From: Bifidobacteriaceae bacterium
GTDB taxonomy: Bacteria; Actinomycetota; Actinomycetes; Actinomycetales; Bifidobacteriaceae
Assembly (NCBI GenBank): GCA_022650895.1
Contig: JALCQC010000009.1
Location: 477-64,476 of the forward strand
Direction: 5' to 3'
Length of the DNA stretch: 64,000 bases
Position numbers and translations under genes: made by a program. Below are positions 1 through 64,000 of the stretch, one piece after another. How positions within the stretch are numbered: the stretch's first letter is position 1; each line of letters starts with the position of its first letter. A model generated the notes under the pieces. The model was given only the letters and a program-made list of their open reading frames with translations, was not told where the DNA came from and did no database searches.

Positions 1-2014
1 CAGTCCCTGGAGTAGAGAAATCCCCCGTAGACACATCCCATTTTACAGGTGCAGTTACTTGTGAGCCATCGTCATATTCCGACGTCGAGTTTCCGAGTTT
101 GACATCTACGGTAGCCGGCAATCTGTCATTCACATCGTTTGCAGAGGTTCCTTCTCCAACAGTGATGTCTTGTGTAGCGGAAACCTGGGCAGATTTCACC
201 TCGTCGGTTTCACGCACCAGTTTCCATTCTTGCGATCCATCATTAAGGGCAGTGGCGAGCTTCACGTTGGTAAGATCATAGCCCGTTGCAAATAGACTGC
301 TGTTGTCCGTGGACTTCAGGCGATAATACCCATTACCCTCATCCACAAGCGTCCAAGGACGGTTCCCCTCGTCGACCCATTGCGTGAGTAACGCACCTTG
401 ACTGACATTGTTCTGCCAGATTCCCAGCGAACGTCCCCCTGATTTGTTGATAAGTGCAACTGTAGCCCCATCGCTTATCGAAGTTCCATCTGCTGGTACT
501 ACATGCCAGTACTGGGTTTCGGCAGCAGCATCAGAGGAAGCAAGTTGCACTTCCGTCTTCACATTCGCCGAATTGTTGTTATATGAGTCATCCTGGGTTT
601 TCTGGTTAGTACCGAGTACTTGCCCTGTCTTTTTATTTACCAACTGGTAGTAGGCACCCTTTGACTTGCCGAGATCAACCTCTCCATACGAGATACTGTA
701 TCCTCCGAAAGTTCCTTGAAGGATAACGATTCGACCAGTCTGTGGAACGTACTGCATGTTTCTGCTATATCCTGCGTCCACCGTTGTTTTGTATTGTTTC
801 CATGAACCATCCGATCGTCCAGACTCGTTCACCCAGATGTCACTGCTATTTGAAGCGTTATATAGAATCCTTCCATCAGGCAGCTTGATCAACACAGAGT
901 TACCGCCCATGGACAGATTACCAAGATTACCTATCCCAGTTTTTTGTACTTTATAGAATTCCAGAGGGTTGTCCGCAATCTTGTATTGCACATTATTACC
1001 ACCCCCATGCCACTCGAAAGTCATTAACCATTTACCGTCTTCGGTCGGAACTACCGTAGTCATACCCGGACGCCCACCACCGGCATATTTGCCTTCGAAC
1101 TGGGAACCAGCGTCATCCACAACCATCGTGCTCCAGTTACCGGCACCATCCCATGTTTTATGCGCAAGTATCTGTCCACTACCCCCATCTTCAACGGCTG
1201 TTGCATTATCGTCGGCAATCGAAATAGTCCCGTTAGTTGAGTTGTACGAGCTCCAGTCATACTCGTTCTCGTCAGAGTAGTAGCAGACAAGTTTGCCGTC
1301 ATACACCATGAGAAAAGGTTCCCAGATGGGGTCATTCTGGTGTGCACTGTTCTCTGTGGCGAAAGGACCTCCGTAAGATCCCTGCCAGCCACCCTCAGCC
1401 ACGATATTCTGGACATCCCAAGTCACACCTCCATCTGTACTCGAATACAGAGCTAGCGCAACATCTTCACGATCGAAATCATCAGACGTTCTGTTGAAAT
1501 TTGGATCTGCCGCAAGCTGTTCTTTGAGGTATGGATCATCTCCGGATACTACCGCCGCCAGAAGAAGTGTTCCCTTGGTAAGCGACCCTACGGTTTCTGG
1601 CATTACGTATAGATATGGATTAGTCCAAGCGCTGGTCCATTTCGAGAATTCCGCCTCACGCTTCGTTCCCTTGGTCAATTCCGCGGGTGATTTAACATCA
1701 CTCAAATGCGTCCAGCTGGTCCCATAATCTGAACTCGAATATACGGGCATCGTTTGCCCGACTGGATCACCGACGCTACGCTCGAAAGTAGCAACCAATG
1801 TGCCGTTTTCAAGCTGCGCTGATTTCGGGTACAGAATTGGATTTTTCTTATTAAAATTTGCTATCTCATCTGCAGAAGCAGTATAAAATGTTTTTGCAGT
1901 TGGTTGATATGCAAATGCTGTTGTCGGTGTCAGGGCAACAGCACCTACTGTAGCCAAGCCCGCCACCAGGGCTAGAAGCGCTGGCACTCGTCGTTTGATA
2001 GTCGCAATTTTCAT
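1..2014 (-). CDS. Secreted BNR/Asp-box (sialidase-fold) glycosidase with ricin-type (QxW)3 lectin and Ig-like C-terminal modules; C-terminus runs off the window
   Basis: Absent from the ORF track because there is no stop inside the window. I translated the - strand from the ATG (complement of 2012-2014). It shows signal peptide MKIATIKRRVPALLALVAGLATVGAVALTPTTAFA, Asp-boxes SSDYGTSW and SSTDGGVTW, and QxW motifs TQYWHVV / LTQWVDE / SQEWKLV. The frame stays open to position 1. Confidence 0.75.
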   Translation of the reverse strand, partial: MKIATIKRRVPALLALVAGLATVGAVALTPTTAFAYQPTAKTFYTASADEIANFNKKNPILYPKSAQLENGTLVATFERSVGDPVGQTMPVYSSSDYGTSWTHLSDVKSPAELTKGTKREAEFSKWTSAWTNPYLYVMPETVGSLTKGTLLLAAVVSGDDPYLKEQLAADPNFNRTSDDFDREDVALALYSSTDGGVTWDVQNIVAEGGWQGSYGGPFATENSAHQNDPIWEPFLMVYDGKLVCYYSDENEYDWSSYNSTNGTISIADDNATAVEDGGSGQILAHKTWDGAGNWSTMVVDDAGSQFEGKYAGGGRPGMTTVVPTEDGKWLMTFEWHGGGNNVQYKIADNPLEFYKVQKTGIGNLGNLSMGGNSVLIKLPDGRILYNASNSSDIWVNESGRSDGSWKQYKTTVDAGYSRNMQYVPQTGRIVILQGTFGGYSISYGEVDLGKSKGAYYQLVNKKTGQVLGTNQKTQDDSYNNNSANVKTEVQLASSDAAAETQYWHVVPADGTSISDGATVALINKSGGRSLGIWQNNVSQGALLTQWVDEGNRPWTLVDEGNGYYRLKSTDNSSLFATGYDLTNVKLATALNDGSQEWKLVRETDEVKSAQVSATQDITVGEGTSANDVNDRLPATVDVKLGNSTSEYDDGSQVTAPVKWDVSTGDFSTPGT

Positions 2015-2275
2015 CATTAATCTTTCTGTGTCACTTCCTTGTGACATTTTCTTAATTATTACTGCGCTTCAGACATTGATGAATAGTTCAATTCTCGTTG
2101 TTGCCTGTGAGACCGTCAAAACCACTGTGTTATATCAGTCATTCAGCACATATCGAGAAACTAAATTCAACAAAATCAGTCATCATAGGTCTGCCCAATA
2201 ATTTCAGTTGAGCAGACCCGTTGCATGCACCTCCTCTCAGTCTCCCATTGGGATACGTAACAATACGTTTCCCAA

Positions 2276-3712
2276 TCACCTACCATCACTGGCATTGGCG
2301 ATGAGGAAAGAGTTAAATGACCGCGGTTTGAGCGTTGCGACATAATTTGATTTCGTTCCATCATGCGCGTTATGTCCAAATGCCGACGTGTCAAAACTGA
2401 ACTGCATTTCTCTTTCTAACGCATTCTGCGCTACCACAACTACCGACCCATCTGGGTTCTCATAGGCAGAAGCCTGAGAAGAGCAACGACCTTGCACCTC
2501 TAATAACCGTGCCCCAGGTTTAATGAAATGTGAATAATGCTTCAGCACGTAATACTCTGGGTTTCGTCTGAACGTGTGCGCCGCCTCATCAACCGTATAC
2601 AGGGAATTTTGGCGCCAACCCCAAGTAGACTCAGTCCCACCTAATACCATGTTCCAGTAGGTGTAAGCGGTGGCACCCTCAGTGAAATATTTATTGATTA
2701 AATGAAAGATATATTCCGCGTATTCCCAAGAGTTATCACCCGTTCCACACTCTGATTCCGTCTGGATAATCTCAAGTTCGGGCCAATCCTTTTTCGTCCG
2801 AGAAACACAGTGCTGTCCCTCCCACTGGTACCCGACACCGGAAATATATTGTCTAGCCTTGTCATCAAATAAAATATTGTCGACGTAACGATTATAATTT
2901 TCGACATCAATACCGTATAAGCTCACAAAAGCGGCATCACGCGGACCATTAAGCGTGCCTAGCCAGATCTCAACCACAGAACCTTCCCCGAAAGCCTCAT
3001 TGACTATTGGGTTCGTTCCCTGAAGTAGGCCCGCCTGTTCAAAGACAGGTCCCAGATAATCCCGAATAAAGATACGAAGGTCTTCAGATTTCCAAGTGCA
3101 GGACGGGTACTTGGCGTCAGACCACACCTCATTCTGTGGGAACACCTGTGAAACCCGTATTCCACGTTTGGCATATTCCTCAACGTAACGGACAAAATAC
3201 AGTGCATAGGAGGCGAGATTCTCGGGCTCCATCGCGATGCGACCATAATTGTAAACTGCAGGATATTTCATCCATGTAGGAGGGCTCCAGGGAGATACAT
3301 GGAGTGTTAGATCGGGCTGGTACCGTTGAGCATTCCTTATGTAAGGAATGATGCAGCTATCATCATGCCCAACCGAGAAATGTTCAAGTTCAAAGTCTCC
3401 AGGCACCTCATCATAGCTGTACCAACCTGCAGCAAAATCATTTGCTCCGATCGGAGCACGGTTATAAACAAAGTTACATTCATCGGGAGAAAAAAGAGTA
3501 CGCATGATCTCCTCGCGACTCTCTGAATCCAACGACTGCATCGGGAGCCAACCTATTTCATTAAAACAACCCCCAAAGCCACGCAAAACCTGCAAACTGC
3601 GCCCTGTCAACGTTATATTAGCTTTCCTTGTTGATGGTTGACGCAATCTACGTACTTGCGTGCTCCTGTCATTCCACTGACTGCCGCGTGTCGATTCCAC
3701 CCAGGTAATCAT
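2276..3712 (-). CDS. GH30 glycoside hydrolase (glucosylceramidase-like)
   Basis: 478 aa. FGGCFNEIGW, RAPIGANDFA..YSYDEVPGDFELEHFSV and HVSPWSPPTWMK align with classic GH30/GBA motifs. AAGGAG lies 9 nt upstream of the ATG. Confidence 0.85.
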   Translation of the reverse strand: MITWVESTRGSQWNDRSTQVRRLRQPSTRKANITLTGRSLQVLRGFGGCFNEIGWLPMQSLDSESREEIMRTLFSPDECNFVYNRAPIGANDFAAGWYSYDEVPGDFELEHFSVGHDDSCIIPYIRNAQRYQPDLTLHVSPWSPPTWMKYPAVYNYGRIAMEPENLASYALYFVRYVEEYAKRGIRVSQVFPQNEVWSDAKYPSCTWKSEDLRIFIRDYLGPVFEQAGLLQGTNPIVNEAFGEGSVVEIWLGTLNGPRDAAFVSLYGIDVENYNRYVDNILFDDKARQYISGVGYQWEGQHCVSRTKKDWPELEIIQTESECGTGDNSWEYAEYIFHLINKYFTEGATAYTYWNMVLGGTESTWGWRQNSLYTVDEAAHTFRRNPEYYVLKHYSHFIKPGARLLEVQGRCSSQASAYENPDGSVVVVAQNALEREMQFSFDTSAFGHNAHDGTKSNYVATLKPRSFNSFLIANASDGR

Positions 3713-3866
3713 GATAAGAAACTCCTTAATGCGATTTAATACTCTGTCTTATTGATTCGGCTTCGTCGTTCGCATATAGCTCTGATATAAAGTTCGACGA
3801 ATCATGGATTCCTCGTCCAGAGACATAACAGATCAAAACCCTTGCCGAAAATCATGACATGGTTGT

Positions 3867-4697
3867 CTATTTACTAAATCCAGCTGTCAGGCCCGCCACC
3901 ATTTGTTTGCGGCCAAATATGTATGCCGTTAACAACGGAATAACTGATACAACGACCGCTGCAAGCAATCCTGGAATGTCAACAGTGAATTGCCCTTGGA
4001 ATGCCCACAGGCTCATCGTGATGACTCTGTTGCTCTGACTCTGCGTCAGGATAAGGGGGAACAAGAATCCATTCCAGACCTGCAGTGCGTCATATATTGC
4101 CACAGTTATGATTGCGGGCTTTATCATAGGAATAGCGAGCTTGAACATGATCTTAAATTCAGAAGCCCCATCAACTTCCATTGCCTCAAACAATGACTGA
4201 GGAATATCTCGCAGGAAATTGCATAAAATCATAACGGTGATTGGAATAGCGAATCCTACCGATGGCAGTATAATCGCCCAAAGAGTGTCGTACAGACCCA
4301 TTTTGATGATCAGATAATACACAGGAATGATAGTTGCCTGCATTGGAATCGCGAGCCCAACAATGATGACCTTGTAGATTGTACGCGCCGGCCCGTCTGC
4401 ACGCCGAGTAATGGCGTACGCTGCCATGATCGTAACCAGGAGAGTTAATACAACAGTCACTAAGGTAACAAAAAGAGTGTTACCAATATAGAGCAGAAAG
4501 TCATTCGCAAATACCCGACCATAAGCATCCAGTGTGGGCTTAGAGGGTAGAGACAACGGATTTGTAGAATAAATCTCACTCTGATCGCGCAGCGACGTGA
4601 CAACAATATAGTAAATCGGTATTACTACGATAAGGAGCCAAACCCAACCTAGGAATCCCCCTACTAGATTGTATTGCTTATTCTTAATACGAATCAT
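3867..4697 (-). CDS. Carbohydrate ABC transporter permease (MalG-type)
   Basis: 276 aa polytopic membrane protein with the typical CUT1 permease layout. Its start lies 2 nt downstream of the stop of the upstream permease gene. Confidence 0.9.
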   Translation of the reverse strand: MIRIKNKQYNLVGGFLGWVWLLIVVIPIYYIVVTSLRDQSEIYSTNPLSLPSKPTLDAYGRVFANDFLLYIGNTLFVTLVTVVLTLLVTIMAAYAITRRADGPARTIYKVIIVGLAIPMQATIIPVYYLIIKMGLYDTLWAIILPSVGFAIPITVMILCNFLRDIPQSLFEAMEVDGASEFKIMFKLAIPMIKPAIITVAIYDALQVWNGFLFPLILTQSQSNRVITMSLWAFQGQFTVDIPGLLAAVVVSVIPLLTAYIFGRKQMVAGLTAGFSK

Positions 4698-4698
4698 C

Positions 4699-5640
4699 TC
4701 ACGCTCCCTCCATCTGGCTTTCCATCTTGTCGCTCCCTGAGAGCCGATTAAGAATCAGCGAAACCGCTATACCCAGCGCGAGAATAATCACACCGACGAC
4801 GCTGGCACCGCCCATGTCATAGCTTTTGAATCCTTTAAGATACATATCCAGCGGGAGTATTCGAGTTGCATTTCCAGGACCTCCGGCAGTCATGACATAT
4901 ACCAAATCGAAATATGTTAACGAGCCGACGATCATCAGAGTCGAATCCGTAGCAAATGTGTACTTTAGTTGCGGCAAAGTTATGGAAAAGAATTGCCTTA
5001 CTGTACCCGCTCCGTCAATAGTCGCTGCCTCATACATTGAGGTAGGCACCTGTCGCACAGCACCTTGATACAGGAGGGAGTGCAGAGGGATGAAACACCA
5101 CGAAACAACGAAGATGATAGCGTACAGAGCAGTCTTCGGGTCTCCCAGCCAGTTGTGAGCTAACCAATCAATACCAAATGCTCTGCCCACACCGAAGTTG
5201 GGATCGAGAAGTTTCTTGAAAGTGATGGCAACGGCTGTTGAGCTGAATAGCAACGGTATAAAGTAAAGCACTCCCAACAATGCTCTGTACTTCTGAGGCC
5301 CTGCCATAAATGTACCCAATAGTATGCAGATAGGAGTCTGCACTGCCCAACTCACAACAGTTAAGATGATGGTAATTTTTATTGCGTTGAGCACCAAGGG
5401 GTCATTCAACATCCGATTCCAATTTCCAAGACCATTGAATGTAATCGCCGACAATCCATCCCAGTTTGTGAATGACAAGATGGCAACACCAACAAGCGGC
5501 ACGAGCGCGAAGACACCGAAGAACAAGAGGGCCGGTGCCGTATACAACAAAGAGGGTCCTCGGTGCAAATGATTTTTCGGAAGCTTGGCGGACGTTGATC
5601 TACGATCGTCATCTTCCTTTTGATATATGGCATTAGCCAT
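4699..5640 (-). CDS. Carbohydrate ABC transporter permease (MalF-type)
   Basis: 313 aa, six predicted TM segments, in an operon with the SBP and second permease. Confidence 0.9.
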   Translation of the reverse strand: MANAIYQKEDDDRRSTSAKLPKNHLHRGPSLLYTAPALLFFGVFALVPLVGVAILSFTNWDGLSAITFNGLGNWNRMLNDPLVLNAIKITIILTVVSWAVQTPICILLGTFMAGPQKYRALLGVLYFIPLLFSSTAVAITFKKLLDPNFGVGRAFGIDWLAHNWLGDPKTALYAIIFVVSWCFIPLHSLLYQGAVRQVPTSMYEAATIDGAGTVRQFFSITLPQLKYTFATDSTLMIVGSLTYFDLVYVMTAGGPGNATRILPLDMYLKGFKSYDMGGASVVGVIILALGIAVSLILNRLSGSDKMESQMEGA

Positions 5641-5766
5641 GGCACAACTCCAATTATTGATTTTGAAGTGCTCGCTACCTAGGCACCCATGTGAGAGGAT
5701 ATGGGTGCCTACAGTAACGACAATTCAATGAGTTATCCGACAATTAGTGAAGTAGCGGATACTTCC

Positions 5767-7083
5767 TTATTCCAAGGTTTTGTTCATTGCCTCTGCGAAC
5801 TGTTTCGGCGTTATCTGCTTGAGAAAGACCTGTTCGAGATTGTTCAACAGAGCTTGCCCCTGAGCAGAGGGCAACGCCACATCAAGTGATAGCTGATAGC
5901 TGGAAGCCTTTTTAACCGCGTTATACACATATGTCAGAAAACCAGTACCGTCATCTGCCGACTTGATCTCGTTTTCAATACCCTTCACAGGAGGAACGCC
6001 ACCACTGGAAAGCAAACCTTTTACGATGCTGTCCGAATACGTATTCGATTTAAGATAACTGACGGCAGTCGCCCGTGATGTCTTGCTGGCCGAAGAGGCT
6101 ACAGACCAGTAGTTTGCCAAATTACCCGTAAGCATGGTGGGATCGCCTTTCCCTCCTTCAACCTTTGGGAATGCTGCGAACCCAAGATCGTTCTTCGCAA
6201 AGGACGCATTAATACTGGCGAAGTCTGCATACACCCATGTACCCATGAGATCGAATCCTGCCTGGCCATTGGCAAGCAGAGCGGTATCGGCTTTATCATC
6301 GGCAGTCATTGAAGTGTAACTGTCCCCAAATGCTCCTGCATCGACAAGCTGCTGAATCTTCGCCATGGCTTCGATGACTGCTGCGTTGCTCCATGCATTG
6401 GTCTTCCCAGCCAGGATGTCTTTCATCACATCAGGGCCACCAATTCTATCAATCAGATATGCCGCCCACATCAGATATGGCCACTTGCTACCTCCGGCTA
6501 GAGAAATAGGAGTTTTGCCGGCCGCTTTGAGCTTTGCGACATCCTGTAACAGTTCATCCCACGTAGTCGGAGCAGCACTAATACCGGCTTCTTTGAGCAC
6601 AGCTTTATTCGTCCACAGAATGGCAGGCTGCACCTGTCCTACCGGTACAGCGTAGAGTTTTCCGTCACGGTACCCTTCGGCTGCGACCACATCCAGCACT
6701 TTAGACTTGACTACCGAATTCAAATCAGACGTCAGATCAACAACATTCTTGTTAGACACGTAATCCGTTACCGGGGAACCACCCCAGCTCAGTACCAGAG
6801 TTGGCCCGTTTCCTGACCCAATTGCCGAGCGGATCTTCTCTTTGTAAGCGTCATTTGCAAATTCCTCATTTTTGATCTGCTCATTAGGATGATCCTTGTT
6901 CCATTCAACAAATGTTTCTTTGACACTGGACCACGTACTGTCGTTCAAACTCCAAACAGTGGCACCAGAACCCGATGCTGCACCGGCGGGTGTCGATCCG
7001 CAGGCTGTTGTACCCAGAAGTGTCCCCCCCGCGACAATCACCGCAACAAATCTCACGATTTTGTTCCGTAACGTTCCTCTCAT
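5767..7083 (-). CDS. Extracellular sugar-binding lipoprotein of the ABC importer
   Basis: I prefer the start at M25 of the track ORF (ATG complement 7081-7083), preceded by GGAGGAG. N-terminus MRGTLRNKIVRFVAVIVAGGTLLGTTACGS is a lipobox signal. Confidence 0.85.
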   Translation of the reverse strand: MRGTLRNKIVRFVAVIVAGGTLLGTTACGSTPAGAASGSGATVWSLNDSTWSSVKETFVEWNKDHPNEQIKNEEFANDAYKEKIRSAIGSGNGPTLVLSWGGSPVTDYVSNKNVVDLTSDLNSVVKSKVLDVVAAEGYRDGKLYAVPVGQVQPAILWTNKAVLKEAGISAAPTTWDELLQDVAKLKAAGKTPISLAGGSKWPYLMWAAYLIDRIGGPDVMKDILAGKTNAWSNAAVIEAMAKIQQLVDAGAFGDSYTSMTADDKADTALLANGQAGFDLMGTWVYADFASINASFAKNDLGFAAFPKVEGGKGDPTMLTGNLANYWSVASSASKTSRATAVSYLKSNTYSDSIVKGLLSSGGVPPVKGIENEIKSADDGTGFLTYVYNAVKKASSYQLSLDVALPSAQGQALLNNLEQVFLKQITPKQFAEAMNKTLE

Positions 7084-7161
7084 AGCTCCTCCTTGAACTA
7101 TTGATTTGTTAAGTAACCTTTTTTGCACGGTGAATACTTCCGCCAGCGGCTTCAACTATAC

Positions 7162-7179
7162 ACTGAGTGACCACTCAGT
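7162..7179. promoter_or_regulatory. Candidate TetR operator: 8-bp perfect inverted arms ACTGAGTG-AC-CACTCAGT
   Basis: Palindrome read directly from the sequence. It sits ~80 bp upstream of the SBP start and downstream of the TetR gene. Confidence 0.4.
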
Positions 7180-7374
7180 TCAAATCCTACGACATGTCTC
7201 GGTCACTATCTGAAACTCACTTATCAAGAAACAAAAAAGCCATGAAGGAACCGATAAATAAGGCCATTACAATCAATAAAAATTGAGGGAGGTATCTTTT
7301 GTAACTGAAAGATGGCTAATTACTGTTGAACCTCGTTGATTTCATCTTCCCTACTTCCCTCTGCGTCCTATCTA

Positions 7375-8028
7375 TCAAACAGCGGATCCTTCAGACGGAA
7401 TTATTCGATCGATCAGCCGCTGCCACAAACCTGGCATATCTAAGGTCTTGTTACTGCGCAACCACCGCAACTGCAAGCCGTCCATCGCAGATAGCACTTC
7501 AATCGCCGTAGACTCAGGTTCATCAACTCCATCACGCGCAGCCGCCTGCCGATACTCATTCAAAACCCACTGCTCACGATCTTGCATATACCGCCAGGCT
7601 GGATGGTCTTCACCCAGCGCTTCGCCCTGCAAAACCATATACAGCCTTACAATTTCAGGGCGATCCACATTAAGACGGCATGTAGTGATGCTTAACTCAC
7701 GTAAGCCAACTGGAAAAGGGTCACCTTCCAGCTTTTCAATGCCCAAGCTCTCGCACAGCATCATGCGATCAACCTTGTCCCTGTAATCAAGTACAGAAAT
7801 CAGCAATTCATCTTTGGATTTGAAGTGATACAGCACTCCACCTTCAGTTATGCCACATTCATTGGCGACATCTCGTAGGGTAAACCCACGAAACCCCAAA
7901 TCACTTATCAGCAGCGTTGCCTCTTCCAGAATCTGGGTTTTTCTCTCTTCGACCGGAATCCGCTTATACCTGTTTCCGCCGCTTCTACGCCCCATAGAAA
8001 ATACTCCTAACACCTGATCAGTCAACAT
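7375..8028 (-). CDS. TetR/AcrR-family transcriptional regulator
   Basis: N-terminal HTH FTLRDVANECGITEGGVLYHFKSKDELL. The start could be the second Met at 7995. Confidence 0.85.
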   Translation of the reverse strand: MLTDQVLGVFSMGRRSGGNRYKRIPVEERKTQILEEATLLISDLGFRGFTLRDVANECGITEGGVLYHFKSKDELLISVLDYRDKVDRMMLCESLGIEKLEGDPFPVGLRELSITTCRLNVDRPEIVRLYMVLQGEALGEDHPAWRYMQDREQWVLNEYRQAAARDGVDEPESTAIEVLSAMDGLQLRWLRSNKTLDMPGLWQRLIDRIIPSEGSAV

Positions 8029-8576
8029 ATTCTAAGCGGACGATACGTCACACATACTCGTGCGCACTTCGAATTGTCAAAGCTCACTCAATAGATATTC
8101 AATTTACGCCATTCCGTCTGCACCTATCCGCACAGCATATAGAGAGCACTAGCAAGCCAGCTAACTGCTCATCTTCTCCACCAATATTGGTCACACTATT
8201 CACAACGAAATCGCGGATACATGACGAAGTACATCTTCAATCAAATCAATCAAGCAGCAACACAAGACCAGCCCCTGACCAAACAATGAGACACCGAGGG
8301 AATAACGTCCATCCAAACGGGGAGAATCAGAATTTATAGATAAATGAGAAAATGCGGGAAGTGACGTCGATGCCGTCGCCGAGGAGAGGGATTAGCCCCG
8401 AACAGTTTGCACACCGGCCCTAAATGAGAGCCGATCTTTGCCGAAGGTCGGCCCTAGACGAGGACCAACTCTCGGCGAAGGTCGCCGAAGTTTCCTCCCC
8501 CGGACGCTTCAGCCGACGCTGCCAAACTGCGGCAGCGCTTATCTAGGAAGATCGCTTATCCAGAAAGAGGGTCGTC

Positions 8577-9980
8577 GTGAAAACCTCCACAGAGCTCTGG
8601 CGCACAGAAGGGTACACGGCATGGTTCACTGCCGATACCGCAGCGGCCATCGGCGCGACATTGCGCGGTTTCGCGATCCCGCTCATCGCCTTCTCCGTCT
8701 CCCAGTCACTCACCACGGCAGGATGGCTCTCCACACTCTCCGTCGCCCTGCAACAAATATTCGGGCTCTTCGGCGGCACCCTCGTTGACCGCCACCCCCG
8801 CAAACCTCTGATCATCGGCAACGCGCTCATACAGATGCTGCTATGGGCTTCCGTATCCTTGCTCATGCTCAGCGGGCGACTCAGCATGGCGTTCCTTTTC
8901 ACCGTCGTCGCCCTCTCGGCATGCACCACAGGTCTCATCGGAAAAGCAACGGATGCCGCCCTCCGCTCGATCATCGGCGCGCAGAACTATTCCAAGGCGC
9001 GAAGTATCAACGAGGGCCGCGACGCAACCATCAACATGGCCGGCAGCCCAATCGGAGGAATACTCTATGGCATCCAGCCGTGGCTCCCCTTCGTGTGCTC
9101 GGCGGTCGTGTATGCGCTGGCAGGCGGCAGCGCAATGAGGCTGCACCTGCACGAACACCTAGGACTCTCCACCTCGCCAACCGATAAGCGAGAACACAAA
9201 AGGCACCTCCGCGAGCGCACAAAGAGCTCATCGGGTACGCAAGAAAGCCGCACCGTCACGGAACGCGATATCGCCTTTGAAAGTGGTGTTGCCGAGGAAA
9301 ATGGCGTCACGCCGGAAATCGGTGCCGCCACGAACGATGTAGCTCCGCAGTCGTCGTTCCTCAGTGATTTCCTCTTGGGTTGGCGGTGGTCGTTCCATAC
9401 CAAGCGGATACCGTTGATCATAGCCTCAGCGAGTCTCTTGAACTTTGGGCTGGCGGGCGTCCAGTACACCATTCAGCTGCATCTCATCAATATCGGGACC
9501 GATCCGTTCTATATCGGTCTGATGGATACAGGCGTCTGCATCGGCATGCTCGTCGGCGCAGTTTTGGCGAACCGTCTCAGCACCACGGCGCACGTCGGCA
9601 AAACGATGTGCGTCTCGTTCACGCTGGCATTCTTGTTCATGGTTCCCATGTTGTTCGACAACGATTACTGGGTCATCTTCGTCTGCTATACCTGCATGGC
9701 AGCGCCGTTCCCGATGGTCAATTCCATGCTGTTTGGATTCGTTTTCTCGAAAACCGACGAGAATCTGCAGGGTCGCGTCTCCACTGCTATTAGCGCTCCC
9801 GCTCAGATGCTGTCTATGTTCTGCAGTGGCATCGCCGGAACCATTCTCCCCCTCATGGGGTTCACGGCGACGGCGGCGCTCTTCCTGGCGACGATGGCCG
9901 TCAGCGCCCTCATTGCCACGCTCACCCCTGCGATCAGGACCATTCCACGATCCAGCGAGTGGGCGGATGCGGAACTTTAA
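8577..9980 (+). CDS. MFS transporter with a long charged central loop
   Basis: 467 aa, GTG start, about 12 hydrophobic segments split by a ~70-aa charged loop. Confidence 0.8.
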   Translation: MKTSTELWRTEGYTAWFTADTAAAIGATLRGFAIPLIAFSVSQSLTTAGWLSTLSVALQQIFGLFGGTLVDRHPRKPLIIGNALIQMLLWASVSLLMLSGRLSMAFLFTVVALSACTTGLIGKATDAALRSIIGAQNYSKARSINEGRDATINMAGSPIGGILYGIQPWLPFVCSAVVYALAGGSAMRLHLHEHLGLSTSPTDKREHKRHLRERTKSSSGTQESRTVTERDIAFESGVAEENGVTPEIGAATNDVAPQSSFLSDFLLGWRWSFHTKRIPLIIASASLLNFGLAGVQYTIQLHLINIGTDPFYIGLMDTGVCIGMLVGAVLANRLSTTAHVGKTMCVSFTLAFLFMVPMLFDNDYWVIFVCYTCMAAPFPMVNSMLFGFVFSKTDENLQGRVSTAISAPAQMLSMFCSGIAGTILPLMGFTATAALFLATMAVSALIATLTPAIRTIPRSSEWADAEL

Positions 9981-10104
9981 CGCCTCGCCTTACCTCACAT
10001 CACCTCATCTCGCTTTACCTTGCCTCTTCGCTGGAATAGCAGAGATCACGTGGGATGGCGGTTCACGAGAGCATCAGGTCATGAGAGCAGCTTGGGAGCA
10101 GTAC

Positions 10105-10395
10105 TCATGGGAGCAACAGAGCATTGCAGAGAAGGTAGATGACTGCTGCCGCAATGCAGACCGCTCCAACGCACAACAACCATCCCGCAAGTCTGAGTGT
10201 CCAGCGCTGGCTGTGGAAAAGCCCCCATGCGCGAGGAACAAGGGAAAAGAGCATCAAGAAGCCTGACAGAAACAGCGCGATGGCAAAGTTCTCCAGCGCC
10301 ATGTTCACGTGCCCGGGCAGCAAAGTATAGACAAGTCCACTGAGCCCCATCACGAGGGACACCAACCCCACTCCCCGTATTGATCGCACAGTCAT
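10105..10395 (-). CDS. Small polytopic membrane protein, last gene of the FtsX-type ABC operon
   Basis: I prefer the start at M12 of the track ORF, because that ATG overlaps the ATPase stop (ATGA). 96 aa with 3 hydrophobic helices. Confidence 0.5.
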   Translation of the reverse strand: MTVRSIRGVGLVSLVMGLSGLVYTLLPGHVNMALENFAIALFLSGFLMLFSLVPRAWGLFHSQRWTLRLAGWLLCVGAVCIAAAVIYLLCNALLLP

Positions 10396-11036
10396 GAGGG
10401 ACGCGTGACGTCGAGGTGAGTGTCGCAAGCGTCAATGACGCTGTGGTCGTGGGTGGCGATCAGGATGGTGGCACCGCCAGCGGCCATGGTTTTGAGAGTG
10501 TCGATGACCATGGCGGAGTTCACGTCGTCGAGAGCTCCGGTGGGTTCGTCGGCCAGAATGACGTCGGCCTGCTTGACGATGAGCCGGGCGAGGGCGACGC
10601 GTTGCTGCTCGCCGCCGGAGAGTTGGTAGATGGGGCGGTTCTCGTAGCCGGACAGTCCGACGGTGTTCAGGGCGTTTGCCACGGTCTCCTTCCGCTGTTT
10701 TCCTAGGCGTCCGGGCCCCAGCGCGATGCGTAGGTTGAAGGTGACGGTGGCGTTTTCGACGAGGGCGTAGTTCTGGAAGAGGTAGCCCAGGCGGGTCCGT
10801 CGGTAGCGCTGGCATTCGCCCTGCCGTATCCCGGTGAGGGGCTTCCCATCGAGGCTGATGGTTCCGGAGGTGGGTTTCTCCAGCAGTCCGATGCAGTTGA
10901 GGAGGGTGGTCTTGCCCGATCCGGAGGGGCCGGTGATGGCATGGAGCAGGCCGGGTTCGAAGGTAGCGGTCATGTCTGACCAGATGGTGTGGGGGCCGAA
11001 GCTTTTGGTGAGGTTAGTGACGGTGATCATGATCAT
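10392..11036 (-). CDS. ABC transporter ATP-binding protein (MacB/FtsE-like)
   Basis: Walker [10 protein letters not shown], signature [13 protein letters not shown], Walker [12 protein letters not shown]. Confidence 0.9.
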
Positions 11037-11051
11037 CGATCCTTTCTTTTA

Positions 11052-13181
11052 TCAGGCGACGTCGGCGCTACGCGCGGCGACGATTCTGTTGGAGCACCAC
11101 ACCACCGCACCCACCAGTACGCCCACGGCACCCACTGCCACGAGCACACCGGCGACGGGGATGATGGCATGGAGTAGGTCGATGGTGCGGCTTGCGGCAG
11201 ATCCCGAAGTGGAGAAGGCTCCCAAAATGGCCCACAGTCCCACGCTCGAGCCAGCGACGATGAGGGTTGTCAGCACCGCATCGAGAATGAAGAGACGCTT
11301 GAACATGGTCGGGTACCGCCATCCGCTGATACGAGCGGCGAAGATGAACTGTGCCCGGCGCCGCGTATAGGTCACTGCCATACCCAAGGTGGTGACCAGT
11401 GCGGCCGTCAAGCCGATGAGAAGATTGAGAACACTGGTGGTCAGGCCCAGATAGGCGTTGGAGAGCCCTGCGGCCACTTCTTGAACGGCGGGGCTAATGC
11501 TGATGACATCACGGGTGAGCTGGGGTTGGGCTTTGGCATCCTCGATGGCTTCCCGCGTGTCCATGACCAGAATACTGCCCCAGGTTGTGTACCCGTAGTA
11601 GTCGTCCGAGGACATGAAAGGTGAGTCGTTGGGCAAGATGACCATGACCGGGTCCTTGGGCATGGACTCAGGCTGGTAGAAGGGATTGAAGTCGGCGGCG
11701 TTATACGTGAAGCGGTCCTGTCCGTCGGGCGCAATGTCCACGTCGATGCGTGGCACGACGGTGGGCTTTCCATCGTCGCCGGAAGCGCGGGATTTCATGT
11801 CCGTATCGATGGCCTCAGTGACCGTTCGGGTCTCGTCCGCATACGCTTTGGGGATGATGACCGTCACTCCGGCGGCGTCCTTTGGCGCATGAACCTGCTT
11901 GCCTTCGGTATCGGTGACCTTCTGCAGGCCGAGATAGGTCTCATTGACATAGAGAACGTCGTAAGGCTGGCCGTGCAGGGTCAGGTCCTTGTTGTCGCTC
12001 GTGCCTGACCCTGGGTTGGCGACGGCTAGAAGAAGCTCGCCCCGCTTGTTCAGTGCCTTTTCCCAAGCACCAATCCGGTCGGCGCTTTTTCTCATGTCGG
12101 ACTGGCCGTCGGCGGAGAAGGTTCCCCCTCCCAGCGTGATCTTACCCAGCCGGGTTGCTCCCTCCCATTGGCCGTAGCGTTGTTGGGCCTTGGCCAGAGC
12201 CACGGCGTCGTTGAGGGCCAAGGCGGAGACGACGAAGACCATGAGCAGGGAGAAGATCCTGACCAGATAGGTCGAGACCAGCATCCCGCGCGAGGAGGAG
12301 GCACCCTTCAACGCCTGCTGCAGAGGAAAACGCCACACCACAAAAAGCGTCAGCGTGTGGACGGCTGCGGCCAGGGCCACGCCCACGACCGCGAAGAGGG
12401 CCCACAAGAGGAGCAGCACTCCGAAATGGTGCCACCGGTTGTAGAAGAAGATGGCGATTCCGGACAAGACGCCCAGAACTCCCAGCAGCTCCAAGTAGAA
12501 CCGTCCCATGGCGGAAGCGTCAAGCAGGAGAGCCCCGCCGCGTCCCCGTCCCTGCAGGCGTTGAATCGCGTAGCCACGGTCGTTGGACGCTACTCCCACC
12601 GCCACGAGGGCCACTAAGAGAACCAGCACTGTCAGCGGTGCCGCCAGAACGGAAAATCCTCCGGTACTGAGAAGGCCGAACATAACGCTGGGATTCGAAG
12701 TGCTTTGAAATCCGGCGTCGGTGAAACCGAACCCATTCAGCAGCTTGACCAGACCTAAAACGTCGGTCTCGGTGCCCGAAACGAAATACTCGCCCGATGG
12801 ACTGGTGTCGAGCGACTGCCTCTCGGAATGGATCCGGTAAGCCATCGAAGGGTTGAAACTCTGGTAGCCGTCCCCCTCCCATCGCTTAGCGAAGGAGTCC
12901 CCCGACGATGCCACCACGTACAAGTGCGACACCATCTGGGGAGTGTCAGGGTCGGCCACGCGCCGAGCCACGTCGACCTTGTGCGCGCGGCCGTAGGAGG
13001 CGATGGCCCTGTTCACCGTGGCCACCGGAACCTGCCCGGAGGAGTCGCCGTCCAGCATCATAAGACGCCAGGAGGGACCCACCGGAGCATACTTCTCATA
13101 GGAGAACAGTAGAAAGAAACTCAATAGTCCCGAGAAGATGCACACCACCACACACGAAAGACGAAGACTCTTATTCAGCAC
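11052..13181 (-). CDS. FtsX-type ABC permease with two large extracytoplasmic domains (BceB/DUF1430-like, peptide-resistance type)
   Basis: 709 aa, GTG start. An N-terminal TM is followed by a ~150-aa loop, a TM cluster, a ~230-aa loop, and a C-terminal TM cluster. Confidence 0.7.
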   Translation of the reverse strand: MLNKSLRLSCVVVCIFSGLLSFFLLFSYEKYAPVGPSWRLMMLDGDSSGQVPVATVNRAIASYGRAHKVDVARRVADPDTPQMVSHLYVVASSGDSFAKRWEGDGYQSFNPSMAYRIHSERQSLDTSPSGEYFVSGTETDVLGLVKLLNGFGFTDAGFQSTSNPSVMFGLLSTGGFSVLAAPLTVLVLLVALVAVGVASNDRGYAIQRLQGRGRGGALLLDASAMGRFYLELLGVLGVLSGIAIFFYNRWHHFGVLLLLWALFAVVGVALAAAVHTLTLFVVWRFPLQQALKGASSSRGMLVSTYLVRIFSLLMVFVVSALALNDAVALAKAQQRYGQWEGATRLGKITLGGGTFSADGQSDMRKSADRIGAWEKALNKRGELLLAVANPGSGTSDNKDLTLHGQPYDVLYVNETYLGLQKVTDTEGKQVHAPKDAAGVTVIIPKAYADETRTVTEAIDTDMKSRASGDDGKPTVVPRIDVDIAPDGQDRFTYNAADFNPFYQPESMPKDPVMVILPNDSPFMSSDDYYGYTTWGSILVMDTREAIEDAKAQPQLTRDVISISPAVQEVAAGLSNAYLGLTTSVLNLLIGLTAALVTTLGMAVTYTRRRAQFIFAARISGWRYPTMFKRLFILDAVLTTLIVAGSSVGLWAILGAFSTSGSAASRTIDLLHAIIPVAGVLVAVGAVGVLVGAVVWCSNRIVAARSADVA

Positions 13182-13456
13182 AATGCCCGACCAATCGCTG
13201 CAGTGCCAACCACTGTGGATTCTCTCAGATTTTTCATGATTAGCCTCTACTTTTATAAGCTTTTATAACGTCGTTGTTATAGTTCTTCTCTCACCACGAG
13301 TGTGCATAAGAAATACTCACTTATGACTGAGCATACGCCTTGAAATTACCGTATGCTTGGCTTCAACAAAACTTATCGACACGACGCATGGAGCGCATAT
13401 CAAAAAGTTCTGACGGAGCATTTCGTTCCGTCACCGCACCAGCGAAAGGTGGCACC

Positions 13457-14209
13457 ATGATCGACCAAGAATACCTGCGAGATTCCTTCGACGCAGTGGC
13501 GCCATCGTATGGCGCAGCGGTTGATGAGGTCGGCCTATGGCAATCCGAACACTATGTGATAGACCGTTATTTCCATACCGACGACTCCATTCTGGACATT
13601 GGATGCGGGGCCGGGCGCACTACGTTCGCCCTGTATGCGGAGGGGTATCACCGAATAATCGGCATGGATCTCTCCACAAAAATGATCGAACTGGCCACTG
13701 CGATGGGCACTCGCAAAAGCATGCCGATCACCTTCCTTGAGGGTGACTGCGAGAGAATTCCCTTCCCCGACGAGACCTATGACGTGGTCATGTTCTCTTT
13801 CAATGGGTTGATGCAGATACCGGAGCACCAGCATCGCGCGACGGCGTTGAAGGAAATGCTCCGCGTCGTGCGCCCCCAAGGGATGGTGGTGTTCACCACG
13901 CATGATCGTGACTCCGGAGGCAAGGAATTCGATGAATTCTGGAAACGGGAGCGATGTACGTGGGCGCACGGCGAGCAGGATGCGAGGCTGTTTGAGTTCG
14001 GCGATATCTTCGCCATCGACCCGAGTGCGAACGAAGAATATTTCATCCATATCCCAGATTGCGACGAAATTAAAACCCTGATATCGGCATGCGGCGGCAC
14101 CGTGATAGAGACCTTCATGCGGTCGAGCCGTTTCAACGAAACCGCTGCCGTTCAGGATTTCTCTTCCGACTGCCGTTTCTGGATTGTTGGCAAGAGCAGC
14201 GAAGCATAA
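13457..14209 (+). CDS. Class I SAM-dependent methyltransferase
   Basis: Motif I ILDIGCGAGRTT. I prefer ATG 13457 (GAAAGGTGG upstream); 13388 or 13340 are alternatives. Confidence 0.8.
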   Translation: MIDQEYLRDSFDAVAPSYGAAVDEVGLWQSEHYVIDRYFHTDDSILDIGCGAGRTTFALYAEGYHRIIGMDLSTKMIELATAMGTRKSMPITFLEGDCERIPFPDETYDVVMFSFNGLMQIPEHQHRATALKEMLRVVRPQGMVVFTTHDRDSGGKEFDEFWKRERCTWAHGEQDARLFEFGDIFAIDPSANEEYFIHIPDCDEIKTLISACGGTVIETFMRSSRFNETAAVQDFSSDCRFWIVGKSSEA

Positions 14210-14378
14210 CTTCCGGAAGAGTGCACAGCCAACGTTGCCGCGAGCGCAGAAGGATACGATCGTGAAGTGAAATTTCCCTTGTCTTTTACGGATCTCATGA
14301 CTGTGCTGCTACGCGCCTTGCTCCAGCCATGCGCTGGGTACCTGCCCGTATGCACATTACGCCCGGCAACCCTCAGAA

Positions 14379-16385
14379 TTACCAACTTGAGGTGCCACCG
14401 CCGCCGCCAAAGCCTCCGCCACCAAACGAATCCCCGCCGCCACCGTCACCAGAGCCCTCGGAGTACCAGTTGTCTCTGTGATTCGTATACATGGAACTCG
14501 TCCTGTAAAGCGACGTTGTTTTAAACGTATCGAGGAACTTCTCGCAGGTCACCCAACCAAACGCAAAAGCCATGCTGTAATAGTCAGGAAGCGGTGGCTT
14601 TTCCTTACGACCCCATTTCTTCTGAACATTTTGGCCATCCGCTCTTGCAGCCGCCGAATCAAGACGCTTCTGCAGCCTTTCTTTAGCCATTGTCAGTTGA
14701 GAATCCGGTTTCATCAACCGCACCGCCAACTCGCTAGGACTCGGCGCATTCGGCAGCTCCGCTCGCAGATCATTTAGGTAGTCATAAATCATGCGATGAA
14801 GGCGCAAGCGCTGCTGCGCGGCCAGTCCCCACATGCCGACTGTCATCATGATGGTATAAAAAATCAGCATGAGAGCCGCCACCGCGGAAAGTATGTGCAA
14901 TGGCGCCGCAAGAGGAGTGAACGCCTGCGACAGTACACGCAATATTGTGTCTTTGAAATTTTCTAGCTGCAACAGTTGAAGTGGGCTCAGCTGCTCTGGA
15001 ATCACTATCGATCCAATGATGACGGCAGGAATCCATACCCGAAGAGTGGTCAGCCAACGGAGCAGAAACCAGCAAGTATGAGTGAGAGGACTCATGAGGT
15101 ATGGGCGGACATCGTTGGGATCGGGTTCTTTTCTCAGATGTTTGAAAAAATTTCTCGCCGAGTGCAGAGAAGATTCAGTACCGCCGGTATACCAGTCTTT
15201 GTGCTGGAAGTACATGCTACTGTTCTCAAACTTCTTGATTGGCGGGATTTTAGTCTCTAAAATGCTAGTCTCGCTTGATGGCCTTGTGGTCTTTAAAAAA
15301 GTTTTTGCATCTATCACACCGAACGCAAAATCCATGCTGTAATAGTCGGGCATCGTTGCGACGAAATCAGCCGAATACCTGCCACGAGGATTGATGCGCG
15401 CACGCAAGGTAGCTTTTGCTGCCGCCGCCCTTTCGGGGTGCGTCGCCAACGTCATGGGATCGAGACTGGAATCGATAGCCACGAGGTCACGGACATACTT
15501 TCGTCTCAGATCATCCAAACGCACCTGCCGACGCAGTCGGGCCCCGAGCTGGTACAAACCATACGTTGCAGCAGCGATTATCGCGATCACGACTGCAAGG
15601 ATGTAAATATTCTGAGGCGTATTGAGCCACATCCATACCCAGCGCATCGGGTGGAAGCCCCCTGACGTCTGCCCTGCGGAAACGGCAGTCGTATCGACGA
15701 AGCCAACGCTGCCGGTCGTTATCAGGTTATCAAGCCGTTTGGTTACCAACTTCACGCCGGCGTCGTAGTTATTCTGGCGATAGTCATTTTTGACTGTTTC
15801 GTCCGTCACAAGATCGGTCATGGAGTTGGGAATTTGCCCCTCCATTCCATAGCCGACCTCTAACCGCGCCTGCCGCTGATTCTTCGCAATCAAATAGACG
15901 ACTCCGCTATCCTGGGAAGCATCGCCGACGCCCAACTGGTTCGCCATTCTCAAGGTGAAGGATTCGATGGTGTCTCCCACTGGCACGGAATCAACGGTGA
16001 TCACCATGAGCTGGGGGCGTTTGGGCAGCAGCTTATAATACTCATTCAGCTGATGAATTTCCGTCTTAGTGTCGTCGCTCAATAAGTGCGCGTTATCCGA
16101 AACGAAAATATTGTCAGGATCGATTTTCACAGTGCTATTACCCACAAATGACTGCGCCACAGAGGCAACCATCATCACTATCACCATGATCGCACCAATG
16201 ATGATGATGCCGCGGCAACCGAACCATCCACCGAATTGAAACAAGCGTCTCTTCCACGTCGGTAGCGGCATCGGCGTCGGTATCGATGATCCGCCTATTA
16301 TTCGTATTCGCGAAATCATAAGCTCAGCCCTCTTCATTGCAAGCGATACAAGCAAATGTAGCCTATGGAATGCGCGGGCGGCCAC
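14379..16385 (-). CDS. TPM-domain membrane protein with a duplicated C-terminal module and poly-Gly tail
   Basis: TPM-like block DNAHLLSDDTKTEIHQLNEY...LEVGYGMEG follows an N-terminal TM. C-terminus is GGGGDSFGGGGFGGGGGTSSW. Start uncertain (Met at 16385, 16337 or 16319). Confidence 0.7.
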   Translation of the reverse strand: MAARAFHRLHLLVSLAMKRAELMISRIRIIGGSSIPTPMPLPTWKRRLFQFGGWFGCRGIIIIGAIMVIVMMVASVAQSFVGNSTVKIDPDNIFVSDNAHLLSDDTKTEIHQLNEYYKLLPKRPQLMVITVDSVPVGDTIESFTLRMANQLGVGDASQDSGVVYLIAKNQRQARLEVGYGMEGQIPNSMTDLVTDETVKNDYRQNNYDAGVKLVTKRLDNLITTGSVGFVDTTAVSAGQTSGGFHPMRWVWMWLNTPQNIYILAVVIAIIAAATYGLYQLGARLRRQVRLDDLRRKYVRDLVAIDSSLDPMTLATHPERAAAAKATLRARINPRGRYSADFVATMPDYYSMDFAFGVIDAKTFLKTTRPSSETSILETKIPPIKKFENSSMYFQHKDWYTGGTESSLHSARNFFKHLRKEPDPNDVRPYLMSPLTHTCWFLLRWLTTLRVWIPAVIIGSIVIPEQLSPLQLLQLENFKDTILRVLSQAFTPLAAPLHILSAVAALMLIFYTIMMTVGMWGLAAQQRLRLHRMIYDYLNDLRAELPNAPSPSELAVRLMKPDSQLTMAKERLQKRLDSAAARADGQNVQKKWGRKEKPPLPDYYSMAFAFGWVTCEKFLDTFKTTSLYRTSSMYTNHRDNWYSEGSGDGGGGDSFGGGGFGGGGGTSSW

Positions 16386-16896
16386 TGTAACGTAGACGGT
16401 CCTCAGATGAATCTGCGGAACCTCCCGAGTCTTCTGAGCCTTCGGAACTTACAGAGCCTTGGGCATCACAATAATGAAGGCAATAATTCAGGGGATAAAC
16501 GCTGTTCATCGATGTTCGGAAACTGCCCAGCGCGTATTGCTCCGCTGCGGGTGCGGGAAAACTTAGGATTACGATACCTTCCTAGAAGACTCACGAGTTC
16601 ACCTTATGAATGAGGAGTAATCCTCCGAAGGTTCGAATCTCTCCTTCACCGCTATAGTTTCTCTCCCAACTTGCGGAAAAACTGACTCGGCCTTTGCAAG
16701 TCGAGACGGAGCTGAATGCCGCTGCAGGGCTCCCCGCCCAAGCTCAGTGGTCGTCCTATCACTCTGTACTTTCCGCATACTCGCCTTATATCCTCATCCG
16801 CTTTTAGATTATTGGAACTGTGCAGCCGGAGGAGGCTACGATAGAGGAGCTTTCGGAGTTCTTCTCCAATCACAGCAGCAAAGGAGCTGGGATTAC

Positions 16897-17211
16897 ATGA
16901 AATGTTCATTTTGCAGGTTTAAGAACGCAAAAGGAACTCGCTTCTGTCAGAGATGCGGAAGAGCGCTGAGGGGCCGTCGGTTTCTTTCATCCGCCCAAGG
17001 AGGTGTCATCGCCTCGATGGCCAATCCAGCTCTTGGCCTGGCAACGTTTGTCGGAATGCAGATAGATCAGACGTCGAAAAGTACGATGAGACGACAAAGA
17101 TTGGCGAAAGTATCTCCTCTAGAGGGTGGGCGGTGGTATTGCCCCGACTGTGGCTACCTAAACCGGAAATTTGATATTTATTGCTCGGGTTGCGGTAGAG
17201 AATTCGTCTAA
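16897..17211 (+). CDS. Double zinc-ribbon protein (104 aa)
   Basis: ATG 16897 lies 10 nt after AAGGAG. Motifs CSFC..x11..CQRC at the N-terminus and CPDC..x11..CSGC at the C-terminus. The longer track ORF (16747) has no RBS. Confidence 0.6.
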   Translation: MKCSFCRFKNAKGTRFCQRCGRALRGRRFLSSAQGGVIASMANPALGLATFVGMQIDQTSKSTMRRQRLAKVSPLEGGRWYCPDCGYLNRKFDIYCSGCGREFV

Positions 17212-17239
17212 AATTCACCCCTGCTTGCGCGGGGAAAGC
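17212..17239 (-). repeat. Fossil CRISPR repeat (aattcacccctgcttgcgcggggaaagc)
   Basis: Roughly three quarters of positions match the array repeat, in the same orientation. It starts 1 nt after the zinc-ribbon gene stop. Confidence 0.7.
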
Positions 17240-17357
17240 GTGGCGACAGGAACGACCAGAATCCAGCTATCCCGACCAGAATCAAGGATTTGGGAGGCCA
17301 TACTTTTCAACCAAAGAAAGATTGTGAACCGCATAAGAAACAGATATCTTGAAGGTA

Positions 17358-17507
17358 AGTAGTCGGTGACCTCCCCCGTTACCCTGAAAACCTTTCTGCA
17401 TGAGGCAGGTATTGGGGTGCAGGCCGACGCTGGCAGTGAGTGATAGTAAAACTAGAAGTGCAGGCGCTGTCCGCCCGGTGTTGAACAGGATTCGCACCGG
17501 GCATTTT
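17358..17507 (+). repeat. IR-L: 150-bp left copy of an imperfect inverted repeat; possible ~150-nt sRNA gene
   Basis: Aligns with the reverse complement of 18389-18538. Block identities: 5' 40 nt with 2 mismatches, central 20 nt identical, 3' 46 nt identical. TTGTGA-17 nt-TATCTT ends 7 nt before 17358. Hairpin GCCCGGTG(14 nt)CACCGGGC + ATTTT lies at 17472-17507. Confidence 0.8.
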
Positions 17508-17739
17508 CATGCCTTGGATCGAACCGCTCGCACAGGGAATACGCCACTGAGCCTCACGAACTCACCCACGATTCACGCACCCGAATCACTCGCAGGGAAG
17601 CTGGAAATCTCGTCACATTGCACGGTAGAGGCTAAAATCGAATCGACCTCATGCGAATCAACGCTGATTCCGGGGGAAGAACGCAAAAATGAAAAAAATC
17701 AATTATCCCTCGGGTAGATCTCCAGTTGAGTGTCTATGC

Positions 17740-17828
17740 CGAGTTCGCCCCGGTTACGCTGGGAAAATCAGGAGAGCGAGAACCTTACTATCGAACGCAC
17801 AGATTCATCCCGCTCGTACGAGGAAGAC
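17740..17828 (-). repeat. Two fossil CRISPR repeats about 60 bp apart (17740-17769, 17800-17828)
   Basis: cgagttcgccccggttacgctgggaaaatc and cagattcatcccgctcgtacgaggaagac. Same orientation as the array and array-like spacing. Confidence 0.55.
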
Positions 17829-17871
17829 TGAGCTACTTTACTGAAGCGGCGTCTTATGTCTTCCTAGTTTT

Positions 17872-18120
17872 TCATCTGGCGAGATCGGGATAGGCTTGCT
17901 CAATGAGATCCCTGTTCTCAGGGTCGACAACGGCCAAAGCTTTGAGAATCAAATCTAGGGGTATCTCGTAATCCTGTTGCGGTGCTGCCGTGACGATGGA
18001 GAGTATAGGACCCTCCGGCTCCCCGGCCTTTATCGCTTGATTCAGAACCCATTTGGTTTCCGAATCGAGATATGGGGAAGCAATATCATAGAGCGCCACA
18101 GCAAGCTGCTGTTCATCCAT
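17872..18120 (-). CDS. 82-aa acidic hypothetical protein
   Basis: Internal ATG (complement 18118-18120) lies 6 nt after GAAGGAG. Sequence MDEQQLAVALYDIASPYLDSETKW...DPENRDLIEQAYPDLAR. The longer 154-aa track ORF lacks an RBS and is Cys/Ser-rich. Confidence 0.5.
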   Translation of the reverse strand: MDEQQLAVALYDIASPYLDSETKWVLNQAIKAGEPEGPILSIVTAAPQQDYEIPLDLILKALAVVDPENRDLIEQAYPDLAR

Positions 18121-18388
18121 CGCTGCTCCTTCCCCGGAAGATTGATGGGACGACGCGCAGTGTCTATCCAGTGGCGGTTCTTCCCGATAATCATTTACAC
18201 TTCTACACTCGCTCTGACCTGCTGCCACTTTACGTCGGTACTCGATACAGTTCGTCTCGGATTGTGTAGAGAAACTTTCTCCCGTCGTCTCGATGGACAT
18301 GAGACCATGGCACTTACTCGATCCACAGAGGCTCATCGAGCGAAAAACTGAGAAGATCGAAATTGATTATGCACAGTATGAAGAGTAC

Positions 18389-18538
18389 AAAATGCCCGGT
18401 GCGAATCCTGTTCAACACCGGGCGGACAGCGCCTACGCTCCTAGAATCCACTATTCATCACTGCCAGCGTCGGCCTGCCCCCTTTACCTGCCCCGCGTAG
18501 AAGGGTTTTCAGGGTAACGGGGTAGGTCACCGACTACT
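18389..18538 (-). repeat. IR-R: right copy of the 150-bp inverted repeat; possible convergent sRNA paralogue
   Basis: See IR-L. On the - strand TATTCT (complement 18546-18551) ends 7 nt before the repeat, the same spacing as IR-L. The hairpin and T-run point inward and end at 18389. Confidence 0.8.
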
Positions 18539-18566
18539 CATCTTTAGAATACTCGTATGATCCTTT

Positions 18567-18596
18567 CGGGTTCACCCCCGCTTACGCGGGAAGGAC
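18567..18596 (-). repeat. Fossil CRISPR repeat (cgggttcacccccgcttacgcgggaaggac)
   Basis: Close match to the array repeat with one inserted G. It overlaps the -35 position of the IR-R promoter candidate. Confidence 0.75.
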
Positions 18597-18857
18597 CTCA
18601 CACCCACGACTTACATCAGAAGATGCACAGCACTCACAGCAGATTATGAAAGTTCATGGAAGCCCAGGTCCTTTGTCTGTCACTAATTCTGATGACAGAA
18701 CCCGCCTTGCTTGATATGCGAATATTGTTCACATTGCCTTGTCCGTTTTATAGACGAAGAGAAACAGGATGATAGGTGTAAAATAGCAACCGACACAATG
18801 GCGTTGTCTTCCGATTTCAATAACAAAAATAAGTTTCCAATTGAGTAGGGATCAATT

Positions 18858-19202
18858 ATGATCAAGACACAGAGACGAGCGGCTTATTTCCCATGGGGCG
18901 AGATGCTTTTCACCGGCGGACTCATTGGCATGTGGACGGAATTCAACCAAGCCGATTTCTATCTTCCTGCTCTGATATTCTCGATTCTGTTGGGTCTTGT
19001 TGGACTATTCCTCGCGATGGTACGAACTATTCAACTAAGGCACCGATTTCCCAAACTATGGATTGAACCTCTCTGGTTCTGTTCACTTATCCTTGTGGGG
19101 AGTCTTTTAGAACACCAAGCTTTCTGGGCGTATGTTGCAGTGATTCTTGCCGCCACCGGATACGCTTTGAGAATTCACTTCCTTATGCAAGAGGCTCACT
19201 AA
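18858..19202 (+). CDS. Small membrane protein (114 aa, 3-4 TM), unknown function
   Basis: Hydrophobic helices LFTGGLIGMW, LPALIFSILLGLVGLFLAMV, LWFCSLILVGSLL and AYVAVILAATGYAL. Preceded by a visibly AT-rich region and GAGTAGGGA. Confidence 0.55.
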   Translation: MIKTQRRAAYFPWGEMLFTGGLIGMWTEFNQADFYLPALIFSILLGLVGLFLAMVRTIQLRHRFPKLWIEPLWFCSLILVGSLLEHQAFWAYVAVILAATGYALRIHFLMQEAH

Positions 19203-19305
19203 CCTCCGAGCTCACCTTTCAGATTCTAGCTAGGTATAGTTAGCTCAACCTTGAGATTCCAAGCACGGTTTATCGCGCCTGCCACTAATTCCCGATTGTG
19301 CACAG

Positions 19306-19455
19306 CCTTGAGGATGCATTTGCGCGGGGAGGACAGCGTACCTACACTTTTATTCGTAGAAACCACAGGTTTCACCCCGCTTGCGCGGGGAAACTCGGAC
19401 ACCGTCGTCCTGGATACTGCCGACAGTGTTCCACCCCCGCTTACTCGGGGAAGAG
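19306..19455 (-). repeat. Fossil mini-array: three degenerate repeats starting at 19306, 19367 and 19427 (61/60-bp phase)
   Basis: The first unit keeps only the 3' half (catttgcgcggggaggac). The other two are aggtttcaccccgcttgcgcggggaaac and tgttccacccccgcttactcggggaagag. The two intervening 32-nt segments are spacer-sized. Confidence 0.8.
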
Positions 19456-19468
19456 AGAGAAGATAGAA

Positions 19469-19759
19469 ATGGATGAACTTCTTCGTGTGAAAGCGAACCT
19501 CAAGCGCGGGGCAGAATACGTGGGTGGACATTTAACGGTGAGGACGGATGGACTTTACTTTCACCCGCATCAGTTTAATATCCAGATCGCTGATCTGTTC
19601 ATCAACAAGGCCGAGATTCGCGAAATCAAGAAGATCAGGACGCTGGGTCTAGTGCCTAATGGTCTGCAGCTTGCGCTGCTGAATGGCGGAGTCGTGACAC
19701 TAGTTGTGTCAAGCCGCGCCAAGTTGATGCAGACGATTGAAGACGCATATCAGCTCTGA
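19469..19759 (+). CDS. 96-aa PH/GRAM-like small protein
   Basis: ATG 19469 is preceded by a purine-rich GAAGAGAGAGAAG. GGHLTVRTDGLYFHP...GLQLALLNGGVVTLVV fits a bacterial PH/GRAM-like pattern (from memory). The track ORF start at 19298 reads through the fossil repeats and I reject it. Confidence 0.5.
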   Translation: MDELLRVKANLKRGAEYVGGHLTVRTDGLYFHPHQFNIQIADLFINKAEIREIKKIRTLGLVPNGLQLALLNGGVVTLVVSSRAKLMQTIEDAYQL

Positions 19760-19798
19760 GAACGGTTACAGAATAAGTGTTTGGCTTCTAATGCATCG

Positions 19799-19993
19799 CT
19801 ATATTTCAAGTACAGCTTTCAAACGAATCTTAGGGTTCGATATTCTTTTGTGTTTTTTAGCATAGTGATTCAGAAGTTGAGCACGACTTTCATTGAATGC
19901 TCAGGTCGTCATGGTGATGATATGAAGCCGATCGGCGATGATCCTTGCGTTGGAAAACCGTTCTAACGATGTCTTGATAATAACTATTAAGGT
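19799..19993 (-). pseudogene. ISL3-family transposase relic (~65 codons, in-frame stop)
   Basis: - strand translation: TLIVIIKTSLERFSNARIIADRLHIITMTT*AFNESRAQLLNHYAKKHKRISNPKIRLKAVLEI*. FxNAxI(I/V)xDRFH is the conserved ISL3 DDE-region motif (from memory). Confidence 0.4.
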
Positions 19994-20035
19994 TTAAAGT
20001 CACGGCTTTGTGTTTGTGGCAATAGTGGTTGAGCC

Positions 20036-20185
20036 AGGTTCACCCCACTGACGCGGAAAGACTCGCCCCCACGTCGGCTCTGAATGTGAGGGAAAGGCTT
20101 TACCCCTGCTCGTGCGAGGAAACAGTTGCGCACGCGCCAATCGTCCTCCGTACGCTAGCTCACCCCTACTTGTGCGGGAAAAACG
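20036..20185 (-). repeat. Three degenerate trailer repeats (starts 20036, 20096, 20157) still in ~61-bp phase
   Basis: aggttcaccccactgacgcggaaagac, ggctttacccctgctcgtgcgaggaaac and agctcacccctacttgtgcgggaaaaac. Confidence 0.8.
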
Positions 20186-20351
20186 TTTACGAAACCGGGT
20201 TACGACCGGTTCCCTTGATCTCTTTTTGGTAACCCACCAAATCTGATACTGTGAATACAGGTCAGAGATCCCACGCGACCAGCCATAGGACTGGAACATC
20301 AGTCGGGGGGTTATCTCTGGCCCTTACTTTTTAGAGAAATCTCTCTGAACT

Positions 20352-22882
20352 CGGTCCACCCCCGCTTGCGTGGGGAAGACACGATGTTGAGAAGCTCATT
20401 CCAACCGCTGTTCGGTTCACCCCCGCTTGCGCGGGGAAGACGCCTACGCGTGGTCGATGCCTCAGTACGCGTTCGGTTCACCCCCGCTTGCGCGGGGAAG
20501 ACTCTATCTCCCATCCCCAGTATCTGCCTCCCGCCGGTTCACCCCCGCTTGCGCGGGGAAGACCTAGACAACCTGGGCACCGCCTTCGCGCACCCCGGTT
20601 CACCCCCGCTTGCGCGGGGAAGACACGACGGGCGAGTTCGCCCGTCTCTGCCGGTACGGTTCACCCCCCGCTTGCGCGGGGAAGACCTTTCATAAGTGCT
20701 CATCGTTCATTCCTTTCACGGTTCACCCCCGCTTGCGCGGGGAAGACATGACCTGTGTGATGGCGATGCATTTCTCGTTCGGTTCACCCCCGCTTGCGCG
20801 GGGAAGACAAACCGTTAGTGGAATTAGTCTGAAATATAGTCGGTTCACCCCCGCTTGCGCGGGGAAGACTGAGTCAATCAGGATAATCTTACCTAGCAGT
20901 AAGGTTCACCCCCGCTTGCGCGGGGAAGACCCGACTTTGCCGAGGAACTGCGTGACCTGCGGCGGTTCACCCCCGCTTGCGCGGGGAAGACAACGATCGC
21001 GGTGCCACTCTCGGCTATGGGCCTGGTTCACCCCCACTTGCGCGGGGAAGACCCGCAGATTGCGGCTATCACGATTGGATTGCGCGGTTCACCCCCGCTT
21101 GCGCGGGGAAGACCTTCACCGTGCCCGATCTTGCCCGCGCCGCCGCGGTTCACCCCCGCTTGCGCGGGGAAGGCAAATGAGTCTACGCGAATACGATACC
21201 TATGCTCGGTTCACCCCCGCTTGCGCGGGGAAGGCGGCTATCCCCTGTCATATTTCGTGCCCCCGCAAGGTTCACCCCCGCTTGCGCGGGGAAGGCACGC
21301 CACCAAGGGTGGGCACTTCGCGGATACCCGGTTCACCCCCGCTTGCGCGGGGAAGGCCCGGTATCGCGTGCGTGACCTCTCATCGTCCGCGGTTCACCCC
21401 CGCTTGCGCGGGGAAGGCGGACTTCACCACGTAGACGCGTTGACTCCATTCGGTTCACCCCCGTCTGCGCGGGGAAGGCCTCACTATCGCGGGACGAGAT
21501 TGAGTCACTGGCGGTTCACCCCCGTCTGCGCGGGGAAGGCGGAGCTGACGGCTCCCGTCAGGGTTTTTGACGCGGTTCACCCCCGTCTGCGCGGGGAAGG
21601 CTCTACGAGCTGTTTCCAGGATTCGGAAATGTCCGGTTCACCCCCGTCTGCGCGGGGAAGGCTGACCGATGTGCGAGAAGACCGACGCTCACGCCGGTTC
21701 ACCCCCGTCTGCGCGGGGAAGGCTTCCACCGCAGCGGATGATTCGGGTTGTCGAATGGTTCACCCCCGTCTGCGCGGGGAAGGCCCGCAGGAGGGTCGGA
21801 AATAATTTACTGGGCTTGGTTCACCCCCGTCTGCGCGGGGAAGGCCAGACCGGCCGGCCAGTGTGCCAGTTCGGTCGAGGTTCACCCCCGTCTGCGCGGG
21901 GAAGGCACCACACCCGGCCCGAAGCTTGTCCATGGTTTGGGTTCACCCCCGTCTGCGCGGGGAAGGCTGCCCTGAGTATCGCGGCGCGTTTCTAATCCAG
22001 GGTTCACCCCCGTCTGCGCGGGGAAGGCTCCGACGGCCTCCGCGCTGCAGGTCAGGAGGCGGGTTCACCCCCGTCTGCGCGGGGAAGGCTCCGTGAGTTG
22101 AGGGTCGAGAGCGGCATTCCGGGGTTCACCCCCGTCTGCGCGGGGAAGGCAGAACCGTGTCGTCGAACAATTGGAGCGTGAAAGGTTCACCCCCGTCTGC
22201 GCGGGGAAGGCGGGGAGCGTGAGGACACGTGGCTTGATACCACGGGTTCACCCCCGTCTGCGCGGGGAAGGCGCCCGGTGCGGGGTTTCTCTTTACCAAA
22301 CCCGAGGTTCACCCCCGTCTGCGCGGGGAAGGCGTAGGGATGGGATGATGTGGGTCCCTAACCTGCGGTTCACCCCCGTCTGCGCGGGGAAGGCCTTCGA
22401 AGCAGCTCACTGGCAATGCTGGCACGTGGTTCACCCCCGTCTGCGCGGGGAAGGCAAGCCGTTGAGCGCGGCGATTGTACGCCAGTTGGGTTCACCCCCG
22501 TCTGCGCGGGGAAGGCCCACGAAAGCCGGCCTGACCGGCGGCAGTGCGCGGTTCACCCCCGTCTGCGCGGGGAAGGCTCCTCCCACGAAGATGATTGCTT
22601 TCAACCACCAGGTTCACCCCCGTCTGCGCGGGGAAGGCAATGGTTTAGTGCCCGGCGACCTCTGGTTCCAGGGTTCACCCCCGTCTGCGCGGGGAAGGCG
22701 TTCGATGCCGTTTCCGTTGTCGCCGCGTATGGGGTTCACCCCCGTCTGCGCGGGGAAGGCCCACGCTCCGAACGCTCACAGGCAGTACGCATGGGTTCAC
22801 CCCCGTCTGCGCGGGGAAGGCTACGGGCCGTATCAGGGTGGTGACGAGCTGGAGGGTTCACCCCCGTCTGCGCGGGGAAGGC
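20352..22882 (-). CRISPR. Type I-E-like CRISPR array: 42 repeats, 41 spacers, 61-bp period
   Basis: The reverse-complement repeat GTCTTCCCCGCGCAAGCGGGGGTGAACCG matches the I-E architecture (compare E. coli GAGTTCCCCGCGCCAGCGGGGATAAACCG). Repeat starts run 20352, 20413 ... 22854. Spacers are 32 nt (33 if the variable 29th repeat base is counted with the spacer). One repeat at 20657 carries an extra C. The degenerate terminal repeat is at the low-coordinate end. Confidence 0.97.
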
Positions 22883-23100
22883 AGTGGCACTTTATGCGGA
22901 AAACCGCACCTGCGTCCACCCAAAAAATTGGATTCGTGCAGTGCTATCTGTCATAGGACCTTTCAAACACGTCACCCTCCACCATCCACATCTACGATAC
23001 CGTGAAACTTCGTCCAAAAGGGCAAGCGGGCGGGCCAACCGGGCCACATCATCGATACGAGCAAGGTTCGCCGGCCCCGCCCGTTCGGACATGGGTATTA
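22883..23100 (-). promoter_or_regulatory. Presumed CRISPR leader
   Basis: It abuts the perfectly conserved, newest-type repeat, is AT-richer than its surroundings, and has no credible ORF. I could not pin down a promoter. Confidence 0.35.
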
Positions 23101-23849
23101 TCCGCGTTTACTACGTGATTTTCACACGAATGCTCACGCTGTACTCCACGACGGACGTCAAGCGTTCGGTTGTGCGGCAAGATTCAGAATGCTGCCCGTG
23201 AAACGGGCTTGGACATGTGGGCAGAATGCCGAATCCGAGGCGTTCTCCACAGATGTTGCCGCATAACCGCGCGTTTGACGACACGAGATGCCAATTCCAG
23301 CAAATTTCACCCTGCCAGGTTGGCGTGGAACAACGAATGTGATGCCTGGGAGGGTCGCCAGTCAGGATCGCGACGAGTTGCCACACGGGCGAACTGCCTA
23401 AGCTCCAAAACGGCGAACCCGTCTGCCATCAAACTGACGCACGAGCCACCCACTAACCGACGCCAACGGTCAGGTGCAGCAGCGGTGCCCACCACCACAA
23501 AGTGCACACCGAACCCAACCACACCAAGCCGACGAGGCACCAAGAAGATACCAGGCAACCGCGCAGCCCACCATCAGCCGCCCACCACCAACCACATACC
23601 ATCAGTCACACGCCACCGGCAAAGATATCAATTTCATAACAAATCAGCATCGCGATTGTTATATATGGTGATGCCCGAAAACAGCACAAGATCAACGCTC
23701 CTAGAGCTTGGCACAGCGGTCCCACCGTCCCGCAGCAGCGTCGACCACCACCCCCGATCGGCAAGTGGCCACCGCCGAGCGCCGTATTCTTCAAATGCAA
23801 TATTGGTTCCTCGACGACGAGGAGCAGGCATTCAAAGAAGGTAGTCTTC

Positions 23850-25841
23850 ATGGAAAAAATGAAAACCGGCAGACTCAGCGTCTGCCTTTCTGCGGCGTTG
23901 GTGCTCGCCTCCCTTGCCGCGCCCACGGTGGCCTCCGCTGCACCTACTACGCCCACTGATTCCTCGACGATCAGCGCGGACGTGATGAAACAGATCTACG
24001 ACGAGGTCAAAACCCCTTACGATTATGGCATCGTCCTTCCAAAGGGAGATCAGCCGGCTGATTTCGACAGCGAACTCACCGATCAGATGAACGTCTTCAA
24101 GATCCCGGGAGACAACGATTACGTGTACACCACGTACGTCGGTAAGGACATCAACCGCAAGACCGACGGAACCGATAACACCGGCTACAGCACCGGTCTG
24201 GCGCGCAGCAAGGACATGGTCACGTGGGAGAAGCTCGGCAAGATCCTCAGCCCCGACAAGGATTTCTACAGTGCATCCACCGCGGGCTACCTGGTGAAGA
24301 ACCACACGTGGGGTGATCTGCCGACGCCTCATCTGACGGCAGACGGCAAATACGCCCTCACGGTTCTGTCCACCAACGAGCACGGCTATGAGCAGGGCGA
24401 CAAGCGCGGCGGAGTGGCCTTCTCCCCCAGCAACTCCTTCTTCAACGAAGATGGCAGTGTCGCCGAGTTCACCATGTATGACAAGCCCATTCTCGATGGC
24501 AGCGCCTCCTACGAGAGCGGCACCATCTGGGCCGTCAAGACCATCTGGGACGAAGAGAACCAGCGTTATGTGGCGTTCTACAACGCCTCGCACGGTCCGG
24601 AAGTCATGAACCAAGCGTATTCGACGGACCTCATCCACTGGACCCGCGAAGCCAACAATCCCGTGCTGCAGACGGTGACCCAGCCCAACGGCGAGCAGTG
24701 GGGACAGCTGTACAACGGCGACGCGGACGTCGTCAAGATCGGCGACTACTGGGTGATGTTCTACTTCACTGACACCCCCGTCAAGATCGGCAACAAGATC
24801 AAGCCCAACAACGTGATCGATTCCTTCGCCGTCTCCAAGGACATGGTGCACTGGACGAAGAGCGACTACAAGCTGACCGCCAAGAACTCCACCTTCGCCA
24901 AGTCCTACGCCCACAAGCCGGCCGTCGTGAAGAAGAACGGCGTGGTCTATCACTATTACAACGCCGTCAGCAACCAGGACCGCAACATGGCGCTGTCGAC
25001 CTCCGTCGATCTTTCTCCCATCAAGGAAGCCAAGCACGTCCTTGAGAACAGCAATGACGCGCTCCTGTCCAACCTCCTCACCAAGGCGCAGAAGGAACTC
25101 ATCAAGGATGGCGGCTCCCTCAAGGAAGTCACCGCGGCACTGTCCGCGATCCGCATGCACCTCCATCCCGAAGCTGATGCAAGCCTGCGTTCCGCAACGC
25201 TCACTTACGAGAAGGATGGATCGACGCAGCAGCTCGGCCTCAAGGCCTCCGGCACCACCTACTCGGCAACCCTGCCAAGCAGCGCCTCCAAGGTGCGCCT
25301 CTATGCGGCCCCGGTCGCCTCGAGCGCAGCCGTCACCACTGCTGACGGTACGGAAATCACCAACGCGGGTATCGGGCTTTCCTTCGACGCCGCTAAGGGA
25401 ATCTCCCCGCTGAAACTGACGGTGACGTCCGCCGACGGCACCACGAAGAAGGGCTACACCGTCAAGGTCGCCAGCGATGCCAAGAACGCGGGAACCAGCA
25501 ACGGAAACTCTGCGGCAGGTCCGGGAGCAAACACGAATGGCTCCCCCTCCGCCACCCCGGCCAAGGACTCGAACAACGACTCCAGCACCGCAGCGGCCAC
25601 CGCAGACAACGGCAAGAAGAAGGCAGCAGCGCAATCCTCCGCGGCAGCCAAGAAAGCCGCAGCCGCTAAGGCAGCGAAGGCAGCATCAAAGGAAGCCGGG
25701 GCCACTGAGGCCACAGCTGGCGAGAACGCCTCCAGCCTCGCACACACGGGCAGCTCGGTGGTCTTCGTGCTGATTGCCGCAGCGATCCTCGTGGCAGGTG
25801 GCGCAGCGCTCCTCCTCAAGGCACGCAAGCAGCGGAACTAA
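23850..25841 (+). CDS. Cell-wall-anchored (LAxTG) beta-propeller glycoside-hydrolase-like protein (GH43/GH32-clan-like) with a cadherin-like beta-sandwich and Ala/Lys-rich stalk
   Basis: Signal peptide, repeated blade motifs (SKDMVTWEKLG, STDLIHWTRE, SKDMVHWTKS) and C-terminal LAHTG + TM + KARKQRN. The GH family is uncertain. Confidence 0.7.
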   Translation: MEKMKTGRLSVCLSAALVLASLAAPTVASAAPTTPTDSSTISADVMKQIYDEVKTPYDYGIVLPKGDQPADFDSELTDQMNVFKIPGDNDYVYTTYVGKDINRKTDGTDNTGYSTGLARSKDMVTWEKLGKILSPDKDFYSASTAGYLVKNHTWGDLPTPHLTADGKYALTVLSTNEHGYEQGDKRGGVAFSPSNSFFNEDGSVAEFTMYDKPILDGSASYESGTIWAVKTIWDEENQRYVAFYNASHGPEVMNQAYSTDLIHWTREANNPVLQTVTQPNGEQWGQLYNGDADVVKIGDYWVMFYFTDTPVKIGNKIKPNNVIDSFAVSKDMVHWTKSDYKLTAKNSTFAKSYAHKPAVVKKNGVVYHYYNAVSNQDRNMALSTSVDLSPIKEAKHVLENSNDALLSNLLTKAQKELIKDGGSLKEVTAALSAIRMHLHPEADASLRSATLTYEKDGSTQQLGLKASGTTYSATLPSSASKVRLYAAPVASSAAVTTADGTEITNAGIGLSFDAAKGISPLKLTVTSADGTTKKGYTVKVASDAKNAGTSNGNSAAGPGANTNGSPSATPAKDSNNDSSTAAATADNGKKKAAAQSSAAAKKAAAAKAAKAASKEAGATEATAGENASSLAHTGSSVVFVLIAAAILVAGGAALLLKARKQRN

Positions 25842-26136
25842 TAGATATTCCAGATATCTCCGGATATCCCATGCGGTGAGTGAATTCTCACCGGGAAATC
25901 CCTACGGGCTCGACGCATCCAGCGCCGGGCCCGCTTTTCGTTGCGGCAGACACGCACCCCCGGCGAGCGCCCACCGCCTAAGCCACATCGTCTAAACTTT
26001 GCTAGAGAAGTCTCTGAGACAGCAGACACTGCAGCACCGGTTTCTGAGGCCGCAAGCACAGCGGCAGTCTCATTGCTCAGCAACGTCTGCGGCACAGACA
26101 CTATGCCCAGAAACCACTACGTTCAAAGGAGAACAC

Positions 26137-27183
26137 ATGAAGGTTTTACTCATCGGCGGCACCGGAACCATCAGCACGGCGGTGACAGCGCTCGCGGCCC
26201 AAAAGGGTTATGAGGTCACGCTGCTCAATCGCGGGCATCACAATGACAAACTGCCGCGGGGAGTCACAGCCATCGCCGGCGATATCCATGATGAAGAGTG
26301 GGTCAACCGCACCTTTGAAGGCACTCATTTCGACACGGTCGCCAACTTCCTCGACTTCGAACCCGCCGATTTCGAACGTTCCTACCGGCTGTGGAAGGGC
26401 CGCACAAACCAATACATCTTCATCAGCTCAGCCTCTGCCTATCAGACGCCGCTCGCAAGCCCGATCGTGACGGAGAGCACGCCGCTCGCCAACCCATTCT
26501 GGCAGTACTCGCGCAACAAGATCGCCGGCGAGGAATTCTACCTGGGCAAGTACCGCAGCGAGGGTTTCCCCATCACCATCGTGCGCCCAAGCCACACGTA
26601 CGGCGAAAAATCGCTTCCGCTGTCGATCGAAGGCAACTACGGCCCCTACACGGTTCTGGAACGCCTGCGCCAGGGGAAGAAAGTCATCGTGCACGGCGAC
26701 GGCAGCTCGCTGTGGACGGTCACCTTCAACACCGATTTCGCTCAGGCCTTCGTCGGTCTGTTTGGCAACGTTCATGCCATTGGCGAGGCCTACCACATCA
26801 CGTCGGATGAGAGCCTCACGTGGAATCAGATTCACGAGATCATCGGCAACGCGCTGGGCCGCACCACCGCTCAGGTGGACGCGCAGCTTGTGCACATTCC
26901 TTCCGAGATCATTCGCGAAAGCGCTCCCGATATCGGCGATGGGCTGATCGGCGACAAATCGAATTCGTTGATCTTCGATAATTCGAAGATCAAGAAGGCA
27001 GTGCCGGAGTTCTCGGCGACAGTTCGCTTCGATCAGGGTGTGCGCCGGTCGATTGAGTACATCTATTCGCATCCGGAATGCCAGAAAGTCGACGAGGCCT
27101 TCAACCGCTGGAGCGATGCCCTCATTGAAAAGTACGAGGCAGCGACCGCGGACTTGCCGAAGATCGCCGATTTCGCGGAATAA
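26137..27183 (+). CDS. NAD-dependent epimerase/dehydratase (SDR family)
   Basis: ATG 26137 follows AAAGGAG. N-terminus MKVLLIGGTGTIS is a Rossmann motif. The upstream part of the track ORF is rejected. Confidence 0.85.
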   Translation: MKVLLIGGTGTISTAVTALAAQKGYEVTLLNRGHHNDKLPRGVTAIAGDIHDEEWVNRTFEGTHFDTVANFLDFEPADFERSYRLWKGRTNQYIFISSASAYQTPLASPIVTESTPLANPFWQYSRNKIAGEEFYLGKYRSEGFPITIVRPSHTYGEKSLPLSIEGNYGPYTVLERLRQGKKVIVHGDGSSLWTVTFNTDFAQAFVGLFGNVHAIGEAYHITSDESLTWNQIHEIIGNALGRTTAQVDAQLVHIPSEIIRESAPDIGDGLIGDKSNSLIFDNSKIKKAVPEFSATVRFDQGVRRSIEYIYSHPECQKVDEAFNRWSDALIEKYEAATADLPKIADFAE

Positions 27184-27261
27184 GTTCTGCACAAGTCGCT
27201 TCGCAGCTCATTCCTTGCGGATTACTTCACGCAGACCGCGGCGAGCGCACTCACACAACGG

Positions 27262-27292
27262 AAAAGGCCCCACACAAAGTGTGGGGCCTTCT
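27262..27292. terminator. Bidirectional intrinsic terminator
   Basis: Perfect 10-bp stem GGCCCCACAC/GTGTGGGGCC (27266-27275 / 27279-27288) with loop AAA, flanked by GAAAA and TTCT, between convergent genes. Confidence 0.7.
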
Positions 27293-27414
27293 GCATGCAC
27301 TCGCCCTTAGCGGACTGAAACATCTAGCCGTGCCGTCGCCGTGCGATCTCACGCACCACACGCTCAGCTCACGTCGCGCGCACGATCTCGCACGCACGGC
27401 ACCGCGACATCCGC

Positions 27415-29226
27415 TTACGCCTTCTTGAGCTCCGCCTCGTTGACCTTGAGCATGGCGTACTGCGACTCGTAGAGACGCCAGTACATGCCCCGCTGCGCCA
27501 GGAGCTCGGCATGGGTGCCCTGCTCCATGATCTGGCCGCGGTCGATGTAGAAGATCTTGTCCGCATTCTCAATCGTCGAGAGCCTGTGAGCGATCACGAA
27601 CGAGGTGCGCCCCTCAAGAAGCTTGTTAATGCCGGCCTGCAGCGCCTCTTCCGTCCGGGTATCGATGGAGGAGGTGGCCTCATCGAGGATAAGAATCCGG
27701 GGATCCGCAAGCATCACGCGTGCAAAGGCGATGAGCTGGCGCTGCCCGGCCGACAGCGTGGACCCGCGTTCCTCGACGAAGGTCTCATAACCTTGCGGAA
27801 GCTCTTCGATGAACTCGTGGGCACTCACTGCCTTTGCGGCCGCCACGATCTCGGCGTCGGTCGCATCGAGTTTGCCGTAGCGAATGTTCTCCTTCACGGT
27901 GCCAGAAAACACGAAAGTGTCCTGCAGCATCACACCCATCTGGCGGCGAAGGGAGTTGAGCGTCACATCGCGCACGTCCTTGCCATCCACCTCGACTGAG
28001 CCTTCCGAAACGTCGTAGAAGCGAGACAGCAGGCTGATGATCGTGGTCTTCCCTGCGCCCGTGGGTCCGACCAAGGCGATGGTCTGCCCTGGTTCAACGT
28101 GGAAGTCCACCAGGTTCAGAATGTTGCGGCCGCCCTCTTCGTAACGGAACACCACGTCGTTGAAATCCACCTTGCCGTGAATGGGGGCAATAGGCTTGGC
28201 GTCGGGACGATCCGTGATCTCAGGCTTCACGTCCATGGTCTCGAAGATGCGTTCGAGGTAGGCGGAGGCCGTGATGAGCTGATTGTAGAAGTTGCCGATG
28301 TTGATGATGGGGTTCCAGAAGTTGTTGAGATAGCCAGTGAACGCGATGAGGACGCCGGTGGTCACCCCAACCCCTCCGAAATGCGTCACGCCCAGAAAGT
28401 AGACGAAGGCCAGCGTCGCCGTCGAAACGGTCTGCACTCCCGGCCACATGAGGAACTGAATGTGCACGGCCTTCATCCAGTGGTCGCGCACACTCCCCTG
28501 CTGCTCCTGGAAGATCTTGTACTGCTGCTTTTCGCGTGCGAAGGTCTGGGTGGTCTTCACGCCGGCAATGGACTCGTGGATGTAGGCGTTGAGATTGGAC
28601 TGCTTGTTGGAAAGCTTCTGATAGGCGATCCTCTGGAAGTACTGCAGCACACGCACCCAGATGATGAGCAGCGGCACCAAGATGAGGGACCAGAGCGCCA
28701 GCGTCCAGTTGACGACGAACATGATGATGAGCGTCACGAAGAGCGTGAAAACATCCGAGATCACGCTGATAAGACCGGAACTCAAGGTATCCGAGAGCGT
28801 GTTGACGTAGTTGACCACGCGGATGAGAATCTTGCCGTGCGGACGCGAATCGAAGTAGCTGAAGGGCAGCGTCTGAATGTGCGTGAAGATATCGCGGCGC
28901 ATGTCCTTGAGCATGAGCTGGCCGACGCGCATGATCTCCATGGTCCGGTATCTCAAGCACACTTCGTAAACGATGATGAGGCAGAAGAAGACGCCGGCGA
29001 GAATCCCCAGTTTCGTCATGTCCTTGTTCGGGATGATGTCGTCGATAACGATTTTCATCATGTACGGCACCGCGACGGCGCACAGGCTCATGGTGATGAC
29101 AGCGACGAGGATTTTGGCGATCAGTGCCTTGTACGGTCCGAGATAGCGCACCACTCGTTTGAGATCGTGAATGTTGAGCTTCTCTTCGAGCTCTTCGTCT
29201 TCCTTAAAAGTATTTCGCTGTGCCAT
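27415..29226 (-). CDS. ABC exporter, fused permease-ATPase (heterodimer subunit)
   Basis: 603 aa. Six-TM domain followed by an NBD with GPTGAGKTT, LSAGQRQLIAFARV and ILILDEATS. Confidence 0.9.
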   Translation of the reverse strand: MAQRNTFKEDEELEEKLNIHDLKRVVRYLGPYKALIAKILVAVITMSLCAVAVPYMMKIVIDDIIPNKDMTKLGILAGVFFCLIIVYEVCLRYRTMEIMRVGQLMLKDMRRDIFTHIQTLPFSYFDSRPHGKILIRVVNYVNTLSDTLSSGLISVISDVFTLFVTLIIMFVVNWTLALWSLILVPLLIIWVRVLQYFQRIAYQKLSNKQSNLNAYIHESIAGVKTTQTFAREKQQYKIFQEQQGSVRDHWMKAVHIQFLMWPGVQTVSTATLAFVYFLGVTHFGGVGVTTGVLIAFTGYLNNFWNPIINIGNFYNQLITASAYLERIFETMDVKPEITDRPDAKPIAPIHGKVDFNDVVFRYEEGGRNILNLVDFHVEPGQTIALVGPTGAGKTTIISLLSRFYDVSEGSVEVDGKDVRDVTLNSLRRQMGVMLQDTFVFSGTVKENIRYGKLDATDAEIVAAAKAVSAHEFIEELPQGYETFVEERGSTLSAGQRQLIAFARVMLADPRILILDEATSSIDTRTEEALQAGINKLLEGRTSFVIAHRLSTIENADKIFYIDRGQIMEQGTHAELLAQRGMYWRLYESQYAMLKVNEAELKKA

Positions 29227-29228
29227 TT

Positions 29229-31193
29229 CTAGTGCCTCCCTCCGTCTCCGTCAACGTCTGTAGAGCTCTCTGTAGAACCGCCGACCGCACCGGTCGCGGA
29301 GCTGCCCGAGTGACCTTCCGCAGAACCATCTGTGACCGCGGCTTCCGAACCGTCCTGCCGGTTGGGTTCTTCCTCAGAATCAGGGAAGGTCCCTACTCCC
29401 GCCTGCAATCCCAGCTGTTTACGGTAGATTTCCCAATACCTTCCGTGCGCCGCCACGAGGTCCTCGTGGGTGCCGCGCTCAACGATGCGGCCGCGGTCGA
29501 GCACCAGGATGAGATCGGAATCCTTGATGGAGGAAATGCGGTGGGCGATGGTGAAGACCGTCTTCTGTCCGGCCATTTCACGCAGATGCGTCTGGATCTC
29601 CGCCTCCGTCTCCATGTCGACTGCCGATGTGGTGTCGTCCATGATGAGGATCGAGGGATCATCGGCAAGTGCGCGTGCGAGCGAGAGACGCTGCTTCTGT
29701 CCGCCCGAAAGTCCCACGCCGCGTTCTCCCACGATGGTGTTGTATCCCTGCGGCATGGCTCGGATGAAGTCGTCCGCTCCTGCGACGGCGGCCATGTGAC
29801 GGATAAAGTGCTCGTCCGGCCGGTCACCCGTCTGGCGTTGCGCACCGAAAGCGATGTTCTCCTCAATGGTGTCAGAGAAGAGGAAGGTGTCCTGCATGAC
29901 GATGGCGACTTGGCTGCGCAGGGTCTCCAGAGGCCAACGTTCCGCATCCTTCCCATCGATGAGGACTTCGCCGAAGGTGGGATCGTAGAAGCGGGCGATG
30001 AGGTGCACGAGGGTCGATTTGCCCGAGCCGGTCTCACCCAGAATGCCGACCTTGGAGCCCGCGAGAATCTTGAAGTTGATGTCGGAGAGTACAGGGTGCT
30101 TCGGGTCATCGGGGAAAGCGAAGGAGACGTCCTTGAACTCCACGTCGCCTTTGATGCGGTCCTCAGGCTCACCTTCGGCCTCTTGGACGCGCGGAGTCAC
30201 GTTGAGAAGCCTGCGGATCTTGATGCACGAGGCGTTGAAACGCTGGATGTCGTTCAAAAGCCATCCCGCCTGACGCAATGGGTTCTCGATCATCCAGAGG
30301 AAGCCGTCGAACGTGACCAAAGCGCCAAGCGACATGTTCCCCGAAAGAACCAGATAACCACCGAAGATGATGAGGATGAGCTGAAGCCCAAACGAGAAGC
30401 CGTCGAGCCAGGGGATGTACTTGGCGTTGTTCGCCGCCAAGTCCATGTTCTTGTCCATGAAGTCATCATTGTGCTCGTCGAACTTCTCCGTCTCGTAGTC
30501 CTCGCGCACAAACGCCTTGACCACCCGGTTCCCCTCGATGTTCTCCTCCACCATGGAGTTGAGACGCGCGAGCGAGTTTCTGATCGCGTAGAAAATAGGG
30601 TGGGCGTTCTTCGCCATCAGCCGCGCCAGCACGAAGATGATGGGGGTGACCGCCGTCAGGGCGAGGGCCAGGCGCCAATCGATGGTGTACATCACGACGA
30701 GCGCGCTGCCGAACATCACAATGGCGTCACCGACGTTGTAGGTGACCCAGCTAAGAAAGTGGCGAATCGCGTCGGTATCCGAGGTCATGCGGCTCATGAT
30801 GTCGCCGATACGCGTGTGGTTGAAGTAGCTGAAGTCGAGTGTGTGAAGCTTCTCGAACTCGTCGGAGACAAGCCTGTAGACGGCATTCTGTCCGAAACGC
30901 TCCATGAACATCTGGTAGCCGTAGCGGATGAACACACGGACCGCGGAAATTGCGATGAGCGCACCGAGATAAGGCATGAGTTTCTCGTGCTCGCCCTTCA
31001 CGATGACCTCGTCCACCACAAGGCCCGTAATAATGGGGATCGCCAGAATGAGCACCTTCTCTATTGCGAAGAGGAAGAAAGCGGCGATGACGCGTCCGGC
31101 ATCCGGCTTGGCATATGGCCAGATCCAGCGCAGGGGTCCCTTTGCCTGATCTTTCATGGTGGGCGTGACGTACATAGATATCTCTCTCCTCAT
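29229..31193 (-). CDS. ABC exporter, fused permease-ATPase (heterodimer partner) with a Gly/Ser/Asp-rich C-terminal tail
   Basis: 654 aa with GETGSGKST, LSGGQKQRLSLARAL and ILIMDDTTS. Start may be an internal Met. Confidence 0.9.
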   Translation of the reverse strand: MRREISMYVTPTMKDQAKGPLRWIWPYAKPDAGRVIAAFFLFAIEKVLILAIPIITGLVVDEVIVKGEHEKLMPYLGALIAISAVRVFIRYGYQMFMERFGQNAVYRLVSDEFEKLHTLDFSYFNHTRIGDIMSRMTSDTDAIRHFLSWVTYNVGDAIVMFGSALVVMYTIDWRLALALTAVTPIIFVLARLMAKNAHPIFYAIRNSLARLNSMVEENIEGNRVVKAFVREDYETEKFDEHNDDFMDKNMDLAANNAKYIPWLDGFSFGLQLILIIFGGYLVLSGNMSLGALVTFDGFLWMIENPLRQAGWLLNDIQRFNASCIKIRRLLNVTPRVQEAEGEPEDRIKGDVEFKDVSFAFPDDPKHPVLSDINFKILAGSKVGILGETGSGKSTLVHLIARFYDPTFGEVLIDGKDAERWPLETLRSQVAIVMQDTFLFSDTIEENIAFGAQRQTGDRPDEHFIRHMAAVAGADDFIRAMPQGYNTIVGERGVGLSGGQKQRLSLARALADDPSILIMDDTTSAVDMETEAEIQTHLREMAGQKTVFTIAHRISSIKDSDLILVLDRGRIVERGTHEDLVAAHGRYWEIYRKQLGLQAGVGTFPDSEEEPNRQDGSEAAVTDGSAEGHSGSSATGAVGGSTESSTDVDGDGGRH

Positions 31194-31392
31194 CCTTGAG
31201 GCAGGTTAAATACTTGGGTCTTCTGTTATTCCTTCTTCGGGTTCAAGGCTAGGTGAAACACTAGATGAAACGCCGATATTTTATGAATTCGAGGTAATTT
31301 TTCTGCGGCGAATCGGAAAATGCCTGACACTCTTTTCGTAAAAAGAAAACACGGCTTCATCAATATGGGCTTATGCTAACGATAAGAGTACA

Positions 31393-31404
31393 TTAAGCGA
31401 TTAA
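31393..31404. promoter_or_regulatory. LacI-type operator candidate TTAAGCGATTAA
   Basis: Lies 36 bp upstream of the GH94 ATG. One of four related 12-mers (see findings). Confidence 0.45.
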
Positions 31405-31439
31405 GTACATCGATACATTGCAATCCAGAAAGGCCTAGA

Positions 31440-33944
31440 ATGCAATACGGTCACTTCAACGATGAAGCACGCGAATACGTTATTGATACTCCTGCGACTC
31501 CGCTTCCGTGGATCAACTACTTGGGGAACGAGGATTTCTTCGGGTTGGTCTCGAACACTGGCGGCGGCTATGACTTCTACCGCGATGCCAAGCTGCGCCG
31601 GATCACGCGGTATCGCTACAACGGCGTGCCTGCGGACAATGGATCGCGCTCCTACTACCTCTCCACCATCGGCGAGGACGGCAAGCCCACCGCAACGTGG
31701 TCGCCCACCTTCCTGCCGGCGCGCACCGAATTGGATTCGTACAGGTGCCGGCATGGGATCGGCTACACGGTGTTCGAGGCGTCCAGGGCGGGGATCTCCT
31801 CCACCCTGACGGCGTTCGTGCCCCTGCACACGCACGCGGAGGTCAACCGGCTGGAGCTCAGCAACGGTTCGGGCGCGCCGGTGACCCTGGACGTGACGGG
31901 CGCGGTGGAGTGGTGCCTGTGGAACGCGGCCGACGACGCGGAGAACTTCCAGCGCAACTTCTCCACGGGCGAGGTGGAGGTGGAGCGCACCCCGGACGCC
32001 TCCGTCCTCTACCACAAGACGGAGTTCAAGGAGCGCCGCAACCACTACGCGTTCTACGCGGTCAACCATGGGACCCTGGGCTTCGACACGGACCGCGCGA
32101 GCTTCCTCGGCCAGTTCAACGGCTGGGAGTCCCCCGACGCCGTCGCCGAGGCCAGGTCGCGCAACTCCGTCGCCCACGGCTGGTCACCCATCGCCGCCAA
32201 CCACATACGCCTCCATTTAGAGGCTGGCGAGACGACATGCCTGATTTTCACATTAGGCTATGTGGAGGTAGACCCGCACGACAAATGGGAAGTCATCAAC
32301 GGCGTAACTCAATATGGTGTCATCAATAAAGCGCCGGCACATGCGATATTGCAAAAGCTCCAGACTGAGAGCCAGATCGACACCGCTTTTCAAGAGCTCC
32401 GCGATTATTGGAATAAGCTGCTCTCGCGTTTCACTGTGAAGTCGGGCGACTCCAAGCTGGACCGCATGGTCAACATATGGAACCAGTACCAGTGCATGGT
32501 CACCTTCAACCTGTCCCGCTCCGCCTCCTACTTCGAGTCGGGCGTGGGACGCGGCATGGGCTTCCGCGACTCCAACCAGGATCTGCTCGGCTTCGTGCAC
32601 CTCATCCCCGACCGCGCACGGGAACGTCTGCTTGATCTTGCCTCCACCCAGCTGCCGGACGGTTCCGCATGCCATCAGTATCAGCCGCTCACCAAGAAGG
32701 GCAACGCCGACATCGGCGGTGGCTTCAACGACGACCCGCTCTGGCTCGTCGCCGCCGTCCACGCCTACCTCGCGGAGACCGGCGACTCCACCATCCTCTC
32801 AGAACTCGTGCCTTTTAATTCCACAAAAGGAACCGAAGTCACCATGCTGGAGCATTTACGCCGGTCCGTGTACTACACCATGCACAATCTGGGGCCCCAT
32901 AAACTGCCACTCATCGGCCATGCGGATTGGAACGACTGTCTCAACCTCAACGCCTTCTCATCCGAACCAGGCGTCAGCTTCCAAACGGCAACATCCAACA
33001 TGGATGGCCGCGTGGCGGAATCGGTTTTCATCGCCGGCATGTTCGTGCTGTACGCCAACCGTTTCGTCGACATCCTTAAAAAGTTCGGTTCCCGTGCCGG
33101 GGTACCAAGCGACGAAGCACATGCACAGATTAACGAGGTAAAAGATGCCATTGCAACGGTGAAGGAAGCCACCGAAACTGCCGGATGGGACGGCGAGTGG
33201 TTCCGCCGCGCCTACGACGCGTACTCACGTCCCGTGGGTTCACGACTAAACGACGAGGGCAAGATCTTCATCGAGCCGCAGGGGATGTGTGTCATGGCCG
33301 GCATCGGCATAGAGAACGGACATGCCAAAAAGGCACTCGACTCCGTCAAAATGCACCTCACGAGCGAATGGGGCAGCGCCATCATCGCTCCGACCTTCTC
33401 CCGATACCATATCGAATTAGGCGAGATCTCCACCTTCATTCAGGGTTATAAGGAGAATGGTGGCATCTTCTGCCACAACAATCCGTGGATCTCCATCGCC
33501 AACGTCATCGTGGGCAACGACGACGAGGCGTTCAACGTGTACAGACGCACCGCGCCCGCCTATGTGGAGGACAGGTCCGACGTCCGCAAGACCGAACCCT
33601 ATGTGTACTGCCAGATGGTGTCGGGTCCCGAGGCGGCCGTCACCGGCGAGGGAAAGAACTCCTGGCTCACCGGCACCGCCGCATGGAGTTTTGTCAACGT
33701 TTCACAATACCTGCTGGGAATCCGCCCAACACTTGAAGGCCTTGAAATTGATCCACATCTTCCTTCCCGTTTCACAAAAGTGACGATATCTCGCTTGTTC
33801 CGCGGAAAGTGGTACGACATCACACTGACCCACACGGGGACAAAGACCTTGACTGTAGATGGCAAAAAAATTGAGGGAGATCTCATTCCGGCACCTTTAG
33901 GATCTTCGGAAGGAACTCATACGAAAGTGGAGGCCACCTTCTAA
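31440..33944 (+). CDS. GH94 cellobiose (cellodextrin/chitobiose-type) phosphorylase
   Basis: N-terminus MQYGHFNDEAREYVIDTPATPLPWINYLG...YRDAKLRRITRYRYN closely parallels the characterised cellobiose phosphorylase N-terminus (from memory). 834 aa. Confidence 0.9.
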   Translation: MQYGHFNDEAREYVIDTPATPLPWINYLGNEDFFGLVSNTGGGYDFYRDAKLRRITRYRYNGVPADNGSRSYYLSTIGEDGKPTATWSPTFLPARTELDSYRCRHGIGYTVFEASRAGISSTLTAFVPLHTHAEVNRLELSNGSGAPVTLDVTGAVEWCLWNAADDAENFQRNFSTGEVEVERTPDASVLYHKTEFKERRNHYAFYAVNHGTLGFDTDRASFLGQFNGWESPDAVAEARSRNSVAHGWSPIAANHIRLHLEAGETTCLIFTLGYVEVDPHDKWEVINGVTQYGVINKAPAHAILQKLQTESQIDTAFQELRDYWNKLLSRFTVKSGDSKLDRMVNIWNQYQCMVTFNLSRSASYFESGVGRGMGFRDSNQDLLGFVHLIPDRARERLLDLASTQLPDGSACHQYQPLTKKGNADIGGGFNDDPLWLVAAVHAYLAETGDSTILSELVPFNSTKGTEVTMLEHLRRSVYYTMHNLGPHKLPLIGHADWNDCLNLNAFSSEPGVSFQTATSNMDGRVAESVFIAGMFVLYANRFVDILKKFGSRAGVPSDEAHAQINEVKDAIATVKEATETAGWDGEWFRRAYDAYSRPVGSRLNDEGKIFIEPQGMCVMAGIGIENGHAKKALDSVKMHLTSEWGSAIIAPTFSRYHIELGEISTFIQGYKENGGIFCHNNPWISIANVIVGNDDEAFNVYRRTAPAYVEDRSDVRKTEPYVYCQMVSGPEAAVTGEGKNSWLTGTAAWSFVNVSQYLLGIRPTLEGLEIDPHLPSRFTKVTISRLFRGKWYDITLTHTGTKTLTVDGKKIEGDLIPAPLGSSEGTHTKVEATF

Positions 33945-34063
33945 CCCAAATTCACAATATCCCCGCCGCCATGTTGGAACAACTGCCATAGATAGCTCTC
34001 TTCACCCAGCAGCCAAGGCCCCGCGGCGCCAAAACAGTACGGCACCAAGTGCCGTGATCAAAC

Positions 34064-34112
34064 AAGCGGCTGCACACAAAGAATGGAAAATATCTCTTGT
34101 GTGCAGCCGCTT
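34064..34112. terminator. Long hairpin between convergent GH94 and GH26 genes
   Basis: 16-bp arms AAGCGGCTGCACACAA / TTGTGTGCAGCCGCTT with a 17-nt loop. Confidence 0.6.
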
Positions 34113-34129
34113 CGTCAGATACCCGGCAG

Positions 34130-35269
34130 TCAGTTTCTCACGCCACCAAAACCGAAGAAAGAATCATGTGCCAGTCGTTGGAAATCTGCAGCATATGGAC
34201 TCCCCTCCGCAGGTGTTCCATAGGCTCCTGTACCTGCTGCCTCTTCCGAATTGCGCCACGGCAAATACCACAGCATACGACGCGTAAACTCGTTCGTCCG
34301 AGCAGCTTTCGCAAGAAACCGAGTCCACGGAGAATCTGGTGAAGCACCCTTCAGGCTTGCAGCGAATTCATCCGGAGAACCAACCTCTGTAACAGCCGCC
34401 AACTTTCCATGTGAAACAGCAATGGAACCTACTTGTGTGAGAGTGAAAACGAGATTCTCATAGCAATCCTCGACATTTACTTCTTCGCGAGCGCCACCCA
34501 AGTCCCAGTAATCATCAATGCCCATCACATCAACATAGTCATCCCCCGGGTATCCGATAAGATATCCCTTTTCAAAAGAAGCGGGCGTGGAGATATCGAT
34601 ACGACTGCGGTCCGGTGATGTCGCATACAAAAGATGATGAACGTTCTTTTTGGATATCAGATAGTCGACGGTGAACTTCCATAGTTCTGCATATTCTTCG
34701 GGGCTGTTGTCAGTGGGACGGGAGGGGCTTCCCGCGCACCACCAGAACCAGTCACCCGTGTGTTCGTGGTAAGGACGGAAGATGATGGGTATGGGTTTTC
34801 CGTCATCGTCCGTTATCGACAGCAAAAAGGCCGCCACTCTGTCGAGCCAGAGGGTGAACTTCTCGTGTTGTGCACCTCCCGGGAGGACTGCAGCAACAGA
34901 TTTGGGAGCCAGATTGTCGCCATACCCCTTTTCGGTGATGGGATTGACGGAATGCCAGCTGGCGGTGACCATCGCGCCCAGTTTCCAGGCTCGTTGCATT
35001 TCGGATCGAATCGCCGAGAAGGGAATGCCGTCGATATTTTTGTCCCAGTTCAACTCGATACGCCCAAGATCGAAGCCCCACAACGCCGGGTATTCTCCCG
35101 TCACTGCACGCACATCGGAGTCGTATTCTTTGCTGTGCACACATTCCGTTGTGTCCTGATGCCCGAAAAAGGTCCGTTCGCCGGAACTACGCGCCAGAAA
35201 AGCATAGAGCTCAACCGTTTCAGCACTCGCCTGGGCGTCTATCGGGGCGTCATTGCCCGTTTTAGCCAT
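34130..35269 (-). CDS. GH26 family beta-mannanase-like enzyme, no signal peptide
   Basis: WHSVNPITEKGYGDN and FRPYHEHTGDWFWWC (GH26 catalytic region). Confidence 0.8.
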   Translation of the reverse strand: MAKTGNDAPIDAQASAETVELYAFLARSSGERTFFGHQDTTECVHSKEYDSDVRAVTGEYPALWGFDLGRIELNWDKNIDGIPFSAIRSEMQRAWKLGAMVTASWHSVNPITEKGYGDNLAPKSVAAVLPGGAQHEKFTLWLDRVAAFLLSITDDDGKPIPIIFRPYHEHTGDWFWWCAGSPSRPTDNSPEEYAELWKFTVDYLISKKNVHHLLYATSPDRSRIDISTPASFEKGYLIGYPGDDYVDVMGIDDYWDLGGAREEVNVEDCYENLVFTLTQVGSIAVSHGKLAAVTEVGSPDEFAASLKGASPDSPWTRFLAKAARTNEFTRRMLWYLPWRNSEEAAGTGAYGTPAEGSPYAADFQRLAHDSFFGFGGVRN

Positions 35270-35270
35270 T

Positions 35271-37442
35271 TCATATTCCTTTCACTTCGAGAATGAAGGC
35301 CTGTTGCGGCCACAGGCACGGAAGCAGCAGTCCCACTCCACGCAAAAGCTTTCCACTGACGACAACACCGCCTTCGCTTGCTGCCTGAGTCAGCCATAGA
35401 GGCGTCGTCCAACCCCACTTCGTTTCCCCTATCTCTGTGCGAAGTCTCACGCTGTACTCACGGTCATCCGCCAATTCCGGGAGCTTCAGCATCTCCCCCA
35501 AGGCATCACGCATATCATCCACAGTGGAAACAGTGACGATGGCATGAGTGCGTGATTGATCAACGACATAGCGCGCCCTGACCGCCGGATCCTTCATGTC
35601 CGCATGCCGAACCAGACCCGTGTGCAGCAATCCGCGTAATTCCTTGTAAAGGCTGACGATGGAAGTCACCTGTGCGATCTCTGCGTCACTGCATTCCAGA
35701 ATGTTCCACTCCAGCCCGGAACAGCCCTCCAACGAAATCGCCGCTCGGTAACTCAGATCACTTGATCTGCCAGTGGAGTGAGCAGGAGATGGACCAATGT
35801 GTGCCCCGATCATTTCAGGCGGGACGATGAGCTCGGTCCAGCGCTGAATGTCATTGCGGTTGCGGGGATCATTGGAATCCGAAGCCCAAATGCGATCGGT
35901 GCGCTCAAGGATTCCAATATCCGTACGTGCCCCTCCGGAAGAACAGGACTCGATTTCAAGACCAGGAAACTGCGCTTTGAGGGCGTCGATCAAACGATAG
36001 ACCGCCAATGTCTGCGAATGAGTTCCGTAGCGCCCATCGTGGATGGGCTCCGTGAGCTCACGGTTATGGTCCCACTTGATGTAGTCGATTCCCAGTCCAG
36101 CAATGAGTTCCGTCATTTGGGAACGCACATGCTCATAGGCGTGGGGGTTTGCAAGGTCAAGAACATACTGCGACCTGTAGGAGATATCCGGTCGGTTGGG
36201 AACATTGCTGGGATACGCCAGGATCCATTCCGGATGATTCCTACCGACGTCTGAATCGAGATTGACCATCTCGGGCTCGAACCACAGACCGAACTGCATC
36301 CCCGCATTATGAACATAGTCGGCCAGCGGCTTCAATCCCTGCGGCCACACCTCGGGATCCACCACCCAATCGCCGAGCCCCTTGGTATCATCTCTGCGCT
36401 CATGAAACCATCCATCATCGAGTACGAAACGTTCCACGCCCACTTGCGCCGCACGAGCGGCGAGAGTGCGCAGCACCTCCCAACTGTGATCGAAATACAC
36501 CGCCTCCCACGTATTCAAAGTGAAGGGCCGCGGTGTCGTCGCACGGCCTTTCATTCCCCTCAAAAAGGCGTGATACCGATCACTGATGCCATCGAGCCCA
36601 TTGTCCGAAAAAGCGAAGCAGACCTCGGGGGTCGAATATGTTTCGCCCACCTCAAGCCGGATTTCCGAGGGACCGAGCAGTTCGCCCGCGCCGAGCATAG
36701 GCTGATGATGCGGCAGCCGATCCGTCCGATAGCTCGCGTCCCCGCTCCATGCAAGATGAACAGCCCAGATCGAACCACTTCCGTTGCGGGGTCTGCCGTC
36801 GCTCAGCATCACTATCCATGGGGAGTCGTGTCCTGGCTTACCGCGTCTGCTTGTTCGAGTGAGTGAGCCGTCGGGTAGCTCGGTAGTCAATGGCGACTTT
36901 TCGAGTGGCCACCGCCCCGTAAAGCTCGTCATTGTCGTGGCGGACTTCGGGACAGGGAGACATGCATCCAACCACTCAAGATCCACGGGGATGCCATGGT
37001 CTGATCCCTCATTCGTCACGGAGTTTCTCACCACCAGCAGACCGCCCTGAGCAAGTTCCAAGTTCAGCGTGAGACCAATGTGAACACCATCGATCTCATT
37101 CATTCCCCGGGCATGCACCGTCAGCGAAAACCCATCCGGGCTCACAGTTGTCCGGATATCGTTCCACACAGGAAAAAGGGGATGCGTATCTTCACTCGCC
37201 TGAAGTGCCGGACGACCGGCCCAACCTTCGCGTCCCATCGGCAACAGCGACGGACGCCATGCAGAATCTAATGTAGCTGGCGGAGTTTGCCTCAACGTCA
37301 AGGCGTTCACCGAATTCAGCTGGGTATCGTTCAGTTCACCGAGATCCTTGCCCCAAAACACCACTGCAGGAAGGTCACCTTCTGCAGCAGCAAGGATGAC
37401 GCACACGCCGTCTCGACGCAAAATAAAAGACCGCTTTGTCAT
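35271..37442 (-). CDS. GH36 alpha-galactosidase
   Basis: DYIKWDHNR and ESCSSGGARTD motifs. 723 aa. Confidence 0.85.
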   Translation of the reverse strand: MTKRSFILRRDGVCVILAAAEGDLPAVVFWGKDLGELNDTQLNSVNALTLRQTPPATLDSAWRPSLLPMGREGWAGRPALQASEDTHPLFPVWNDIRTTVSPDGFSLTVHARGMNEIDGVHIGLTLNLELAQGGLLVVRNSVTNEGSDHGIPVDLEWLDACLPVPKSATTMTSFTGRWPLEKSPLTTELPDGSLTRTSRRGKPGHDSPWIVMLSDGRPRNGSGSIWAVHLAWSGDASYRTDRLPHHQPMLGAGELLGPSEIRLEVGETYSTPEVCFAFSDNGLDGISDRYHAFLRGMKGRATTPRPFTLNTWEAVYFDHSWEVLRTLAARAAQVGVERFVLDDGWFHERRDDTKGLGDWVVDPEVWPQGLKPLADYVHNAGMQFGLWFEPEMVNLDSDVGRNHPEWILAYPSNVPNRPDISYRSQYVLDLANPHAYEHVRSQMTELIAGLGIDYIKWDHNRELTEPIHDGRYGTHSQTLAVYRLIDALKAQFPGLEIESCSSGGARTDIGILERTDRIWASDSNDPRNRNDIQRWTELIVPPEMIGAHIGPSPAHSTGRSSDLSYRAAISLEGCSGLEWNILECSDAEIAQVTSIVSLYKELRGLLHTGLVRHADMKDPAVRARYVVDQSRTHAIVTVSTVDDMRDALGEMLKLPELADDREYSVRLRTEIGETKWGWTTPLWLTQAASEGGVVVSGKLLRGVGLLLPCLWPQQAFILEVKGI

Positions 37443-37486
37443 TTATTTTCCTTTCATCGGCATGCCGGGGAATGTCCGAATGCCGT

Positions 37487-38533
37487 TTAGTCAGTAGGAG
37501 CAGGACCTGTTGAATCACGTTCGATGAGGCTGTAAGGCTTCTCTTCCTGAGGTTCAACTTTTTCGCCATCAATGATGCGCAAAATCATCTTCGCGGCCAT
37601 GGCCCCAGACGCCACCACGTCTCGGTGAATCGCAGTGAGGCTAGGGAACACAGCCGAACACATGAAGGAATCATCCCATGAGATGATCGAAAGATCGCGA
37701 GGCACGGAAATGCCTTTTCGAACAGCGACCCCCAAGCCGGCCAATGCCATCGCATCGGAGTCATACACGATTGCAGAAGTAAGCCCAGGGTAAGTAAGGA
37801 ACCGCTCGGTGATCTCGGCACCCATTGTGGGGCTGTAATCCGTATGAAGACAGCTGTAGGTAATTCCACGCTTTGTCGTCTCTTCCATGAACGCCCTATC
37901 ACGGATAAAAGTGTGCGCCATCTCTTCGGGCCCCGCCACGCGCACAATGCTCGTATGGCCCAATCCGGAGAGATAGTCCACCACAATTCCCGCAGCAGCC
38001 GCGTCATCACTCCACAACGTTGGCAGCCCTCCCGTCAGTGATGGGTCTCCCAGCACCAAAACAGGCATCTGAGGATTTTGCTCCAACAGTTCAATGCGGG
38101 GATCCCCCAATTCCATGTTGACGAGGATCACTCCATCGACACCGCCCGTGGCCATCCAATCCTTGAGAATTCGCATCTCAGATTCAAGACCGTCAGCCTG
38201 ACGAATCACCAAGGAGTAATCCGCCTTTTCTAGCTCTGTTCCCAACCCCGCGATGAGCTCCATGCCATACGATTCGACGGCGAAAAGTTTTGGGTCCCGT
38301 GTCTGGATAAGTCCGATGTTCCTGCTTCGCGAATTCGAAAGTGCCTTGGCGGCGCTGTTGGGCTTCCATCCCAACTCACGCGCCACTTTAAGGACCTTGT
38401 CCCGTGTGTCGGCCGAGACGCCTCTTTTCCCATTGAGAGCGTATGAAACAGCGCTACTGGAAACACCTGAAGCCCGCGCGACATCGGTGATGGTGACCTT
38501 TGCTTTCGTCTGCGACATTCCTACGCTCCCCAC
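37487..38533 (-). CDS. LacI-family transcriptional regulator
   Basis: N-terminal HTH VTITDVARASGVSSSAVSYALNG followed by a periplasmic-binding-protein-like fold. Confidence 0.9.
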   Translation of the reverse strand: MGSVGMSQTKAKVTITDVARASGVSSSAVSYALNGKRGVSADTRDKVLKVARELGWKPNSAAKALSNSRSRNIGLIQTRDPKLFAVESYGMELIAGLGTELEKADYSLVIRQADGLESEMRILKDWMATGGVDGVILVNMELGDPRIELLEQNPQMPVLVLGDPSLTGGLPTLWSDDAAAAGIVVDYLSGLGHTSIVRVAGPEEMAHTFIRDRAFMEETTKRGITYSCLHTDYSPTMGAEITERFLTYPGLTSAIVYDSDAMALAGLGVAVRKGISVPRDLSIISWDDSFMCSAVFPSLTAIHRDVVASGAMAAKMILRIIDGEKVEPQEEKPYSLIERDSTGPAPTD

Positions 38534-38542
38534 AAGAATCGA

Positions 38543-41272
38543 TTAATACTTCCCACGCACCTTAAGCTCATTGGCGCTACGTAGCACTCGTGCAGAAAGG
38601 TACTCTGCGAGTTCTCCGCTTCCGGGTTGAGCAATGACAAGCGATTGATGCTCTCCCGGCAGGAGACTCACCATTCCTTTATCCACCACTGCCTGAGCAC
38701 TCACTTTATCCGCCATGCAGAACACATCACGAACGTAGGACGTGGCTGTGAGCGTAATGACCGCACTATCCCCCGATGCCGTAATCTCAGCCTCGAGTGC
38801 TCGAGGATCAAGCTTTTGATCAAGCACCTCGGCAAAGTTGTAAATGCAACGCTCAAAGCAGGCATCGCAAACCCTCTGAGAACCTTGTTCATCAGGGGTC
38901 GCAACAAGTATTTCAGCGGTGGCATCGTTCGGCTTCACCACATCAGCCGGCAACAGTAGCTCCGCATGTCCCCCCGGTTCAAGACTGACCTCGAATTTTG
39001 CCTGTGCAAGCACATGACCGCCCATCGTCATGCGTCTGACTGTCCACGAGCTCCTACTGTCAGTACGAGTGTCATTTTGAAGTACCAAGGCCAGGGCATC
39101 AGCCGCAGGTTTTTTGCCCTCCCAGCTGCGCTCTTCCCATTGCCGTTGTGAGATACGGGGCTGAATGGTGGCGAATCGCGGGGCGAAGAAGTGCTGCGAC
39201 GCATACCATAGTGGTTTTCTTCGTCCACAGTAATCGACCGCTGACCACGAGACCACGGGCCAATCGTCATTGAGCTGCCATATCAATGCGCCTGCATTGA
39301 CCGGCTCGAGAGAACGCATGTGGGCAACTCCGAACTCGATGGCATGTGCCTGCTGAAGCTGGCATGCCCAATGCCAATCCTCCAAGGTCTCCCACTCATC
39401 GGTCGGGATAAGCCAGCTGCGATTGCCGGCCTCATCGAGGCTCACCTCATCGAGGTGCCCCGGCGTGAGATGCGAACGCATGCCGCGCGCCAACTTATAG
39501 TTGCCTCCTGCGGCTTTCTGGTGGACAAGCATCTGCTCGCCAAAGGCATCAAGGGGATCGTCATGGATTACTGCGGTGAGCGTGCTCCATGCAGGTGGGG
39601 CCTGGTACCCGAATTCATCTGCAAAGCGTGGCGTGTAATCACAATACTTTCGATAGTCCTCTCTGTTCCACACGTCCCAGATATGCATGGTTCCATCGGT
39701 ATCCAGATTCGCCCCCACTTGTTTCGAAAAGCTCATGGGCGAACTTGCCAGATAGAGCGTGGCGTTGGGGACGAGTTCTCTCAAAAGCTTCGGGAAAAGC
39801 TCGCTGTAGTAATAATCCCCCCACGGTTTCTCTCCATATCCAAAGTCGTTCTTTGGCCTGTCATCGTCACGGAGCCCCTCTTTGAAACCTCCCCATTCGG
39901 AATACGCTACGTAGTTTTCATTGGATCCATTCCACACCACGAGGCTGGGGTGGGTACTGAGCCTTGTTATCTGCTGACGTGCTTCGGTCTCGATTTCCTT
40001 CCGGGTCCCAGCTGTTTCGTCATAGGCTGCACAAGCGAGGGCGAAGTCTTGCCACACCATGATGCCGTGTTCATCGCACAGGTCATAAAAATCGTCGGCC
40101 TCGTAGATGCCTCCACCCCATACACGCACCATGTTGGAATGAGATTCCACAAGGTCCCTCACACCTCTCTCATAGCGCGTTCGATCAACGCTGCTGATAA
40201 AGGCGTCATCGGGAATCCAGTTGTATCCACGAGCGTGAACAGGTACCCCGTTCACACTGATTTGGAAAGGTCTTCCCACACTGTCTGCGGCGGTATCAAC
40301 GCTGACGGTGCGGAAACCTATGCGAGCGGCCCACCGCCCTTGAATCCCGTCGTTGACGGCGACCTCAAGCTGATAGAGTGATGCCTCACCATATCCCTGT
40401 GGCCACCACAAACGGACATTAGGAACTTCGAGGGTAAGGGTTGCCGTCGTTCGCTTTGGCTCGATAACGCCAGTAATCTCTCCTTCGAAATCACACGCTT
40501 TTACCGTTAACGTCACAGGTACCGCAAGAGGATCCTCAACTGGGACAGCCGGACCGCTTGGATCATGCCCGATGGCAGGAAGGACATCGCGCTCAATGGT
40601 GACAATGGCATTGAGTATTCCGGTCCCGTCGTCTCGGACGTCAACGAGAGGCCGGACGGATTCAATGCGCGCCTTCGACCACGAATCAATGCCGATCTGC
40701 TGCCATATGCCAGCATTGGCGACGTCTATTCCCCAATCCCATCCGAAGCTGTAGGACGGCTTTCTAATCTGGTTAAACGGGTGATGCTCCACGTGGGGGT
40801 ACGCCCCATTGACCAGCTCACGCTCCTCGGCCACACGAACAGGCGAAGAGAAATCAACAGTGAGAGTATTCGTACCGGCCACCAAGAACTCATTGACGTT
40901 CCAACGGTACGTCTGATAAAAATCGTTCGCCCTGCCAACGGGACGGCCGTTCAAGCTCACCGCGGCAACGGTGTCGAGCCCATACGCCACCACATCATGG
41001 CGTGTATTACCGTCGTCATGCCATTCGAAATCGCATTCGAAACGCCAGTCGACATCGCCGATCCACTGCTGGTCGTTCTCATTCGCTCCATCGAAGGGAT
41101 CCTCAATAAGCCCGGCCCGCAATAGATCAAGCGTCGCCTCTCCCGGAACCGTGGCAGCAATGCCTTCCGCCAGACGCGGGCGAATCTCTTCCGGCACCTT
41201 CTGCAGGTTCAGCGCCTTCAGAGTCCAGCCCTTCTGAAGTGCCGAGAAAGTTTTCGGAGTGTTCTTTTTCAT
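38543..41272 (-). CDS. GH2 beta-mannosidase
   Basis: About 909 aa. I prefer the start at M8 of the track ORF (AAGGAAG 8 nt upstream). LWWPQGYG and GH2 sandwich/TIM features are present. Confidence 0.8.
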   Translation of the reverse strand: MKKNTPKTFSALQKGWTLKALNLQKVPEEIRPRLAEGIAATVPGEATLDLLRAGLIEDPFDGANENDQQWIGDVDWRFECDFEWHDDGNTRHDVVAYGLDTVAAVSLNGRPVGRANDFYQTYRWNVNEFLVAGTNTLTVDFSSPVRVAEERELVNGAYPHVEHHPFNQIRKPSYSFGWDWGIDVANAGIWQQIGIDSWSKARIESVRPLVDVRDDGTGILNAIVTIERDVLPAIGHDPSGPAVPVEDPLAVPVTLTVKACDFEGEITGVIEPKRTTATLTLEVPNVRLWWPQGYGEASLYQLEVAVNDGIQGRWAARIGFRTVSVDTAADSVGRPFQISVNGVPVHARGYNWIPDDAFISSVDRTRYERGVRDLVESHSNMVRVWGGGIYEADDFYDLCDEHGIMVWQDFALACAAYDETAGTRKEIETEARQQITRLSTHPSLVVWNGSNENYVAYSEWGGFKEGLRDDDRPKNDFGYGEKPWGDYYYSELFPKLLRELVPNATLYLASSPMSFSKQVGANLDTDGTMHIWDVWNREDYRKYCDYTPRFADEFGYQAPPAWSTLTAVIHDDPLDAFGEQMLVHQKAAGGNYKLARGMRSHLTPGHLDEVSLDEAGNRSWLIPTDEWETLEDWHWACQLQQAHAIEFGVAHMRSLEPVNAGALIWQLNDDWPVVSWSAVDYCGRRKPLWYASQHFFAPRFATIQPRISQRQWEERSWEGKKPAADALALVLQNDTRTDSRSSWTVRRMTMGGHVLAQAKFEVSLEPGGHAELLLPADVVKPNDATAEILVATPDEQGSQRVCDACFERCIYNFAEVLDQKLDPRALEAEITASGDSAVITLTATSYVRDVFCMADKVSAQAVVDKGMVSLLPGEHQSLVIAQPGSGELAEYLSARVLRSANELKVRGKY

Positions 41273-41426
41273 GCTGATTCTTCCTTGTTCCATTCACGGA
41301 GCCAAATGTGAAATCCTCATTCGAGAGGGGTAGCTGAGGCAAGACAGCGCCAGTCTCTTCCTGATTGCAATAACATTGATGTGCTTCTTTGCAGGCTAAA
41401 GATAATTTTCTTGGCAACATACTAGC

Positions 41427-41438
41427 TCAACCGCTTAA
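41427..41438. promoter_or_regulatory. LacI-type operator candidate TCAACCGCTTAA
   Basis: In the divergent promoter region between the beta-mannosidase operon and gene 41509. Confidence 0.45.
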
Positions 41439-41508
41439 CGTAAGCAAATATATGGGTTGTCTAGGTCTAGAACACCAGAAAGTCATGATATAACTTAATT
41501 TAACTGAA

Positions 41509-42315
41509 GTGCGCATTTGCCACATGGACATGGGAGGCGAGCGGTCGGTGGATGATCCAAGACTCTCAGAAGAGCAGCGAGAGACAATAAAGGCGTTGGC
41601 ATCTCCCACAGGCAACAAGGGAAAATCCAAGGTATCGATTCTCCGAAGCCTTCCGACGAAGCAAAAAATCACCTACTTCATGCAATATTTTTTTTGGAAA
41701 ATCGTTGTTGTCCTCGCAGCCCTAGCGGCCGTTTCCCTCCTCGTTTACCATGTAGCTTCCCCCTCGCCAAAGCCCCTCCTTTACGTCGCCGCCGTTGACA
41801 TTTCAACGGATGATGCACGGGCGAGGAAACTCTCTGCGAGTTTTCAAAAAGGCCTCGCTTCCCAGGAACGCATTGCACACACGGCTTCACCGGTACAGAT
41901 AGATACGTATTTCAACCTGCAAGAAGATGGACTGAGCAAGCTCCAGACAATGCTAAGAAATAATTCCATCGATATCATACTTGCCCCTGAAAGCGTCTTC
42001 GAAGAGCTTGCGGGCTTCGGCTATCTCCAACCGGGCATGAGTCACTACGCTACGAAAACCGCAAAAGCTTATTCCTGCGCCGGATACGACGATTCCAAAG
42101 ACGAGAATCCTAACTATAACGGCTCGGGAAAAGGAGAGAAAGAAGACTTTGGACTCATTCTCCCCGACTCATCACCTCTTGACGGGCTCGCTGCTTCCGA
42201 ACCCACCGAAGAACCCGTTGTCATAGGCATTGCCCAAGAGACACAAGAACTAAAAAATGCCCACTACTTCATCGACTATGCCATAGACGGCAAAATAACC
42301 CCGAGGGAGAACTGA
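41509..42315 (+). CDS. Single-pass membrane protein with an extracytoplasmic domain, unknown function
   Basis: TM segment FFWKIVVVLAALAAVSLLVY. Start uncertain (GTG 41509 or ATG 41524). Its stop overlaps the next start (TGATG). Confidence 0.5.
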   Translation: MRICHMDMGGERSVDDPRLSEEQRETIKALASPTGNKGKSKVSILRSLPTKQKITYFMQYFFWKIVVVLAALAAVSLLVYHVASPSPKPLLYVAAVDISTDDARARKLSASFQKGLASQERIAHTASPVQIDTYFNLQEDGLSKLQTMLRNNSIDIILAPESVFEELAGFGYLQPGMSHYATKTAKAYSCAGYDDSKDENPNYNGSGKGEKEDFGLILPDSSPLDGLAASEPTEEPVVIGIAQETQELKNAHYFIDYAIDGKITPREN

Positions 42316-42926
42316 TGGCGAACGTCTTTAGACCCGGTAACCGTTTTGACACCCTGATGAGTACAGTAGGAGATCTCATCGCACTCAATGTGGTCTGGGC
42401 CATATCATCGCTGCCAGTCATCACACTCGGCGCCTCCACCGCCGCCCTCAACGCCACAATCTATGAGATCGTCCACGGATACTCACCGAAGGTGTTAAGA
42501 ACCTTTTTTAAGTACTTTCGCGACGATTTTATCCGCTCACTTCCACTTACCCTTATCTATCTCGTTTTCTGGGCACTCGCAATATTCGACTTGTGGTATC
42601 TCACTATGATCAACAGCGATTTTGCCGCAGTTACATATGGCATTCTTATCGTACTTTTTCTCATAGTCGCAGGCATTCTCAGCTTTTCACTTCCAACGTT
42701 TCACAGCGTTCAAGGCAGTGTAAAACTACGTCTGCGGGAATCGGCACGAAACGCAGCCACCCATCCCATCATCGCGCTTGTATTCGTTGCGCTCGATGTT
42801 CTCCCGCTCTTCTTGGCGATCGGAGTCAGCGCCCTCATCGTCCACATAACTGTTCTGTGGGCTTTGTTCCTCACATCCGGATCCACCTGGATAAAGCAAC
42901 GATTACTACTCTCCATAGGCCGCTAA
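42315..42926 (+). CDS. YesL/DUF624-family membrane protein
   Basis: N-terminus ...DLIALNVVWAISSLPVITLGASTAALNATIYEIV is typical of DUF624 proteins in sugar loci (from memory). Confidence 0.7.
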   Translation: MANVFRPGNRFDTLMSTVGDLIALNVVWAISSLPVITLGASTAALNATIYEIVHGYSPKVLRTFFKYFRDDFIRSLPLTLIYLVFWALAIFDLWYLTMINSDFAAVTYGILIVLFLIVAGILSFSLPTFHSVQGSVKLRLRESARNAATHPIIALVFVALDVLPLFLAIGVSALIVHITVLWALFLTSGSTWIKQRLLLSIGR

Positions 42927-42977
42927 TCGGTTTCCCGACAAAGCAGGGCCGAAGGGCACAACATGTAGAGCGATATA

Positions 42978-44075
42978 TCAGTTCCGGTCCAGAAACCTGA
43001 TATACCCCGTTCTGGCGAATTCTTTGAAATCAGCTCCCGTAGCATCGCTCGAGAGAGGATTGCCATAAATGTTAGTTTCTTCGGGTTTCATAGAATTAGT
43101 CCACGTGAGATACCAGAGAATTTTCTTGGTCTCCGTATTTGCACGAGCAGCCTTATCAAGAAAACCTGTCCATGGCTTTACACCTGCCCCCGCTAGATCA
43201 TTGGGGGTCCCGATTTCTGTGCAGGCGGACATTTTTCCATGACGCGCTGCAGCCTCAGAAAGCCGCGTGAGTACATGGACGAAGTCGTTGTAGATGGTTT
43301 CGCGTGTACCACTGTTGTCGAAACGCCCGATATCTATGTAGTCATCGAGTCCGAGAATATCCACGTATTCATCCCCAGGATAACCACGAAAATAACCTGT
43401 ACGGCTGTAATCGTCCACACCAAACCTACTTCTGTCCGGAGAACTCGCATAAAGCAGGTTGTGCACACCGTTGCTCATGAATCGGCTTTGAGTCATCTTC
43501 CATAGATCGATGAATTCTGCCTCTTCATTATCGATCTCCCCATCAAACCTTCCGATGCACCACCAGAACCAATCTCCGTTGTGCTCGTGATACGGCCGCC
43601 ATACAACCGGTATGGGGCTTCCGTCCTCGGAGACGAGAGACTTAAAGAACCGAGATGCCCTATCGATCTGTTCTCTATAAGATTCATGGCGGCTTCCTTC
43701 GGGCAACACAGCCCTGATCGAATGATCCGCCATATTATGCCCGTATCCACCTCCGGTGATCGGATTAACGGAATGCCAGCTGACAGTAATTATTCCGCCT
43801 AACCGATCCACCTTCTGCATCTGCGTCCGAAGATTCTCTTCAAAAGCCCACAGCTCAGGTCCATCGTGCTTAGTTTCGATTCCTCCCACATCGAATCCAA
43901 ACACAGCGGGATATGTACCTGTCGCCTCTACTGTGTCGGATTCAGCATCAGCGGCCCTTTTGATGGAGAAATCACTCTGATGCCCAAAGAGGGCATACTT
44001 TCCTTCTATGGAACGCAAACGAGCGTAGAGCCGAACGACTGATTCGGTCGCCTCCTCATCAATAGGACCGAGCAT
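42978..44075 (-). CDS. GH26 family beta-mannanase-like enzyme (paralogue of 34130-35269), no signal peptide
   Basis: WHSVNPITGGGYGHN and WRPYHEHNGDWFWWC. Confidence 0.8.
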   Translation of the reverse strand: MLGPIDEEATESVVRLYARLRSIEGKYALFGHQSDFSIKRAADAESDTVEATGTYPAVFGFDVGGIETKHDGPELWAFEENLRTQMQKVDRLGGIITVSWHSVNPITGGGYGHNMADHSIRAVLPEGSRHESYREQIDRASRFFKSLVSEDGSPIPVVWRPYHEHNGDWFWWCIGRFDGEIDNEEAEFIDLWKMTQSRFMSNGVHNLLYASSPDRSRFGVDDYSRTGYFRGYPGDEYVDILGLDDYIDIGRFDNSGTRETIYNDFVHVLTRLSEAAARHGKMSACTEIGTPNDLAGAGVKPWTGFLDKAARANTETKKILWYLTWTNSMKPEETNIYGNPLSSDATGADFKEFARTGYIRFLDRN

Positions 44076-44076
44076 G

Positions 44077-44925
44077 CTACTCCTTCACAGCGCCGGCGGC
44101 TATGCCGTTGTAGATCTGCTTCTGGAAAAGCAGGAAGAGAACAAGAGCGGGAAGCAGTGTGATAATGACACCCGCAGTAATCATGTTGTATTTGCTGCCC
44201 ATTGGACCCGTGAACGAGTACAGAGAAATCGCGATGGTTCCCAGTGTCTGCTTATTCTGCAGGTAGAGATTTGCAGCATAGTATTCGTTATAGACTCCCA
44301 CACCCTTGAGGATGAGTGCGGTCACGATGGCCGGTTTGAGCAGCGGAAGAAGGATCTTGCTGTAGATGGTCCAGTACGAGGCGCCGTCCACAATCGCTGA
44401 TTCATCCAAGGAAACGGGAATGTTCTCGAAATACTGGATGAAGATGTAAATAGAGATAACATCCGTACCCATCATCATGAAGATATAGCCATAAAGCGTA
44501 TTGATGAGGTGCATATTACCCATGAGGTTATAGATTGCCACCTGCATAGCAATTCCGGGAAGCAACGCAGCAAGTGTAAACATCCCACGAATAACAGCAT
44601 TCCCTGGGAATCTGAAGCGGCTGAGAACATATGCCAATTGCGTACCAATGAGGGTTGTCAGAATAAGAACGGAGACCAATACGATAAAGGAATTCCTGAA
44701 ACCGACACCCATATTGGAGACTTTGAAGGCGTGAATGTAGTTGTCAAAGTTGAACCAGTTCTTTGGCATCTGCATGATTGAGGTTGATTGATATTCCTTG
44801 TCCGGCTTCGCCGCGGTAATCAGACACGAAACCACGGGGAGCAGCATCCAGAAAGCAAAGAAAATAAGGATGAAATACTTAAAGAATTTAATCAGGAACA
44901 GCTTTACAGAATAGAGCGCCTTCAT
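44077..44925 (-). CDS. Carbohydrate ABC transporter permease
   Basis: 282 aa polytopic protein, tightly packed in the operon. Confidence 0.9.
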   Translation of the reverse strand: MKALYSVKLFLIKFFKYFILIFFAFWMLLPVVSCLITAAKPDKEYQSTSIMQMPKNWFNFDNYIHAFKVSNMGVGFRNSFIVLVSVLILTTLIGTQLAYVLSRFRFPGNAVIRGMFTLAALLPGIAMQVAIYNLMGNMHLINTLYGYIFMMMGTDVISIYIFIQYFENIPVSLDESAIVDGASYWTIYSKILLPLLKPAIVTALILKGVGVYNEYYAANLYLQNKQTLGTIAISLYSFTGPMGSKYNMITAGVIITLLPALVLFLLFQKQIYNGIAAGAVKE

Positions 44926-44927
44926 CT

Positions 44928-46007
44928 CTACTTCACCACCTTTTCGGTCGCACCAGCCATGTGAACACGCTTCCCATTCCGGAAGAGATTTGCGCTCCTT
45001 GCATTGACCCTGTTGCGCTGCCTCTGCATCTTCCGCTGTTTCTTCAGCTTCTTTGTGGCGTCTTCGACACCATCATCGGAATTTCTGAAGGCGAACTTGA
45101 AAATGATTTTCTGAATCAACGCCGCGATAAGAATCAGACCAAGAAGTACGATTGCCATCGCCGAGGCCAATCCCACCTTCTGGTTCGTGTGCGCGATGGT
45201 ATCCATCAAAACAAAGTACGTTGCCGTTCCGTTCGCGCCTCCGGTGATAACAAACGGTGCTTCGAAGGCACTCAGGGAGCCCGTGATGGAAAGAAGCACA
45301 TTGAGGACAAGAATGGTCTTGATACTCGGCAAAATGATATGGATGAATTGCTGGAACTTGTTGGCACCGTCAATTTCCGCCGCCTCATACAGCGAACTGT
45401 CAATCGACATGATCGCTCCGATGAAAAGCACTACCGTCTGCCCTAAGTATCGCCATAGTGACGTTCCCACGAGCGACCAATTGTTGATGGCTTGATCCCT
45501 CAACCAATACGGCAGATTGTTGAGATTAAAGCCGAACCACTGCAGCACGGAATCGAAAATGTATCCACGGGTGAAGAAGAACTTAAAAATGAAACCAACG
45601 GCAATGCCGTTGATGAGATAGGGAAAGAACAAAGCACCCTTGAAAAAATTACCGGCAACAACTTTGAAGCTCAAAACAGTCGCGAGATACAGGGCCAGGA
45701 GAACCTGCAAAATCGATCCAGCCGCGTAATACAAACTCAGTTTGAGGGCCGCAAGGGTGTCGTCCCTGTGGAAAACCGCAACGTAGTTGTTCAGTCCAAC
45801 CCATTTTGGAGTCCCGATGTATTTCATGTTGTAAAAGCTGTACTTCACCATTTCAATGAATGGATAGTACGTAAATAAAACCAACAGGCCGACAGGAATG
45901 ACGGAGAAAGCAATAATGACACCGATTTTTTTCCAATTTCTAGGTGTTCTGTTGAATGGTATCTCTTGAGGTACCTCAGTCCGTATTGGGGTATTTATCG
46001 CTGTCAT
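44928..46007 (-). CDS. Carbohydrate ABC transporter permease with a basic C-terminal tail
   Basis: 359 aa. C-terminus KKLKKQRKMQRQRNRVNARS follows the last TM. Confidence 0.9.
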   Translation of the reverse strand: MTAINTPIRTEVPQEIPFNRTPRNWKKIGVIIAFSVIPVGLLVLFTYYPFIEMVKYSFYNMKYIGTPKWVGLNNYVAVFHRDDTLAALKLSLYYAAGSILQVLLALYLATVLSFKVVAGNFFKGALFFPYLINGIAVGFIFKFFFTRGYIFDSVLQWFGFNLNNLPYWLRDQAINNWSLVGTSLWRYLGQTVVLFIGAIMSIDSSLYEAAEIDGANKFQQFIHIILPSIKTILVLNVLLSITGSLSAFEAPFVITGGANGTATYFVLMDTIAHTNQKVGLASAMAIVLLGLILIAALIQKIIFKFAFRNSDDGVEDATKKLKKQRKMQRQRNRVNARSANLFRNGKRVHMAGATEKVVK

Positions 46008-46123
46008 AGCAATCTTCCTTAAAAATCAAATATCCAGTAGTTGAAAGAGCGGGCGTCAGAATCCTCAGCCCTGACATTTCCGACTGCCCGCTCTCGCTCT
46101 TGACGATCAAGAATGATCAGTAA

Positions 46124-47512
46124 TCACTCTTTAACAGTGATGTTGTTGTTCTTTTGCGCCTCGTTCCACTTCGTATTCCAACCCTTGACGAGATCGTCGT
46201 AGCTCTCGTCGCCGTTAGCGGCATGTTCCACGATCGTCTGAACGCGCTTGTCGCCACCGCTATTAAATGCAAGCTCGGAATCGGAGTTGAGAGTGTTCAG
46301 AAGGTCAGCATCTTCCTGCTTCGCTGCCACGTCGCTACCAAGTGTGACACCTTTGAAATCATCGAGGGAGTCAGGCAGCGAATCGTCATTGGCGTCGCCC
46401 GGAAGCGAGCCCTCATTGATTGCATAGCCCGACTTCTCGGTCATCCACTTTACGAAGATCATTGACGCATCGCGGTTATCCAGTGGCTGATTCTTGTTAA
46501 TACCGAAGCTGTAGTCGTTACCGGTCGTAGCGTACTGCTTTCCATCAACGGAAATGGGGAAAGGCATGTACCCAACGTCATCCGCGTTGTCACCAGCACC
46601 CTTAATCTGAGATACAGCCCACTGCCCGAGGAACATGGTGCCAATCTTTCCAGAGTTGAGTTGCCCCTTGCTCCCTTCCCAGTCGGTGGTCGAATAGTCG
46701 TCCTCGATGAGCTTATCTTTGACAGCGTCGTAGAGGAGCTTGTACACCGCATAAGGACCCGTGTCCGAATCCTTGTACTTCGAGAAGGCGGTGGCCGAGT
46801 GGAGGAAGGTGTTGTTCATGAAGTCGTCTTCACCAGTCGCGCCATACCCGATGTACTGATCCCACGCACCCATGGTCCATCCGGCTGCATAGTTCGTGTA
46901 GAGAGGAACGGCGTCCGTCTTGTCCTTGATTGTCTTCAGCGCTTTGAGGAAGTCCGCGGGAGTCTTTGGAAGCTCTGTGATTCCGGCCTCCTTAAAGACC
47001 TTCTTGTTGTAGACGACGCCAAGCACGTTGCCGTCAGGAGCAACACCATAAACCTCATCGTCGTAGGTCCAAGCGTCTGCCCAATTGATTTCCTTCTTCA
47101 TCGTCGCCAAATCACCCATCGAGACGAAGTAAGTGCTGAGATCGGATTTATCCACTGTGGGGATCATCATGATGTCTCCCCAATCACCACCCTGAAGACG
47201 CGTTAGGGCGTCATCACCATAGTTTGTATCGGCGTTGACTTTCACCGTGATATTCGGATATAGCTTGTTGAAGTCTGCGATGTAGTCATCCCAGCCCTTC
47301 CCCGCATAATCTGCTTGTGCCATATCCGTTCGCGGTGTCAACAGTGTAATTGTCGCTTTGAGATCTTTCTTCGTGGTGCCGAGTTCAACGTCAGCATATT
47401 TCAAACCGGCAGAGTCACCTGATCCACTAGCAGTCGCGCCTGAGCCGCAAGCTGCAAGGCTCAGCGATGTCGCACCAGCCAATGCAAATGCCAGAATCCT
47501 TTTTACTTTCAT
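46124..47512 (-). CDS. Extracellular sugar-binding lipoprotein
   Basis: MKVKRILAFALAGATSLSLAACGS is a lipobox signal. 462 aa. Confidence 0.85.
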   Translation of the reverse strand: MKVKRILAFALAGATSLSLAACGSGATASGSGDSAGLKYADVELGTTKKDLKATITLLTPRTDMAQADYAGKGWDDYIADFNKLYPNITVKVNADTNYGDDALTRLQGGDWGDIMMIPTVDKSDLSTYFVSMGDLATMKKEINWADAWTYDDEVYGVAPDGNVLGVVYNKKVFKEAGITELPKTPADFLKALKTIKDKTDAVPLYTNYAAGWTMGAWDQYIGYGATGEDDFMNNTFLHSATAFSKYKDSDTGPYAVYKLLYDAVKDKLIEDDYSTTDWEGSKGQLNSGKIGTMFLGQWAVSQIKGAGDNADDVGYMPFPISVDGKQYATTGNDYSFGINKNQPLDNRDASMIFVKWMTEKSGYAINEGSLPGDANDDSLPDSLDDFKGVTLGSDVAAKQEDADLLNTLNSDSELAFNSGGDKRVQTIVEHAANGDESYDDLVKGWNTKWNEAQKNNNITVKE

Positions 47513-47630
47513 GTCAATCTCTCCTATGAGACGGGACTAAAGCCTTCTGCTCCGTTGCCGAAGTGCCGACTCTGAGTGCGAATCGCACATTGAGCCTTGA
47601 GAGAAATTGTAGAGGCAGAACTATTTCTTG

Positions 47631-47642
47631 TCAACCGCTTAA
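47631..47642. promoter_or_regulatory. LacI-type operator candidate TCAACCGCTTAA
   Basis: About 120 bp upstream of the SBP start. Identical 12-mer to 41427-41438. Confidence 0.45.
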
Positions 47643-47886
47643 GTTGTTTACGCACACAAAGCGCGCCATATCATGGTAGATTTCAAACAGATTTATTGTA
47701 TCGGAAGCTCAGAAAGAGAATTCGTATGATCAGATGTTTTCCTCTCTGAGCTTCCCATATCTGTTGAAAATACTGAGTTTTTAATGAACACACAAACGCT
47801 GATCCACAAAAGGTTAAGAGATTCTTCCTGCACGCTTCGGGAGAAAAGAGGAAGGGAAAAGAACAACAACATTGGAAAATTTTTAA

Positions 47887-47898
47887 TTAACCGATTAA
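47887..47898. promoter_or_regulatory. LacI-type operator candidate TTAACCGATTAA
   Basis: About 40 bp upstream of the esterase start. Confidence 0.45.
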
Positions 47899-47937
47899 TG
47901 TACTGGAATGAAAGGTTTTTAAGACGGTTCCGTACCG

Positions 47938-49074
47938 GTGAAATACCGTCCTATAACATGGGACCTGCGGAAAAAGAGGCATAATGCGATCGTGACCACA
48001 TTCCACTACAGGTTTACCCATTTCGCTGATCCGGCACTCCGCTATTCAGGACGCATCGATCCGGAACCCTTTTCAAACCACTCCGCGACGAGTACCCGTC
48101 TCGTTTTCCCATATACAAATATTGCGTTTCGGTTCACTGGCACCTCACTGACAGTGCGTCTTGTCAATCACTCCGCCTACTACAACTCCTACATCGGGGC
48201 GATGATCGATGGGAACGAATATAAAATTCCGATTCCAAGGGATGACGAATCACTTGATCTCCCCATTGCCAACCGACTAGAGCCTAGACTGCATGACGCA
48301 ATCGTTTTCAAACGTCAGGATGGCTGCCATTACATTGATTTCGAAGGTTTGCTCACCGACCCCGAATCGCAGATTCTGCCTCCTTCACGTCCGCGCCCAC
48401 TTCGACGTATCGAAGTCTATGGAGACTCTGTCTCTGCCGGTGAAGTGAGTGAAGCAGTGGATTACGCAGGAAAGCCCGATCCCGAGCACCAGGGCGAATA
48501 CAGCAACTCTTGGTATTCATATACCGCCATCACCGCGCGCAATCTCAACGCGGAGTTACACGACATTGCGCAAGGTGGCGTGTCCCTCCTCAATGGCATC
48601 GGCTGGTTTAACGGCCCTGCCTACCAAGGGATGGAATCCATCTACGACAAAATTGACTACAATCCTTCCCTCGGCCCCACGAAACCTTGGAATTTCAAAT
48701 GTTTCAATCCTCAGGTCGTCATTGTGGCCCTTGGGCAGAATGATTCTCACCCGTTTGATTTCATGAAAGCGGACTATTACTCGGAGCAATCACAACACTG
48801 GCGCACCTGCTACGCGGATTTCCTCCGCGCACTTCGATCCCTGCACCCTCACGCCCTCATCATCTGCGCCACCACCATTCTCGAACACGACGCAAGCTGG
48901 GACAAGGCCATCGGCGACGCTGTCGTCAGCGTTTACGATTCGAAGATCGTCCATTTCCTCTATTCAAAGAACGGAAAGGGGACTCCAGGCCATGTTCGGA
49001 TCCCCGAAGCCTATGCCATGGCACATGAACTTACTTCATTCATTCGTACTTTCGGAGAGGACCTCTGGAAATGA
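47938..49074 (+). CDS. SGNH/GDSL esterase with an N-terminal beta-sandwich (CE2-like acetyl-mannan/xylan esterase)
   Basis: VYGDSVSAGE (GDS block) and VVIVALGQNDS. GTG start is uncertain. Confidence 0.75.
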   Translation: MKYRPITWDLRKKRHNAIVTTFHYRFTHFADPALRYSGRIDPEPFSNHSATSTRLVFPYTNIAFRFTGTSLTVRLVNHSAYYNSYIGAMIDGNEYKIPIPRDDESLDLPIANRLEPRLHDAIVFKRQDGCHYIDFEGLLTDPESQILPPSRPRPLRRIEVYGDSVSAGEVSEAVDYAGKPDPEHQGEYSNSWYSYTAITARNLNAELHDIAQGGVSLLNGIGWFNGPAYQGMESIYDKIDYNPSLGPTKPWNFKCFNPQVVIVALGQNDSHPFDFMKADYYSEQSQHWRTCYADFLRALRSLHPHALIICATTILEHDASWDKAIGDAVVSVYDSKIVHFLYSKNGKGTPGHVRIPEAYAMAHELTSFIRTFGEDLWK

Positions 49075-50687
49075 AAATCTCCTATCAGAAATTGCAGCTG
49101 CCCGCCATCTTTTCTGATGGCATGGTTCTGCAACGCGACCAGCAGATCGCTGTCTTCGGTCTGGCAACGCCAGGCAGCAAAGTGTCTGTCACACTGAAAA
49201 TGAACAGCGGCACAGCGGACGCTTTAGCGACAACGCAAACATCAGCAGCAGGTCGATGGAGAGCACTTCTTCCCGAGCGTCCCGCAGGCGGACCGTACTC
49301 ACTCAACGTCACCGATTCAACAACAGAACTGAGTTTCGGCGATGTCTTTATCGGCGAAGTGTGGCTTGCAGGCGGCCAATCCAACATGGAACTCCCCCTC
49401 TCCGGGAGTGAGGATGGCGATAAAGCCGTCGCCGCGAGCGCAAATCCGTTCCTCCACTTCTATGAGGTCCGCAAAACGGGTTGGATTGACGACGATTTTC
49501 TCGCGGAGGAACGAAGAAATTCCTGGCAGGTGAGTTCACCGGAAACGACGGCACAGAAGTCGGCAGTTGCCTATTATTACGCGCGCCATTTGCAGCAGAG
49601 ATTAGGCGTACACGTCGGAATTATCGATTGCTATTGTGGGGGAACCTCTATCAGTTGCTGGATGAGTAAAGAGCGTCTTGCTTCAACTCCGGCTGGCCAA
49701 CGGTATCTCGATGACTATGAGAAGAAAATCGTTGGGCAGACGGATGAAGAGTACGACCGTATCGCTTCTTCGTACCAAAAAAAGTTTGATGCATGGAACG
49801 CGGACGTGGCACGTATCAAAGAAGCAGATCCGACGGTGAGCTGGGAAACCATCGAATCACAGATTGGTGCCTGCCCATGGCCTCCACCAGCGGGAAGAAA
49901 ATCGATGTACCGCCCTGCCGGCCTCTACTCCACCATGGTGAAGCGCGTTGCGGGGTACGGTCTCCACGGCGTGCTGTGGTATCAGGGAGAGGAAGATGAA
50001 CAACGGAGTTCTGATTACCGCACCATGCTGGGTTGTCTTATCGCCGAATGGCGTGACGCGTGGAACAGTTCCTCTCTGCCTTTCATCATTACTCAGCTGC
50101 CCCGCTGGATCAGCAAAGCCGACTATGAGAGCAACGCCGATAGCGGCTCATGGGCCATTCTCCGACAAGCTCAGTTTGATGTTGCGCACGACATCAAACA
50201 CACCTATCTCACCGTGACCATCGACTGCGGGGAATTCAACAACATCCATCCGATCGACAAGAGCACGGTGGGGTCGCGCCTAGCCCTCACTGCTCTGGCT
50301 AAGATCTATGGGTGTTCAGGGGTGGAATCAGAAGGACCACGACTGCATTCTGCACGTCTCCAGCTCTGTGATGGAGTGCCCTCCATCAATCTGGAATTCA
50401 CTCATTCCACAGAGCTCGCCTTCGGACACTGGAACGACGAGGCCGACGGAGAAGAAAAGAACCCCTCCGAGCGTTCTGCCCAAGCGTCGGGATTCGAAAT
50501 AGCGGGAGACTCCGGTATCTTTGTCCCCGTCTCTGCCTCCATTCACGGTTCTTCAGTAATTCTTGAAGAACCGAGCATTCCAGACCCATACTTCGTTCGT
50601 TACGCTTGGAAAAATTGGGGGCCGGCGCCACTTTTTAATGGCCAGTCTCTGCCAGCAGCACCCTTTTGCATCCGTTTAAGCCACTGA
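49071..50687 (+). CDS. SASA-family (DUF303) carbohydrate acetylesterase
   Basis: GEVWLAGGQSNME and GVLWYQGEED motifs. ATGA overlap with the previous gene. Confidence 0.8.
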   Translation: MKISYQKLQLPAIFSDGMVLQRDQQIAVFGLATPGSKVSVTLKMNSGTADALATTQTSAAGRWRALLPERPAGGPYSLNVTDSTTELSFGDVFIGEVWLAGGQSNMELPLSGSEDGDKAVAASANPFLHFYEVRKTGWIDDDFLAEERRNSWQVSSPETTAQKSAVAYYYARHLQQRLGVHVGIIDCYCGGTSISCWMSKERLASTPAGQRYLDDYEKKIVGQTDEEYDRIASSYQKKFDAWNADVARIKEADPTVSWETIESQIGACPWPPPAGRKSMYRPAGLYSTMVKRVAGYGLHGVLWYQGEEDEQRSSDYRTMLGCLIAEWRDAWNSSSLPFIITQLPRWISKADYESNADSGSWAILRQAQFDVAHDIKHTYLTVTIDCGEFNNIHPIDKSTVGSRLALTALAKIYGCSGVESEGPRLHSARLQLCDGVPSINLEFTHSTELAFGHWNDEADGEEKNPSERSAQASGFEIAGDSGIFVPVSASIHGSSVILEEPSIPDPYFVRYAWKNWGPAPLFNGQSLPAAPFCIRLSH

Positions 50688-50719
50688 TAGCCGCTGACAC
50701 CTTTGCTAGGGCAAAGAAG

Positions 50720-50770
50720 AAGGTGGTCGTCTGCAGCGGCACTCAACTCACCGCCACAGACGACCATCTT
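50720..50770. terminator. Large imperfect hairpin between convergent genes
   Basis: Arms AAGGTGGTCGTCTG / CAGACGACCATCTT (13/14 pairs). No strong T-run. Confidence 0.45.
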
Positions 50771-50872
50771 CGATATCGGTTTCGCGTTAGCTTTCACAAC
50801 GGGTCAACGCGAAACCCCTGCTCTGGCCCGATCCGGGTCAACTCAGCTTAACCGATGCGAATCATACCTCCC

Positions 50873-53800
50873 TCAGGCCTTGTGTTTGCCCGAACCTCGG
50901 CGCATACCAGTGCCGCTAAACCGCTGCGACAGCAGGATTCCCGCGAACAACAGGACCGATGCACCCAAAACCAGCCACACGATGGAAACACCCGTGCTCG
51001 GCAATTGCGTTGACGGTGCTGACGGCGTCGGCAGCAATTGCGAAGGCACCGAAGGTGGAATTGACGGTACGGGTGGCAACAGCTTGAAGTAATTGGTGAT
51101 GGTGACGTTGTTGTCGTCAGCACCGTCAATCACGACAACGCCTGATGCCGGATCGGTGGAGGTTAAGTCAGCACCCGCAGCATCGGTTTCCTTCACCGAG
51201 CACCGCGCACCTACGAGAAGGTTGTCAATGGAGGCCCGATAACCGTTGCTACCGCTCAATATCACCTTGCCATTATTCGGCAATGGAAGGGCGGCCTCGG
51301 CATCACCATGACCTATGGCGCACGCCACCAGCACTTCAAACGGTCCGGCACCCCTTTGCTTGGCACCCGGTCCCACGCGCTTCTTGATGATGGTGAGAGT
51401 CCCTACGTCGTAGCGGTTTGCGACTGTCACCACCTCAACCTTGACGGGCCCCTCGGCGTCACCGTCAGAGGAAGGGACCATCTGGATGGTGGCGGCGGTG
51501 TCCGAGTTCTGGTCCACGTTGTTTCCGAGGAAGGCCGTGGAGTTGGCCCCACCGGCGTCAGTTTCCTCCAAGTGGCATGTCGAGTTCGCAGGAATACCGG
51601 AGAACCTCCTCTGTGCATCTGCTGCGAGCGTGAATTCTCCGCTTGCGCCAAGACCCACATTCACCGGTCGGTTATCGGAGGTCGTGCAGGCGAGTGCAAA
51701 GGTGAAGGGGCCGAATTTTCCGCCGGTAGCTGTGGTGTCCACTGTTTTTTTGACGACCAGAGCCGTGGACTTGTAGACGTTGACAAGGGCAACTGTCGAT
51801 GCCTCCGTCGGGTGCGCCACCAGAGTACCGTCATCGGCAGTAGTGTCGCTGTTGTCAACAATGACGCTGGTGGGATCGCCCTCGCGAGACGTCTCGCCAA
51901 ACGCGCCTATCGCGCCATCCTCCTTCACTTCGCACGACGCCCCGTACGAAATACCTGAGACTACCACCGGCTTGTACGTGCCGTCCTTCTGTTTGAGAAG
52001 CTTAAGAAGCTTGCTCTTCTCACCACCAAAGGTCACCGTAGTATTGCGACCATCAGAACCCCGAACAACACAGGCCATAGTTGCGGTGACGCTGTCGGGA
52101 GACGAGTCCGCAGCATCGCCTTCTACATTCTTTGTCACTGTGACGGAACCCTTTGCCAACCGCACCCCTACCTTATTGGGCGCGATGGTACGAGGAGACT
52201 GGGTCTTTCCACTGCTGTCTTTGCCTCGGTACAACAGGCCGTATTGGTTCCAGATGTACTGGTTGTCCTCATCGACCTCGACCGAAGCGCCCTCAACGTT
52301 GGAATCCGTTTTGGGCCAATTCGTGGTGGAATACGTGATGTCCACTGATTTTCCGGGCTTCAGAGACTTCGCACCCGAGGTCGTGAAATCTACGGTGACA
52401 CGGAGGCCGCGAACCGCCGACCAGTCAACGCTGGAGGTATTGTCCACCGTCGTCCACCCCGACGTCCCACAGGGAAGATAGTCCTCACTGGGGTTACTGG
52501 TCCACATGCCGACGCATGCGTTCTTCTCTTTGGAGATCTCGTAACGCACCGATGAGCCTTCGGGCGCACCCACTACCTTCGGAAGTTCCTTCAGCTGCGG
52601 ACGGTACTGCGAACCGCGGTTATCGCCCTTCACCAACATCGTGTCACCAACCGCAGGAAGCTGGTCGAAGAACGTCATCGACTCGTATTCGCTCGTCCCC
52701 GCATTCACGGCGTGCAGACTCCACTGATCGGTGCCGCCGACGTTGCTGTTGGCCACGCAAGGAGAGCGGTAGTACGTGGTACCGTCCGCTCCGGTATAGG
52801 TGGAGTTGGCGCAGTCCATGGACTTCGCCGCCGGATTGATGGCACCGCTCAACGCTCCACGGACGCCCTTGATGACATACAGGTTTTCCCCACCGCGCGG
52901 CTGCACATAATCTGACGTCTTTGCGCCGTTGTTTCCGACAGCCGTCACGGAATTGTTGCCGTCTCCAGGCACCGCGTCACCGGGAGCGCTTGCCAGCTTC
53001 TGCTTCGTTGTGACCGTGACATCATTGACGGCTTTCTGCGTCGAGGTGATGCCCGGCTGCAGTTCCATCCACACGCGAAGCTTCACGGTTTCCCCGGGAC
53101 TCAGGCGATTTTTGCCGTTCTCCCACGAGAAGACGAGTTTCCCACCATTGCTGCTGGCTGCCAGCTTCGGCTGTGCCTGCAACGTTCCACCGGTGCCTTC
53201 TTGGGGAAGGAAGCGGTATCCGGGGTGATCCGCCGGGCCGGAACCGAGGCCGGTGTAGTGGAGGAACTCCCCCGGCTCATCGGTCACGGTATCGATATCA
53301 AGGTAACCGGTGCCTGTGTTCTTGATGGTGATGTCCCAAGGGACCAGTGTTCCGGCATCGACAAGACGGTCACAGGTAGTGCCACTCACATACTGCGCGC
53401 ACTTGTCGATGGCGAGACGTGCCTCACCAGGGCTCCAACGAACCGTGTCAGAGGCTGTTTTGGTATCGGATTTATCGAGGATTCCCTCACTGCGTACGGC
53501 GAGCACGTTGGTTGCCTTCGCCCCGTCCACATACTTGACCGGAGCACTGCCCCCGCGCTGCGTGGAGCGCAATTCGACGGTGTACTCAACCTTCGTATTC
53601 CACCCGGGAACATTCCACTTTTGGAAGGTCTGGGCGGCGTTTGAACTCTGTCCTTCCTTCAGGAATTCGACTTTCAGACCGGCGACATCGGCAAGTGCCA
53701 CACCGTCTGGCAAGCGGTAAGAGCTACCGTCCCGAGCTTTCTCCTGCAGCGCTCCCTCTTTCCATGTTCCATTTACATAGGCGGATAGGCGGAGATGGTC

Positions 53801-56800
53801 GGCTCCGTCCGGGAAGGTGACCTTGGGGAGGCTCGTCATGTTGAAATTCGTCCAAAAGTCCGTGGAATGTGCGGAATCCCCTGCTTTTCCAGCACCATCA
53901 GGCTCATCGGTCATGGTCACGGTGCGGGGAGAAAGAGTTGATGCCCCCTGATTCGCTCTCAACGTGACGGTTTTCGACTTATTGTCTGCCGGCTCCATGA
54001 TGACTGAGTCATCGGAGATGTCCTTGTCGGGCTTCACGTCGATGACGCCGCTGTTGAACGTGACGACGGAGTGATCGAAGTCGTATGGAGGCTTATCGGG
54101 CTCCTCCGAGACCACCGGAATGGTCGTGTTGTAGGACTGTGCGAAAGCCGTGTTCTTCGAGTCTTCATTGCCCGTTGGAACAAATGCCGCACCCGAGTCC
54201 CTCAAGGTGGATCGAACTTGGGTTGAAAGATCAACCATCAGTTTCGTTCCGTTTGGAATCGTTCCACCCTTGACATCGGAATCCTGGAAGGTGACCGAAA
54301 CACCAACCACATCGGCCAGTGCCTCCTTCGTCATGGAATTCGCCGCACTTGCCTTCAGGTTCGTGGAGGTGAAGGTCCGTGCCGAGGAATTGTAATGCAG
54401 AAGCCACACAGTACTGGCCGCAAGATTCACTCCTGTAGCGGTGTGAACGTCAATACCCGTGATGTTCTGCCGGTTAAAGGGATTCCCTGTACCGAGAGTT
54501 TCGTAGCCGGCAAATGGATTCGCCGTCGCACCGGCTTCCGTCTGCTCGCTCGTGCAGGAACCTTCGATGACGTCGTTTTCTCCAGAACAGGGAGCGGGAT
54601 CCGTCACACGCACATGCGTTGCAGGAGTCAGCGACCTCTGCATTGCCGTCAATGTGTATTTCAACGTGGGATACCCGGAATCCTCAACGGTGCCTGCAGC
54701 AGGAACCAGAATGCTGCTCGTGTCTGCGCCATCATTGAGCGAATTCGTCACCGTGGTGCTCTTCTTTATTGACACATAAGGCGGATTGTCGTAAACGTTG
54801 ACCGTGTCACAGCCGCTCTCACGGCCCGCGGGCTTCGCCTGAATCACCGCGCAGTTCTCGATGACACCCTTATCCTCTGTGTTGTACTTCATGTTTTGCG
54901 AAACATAGGTGTGTGGGGCCGAACGCAAGGTGGCACGCGGCTCCCACTCCAAAGTGAAGGTTCTCGGAGCCTTGCCGCTCGCCGCCTGAACACCTTCTCC
55001 AGAGCGTGGAGCGGTGGCGTCGAAGGCTTTGTTGGGAGTGCCATCCGGGTTGAGATAGTCGGCGGCTGCGTCACGCGCCTCCGTGTTCTCACCCAGAATG
55101 ATGCGTACGCCTGTTGCCTTTTGCTGCTCCCCGGCAGAAAGCGTGTAGCCGATGAAACTGCCGTCGCGACTCTGCCATGTGGTGTTTGCGGAACTCCGGG
55201 CAGCGGCATGCCATGCGCCCTCATAGTAAAGCTCAACTGCTTTTACCACGTCGTACTTGATGGAGGGGAGAGAATTTGAGGCCGCGATCGGAGCGATGCC
55301 CGTGAGATTGAAGGCATCGAAAGCCGTGGCTTGCGTATCTGCCGCATCGTCAGCGGGATCGCTGATGGTGATCTCCGAATTCCCCCAACCAGTCGTCCAC
55401 TTAAGCGTGGTGAGCACATGGTTGGAAGATCGCGAGGCGATCGCGTCCATCGACCACTCCTTGTTCAGAGTCAGATGCGCGCTGACGGAATGAGTGGGGT
55501 AGACGATGATTCCAGTGCTTGCCTCAGCGGTCGAGCAAGGAATCTGTAATCCTTCATGAGTGCTGGAGCCACAGGCTGCGACTTTGTTCGTATAGACCGT
55601 CTGGCGCTGCTCGTTGACAGGGACACCTTTGGCATCATTGTCAACGGCATCGGTCGGAATAGAGGAGTCTGTACGCGTCGTGGAACGCGACGTGAAAACT
55701 AGCTGAGGCTGAGGCTGGAGGCTTGCCGCAAAGCCGTCGGCATCGCCATAGACGAACTGGATGCCTGTGACGTCTTTGGGGGTTGTCCCCGGTTTCGCAG
55801 AGGTCAGCGCCGCCGTTAATCCCTCCGAGTCGAAGCCAAGAGTGGTTGTTCCTGCTGTGGCCTTCTTGCTCCCGATCGCAAAGTACGGGCTCTGTGCTGT
55901 CTTGACAAGAATCGTCAGCGTGGAACCAGCAACAATCTGCGTGGGTTCTATTGACGTGAGGTTGAACCCATTCCAGAAATCCTTGTCATTACTGGAATCC
56001 TGCTCATCGGTAACGGTCAGCTGTGTTGGCTTTACGTTGCCGGTTGCCGAACTGATCTGTGGGTTGAGCGCCACAACTGCGCTCTGCCCAGGACGGAGGT
56101 TCCTCGAAGGAGTCACCGTCTTTCTCACACTGATATCGACGCGGGGTTTGACGATGGTGAGGTTGTCGGAACTTTTGCCGCAGGCCTGATTCACGTTGGC
56201 GGCAGTTACACAGAGAGACGCCGTGTTCTTTTTCTGCTCGGTATTCGCAGTCATGGCATCTTCGGAAGTACCGATCTTCATCTCCACCGCAGTGGTGGCA
56301 TTCTGAGGAATGGAGTCCCCCTCCCCCATGAAGGTGAGGGTGAAGGACGAGATATATTCGTCCTTCGCAAGCTGTGGGAGTGCGGGCAACGCGCCATCAT
56401 CGAAAGGTACTTCCACCTTTCTTTCAGAGTCTGCAGTCGCGATGACATACGTTACAGCAGCGCTTTTCACACCTGTCTTCTGCTCTCCCACCGTGGGGTA
56501 GGAAATTCCGTACGTGAAGCCGTCAAAGATGAGGAGAGAGCCGTCAAAAAAACCGCTGGGGTCTTCGACGGTGAACTTGTTCACCGCTTCACCGGTATTG
56601 GTGGCAACGATCGTCGCAGTAGTCGACTCTCCGGCCGGCAGTGAGCTGTCGGCTATGTTTTTCGACACTGTGGCAGAGATCGCCCTCGGCGTGACGCGGT
56701 AGCTTGCTGTGGAATAGCGTGGCGCACTGGGTGGCACTCCTGCTTTTTCAGCGCGTACCTGAGCGTTGTTGGTCGCCGTGTACTTGTTTTTCGAGAGATC

Positions 56801-57892
56801 TGCAGCTGACCCACCATTGCGGTCTCTTCCGCGCTGCTCCACCTTCACCGTCGCCGCGGCAGAGGCACCCGGAGCGATCTTTCCCGTGTACGCATAGCGC
56901 AGTCCTCCGACTGCCGACGCATTCACTCCGGAGGGAAGAGAGAAACTGGCAGAGGGAGCACCCTCTACCCAGTGCCACGCTCCGTTTTGTTCAACATAGG
57001 CATCCACCTGAACTGCGGTGGCTCCTGTGGGGAGCGCCGCCTCGCCAAAGCCTGCAAAATCCACAAAGCGGAAGGGATTGCCTGTGGCAAGGGATTTCGC
57101 ACCCTCCCGGGTGGAGCCAGTGGCATCCGCTTGCGGATCCACGACAACGAGTTTGCTGATTGAAACATTCGAAGTGTTTTTGGCTACGAGTCTCACTGCC
57201 GAGGAGGCTCCCGGCGCATAGCTCGCCGTGGCGGGTGACCATGTTTTTGCGATGGTCGCGTCAACTGTCTGGGGGATGGTGATCCGAATCTCCGCCGAAC
57301 TCTGCGCGCTCCTCGAATTATCCGATTCAACAGTGGCCATATTCGTCACCGTGGCACCGGCGAGAGGTCCCTCTGGATCAAGAGTCAACGGCACCTTCAG
57401 CGAAAGATTGACACGTGCGGTAGTGCCTACCCCAAGCCCCTTCTGCCCACCGAAATCTTCGGTAAAGGCCACCGAAAGGGTGGTGTCGTCAGTGAGAAGG
57501 TCAGGGGTCTCCGACTGCTCCACCCCATCGACGTTCCATGTTGCCACTGCACCCACACTGGTGGGAGACATCTGGAGGCCAACCACGGTGAAGCCCGCGA
57601 ACTGGGACGGAAGAGCGTCCTTGAGAGTGGCGTTGGCGCAGTCTTCCTCACTACAAGTGACTTTGATGCCATATGTAAAGGTGGTTCCCGGCTGCAGCTC
57701 TTTTTCATCAACACTTTCACTGAGCGCAAGGTACGCGGGCTTGTCATCCGCTCCGTTCGTTGCAGCGGCTGCCGGTATGATGCCCCCTGTCAGCGAAACG
57801 GTGACGGCCAGCACTAACCCCCATCCGCTGCAGAAAAGCTTCTTAACGGCGGAATAAAAATTTTTCTTATTTTTTGATATCACCGATTTCAT
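50873..57892 (-). CDS. Giant (2339 aa) LPxTG-anchored surface adhesin with many Ig-like/DUF11- and SpaA-type repeat domains
   Basis: N-terminal signal peptide. C-terminus LPSTG + TM + RRGSGKHKA. Repeated T/V/S-rich beta-sandwich-like modules. Confidence 0.85.
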   Translation of the reverse strand: MKSVISKNKKNFYSAVKKLFCSGWGLVLAVTVSLTGGIIPAAAATNGADDKPAYLALSESVDEKELQPGTTFTYGIKVTCSEEDCANATLKDALPSQFAGFTVVGLQMSPTSVGAVATWNVDGVEQSETPDLLTDDTTLSVAFTEDFGGQKGLGVGTTARVNLSLKVPLTLDPEGPLAGATVTNMATVESDNSRSAQSSAEIRITIPQTVDATIAKTWSPATASYAPGASSAVRLVAKNTSNVSISKLVVVDPQADATGSTREGAKSLATGNPFRFVDFAGFGEAALPTGATAVQVDAYVEQNGAWHWVEGAPSASFSLPSGVNASAVGGLRYAYTGKIAPGASAAATVKVEQRGRDRNGGSAADLSKNKYTATNNAQVRAEKAGVPPSAPRYSTASYRVTPRAISATVSKNIADSSLPAGESTTATIVATNTGEAVNKFTVEDPSGFFDGSLLIFDGFTYGISYPTVGEQKTGVKSAAVTYVIATADSERKVEVPFDDGALPALPQLAKDEYISSFTLTFMGEGDSIPQNATTAVEMKIGTSEDAMTANTEQKKNTASLCVTAANVNQACGKSSDNLTIVKPRVDISVRKTVTPSRNLRPGQSAVVALNPQISSATGNVKPTQLTVTDEQDSSNDKDFWNGFNLTSIEPTQIVAGSTLTILVKTAQSPYFAIGSKKATAGTTTLGFDSEGLTAALTSAKPGTTPKDVTGIQFVYGDADGFAASLQPQPQLVFTSRSTTRTDSSIPTDAVDNDAKGVPVNEQRQTVYTNKVAACGSSTHEGLQIPCSTAEASTGIIVYPTHSVSAHLTLNKEWSMDAIASRSSNHVLTTLKWTTGWGNSEITISDPADDAADTQATAFDAFNLTGIAPIAASNSLPSIKYDVVKAVELYYEGAWHAAARSSANTTWQSRDGSFIGYTLSAGEQQKATGVRIILGENTEARDAAADYLNPDGTPNKAFDATAPRSGEGVQAASGKAPRTFTLEWEPRATLRSAPHTYVSQNMKYNTEDKGVIENCAVIQAKPAGRESGCDTVNVYDNPPYVSIKKSTTVTNSLNDGADTSSILVPAAGTVEDSGYPTLKYTLTAMQRSLTPATHVRVTDPAPCSGENDVIEGSCTSEQTEAGATANPFAGYETLGTGNPFNRQNITGIDVHTATGVNLAASTVWLLHYNSSARTFTSTNLKASAANSMTKEALADVVGVSVTFQDSDVKGGTIPNGTKLMVDLSTQVRSTLRDSGAAFVPTGNEDSKNTAFAQSYNTTIPVVSEEPDKPPYDFDHSVVTFNSGVIDVKPDKDISDDSVIMEPADNKSKTVTLRANQGASTLSPRTVTMTDEPDGAGKAGDSAHSTDFWTNFNMTSLPKVTFPDGADHLRLSAYVNGTWKEGALQEKARDGSSYRLPDGVALADVAGLKVEFLKEGQSSNAAQTFQKWNVPGWNTKVEYTVELRSTQRGGSAPVKYVDGAKATNVLAVRSEGILDKSDTKTASDTVRWSPGEARLAIDKCAQYVSGTTCDRLVDAGTLVPWDITIKNTGTGYLDIDTVTDEPGEFLHYTGLGSGPADHPGYRFLPQEGTGGTLQAQPKLAASSNGGKLVFSWENGKNRLSPGETVKLRVWMELQPGITSTQKAVNDVTVTTKQKLASAPGDAVPGDGNNSVTAVGNNGAKTSDYVQPRGGENLYVIKGVRGALSGAINPAAKSMDCANSTYTGADGTTYYRSPCVANSNVGGTDQWSLHAVNAGTSEYESMTFFDQLPAVGDTMLVKGDNRGSQYRPQLKELPKVVGAPEGSSVRYEISKEKNACVGMWTSNPSEDYLPCGTSGWTTVDNTSSVDWSAVRGLRVTVDFTTSGAKSLKPGKSVDITYSTTNWPKTDSNVEGASVEVDEDNQYIWNQYGLLYRGKDSSGKTQSPRTIAPNKVGVRLAKGSVTVTKNVEGDAADSSPDSVTATMACVVRGSDGRNTTVTFGGEKSKLLKLLKQKDGTYKPVVVSGISYGASCEVKEDGAIGAFGETSREGDPTSVIVDNSDTTADDGTLVAHPTEASTVALVNVYKSTALVVKKTVDTTATGGKFGPFTFALACTTSDNRPVNVGLGASGEFTLAADAQRRFSGIPANSTCHLEETDAGGANSTAFLGNNVDQNSDTAATIQMVPSSDGDAEGPVKVEVVTVANRYDVGTLTIIKKRVGPGAKQRGAGPFEVLVACAIGHGDAEAALPLPNNGKVILSGSNGYRASIDNLLVGARCSVKETDAAGADLTSTDPASGVVVIDGADDNNVTITNYFKLLPPVPSIPPSVPSQLLPTPSAPSTQLPSTGVSIVWLVLGASVLLFAGILLSQRFSGTGMRRGSGKHKA

Positions 57893-58063
57893 CGGCTGAT
57901 CCCCTCTTAAACACTGCCCTTTTTCGGCGAACCCTCTTGTGCGCCATCCAACAGACTCTCTTCAGTCGTCATTAATATATCAGGCGACAAACCGATAGCA
58001 CAAGCACGCATGCAAGCGGTCTTCTTTCATTGCAATAACAAGGAAATCAGCGTGTCTGATCTG

Positions 58064-58096
58064 CCAAAAGCGCCCGTTCCCGGAGGGAGGGGAACG
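58064..58096 (-). terminator. Intrinsic terminator after the small membrane gene
   Basis: - strand: CGTTCCC(8 nt)GGGAACG followed by GGCGCTTTTGG. Confidence 0.55.
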
Positions 58097-58137
58097 AACG
58101 GAACAACTACGCGAAGGGGTACGGCACCGGCGTCCCT

Positions 58138-58440
58138 TTACTGGAACAAGAAGGAATTGCCGTAGCTGACATTGACCACGTAAGCGAACAGCACCAAGGC
58201 ATTAAAGACGAAGGACATGAAGATGATGCCGAAGCGGACCGTCAGATAGCGATATCCCTTGCCATACGTGTGCCTCTGCTTGCGTTGGCCGGAGTAGACG
58301 AAAACGAGAATAAGCAGAATGACGGTGAGGATCGCCTGCAGAATCGTTCCTGCGATGAAAGCGCTTTGAGTACGGGACGAGTCCTGGAAAAAGAATCCTG
58401 CGACGGCGACGATATCGAGGATGATGGCGATGAAGGGCAT
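58138..58440 (-). CDS. Small membrane protein (100 aa, 3 TM)
   Basis: Hydrophobic helices. The overlapping alternative-frame ORFs are Arg/Pro-rich and rejected. Confidence 0.5.
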   Translation of the reverse strand: MPFIAIILDIVAVAGFFFQDSSRTQSAFIAGTILQAILTVILLILVFVYSGQRKQRHTYGKGYRYLTVRFGIIFMSFVFNALVLFAYVVNVSYGNSFLFQ

Positions 58441-58689
58441 GTGCGTTCCTTACGAAGTGCGGCAAGCGGTGAACCGCGTCGGCTGTGTGAGCCCGACGGT
58501 TCATAAGATTGTACGCACCTCATTTTAGAGGCTCCAGGGAGTGACGTACTCCGTCGGAAGAACGAATTCTGCCACACAAAACCGCACATAAAAGGGCCCC
58601 AAGTGAGTTTGGGACCCTGACTACCAACCAACGGACTATCAACGCGGACTAGCGACCAATAGCTACCAGCCAATCACCGGAAAGGAGGA

Positions 58690-58989
58690 TCAGCGCGAGC
58701 CCACGAGTTCCTTCTTGAACTCGCAGTACAGTTCCAGCCAGCGGCGGCGCTCCGCTTCGGAACTCACGTCCTTGATGAAATGGATCATCATCTGGTCTTT
58801 GGTGACCTGATGCTCAGTTTCCAGAGCCTCATCGGTACTGCGATAGTGAAGGACCTCGTCGTTATCGCTCAACCACACCTCCCACCGATCGAACACCACC
58901 GGATGAACCCGGTCACGCGTCTTGGAGGAACGGATCTCATCGACGATTCCATTCCAGAAGTTCTCGAACTGGTCTAGCTGTACTCCCAT
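58690..58989 (-). CDS. 99-aa acidic hypothetical protein
   Basis: I prefer ATG (complement 58987-58989), 6-7 nt after AAGGGG. No recognisable family. Confidence 0.45.
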   Translation of the reverse strand: MGVQLDQFENFWNGIVDEIRSSKTRDRVHPVVFDRWEVWLSDNDEVLHYRSTDEALETEHQVTKDQMMIHFIKDVSSEAERRRWLELYCEFKKELVGSR

Positions 58990-59313
58990 AACAACCCCTT
59001 TGTTGTGAGACAAGTGGACGATGGCCACCTTGCCATCGCTTCCAATGAGAATCACCGTACTACATTTCGTTTACAACACGTTGCCGGAGCGTCGGCGTTT
59101 CGCGTACCGTCAGGAGATTCAAGACCCGTGGCCGCTTCTTCCCGCCGGTATGACCCCACACCACGGCCACAGGTTCACGCTCCAGCAAGGCAACCAACAG
59201 CGTCCTTTCAGAGAATTCCACCATTCGCCGCAGTCTCAGGCTCATGAATTCTTAGATTCCACGCGCACTGTGAGGAGGTACGCCTCCAGAGGACCTTCAA
59301 CAGTACGGGAATC

Positions 59314-61029
59314 ATGAATAAGAACAGTGCAAACAACGTCACGAAGAAGCCACGCGCGACCACAACAAAGATCATCATCGCCGCTGTGATCGCTGTGGTT
59401 GTTGCGGCAGCGGCAACGATCACGACAGTGACCATCACACATAAGGATGCTTGGGCGGCGACGGCGCTGACAGAGAAGATCGAGAAAATCTACACCAAGG
59501 ATTACCAGAGCGATGCAGCCGCCAAAGTGGCGAAGAAGAAGGTAACCGGCACCTACACAGCAGACAACATGTTGGTATTGGAAAACCCCTACGGCACCAA
59601 CACCACCTCCCTCTACGTGTACTTCACCACCGACGAGGACACCAAGGTGACGTATACGGTCACGGCACCCGATACGAAGTACTCGGATTTCACCGCCACC
59701 GCCTACCAGGCTAAGGAATACCAGACCTCCCATGAATTCAGCGTGCTCGGGCTCATTCCGAACACGAAGAACAAGATCATCTTCACCCTCACCAACAAAG
59801 CCGGAACCTCCGTCACGAAAACCCTCACCTACACGATGGGAGCCCTGCTCGGAAGCGAAGAAATCCAAGTGAAACAGACTGCGACCAACACCTCCACCAA
59901 ACTGGGAGACGGCCTCTACGCGATTCTTGGCAACGACTCCGACGGTCAGGACTTCATGTTCTACTACGACAACAACGGCATTCTCCGCGGAGAGATCCCG
60001 ATTCTGTACTACCGCTCGCACCGCCTGCTGTTCCGCAACGACATCATGTACATGAGCGTCTCCACCCGCGACATCGTGGGCATGAACAGGCTCGGCCAGA
60101 TCGTGAAGTGGTACAGCACCGGCGACGACTACCTTCTCCACCACGATTACGGCATGGACTCCGACGGCAACCTCGTCGTGCTCGCCACGAACGTAACCAA
60201 GAACACGATTCAGGATGCCATCATCAAAATCGACGGCGACACCGGTAAGGTGACTGAGCTGGTGGACATGGGCGACCTGTACTCCTCATATAAGGACTCC
60301 ACGGAGTTCGCCACCATGGGAACCACATCGTCAAGCACCACCGATGACACCTCGCGCAACTTCGATCCCGACTCCTCCTCCACCAAGAAGGACTGGATCC
60401 ACCTCAACACCATCCAGCTGCTCGACGATGGTTCCGCCATCATCAGTTCACGCGAGACCTCCACCATCATCAAGCTCAACGATCTCGAGACGAATCCGAG
60501 CATCAATTACATGATCGGAGAATCAACCTTCTGGAGCGGAACCGACTTCTCGAAATACTTGTTGAAGAAAGACACCTCCGATGGCGACTGGCCCTCCACG
60601 GGCGGCCAGCACTCGGTGACGTACGAAACCGACGACAGTCTCGACGACGGCCAGTACTACCTCTACATGTTCAACAACAACTACGGTTCCTCGAACACCC
60701 GCTCCGACTACTCCTGGACCGACAACGTCTCCGGAATCCAAACCACCTACAAGAGCGGAACGAACTCCTACTACTACAAGTATCTCGTCGACGAAAACGC
60801 GGGGACATACAAGCTGGTGAAATCGTTCAAGGTGCCGTACTCCTCCATCGTCTCCAGCGCCCAGGAATACTCGGACGGAACCACCGTCATAGACTCGGGT
60901 ATGCAGGGAATCTGGGGCGTCTACAGCTCCGATGGCACGCTGATACAGCAGTACAAGATGAAGGTGCTGAAGAACATCATCTACCGTGTCTACAAGTACG
61001 ATTTCAAAGGGTTCTACTTCGCCAAGTAG
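59314..61029 (+). CDS. Arylsulfotransferase (ASST)-family beta-propeller protein, membrane-anchored or secreted
   Basis: N-terminal TM. NPYGTNTTSLYVYF, DWIHLNTIQ and GGQHSVTY are ASST-like motifs (from memory). Confidence 0.75.
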   Translation: MNKNSANNVTKKPRATTTKIIIAAVIAVVVAAAATITTVTITHKDAWAATALTEKIEKIYTKDYQSDAAAKVAKKKVTGTYTADNMLVLENPYGTNTTSLYVYFTTDEDTKVTYTVTAPDTKYSDFTATAYQAKEYQTSHEFSVLGLIPNTKNKIIFTLTNKAGTSVTKTLTYTMGALLGSEEIQVKQTATNTSTKLGDGLYAILGNDSDGQDFMFYYDNNGILRGEIPILYYRSHRLLFRNDIMYMSVSTRDIVGMNRLGQIVKWYSTGDDYLLHHDYGMDSDGNLVVLATNVTKNTIQDAIIKIDGDTGKVTELVDMGDLYSSYKDSTEFATMGTTSSSTTDDTSRNFDPDSSSTKKDWIHLNTIQLLDDGSAIISSRETSTIIKLNDLETNPSINYMIGESTFWSGTDFSKYLLKKDTSDGDWPSTGGQHSVTYETDDSLDDGQYYLYMFNNNYGSSNTRSDYSWTDNVSGIQTTYKSGTNSYYYKYLVDENAGTYKLVKSFKVPYSSIVSSAQEYSDGTTVIDSGMQGIWGVYSSDGTLIQQYKMKVLKNIIYRVYKYDFKGFYFAK

Positions 61030-61031
61030 GG

Positions 61032-63194
61032 TTAGCCGAACTCGGCGATCGCCTTGAGGAAATCCTCGCCGTATTCGGCACACTTTTTCGGCCCCACACC
61101 GTCGAGGTCGAGCAGCTCCTCCTCAGAAGAGGGACGCACGGCCGCCATCTGAGCAAGTACCTTGTTGGGGAAAACCATGTAGGCCGGTATTTTCTTCGCA
61201 CTCGAGAGAGAGAAACGCAGCTTCCGCAAACGTTCAAAGAGTTCGGCATCGACGGGCTGATCCTCGGAATCGCCCGCGCCGTCGGCGGAGACGCCGTTGC
61301 CAAACGCACTTCCGCCGCCATAGGTCTGCGTCTGACCGTTCCGAAGCGCGCTTCCTTTCGCTTTCGACCATGAGGAACCGTGCCGCCGCGACCCGCTGCG
61401 GGTGTCGGCCTTCATCTTCATGCTGAAGGAATCCGAGGAAACCTGCCGGTAGAGCGGCCCCAGCCCCACTGTGGGGTAACGGCCTCCACTGGAAAAGAGG
61501 TACTCACGCGAGATCAGTTGGGAAATGACGTCCCGCACGAATCGATCGTTATGATCCGACAGCGCGCCGAATTCTGCGAGCCCGGTCAGCCCAGTACTTT
61601 CCAGCTCCTGTGCACCCGAGCCGCGCAGCACTTGGACGATTTTGCTTGTTCCGAAACCGTAATCGAATTTCCGCGAGATGGCGGCAACGCAGCGGCAGAC
61701 GGTGCGCGCCTCTTCGGTGACATCAACGATGAGGGAGCCATCGGCCACGCAGTTGCTGCAGCGTCCGCACGTTCCGGTGACACCTGTGACCCCTGAAAGT
61801 TTGCGTTTTCCCCTCGGCATATCGAACGTTTCGAAGGTATCGAACGTATCCGTTTCGGCAACGTCCTCGCTTCCGGACGAGTTCTCGCTTTCGTCCGCAA
61901 CACCATCTTCGGCCGTACCGTCGTCTTCGGCCACGTTCTCGCCGAAGTACTCCAGGATCACGTTGCGCAGGCATTGGGTAGTCATGCAGTAGGCGTGCAT
62001 GGACTCCAGCAGGCTGCGGCGATGCTGCCGTACCGTCTCCAGCTCTTCGGGGGTGAGCTGATCGTTGCCACCGGTTTCGATGAAGTGGCGGCTGGTGTTG
62101 AAGTCGCCCTCCATCCACAGCAGGATGCACTGGGCCGATTTGCCATCGCGCCCGGCACGCCCGGCCTCCTGGTAGTACGCCTCGATGTTTTCGGGTGCGT
62201 TGTGGTGGATCACCCAGCGCACGTCGGGTTTGTCGATGCCCATGCCGAAGGCGTTGGTCGCCACGATGACGCGGGTCCGATCGGCGATGAAGGAGTCCTG
62301 CGCCTCCGAGCGTTCCTCTGCCGCCATGCCGCCGTGGTAGGACAGGGCGCTCACTCCGGCTCCCTGCAGCTCCTCGCACACTTCTTCGGTGGCAGCGCGC
62401 GTCGAGCAGTAGATGATTCCGGATTCCTCCGCGTGGTTGACAGCCCAGTTGACGATCCACTCCACGCGCTCGGCCTTGGAGGAGCTACGTATCACATTCC
62501 ACGTGAGGTTGGGGCGGTCGAAGGTCGTCATCACCTTGCGCGGATTTTGGAGTTGCAGACGTTCCGCGATGTCCTCGCGGGCCTTGGGAGTGGCCGTGGC
62601 GGTGAAGGCCGCGACGACTGGCCTGTGCGGCAGACGTCCGATGAATTGCGGAATCTCGAGATAGGCGGGACGGAAATCCTGTCCCCACTGCGACACGCAA
62701 TGGGCCTCGTCCACCGCCACGAAGGGCAGGGGCACCTTGTTGCAGGCGAAGTCGAGAAATCGTGGATTATTGAGGCGTTCCGGGGCGACGTACAGAATGC
62801 GGTAGCGCCCTTGGGCGGCATCCTGAAGCACCTGGAGCTCCTCATCGTAGCCCATGGAGGAATTCACGAAGGCCGCAGGAATGTGGGCACGCGACAGGCT
62901 GTCCACCTGATCCTTCATGAGGGAAATCAGAGGGGTGATGACCAGCGTGAGGCCGCGGAACATCAGTGCCGGCAACTCGTAGCAGAGCGACTTGCCCGCT
63001 CCGGTGGGAAGGACTCCCACCACGTCACGACCATCAAGGACCGCGGAGATGAGCTCTTCCTGACCGCTGCGGAACTTCTCGAATCCAAAGACATCATGCA
63101 GCGCCTGATGCATGACCGCCAGCTTTTGTTCCTCTCGGCTACGCGGCGCAGACTCTTGGCTCACAGCTTCGCTTTGCTTCTCCATCTCACCCAT
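61032..63194 (-). CDS. recQ: ATP-dependent DNA helicase RecQ with an acidic insertion
   Basis: LPTGAGKSLCY, VDEAHCVSQWGQDFRPAY, a RecQ-Ct Cys cluster and a C-terminal HRDC-like region. Confidence 0.9.
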   Translation of the reverse strand: MGEMEKQSEAVSQESAPRSREEQKLAVMHQALHDVFGFEKFRSGQEELISAVLDGRDVVGVLPTGAGKSLCYELPALMFRGLTLVITPLISLMKDQVDSLSRAHIPAAFVNSSMGYDEELQVLQDAAQGRYRILYVAPERLNNPRFLDFACNKVPLPFVAVDEAHCVSQWGQDFRPAYLEIPQFIGRLPHRPVVAAFTATATPKAREDIAERLQLQNPRKVMTTFDRPNLTWNVIRSSSKAERVEWIVNWAVNHAEESGIIYCSTRAATEEVCEELQGAGVSALSYHGGMAAEERSEAQDSFIADRTRVIVATNAFGMGIDKPDVRWVIHHNAPENIEAYYQEAGRAGRDGKSAQCILLWMEGDFNTSRHFIETGGNDQLTPEELETVRQHRRSLLESMHAYCMTTQCLRNVILEYFGENVAEDDGTAEDGVADESENSSGSEDVAETDTFDTFETFDMPRGKRKLSGVTGVTGTCGRCSNCVADGSLIVDVTEEARTVCRCVAAISRKFDYGFGTSKIVQVLRGSGAQELESTGLTGLAEFGALSDHNDRFVRDVISQLISREYLFSSGGRYPTVGLGPLYRQVSSDSFSMKMKADTRSGSRRHGSSWSKAKGSALRNGQTQTYGGGSAFGNGVSADGAGDSEDQPVDAELFERLRKLRFSLSSAKKIPAYMVFPNKVLAQMAAVRPSSEEELLDLDGVGPKKCAEYGEDFLKAIAEFG

Positions 63195-63360
63195 CGTCCA
63201 CTCTTCTCACGTGTTCTCTGAACCCATCAGTGTACTCACAAAACCAGTGTCGCAGGAAGAGGCGAAGTTAGAGGGAAACAACCTCAGGGAACACGAGAGC
63301 AGCGGCTTTCTCGACCAGCAGCCCCATGGCCAGCCCCTTATCGCGCGTTCGCCCGCCCGC

Positions 63361-64000
63361 TTACAGCACGTGGGCGAGGAAGTCCTTGAACCTGTCCTCC
63401 TTCGGGTGGTCGATGATATCGGAAGTGCCCGATTCCACCACCACGCCGCCGTCGATGAAAACGACCTGATCGGCGACCTCACGTGCGAAACCGATCTCGT
63501 GGGTGACGACGACCATGGTCATGCCGCCATCGGCCAGCGACCGCATCACGGCGAGGACCTCACCGACGAGTTCGGGGTCGAGCGCGGACGTCGGCTCGTC
63601 GAAGAGCATGATCTCGGGGCGCATGGCCAACGCGCGCGCAATCGCGACGCGCTGCTGCTGGCCGCCGGACAGCTGCGAAGGATAGTGGTCCATGCGGTCC
63701 GCCAGGCCCACGCGCTTGAGCTCGGCGATGGCACGCTCACGCGCCTCAGCCTTGTTCAGCCCCTGCACATGCACCGGGGCCTCCATGACGTTCTGCAACG
63801 CGGTCATGTGCGGGAACAGATTGAAGCGCTGGAACACCATACCCAGCTTCTCGCGCTGGCGGGCGATCTCCTTTTCATCCAGTTCCTGCAGCCGGTCCTG
63901 CCCATTGCGGGTGACATGCTTGTAGCCGATCAGCTCGCCATCGACGAGAATCTCTCCGCCCGAAAGGGTCTCCAACTGGTTGATGAGACGCAGCAGTGTC
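63361..64000 (-). CDS. Polar amino-acid ABC transporter ATP-binding protein (GlnQ-like); N-terminus beyond the window
   Basis: [40 protein letters not shown]. The Walker A region would lie past 64000. Confidence 0.85.

Follow-up and report, generated by a model that had tools for sequence, protein, structure and literature searches.

Eroded, orphan and insertion-sequence-interrupted CRISPR arrays display decay of the leader-distal repeats, stranded units that are no longer extended, transposase relics inside the array and the loss of units through recombination between repeats. All of these features recur at the locus described here, which lies within a 64,000-nucleotide stretch of DNA (hereafter the window), and trailer-end decay is likewise visible in the array of B. 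samirii. Compared with eroded and orphan arrays, the trail of repeat units in the window is unusually long, its ten units forming five groups over 3 kb. Four intact genes that lie within it are under purifying selection, and its arrangement as a whole is stable across two lineages. In staphylococci, recombination between phage genomes and CRISPR loci was reportedly described by Varble et al. in 2019. The window resembles that situation in that repeats at the end of an array have phage DNA directly between them, a pattern seen in at least two repeat lineages whose breakpoints differ. It differs in that no spacer matching the captured phage region was found, in that only around 160 nt survives, and in that the mechanism is one that we infer.

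Two further groups of isolated repeats are also relevant. CRISPR-derived regulatory mini-arrays are made up of degenerate repeats around a spacer-like sequence (Cheng et al. 2022, PMC9458426; Shmakov et al. 2023, bioRxiv 10.1101/2023.03.03.530964), and in type I-E systems such mini-arrays have been described between cas3 and cas8 (Shmakov et al. 2023). Like CreA of CreTA, CreR and crRNA-like mini-arrays, the window has two or three degenerate repeats flanking spacer-sized sequence outside a main array; unlike them, its units are neither in nor beside a cas operon, yielded no seed-matched partial target and show no sequence constraint. Viruses harbor solitary repeat units, mini-arrays and RNA anti-CRISPRs, or Racr (PMC10651486 and PMC6858448). 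The likeness lies in isolated repeat-like units beside small genes of foreign composition, whereas the units in the window are chromosomal, sit beside their own array in its orientation and phase, are decaying, and belong to a trail that has no mobile-element backbone.

In a Bifidobacterium-like genome, the trail is probably what is left of the oldest end of a type I-E CRISPR array, now dead and cut up by foreign DNA. Once-ordinary repeat-spacer units have been severed from the live array, and from one another, by a phage fragment of around 160 nt, an ISL3 relic, a cassette with inverted-repeat arms and by small accessory genes. Deletions have also shortened the region, at least one of these having arisen between adjacent repeats. 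The stranded units have since evolved without constraint, mainly through G/C to A/T changes but also with many indels and with independent loss of their hairpins, whereas purifying selection has retained the inserted genes, which are ordinary accessory genes. The order and the mechanism of the insertions are our reconstruction, the candidate mechanisms being transposition and recombination between array and phage DNA; insertion itself is evidenced by the ISL3 transposase fragment and by a phage-contig match at 20195-20332. Of the two origins offered in the original prediction, an old trailer invaded by insertions therefore fits better than the merging of several arrays. The trail provides a well-resolved natural record of CRISPR array ageing, in which phage and transposon DNA strands old units, recombination trims them, neutral decay follows and inserted genes are domesticated. 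It is a clear yet essentially ordinary example of array erosion, and of modest interest as such.

The live array and the stranded units

The live array has the repeat unit GGTTCACCCCCGYYTGCGCGGGGAAGRC and closes with a degenerate terminal repeat at 20353. A search of GTDB representatives with the exact 28-nt repeat gave zero matches, as did a search of metagenome contigs with the repeat core; B. samirii was retrieved with a looser core, and was found to have the same repeat core as the window together with a homologous leader. The orientation of the live array follows from B. samirii, in which the leader side of the array carries cas2, cas1, cas6e, cas5, cas7 and cse2. The 64-kb window itself contains neither cas genes nor cas relics, and no self-targeting by the 41 live spacers was detected. 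The right flank gave no comparison of synteny, since among GTDB species representatives no relative exceeds 60% identity to its GH32-like and epimerase proteins.

Table 1. Features of the trail, the phage-derived segment and the live array (positions in the window).
Feature	Position	Strand	Remarks
Double zinc-ribbon (DZR) gene, 104 aa	16897..17211	+	Pfam DZR E=1.2e-8
Fossil unit E	17212..17239	+	24/28 identical to consensus; hairpin kept
Cassette left arm	17345..17507		Inverted repeat; terminator-like hairpin then ATTTT, pointing inward
Two weak fossil units	17741-17769, 17802-17828	+	Scores 12.5, 13.5; 32-nt spacer; within inverted-repeat cassette
82-aa gene	17872..18120	-	Inside inverted-repeat cassette
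Cassette right arm	18389..18551		82-95% complementary to left arm
Fossil unit C	18569..18596	+	26/28 identical to consensus; hairpin kept
Small membrane-protein gene, 114 aa	18858..19202	+	Hydrophobic segments
Fossil cluster B	19307-19335 (half unit), 19368-19394, 19428-19455	+	32-33-nt spacers; orthologous units in L111
GRAM / PH-like domain gene, 96 aa	19469..19759	+	AF2 model, Foldseek, relatives' Pfam GRAM
ISL3 transposase relic	19844..19966	-	~41 codons, in-frame stop; Pfam DDE_Tnp_ISL3
Fossil cluster A	20037-20062, 20096-20123, 20157-20184	+	33-nt spacers; most decayed units
Phage-type tRNA-Tyr(GTA) relic, first 43 nt	20195..20237	-	L214 match
Imperfect hairpin, 63 nt, phage origin	20260..20322		Conserved
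Phage VG15-like head-protein gene relic, 3' end	20323..20352	-	Partly by-eye alignment
Live array, type I-E-like	20353..22882	- (transcribed strand)	42 repeats, 61-nt period, 33-nt spacers
Live-array leader	22883..22960	-	Homologous to B. samirii leader (z = 7)

At least ten further units in array orientation had been predicted beyond the terminal repeat, and ten were found between 17212 and 20184, in five groups, every one of them on the + (array) strand and within 1-2 nt of its predicted coordinate. An ungapped position-weight matrix built from the live array, with which the whole window was scored on both strands, gave 33.0 bits at 17213, 31.1 at 18570, 19.8 at 19369, 23.6 at 19429 and 20.2 at 20158, against a best match of 13.5 bits elsewhere in the window on either strand. 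In a gapped semi-global scan (maximum score 28) the units scored 20 (17212), 12.5 (17741), 13.5 (17802), 22 (18569), 21.5 (19368), 19 (19426), 15 (20037), 14 (20096) and 14 (20157). Nine + strand matches thus reach a score of at least 12, far above the 0.03 expected from 200 dinucleotide-preserving shuffles of 16800-20340, a comparison that had been proposed as a check; the sole - strand match of at least 12 is the palindromic shadow of the unit at 19368. The tenth unit, at 19307, consists of a 3' half only, lies exactly 61 nt before 19368 and is present in the relative described below. Three clusters keep the array phase, as had also been claimed, with spacings of 61 nt (17741/17802), 61 and 60 nt (19307/19368/19428) and 59 and 61 nt (20037/20096/20157) around spacers of 32-33 nt. 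The units are confirmed as genuine remnants of array units.

Decay has proceeded unevenly along the trail. The Cas6e-type hairpin is kept in the units at 17212, 18569, 19368 and 19428 (-8.9 to -12.6 kcal/mol), and is lost or weak in those at 17802, 20037, 20096 and 20157. Substitutions away from the consensus comprise 28 GC>AT against 5 AT>GC changes, to which 24 indel positions are added. Units farther from the live array are not more decayed: erosion is greatest in the nearest cluster, and those at 17212 and 18569, at the far end, are among the best kept, so that the history of the trail is not a simple time series.

The same trail is carried by a relative, L111, at around 88% nucleotide identity (about 12% diverged), and the synteny comparison that had been suggested reveals a shared trail with lineage-specific insertions and deletions. 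Positions 18693-20352 are orthologous in L111 at 87.5% identity, with units, fossil spacers, genes and ISL3 relic all included, and the trail therefore predates the split of the two lineages. Insertion and deletion differences separate them: the inverted-repeat cassette is absent from L111, the cassette and a TPM gene are each found in one lineage and missing from the other, and the interval from the zinc-ribbon gene to the membrane-protein gene is entirely different in L111, yet holds two phased fossil units. Between 20037 and 20096, L111 lacks exactly one unit plus spacer and has two units fused, as recombination between repeats would produce. Divergence between the window and L111 is 23.5% for the units, 20% for the fossil spacers and 17% for other non-coding DNA, with dS values of 0.12-0.32 for the neighbouring genes, and orthologous units have lost hairpin pairing differently in the two lineages. 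Diverging as they do at or above the neutral rate, the units are, on this sequence comparison, evidently fossils and not regulators. These two genomes are the only ones to carry the long trail, too few to order or date the insertions.

Phage DNA at the array end

A scrap of phage DNA, 168 nt long, separates the live array from the last fossil cluster. Positions 20195-20332 are 84% identical over 140 nt, and collinear, to positions 4154-4291 of an IMG/VR phage contig, L214 (BLAST), which encodes tail tube, GP7 capsid, scaffold and VG15-like proteins as well as a tRNA-Tyr. The tRNA-Tyr is intact in L214, at 4114-4196; no tRNA was called in the window. The hairpin at 20260-20322 has 23 pairs, with all cells paired and with compensatory double changes at 6 pairs, and occurs in one copy per locus (model R1). 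It has no Rfam match, and an Rfam scan of 13000-23500 at E <= 1 returned a single sub-threshold chance match, to Chlorobi-1. Within the head-protein relic, 10 of the 30 nt (20323-20332) fall inside the 84% BLAST match and the rest, at around 70% identity, was aligned by eye; in gut-type contigs a longer relic, when translated, gives the C-terminus of L214's VG15-like protein.

These gut-type contigs represent around 80 human-gut metagenome loci in which the same phage core lies between three stranded units and an array whose I-E repeat is different. Window and gut type agree in having a 168-nt segment between the stranded units and the array, but the breakpoints of the phage core differ by 50 nt on each side, and the equal lengths are for this reason treated as coincidence. 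A larger piece of the phage region abuts an array end in another locus (L175), and where gut strains have lost the large I-E array, all that remains is a set of three units, the segment and a single unit. A repeat-like unit able to drive recombination was sought in L214 and is absent from it. In one gut contig, L145, the stranded side carries another nine units, of a different repeat variant, and the stranded units could accordingly come from a second, separate array and not from the live array's trailer.

It is also possible, if doubtful, that the phage fragment is not debris but, with the stranded three-unit cluster, part of a functional trailer module. Bifidobacterium I-E arrays may have repeatedly captured, or long kept, the same piece of a phage late operon, which may comprise the end of a head-protein gene, the conserved hairpin and the tRNA-Tyr, placed between repeats in the orientation of array transcription. 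Read-through of the pre-crRNA may then yield a long non-canonical antisense or guide RNA against this phage family, for which the piece is retained; alternatively, the benefit may lie in a pre-crRNA 3' end defined by the hairpin. Between lineages with unalignable flanks, the hairpin core keeps 92% identity, which could reflect selection in the host rather than passive retention. If selection were shown, the fragment, found in two repeat lineages, would point to a new kind of array-associated element. A role for the 168-nt segment as a second leader was rejected, its similarity to the true leader being not significant (z = 0.1 to 2.0, with the window leader against the B. samirii leader as positive control, z = 7), and short motifs common to segment and leader that had been seen by eye were dropped.

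Genes and mobile DNA between the units

Three of the genes predicted between the units, encoding the zinc-ribbon, membrane and GRAM/PH proteins, are, judged from their substitution pattern, evidently real genes: in frame, their dN/dS values against L111 are 0.15-0.29, as opposed to 0.6-2.3 out of frame. The stop codon of the zinc-ribbon gene (17209-17211) abuts unit E, as had been noted. The zinc-ribbon protein is 90% identical to its L111 copy (dN/dS 0.15) and has full-length relatives at 31-32% identity in four IMG/VR contigs; its one cellular relative from outside the lineage (P0006), at 40% identity, sits in a non-CRISPR locus, an ordinary chromosomal setting without flanking repeats. The membrane protein is also 90% identical in L111 (dN/dS 0.29), and family searches with it gave zero assignments. 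For the GRAM protein (dN/dS 0.21), the AF2 model has seven strands and one helix at a pLDDT of 91.6, and Foldseek gives TM-scores of 0.72-0.85 (query-normalised) to GRAM/PH domains; Pfam GRAM (PF02893) is matched by 32 of its 40 relatives, although the protein itself falls short of E 0.01. Its closest relatives lie in ordinary chromosomal settings without flanking repeats. A conserved zinc-ribbon, membrane and GRAM module was considered and rejected, the neighbour of the closest GRAM relative being unrelated to the membrane protein. The 82-aa protein has a sole relative, P0004 (88% aa identity, with 287 nt shared), in an unrelated chromosomal locus that has neither cassette arms nor flanking repeats, and the core of the cassette arms has zero copies in GTDB representatives. 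For three of these four genes a mobile-element origin could not be demonstrated.

The ISL3 relic had also been predicted and finds weak confirmation: it matches DDE_Tnp_ISL3 at E=1.7e-4, with 21.9 bits against a gathering score of 23. The match covers profile positions 71-111 of 240, a short internal fragment being all that survives, and is conserved in L111. The claim that the region is AT-rich stands in so far as the trail has 50% GC against 57-67% in its immediate flanks; however, low GC sets in as early as about 13000, the window has further accessory genes that are equally AT-rich, and AT-richness is not specific to the trail.

The original prediction had seen the embedded genes as candidates for mobile-element cargo, anti-defence functions included; an anti-defence role finds no support in the searches described here. 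We consider it unlikely that genes and flanking units arrived together on mobile elements that carry solitary repeat units or mini-arrays and integrate by recombination with the host array, with the genes or the units serving anti-CRISPR or other anti-defence roles. The GC3 of the four small genes, at 0.49-0.59 against 0.74-0.82 in the immediate flanks, would suit such cargo, as would the ISL3 relic, phage fragment and cassette in the trail, the restriction of the cassette and the TPM gene to one lineage, and the intact hairpins of the units at 17212, 18569 and 19368. The zinc-ribbon protein, with its distant viral homologues, is the exception among proteins that otherwise gave no phage or plasmid matches, no NCBIfam or PADLOC matches and no informative PHROG matches (two marginal ones for the zinc-ribbon protein and one for the membrane protein); the GRAM, membrane and 82-aa proteins have no viral relatives, and closest relatives lie in ordinary chromosomal neighbourhoods. 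Moreover, there is no integrase, the trail has no phage or plasmid DNA match, the phage contig with the captured region lacks a repeat-like unit, and the genes are under purifying selection in both lineages beside an array that still grew.

The two- and three-repeat clusters are very unlikely to be CRISPR-derived regulatory mini-arrays, that is, sources of CreA, CreR or crRNA-like RNAs that guide Cascade to repress, without cleavage, the promoters of the neighbouring cargo genes or of cas genes. Their layout of degenerate repeats flanking 32-33-nt spacer-like sequence does resemble the described one, the GRAM start codon lies 13 nt after the end of cluster B, and a second lineage also has a three-unit cluster beside the conserved core. 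The two fossil spacers of cluster B differ from L111 at only 9% of positions, but this figure comes from 6 differences over 65 nt and does not lie significantly under the neutral level, and the divergence of the units themselves, their lost hairpins and the deletion of one unit in L111 argue against this reading, as does the lack of cas genes in the window, given where I-E mini-arrays have been described. No seed-anchored match of the fossil spacers of at least 11 nt lies near the trail; the one seed match of 12 nt, which has two free positions, lies within a live-array spacer, at 22776. The gut-type spacers, with the oversized 'spacer' included, gave zero seed matches of at least 12 nt in 80 loci. 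Cre-like targeting was rejected on these seed scans of fossil and gut-type spacers. Least probable by far, to the point of being negligible, is that the units are chance or low-complexity GC-rich palindromes, for although the weakest (12.5-14) overlap the top of the rest-of-window background (maximum 14.5), their single-strand excess over shuffled sequence, their phase and spacer lengths and their orthologs in L111 have already refuted it.

An eroded and invaded trailer of this kind serves as a caution that a stray repeat is not always a regulatory mini-array, nor a gene between repeats always anti-defence cargo. It matters for annotation as well: array finders will go no further than 20353, and false ORFs will be called across the fossils by gene callers.

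The live array and the repeat remnants beyond it

The live CRISPR array contains 42 repeats of 28 nt, separated by spacers of 33 nt to give a 61-nt period, and passes through three successive repeat variants along its length. When reverse-complemented the repeat takes the type I-E form, which places the leader from 22883 onwards and the old end of the array at 20353. Bifidobacterium samirii 2033B bears this out: cas2, cas1, cas6e, cas5, cas7 and cse2 are found there beyond the array on the leader side, and the leader of the window is homologous to that of B. samirii (z = 7 against shuffles). B. samirii 2033B is the one GTDB species representative found to combine the same repeat core with identifiable I-E cas genes alongside; other matches to the core, such as a Sumerlaeia MAG and Azospirillum soli, were left out. 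Together with the gene content, these matches suggest that the window comes from a Bifidobacterium-like organism. No cas genes or cas relics are found in the 64-kb window, and none behind the leader at 22883-23850. The array is orphan or remote within the window.

The repeat-like units that had been reported beyond the terminal repeat at 20353 are real, as position-weight matrix, gapped scan, shuffles and phase all agree. With the ungapped matrix, five trail sites reach 20-33 bits, and nothing elsewhere on either strand exceeds 13.5. Nine units scoring 12.5-22 are recovered by the gapped scan between 17212 and 20184; each of them lies on the array strand, and dinucleotide-preserving shuffles of the region average 0.03 such hits. 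A tenth unit, at 19307, retains its 3' half only; it lies in exact phase with its neighbours and is also present in L111, a contig from a related lineage. The repeat-spacer phase described in the original prediction is borne out in all three clusters, with a spacing of 59-61 nt and spacers of 32-33 nt, and so are the inverted-repeat cassette and the zinc-ribbon gene whose stop codon directly adjoins the 17212 unit. The proposed AT-richness holds with two qualifications: the trail is AT-richer than its immediate flanks, but the low-GC zone already starts near 13000, and the window has many other accessory genes whose AT content is just as high.

The fossil units resemble both the oldest variant of the live array and the B. 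samirii repeat. The large array of B. samirii (L120 1-480) also has decayed units past its terminal repeats, at about 146, 188, 300 and 360, so the window is not alone in having a short fossil trail.

Features of the fossil trail, the live array and their surroundings, in window coordinates
Feature	Coordinates	Content
SAM methyltransferase gene	13340-14209	beside the trail
TPM-domain gene region	14196-16550	2.3 kb
Zinc-ribbon (DZR) gene	16897-17211
Single fossil unit	17212
Inverted-repeat cassette	17345-18551	82-aa gene
Cassette arms	17345-17507 and 18389-18551	about 163 nt, 82-95% complementary
Single fossil unit	18569
Cluster B	19307-19455	fossil units
GRAM gene	19469-19759
Cluster A	20037-20184	fossil units
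168-nt segment	20185-20352	left to right: first 43 nt of phage tRNA-Tyr; intergenic stretch; hairpin; last few codons of head-protein gene
Hairpin	20260-20322	63 nt, imperfect
Live array	20353-22882	42 repeats
Repeat variant GCTT..AAGAC		13 oldest repeats of live array, three single-base variants counted in
Repeat variant GCTT..AAGGC		5 repeats of live array
Repeat variant GTCT..AAGGC		24 newest repeats of live array
Match to phage-hairpin covariance model	47695-47778	gap between two genes; weak, 20.9 bits, E=0.013

The evidence from sequence comparison indicates that the fossil units are not functional. Between the window and L111 the units diverge by 23.5%, the fossil spacers by 20% and other non-coding DNA by 17%, with dS of 0.12-0.32 in neighbouring genes. 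Pairing has been lost differently in orthologous units of the two, and changes away from the consensus comprise 28 from G/C to A/T against 5 in the reverse direction, together with many indels. The fossil spacers have no seed-anchored matches of at least 11 nt near the trail, and their single 12-nt seed-anchored match, with two free positions, is located inside the live-array spacer at 22776. The regulatory I-E mini-arrays that have been described sit between cas3 and cas8, with the promoter of cas8 as their target (bioRxiv 10.1101/2023.03.03.530964), whereas the trail has no cas genes nearby in the 64-kb window.

A phage-derived segment at the array end

The segment between cluster A and the live array is a scrap of phage DNA. 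Window positions 20195-20332 are 84% identical over 140 nt to the IMG/VR phage contig L214 (match at 4154-4291, within the region 4114-4291 that takes in its tRNA-Tyr), which carries, in order, tail tube, GP7 capsid, scaffold, tRNA-Tyr, hairpin and VG15-like head protein. A 24-nt core of the segment recurs in about 80 contigs from human-gut metagenomes whose I-E repeat is a different one, GGATCATCCCCGCATGTGCGGGGAACAC; its place is again between three stranded units and an array, here of 1 to 111 repeats. In this gut type the head-protein relic still translates to the C-terminus of the L214 VG15-like protein. A further contig, L175, harbors a larger degraded phage piece (capsid, scaffold, tRNA, hairpin and VG15 fragments) adjoining the end of an I-E array. 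The contigs without flanking repeats, L214 among them, have an intact tRNA-Tyr beside the hairpin. Because the window lineage and the gut type do not share breakpoints, the equal length of 168 nt is taken as coincidence. The fragment would have entered either once, long ago, or several times.

In interpretation, incoming phage DNA, since trimmed down, separated cluster A from the live array and, by extension, the other gaps in the trail are what is left of further insertions, with a transposase still visible in one of them. The phage segment and the transposase relic both support the first alternative of the original prediction, that of an old trailer repeatedly invaded by insertions. There is a hint that the stranded units may instead descend from a second, separate array: the gut-type contig L145 has nine additional units, of another repeat variant (GGATCATCCCCGCGGGTGCGGGGCTCAC) and each with its own spacer, on that side of the phage segment where the stranded units lie, from 696 to 208 nt upstream of the conserved core (strand turned so that the element reads +). 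The trail is largely explained as an eroded type I-E array end with inserted, domesticated DNA, and is a further example of the already known erosion of array ends.

Of all these elements, only the phage hairpin fragment that recurs at trailer ends might deserve experimental follow-up. The hairpin constitutes the common core; all 23 of its 23 pairs are formed in every sequence, with compensatory double changes at six, and there is one copy per locus. It is absent from B. samirii and has no match in Rfam. Host selection may be what maintains the hairpin: its G-U pairs and T-rich tail favor the + strand, but the genes of the phage all lie on the opposite one. The covariance-model match elsewhere in the window is probably just another terminator-like hairpin.

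In strains of the type represented by contig L157, the I-E locus is reduced to three units, the segment and one unit. A Cas4-Cas1 fusion and an array with a period of about 72 nt are found near this remnant (L157 original coordinates 1576-7100), in what looks like a type I-G-like system alongside the I-E remnants.

Age and remodelling of the trail

Among 5.8 billion proteins the GRAM-like protein has a single relative, which is encoded on L111, a 40-kb Logan contig. From window position 8257 up to the point where the array of L111 starts, the two sequences are collinear, with 87-94% nucleotide identity. The membrane gene, cluster B, GRAM gene, ISL3 relic, cluster A, 168-nt segment and terminal-repeat position are all orthologous between the two, so the trail is older than the split of the two lineages. 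The live array of L111 differs from that of the window in both repeat variant and spacers.

The trail has been remodelled after the split, in every case by whole repeats and inserts. Cluster A of L111 lacks one unit and spacer, leaving a clean fusion of two units as inter-repeat recombination would give. The interval from the zinc-ribbon to the membrane gene (unit 17212, cassette, unit 18569) is replaced in L111 by 280 unrelated nucleotides, which contain two fossil units 61 nt apart. L111 also lacks the TPM gene region, whose junctions in the window have a short direct repeat, AGGAT(T)ACGAT, reflecting either insertion or microhomology-mediated deletion. A very weak repeat-like 3' half, CCGCTGCGGGTGCGGGAAAAC, is seen at the right junction (16542).

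Genes within the trail

The three genes that can be compared with L111 are real, with in-frame dN/dS values of 0.15 (zinc-ribbon), 0.29 (membrane) and 0.21 (GRAM) and out-of-frame values of 0.6-2.3. The GRAM assignment is based on 308 remote relatives, with Pfam GRAM matches in 32 of 40 that were aligned, and is supported by a confident model (pLDDT 91.6) and by Foldseek matches to the PH-GRAM domains of myotubularin and Lam6. An N-terminal zinc ribbon or DZR domain is present in 7 of the 40 relatives, so the zinc-ribbon and GRAM genes of the trail may be functionally linked; no conserved neighbourhood supports the link. For the 82-aa gene of the cassette a single relative is known, with 88% identity, and it lies elsewhere, at an unrelated locus that lacks the arms; the ISL3 relic is a 41-codon fragment just below the Pfam threshold. 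Each cassette arm has an inward-pointing hairpin and T-run, which would halt transcription entering from either direction. At its outer end the left arm may include the 5' end of unit 18569 as an inverted and heavily decayed copy.

The suggestion that these genes are anti-defence cargo finds no support. The four small proteins have no relevant family in PADLOC or NCBIfam and only marginal PHROG hits, and the trail has no match in phage and plasmid collections. Only the zinc-ribbon protein has viral relatives (31-32% identity), and the cellular proteins closest to the GRAM and zinc-ribbon proteins are encoded in ordinary neighbourhoods. The methyltransferase beside the trail matches the PADLOC model mad2 (mads_2; E=7.7e-17), possibly only through a shared methyltransferase fold. 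Finally, the viral contig L215 (IMGVR_UViG_2867279638_000001) contains, at 10723-10800, a pair of I-E-like repeat units (GGATCACCCCCGCACGCGCGGGGACCCC and GGTTCACCCCCGCGTGCGCGGGGAAGGT, 49 nt apart), which may represent a virus-borne mini-array.

Follow-up and report, generated by a model that had tools for sequence, protein, structure and literature searches.

An inverted pair of ~185-bp hairpin-rich, non-coding modules in the decayed trailer of a type I-E CRISPR array

Non-canonical CRISPR RNAs that derive from repeats include crRNA-like regulators of the CreA/CreR type, tracrRNA and scaRNA, and solitary repeat units. In characterised type I-E systems, Cas6e cuts before the GTGAACC part of the repeat and leaves it as a 5' handle. 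The locus described here stems from an uncultured Bifidobacteriaceae bacterium. It resembles them in a predicted RNA that would start at a repeat-derived handle, an adjoining degenerate repeat and the neighbourhood of an array. It differs from them in that it shows no second degenerate repeat, no match in the window (the whole 64-kb stretch of DNA that was analysed) to a seed in the 33 nt at the spacer position, complementarity to the repeat no better than that of shuffled sequences and no nearby cas genes, none being found anywhere in the 64-kb window. A CreTA/CreA-type regulator, in which a spacer lies between two degenerate repeats and has a PAM-flanked seed match to a nearby promoter, was rejected on the single degenerate repeat and on the lack of any 14-nt seed match (positions 6 and 12 free) when this and the other trailer spacers were compared with the whole window. 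A tracrRNA or anti-repeat was rejected because its duplex energy with either repeat variant fell within the range of dinucleotide shuffles (0.05-0.42 of the shuffles were at least as good). A search with the 33-mer at the spacer position as a phage-derived spacer gave no match.

The array has the features of type I-E (28-29 nt repeats that form a CCCCGC...GCGGGG hairpin, a spacer length of ~32-33 nt and linkage to cse1-cse2-cas7-cas5-cas6e), the cas association being judged from arrays in other loci and not from the 64-kb window. The sequence GTCTTCCCCGCGCAAGCGGGGGTGAACC is the reverse complement of the array repeat and has the type I-E form. Three other loci (L017, L021 and L025) carry near-identical repeats (1-4 nt different) with complete I-E operons alongside; their arrays lie just downstream of cas3-cse1-cse2-cas7-cas5-cas6e-cas1-cas2, on the same strand as the GTCTTCCCCGCGCAAGCGGGGGTGAACC form. 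The repeat form and the cas operons upstream on that strand in these three loci therefore identify the minus strand as the crRNA strand. The leader side of the array lies above 22882, and repeat decay runs toward lower coordinates, as follows:

20353-22882, minus strand: intact type I-E array, 42 repeats with a period of 61
20157, 20097, 19428, 19368, 18569 and 17212: degenerate repeats from the repeat scan
~20035, 17801, 17741, 17653 and 17515: weaker degenerate repeats from the repeat scan
18569-18596, minus strand: degenerate repeat beside the right copy, 3/28 mismatches
17212-17239, minus strand: outermost fossil CRISPR repeat, 5/28 mismatches
16747-17211, plus strand: zinc-ribbon ORF, whose stop codon abuts the fossil repeat at 17212-17239

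Two inverted copies of a unit of ~185 bp each lie in this tail, at 17324-17507 (plus strand) and 18389-18575 (minus strand). Since the array decays toward low coordinates with degenerate repeats, the copies sit in an old, patchy trailer; the degenerate repeats and the array context bear out the location within a decayed CRISPR trailer that an initial annotation of this DNA had given. The inverted alignment of 150 bp in a block pattern, described in the same annotation, was confirmed. Alignment of the 150-nt cores (17358-17507 against the reverse complement of 18389-18538; MAFFT, RNAalifold) showed 19 differences in 151 aligned columns, with the ends and the centre conserved. A repeat search revealed three collinear arm pairs (17345-17417/18479-18551, 17415-17447/18450-18482 and 17452-17507/18389-18444). 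The first 40 nt of the core contain 2 differences, the central 21 nt and the final 46 nt are identical, and the identical runs between the cores are 46, 21, 19 and 15 nt long. Over the 102 nt of conserved blocks there is a single difference, against a divergence of ~31-50% in the three variable stretches. Every conserved block is present at exactly two places in the window, and none turned up in 100 shuffles. The differences are more clustered than expected from random placement (P about 0.003-0.01), and for the combined length of the three longest identical runs, a value as high as that seen has a P of about 0.003. The parts of the two copies are:

17324-17330, plus strand: GTGAACC, outer end of the left copy, the 5'-handle part of the type I-E repeat without the preceding repeat hairpin
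17331-17357, plus strand: left linker, 27 nt, poorly conserved (~50% identical to the 30 nt on the right), containing TATCTT at 17345-17350
17358-17431, plus strand: domain 1 of the left copy, a long irregular hairpin in which the 5' block AGTAGTCGG... pairs with ...CCGACGCT, apex variable
17432-17471, plus strand: domain 2 of the left copy, stem GGCAGTG/CGCTGTC around a variable loop
17473-17507, plus strand: left terminator-like hairpin, 12 pairs, ~-19 kcal/mol, then ATTTT
18389-18423, minus strand: right terminator-like hairpin, ~-18 kcal/mol, then ATTTT
18425-18538, minus strand: domains 1 (18538-18466) and 2 (18465-18425) of the right copy
18539-18568, minus strand: right linker, 30 nt, at the spacer position after the degenerate repeat, containing TATTCT at 18546-18551

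The hexamers TATCTT and TATTCT, together with TTGTGA at 17322-17327, are located where they had been annotated, and the hairpin GCCCGGTG(14 nt)CACCGGGC followed by ATTTT is present at the inner edge of both copies, as had been claimed. Outward of the cores, homology at ~50% identity reaches a common GTGAACC (17324-17330; reverse complement of 18569-18575), which is the 3' end of the CRISPR repeat, the portion 3' of the repeat hairpin. The copies are unrelated upstream of GTGAACC and downstream of ATTTT, and homology stops at most 5 nt past the terminator stem in both. The right copy lies directly 3' of the repeat 18596-18569 on the crRNA strand, where the order is degenerate repeat, 30 poorly conserved nt, 150-nt core, hairpin and ATTTT. 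This repeat is still foldable; its stem is kept via a U-G pair and its loop has changed from GCAA to GUAA, both GNRA. No third copy was detected in the window by pattern search or with a covariance model built from the two copies.

All sense frames of the unit are closed. A 42-codon antisense ORF, open in both copies, was rejected as a conserved protein because it is frameshifted between two indels. An origin of the unit from three decayed repeat-spacer units was also rejected; the best internal matches (12-15/28, counted by hand) lie under the scan threshold that already yields chance matches.

The observed repeat, boundaries, orientation relative to the array, hairpins and block pattern are explained, with a probability of roughly 40%, by an old local inverted duplication of the 3'-terminal module of the array transcript, which would have been kept by constraint on the RNA or the terminator. 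One ~185-bp non-coding module would thus have been copied. The right copy would be the original and the left copy derived, because only the right one has a whole repeat and the left one has only GTGAACC after unrelated sequence. Most simply, the right copy would represent the 3'-terminal piece of the array transcript, because it lies 3' of a foldable repeat and combines a predicted three-helix RNA with the first strong hairpin and T-run past the array. The predicted order of this module is the Cas6e cut, the GUGAACC handle, the 30-nt linker, ~150 nt of structured RNA and an intrinsic terminator; transcription, Cas6e processing, termination and selection are all inferred. The left copy begins exactly at the handle part and stops directly after the T-run, and now lies on the opposite strand, downstream of the zinc-ribbon ORF. 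The distance of the right copy from the last intact repeat (1.8 kb) counts against its being part of an array transcript.

The ends of the left copy coincide with the predicted Cas6e site (between G and GTGAACC) and with the U-tract after the terminator. They would suit an origin of the left copy as cDNA, with reverse transcription of a processed 3'-terminal CRISPR transcript and inverted insertion of the product 0.9 kb away; we regard such an RNA-mediated duplication as extremely unlikely. In a milder form of this idea, both copies may encode a new handle-bearing, CRISPR-derived structured RNA that is kept by selection.

The initial annotation, which noted a long-range pairing possible in both copies, is supported in that the two fold alike. 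Both have the same predicted three-domain fold, with 45 consensus pairs kept in both (RNAalifold) and one compensatory change between them, from U-A to C-G. Domain 1 is a 74-nt irregular hairpin closed by AGUAGUCGG/CCGACGCU, domain 2 is a hairpin closed by GGCAGUG/CGCUGUC, and the third domain is the terminator. The conserved blocks correspond to the strands of the basal helices and to the terminator, and the variable patches are apical. The differences tend to fall outside the columns that pair in either copy's own minimum-energy fold (P about 0.013-0.02); the structure statistics are weak and partly circular, as they compare two sequences related by descent. The stability of the fold is no better than that of dinucleotide shuffles (z = -1.43 for both copies).

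The neighbouring fossil repeats have decayed by 11-32% from the consensus, and the variable patches (~31-43% divergent) and the linker (~50% divergent) have drifted about as two copies decaying at the fossil-repeat rate would. Measured against this decay, the variable patches look neutral and the blocks constrained. The near-identity of the helix blocks beside drifted apical patches and linker argues for selection on RNA or terminator structure in both copies. We consider it more likely that the blocks are constrained than that they have been repeatedly homogenised by a conversion that skips short patches. The perfect identity over 46 nt, loop included, exceeds the usual demand of RNA function and could stem from gene conversion.

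Conversion is central to a reading of the pair as a functionless inverted duplication, which we consider doubtful. In this reading the blocks would result from patchy gene conversion or from stems shielded from mutation, and the patches would be fast-mutating loops or unconverted stretches. The spacing of the copies (0.9 kb) suits intramolecular conversion, and the identity that extends even into the terminator loop, the unremarkable fold stability, the restriction of the unit to this genome in every search and the surroundings, made up of decaying array and inserted pieces, would all be in keeping with it. To give this pattern, however, conversion would need tracts that span the blocks of 21-46 nt but three times leave out the patches of 23-26 nt between them. 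The avoidance of paired positions by the differences also speaks against a functionless duplication, as does the match of both boundaries to predicted RNA ends rather than to arbitrary points.

Terminator-like sites were scanned for as hairpins of -9 kcal/mol or better ending at most 3 nt from four or more consecutive T. Between the array and 17213, the crRNA strand has no such site other than the right hairpin (-18.2 kcal/mol). On the plus strand, the left hairpin (-19.0 kcal/mol) is the first to be met past the zinc-ribbon ORF (16747-17211). Each is the first predicted terminator-like site for transcription that enters the enclosed cassette from its own side. As both copies face inward, each would stop transcription entering this cassette, which carries an 82-aa gene. 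The T-run after each hairpin is 4 T long (A + TTTT). A stricter scan (loops no longer than 8 nt and 5 or more T in 8) lists neither hairpin, because of its limit on loop length and its requirement for 5 T. Like intrinsic terminators at the end of an array or a gene, the two sites consist of a GC-rich hairpin of 12 pairs and a T-run, and are the first of their kind downstream on each strand. Unlike these terminators, they have a T-run of only 4 nt, and ~115 nt of conserved upstream structure, which a plain terminator does not need, has been duplicated with them.

Promoters were scanned for as sigma-70 -35/-10 hexamers 16-18 nt apart with at least 9/12 matches to the consensus, and the site of neither copy reaches this score. 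TTGTGA, 17 nt and TATCTT of the left copy match at 8/12 positions, and the best site of the right copy matches at 7/12; shuffled sequence contains 3.6 sites of 9/12 per 4.1 kb. A 3-nt indel alters the -35/-10 spacing in the right copy. The proposal of autonomous sigma-70 promoters was not upheld, as the scores lie below the shuffle level and the right spacing is disturbed. What stood of the initially annotated pair of convergent RNA genes is the inward-facing arrangement with strong hairpins followed by a T-run, and what fell away is their own promoters. Given its place on the crRNA strand directly behind a repeat, the right copy could do without a separate promoter if array transcription extends that far. 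The left copy would be transcribed either by read-through from the zinc-ribbon ORF or from a weak promoter.

We regard as unlikely a reading in which the copies are autonomous sRNA genes of ~150 nt that form convergent paralogues acting in trans, each equipped with a terminator and with a promoter of sigma-70 type whose -10 lies seven nt before AGTAG. The two copies resemble bacterial trans-acting sRNA genes in size, non-coding nature, three-hairpin layout and a terminator at the end. Both have a TAnnnT hexamer 7 nt from the conserved start, an inward terminator hairpin and a common fold with apical variable nucleotides, and the left copy lacks an upstream repeat hairpin, so another origin of its RNA would be needed. 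In contrast to such genes, the copies have unconvincing promoters, no homologue or Rfam family in the searches described below and a unit that is joined to a CRISPR-repeat handle. The promoter matches stay below a level that is common in shuffles, there is no TG extension, and the indel spoils the -35 spacing on the right. Moreover, the linker that bears the -10 hexamer is the least conserved part (~50% identity), and the conservation of GTGAACC beyond the promoter core would be left unexplained.

The copies enclose a segment in which fossil repeats and an 82-aa ORF were found where the initial annotation had placed them:

17508-18388: enclosed segment, 881 bp, its left part old array
17741-17768 and 17801-17828, with weaker ones at ~17515 and ~17653, same orientation as the main array: fossil repeats, the first two 60 nt apart
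17872-18120, minus strand: 82-aa ORF, acidic and all-helical, with a GGAG ribosome-binding site

As its annotation had implied, this ORF is a genuine gene; it is separate from the arms. A related genome (L004/L005) has an 88%-identical homologue, placed with a GH3 gene on one side and unrelated genes on the other. The region shared with that locus comprises only 17869-18150, which is the gene and ~30 nt upstream; the context differs, and no inverted arms were found there. Scans of the 82-aa ORF against NCBIfam and PADLOC gave no match, nor did a Pfam scan of the 154-aa ORF that encloses the gene. The protein forms an orphan family among 1.8 billion representatives. Structure prediction gave a confident five-helix model, with no fold match in the PDB.

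Inverted arms around a small gene have the right geometry for recombination or transposition sites, at which the 0.88-kb segment would invert (by RecA or an invertase) or which would bound a 1.25-kb non-autonomous mobile element. The occurrence of the 82-aa gene at an unrelated site in the related genome would fit this reading, as would the outer ends TGTGAACC, which are loosely like the TGT ends of Tn7-type elements. We nevertheless judge it very unlikely. The likeness to invertons or MITE-like elements extends to inverted arms around a small cassette, but the arms are ~185 bp long as against 10-40 bp, and no invertase or transposase, target-site duplication or dispersed copies were found in the window. 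At the other site only the gene (17869-18150) is common and the arms are absent. No target-site duplication is seen at 17324/18575 or at 17345/18551, the scanned ORFs, which were those of at least 200 aa except the 2339-aa one, encode no predicted recombinase or transposase, and the window has only two copies, both local. These findings argue against the suggestion that the arms are ends of a mobile element, for which there is no direct evidence. For an invertible cassette, as suggested initially, there is no direct evidence either, with no invertase nearby among the ORFs scanned. The inner and outer fossil repeats have the same orientation, which argues that the present orientation of the cassette is ancestral, and the three assemblies that carry the cassette are all identical. 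A Logan contig of 941 nt stops 30 nt into either arm, a result expected of any k=31 graph.

Searches for relatives of the unit were carried out in several collections. Rfam 15 (including HEARO/IscB omega-RNA, tracrRNA, 6S, riboswitches and the group II intron) gave no match at the gathering threshold over the whole window, and at E up to 10 only two chance matches within 17200-18700. Phages and plasmids, searched by blastn with the unit and with the cassette, yielded no homologue of the unit, and neither did three exact-pattern scans of viral contigs. A gapped-pattern scan of GTDB genomes gave a single chance match in Myxococcota coding DNA, and a 19-mer scan of metagenome contigs gave 11 chance matches and no homologue; both of these large scans depend on exact matches of 19-25 nt, would miss homologues below ~90% identity and so rule out near-identical copies only. 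Via a spurious ORF translated across the array, ten further I-E arrays (L017-L026) whose repeats are similar were retrieved. The unit is absent from these arrays and from the locus of the related genome according to the covariance model R1, and from the ten arrays also according to blastn. No homologue of the unit was found in the Rfam, phage, plasmid, viral, GTDB-genome or metagenome collections. The lineage is barely sampled in the collections searched.

As it stands, the locus is a single-lineage oddity. It illustrates that genes and structured duplications can reside in old CRISPR trailers, and that hairpins derived from an array can set the boundaries of duplications. Were the module to function as an RNA, it would represent a structured RNA of CRISPR origin that starts with a crRNA handle, carries a 150-nt scaffold and its own terminator and is present in two copies, and it would bear on the recycling of decaying arrays into non-coding genes or transcription insulators. 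If the boundaries are true RNA ends, they would offer a rare hint of RNA-mediated duplication in bacteria.

The cassette showed no foreign-DNA anomaly in a composition test. A flanking TPM protein had no orthologue above 40% identity in the search. The genes that neighbour the locus within the 64 kb encode sugar-utilisation proteins, ABC and MFS transporters, a TetR regulator and a TPM-domain protein. Contig JALCPL010000026.1 of assembly GCA_022650385.1 is 100% identical to the window over 16000-24000. The inverted copies are embedded in a mosaic of decaying array and inserted DNA.

The small gene between the two inverted copies encodes a protein whose sole relative was found in a related genome (L004, positions 10001-10249), with 88% aa identity and an unrelated neighbourhood. 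Only the 82-aa ORF and about 30 nt upstream of it are common to the window and L004, and judged from this sharing pattern the gene looks like a cassette that moved without a promoter. In the protein, residues 42-68 match a stretch of which large proteins (P0243) contain as many as 15 repeats. Both inverted copies also contain a 42-codon open frame, MPGANPVQHRADSA...FSG, on the strand opposite the proposed RNA. Its start and stop are the same in the two copies, and its middle is frameshifted between two 1-nt indels.

Features of the window and of its CRISPR array
17383-17507, minus strand (left copy), and 18392-18517, plus strand (right copy): antisense 42-codon frame
17872-18120, minus strand: gene of the acidic five-helix 82-aa protein, orphan family
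Nearest the trailer: array repeat variant ending in GCTTGCGCGGGGAAGAC
21147-21418: middle array repeat variant, five units, ending in GCTTGCGCGGGGAAGGC
Leader-adjacent: array repeat variant of 24 units, ending in GTCTGCGCGGGGAAGGC
22900-22945, minus strand: terminator-like hairpin (-14.3 kcal/mol) followed by TTTT, in the array leader
50873-57892, minus strand: 2339-aa ORF

The repeats of the array (20353-22882) fall into three variants arranged in blocks, and the order of these blocks appears to document, step by step, mutations of the repeat that spread from the leader end. The unit at 20659 has a 1-nt insertion. The leader-proximal repeats are perfectly uniform, although no cas genes were detected in the whole 64-kb window (1-64000); either the array is an orphan or the cas operon that serves it lies outside the window, in the rest of the genome. 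The hairpin in the leader precedes the first repeat by only some 20 nt, an odd site if the array promoter is located further upstream.

Related arrays were observed at other loci. L018 (1-3500) contains an I-E-type array of 57 repeats, with a repeat 1 nt off that of the window array; it is followed by cas2 only and then by genes for deoxynucleoside kinases and numerous small ORFs. This locus may have a degraded cas operon, or a mobile element may carry the array. At L020 (1-11000) a related array adjoins a CBASS-like set (SAVED, SMODS, E1/E2-like), a phage integrase and an IS481 transposase, and the region looks like a defence island.

Between the fossil repeats of the trailer lie two AT-rich islands, 18600-18900 and 19700-20000 (37-43% GC vs 55% for the window), which seem to have been inserted into the old array; a 114-aa hydrophobic ORF (18858-19202) adjoins one of them. 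A 154-aa double zinc-ribbon ORF (16747-17211, plus strand; Pfam DZR, E = 4e-8), not called as a gene on the NCBI contig, stops one base short of the outermost fossil repeat. The nearest relatives of a TPM-domain membrane protein (14379-16385, minus strand) show only 40% identity, one cluster being labelled as a Lactobacillus sp. MAG, and the next are from Enterococcus faecalis (29% identity). Either this protein was acquired horizontally or the lineage of this bacterium is very poorly sampled.
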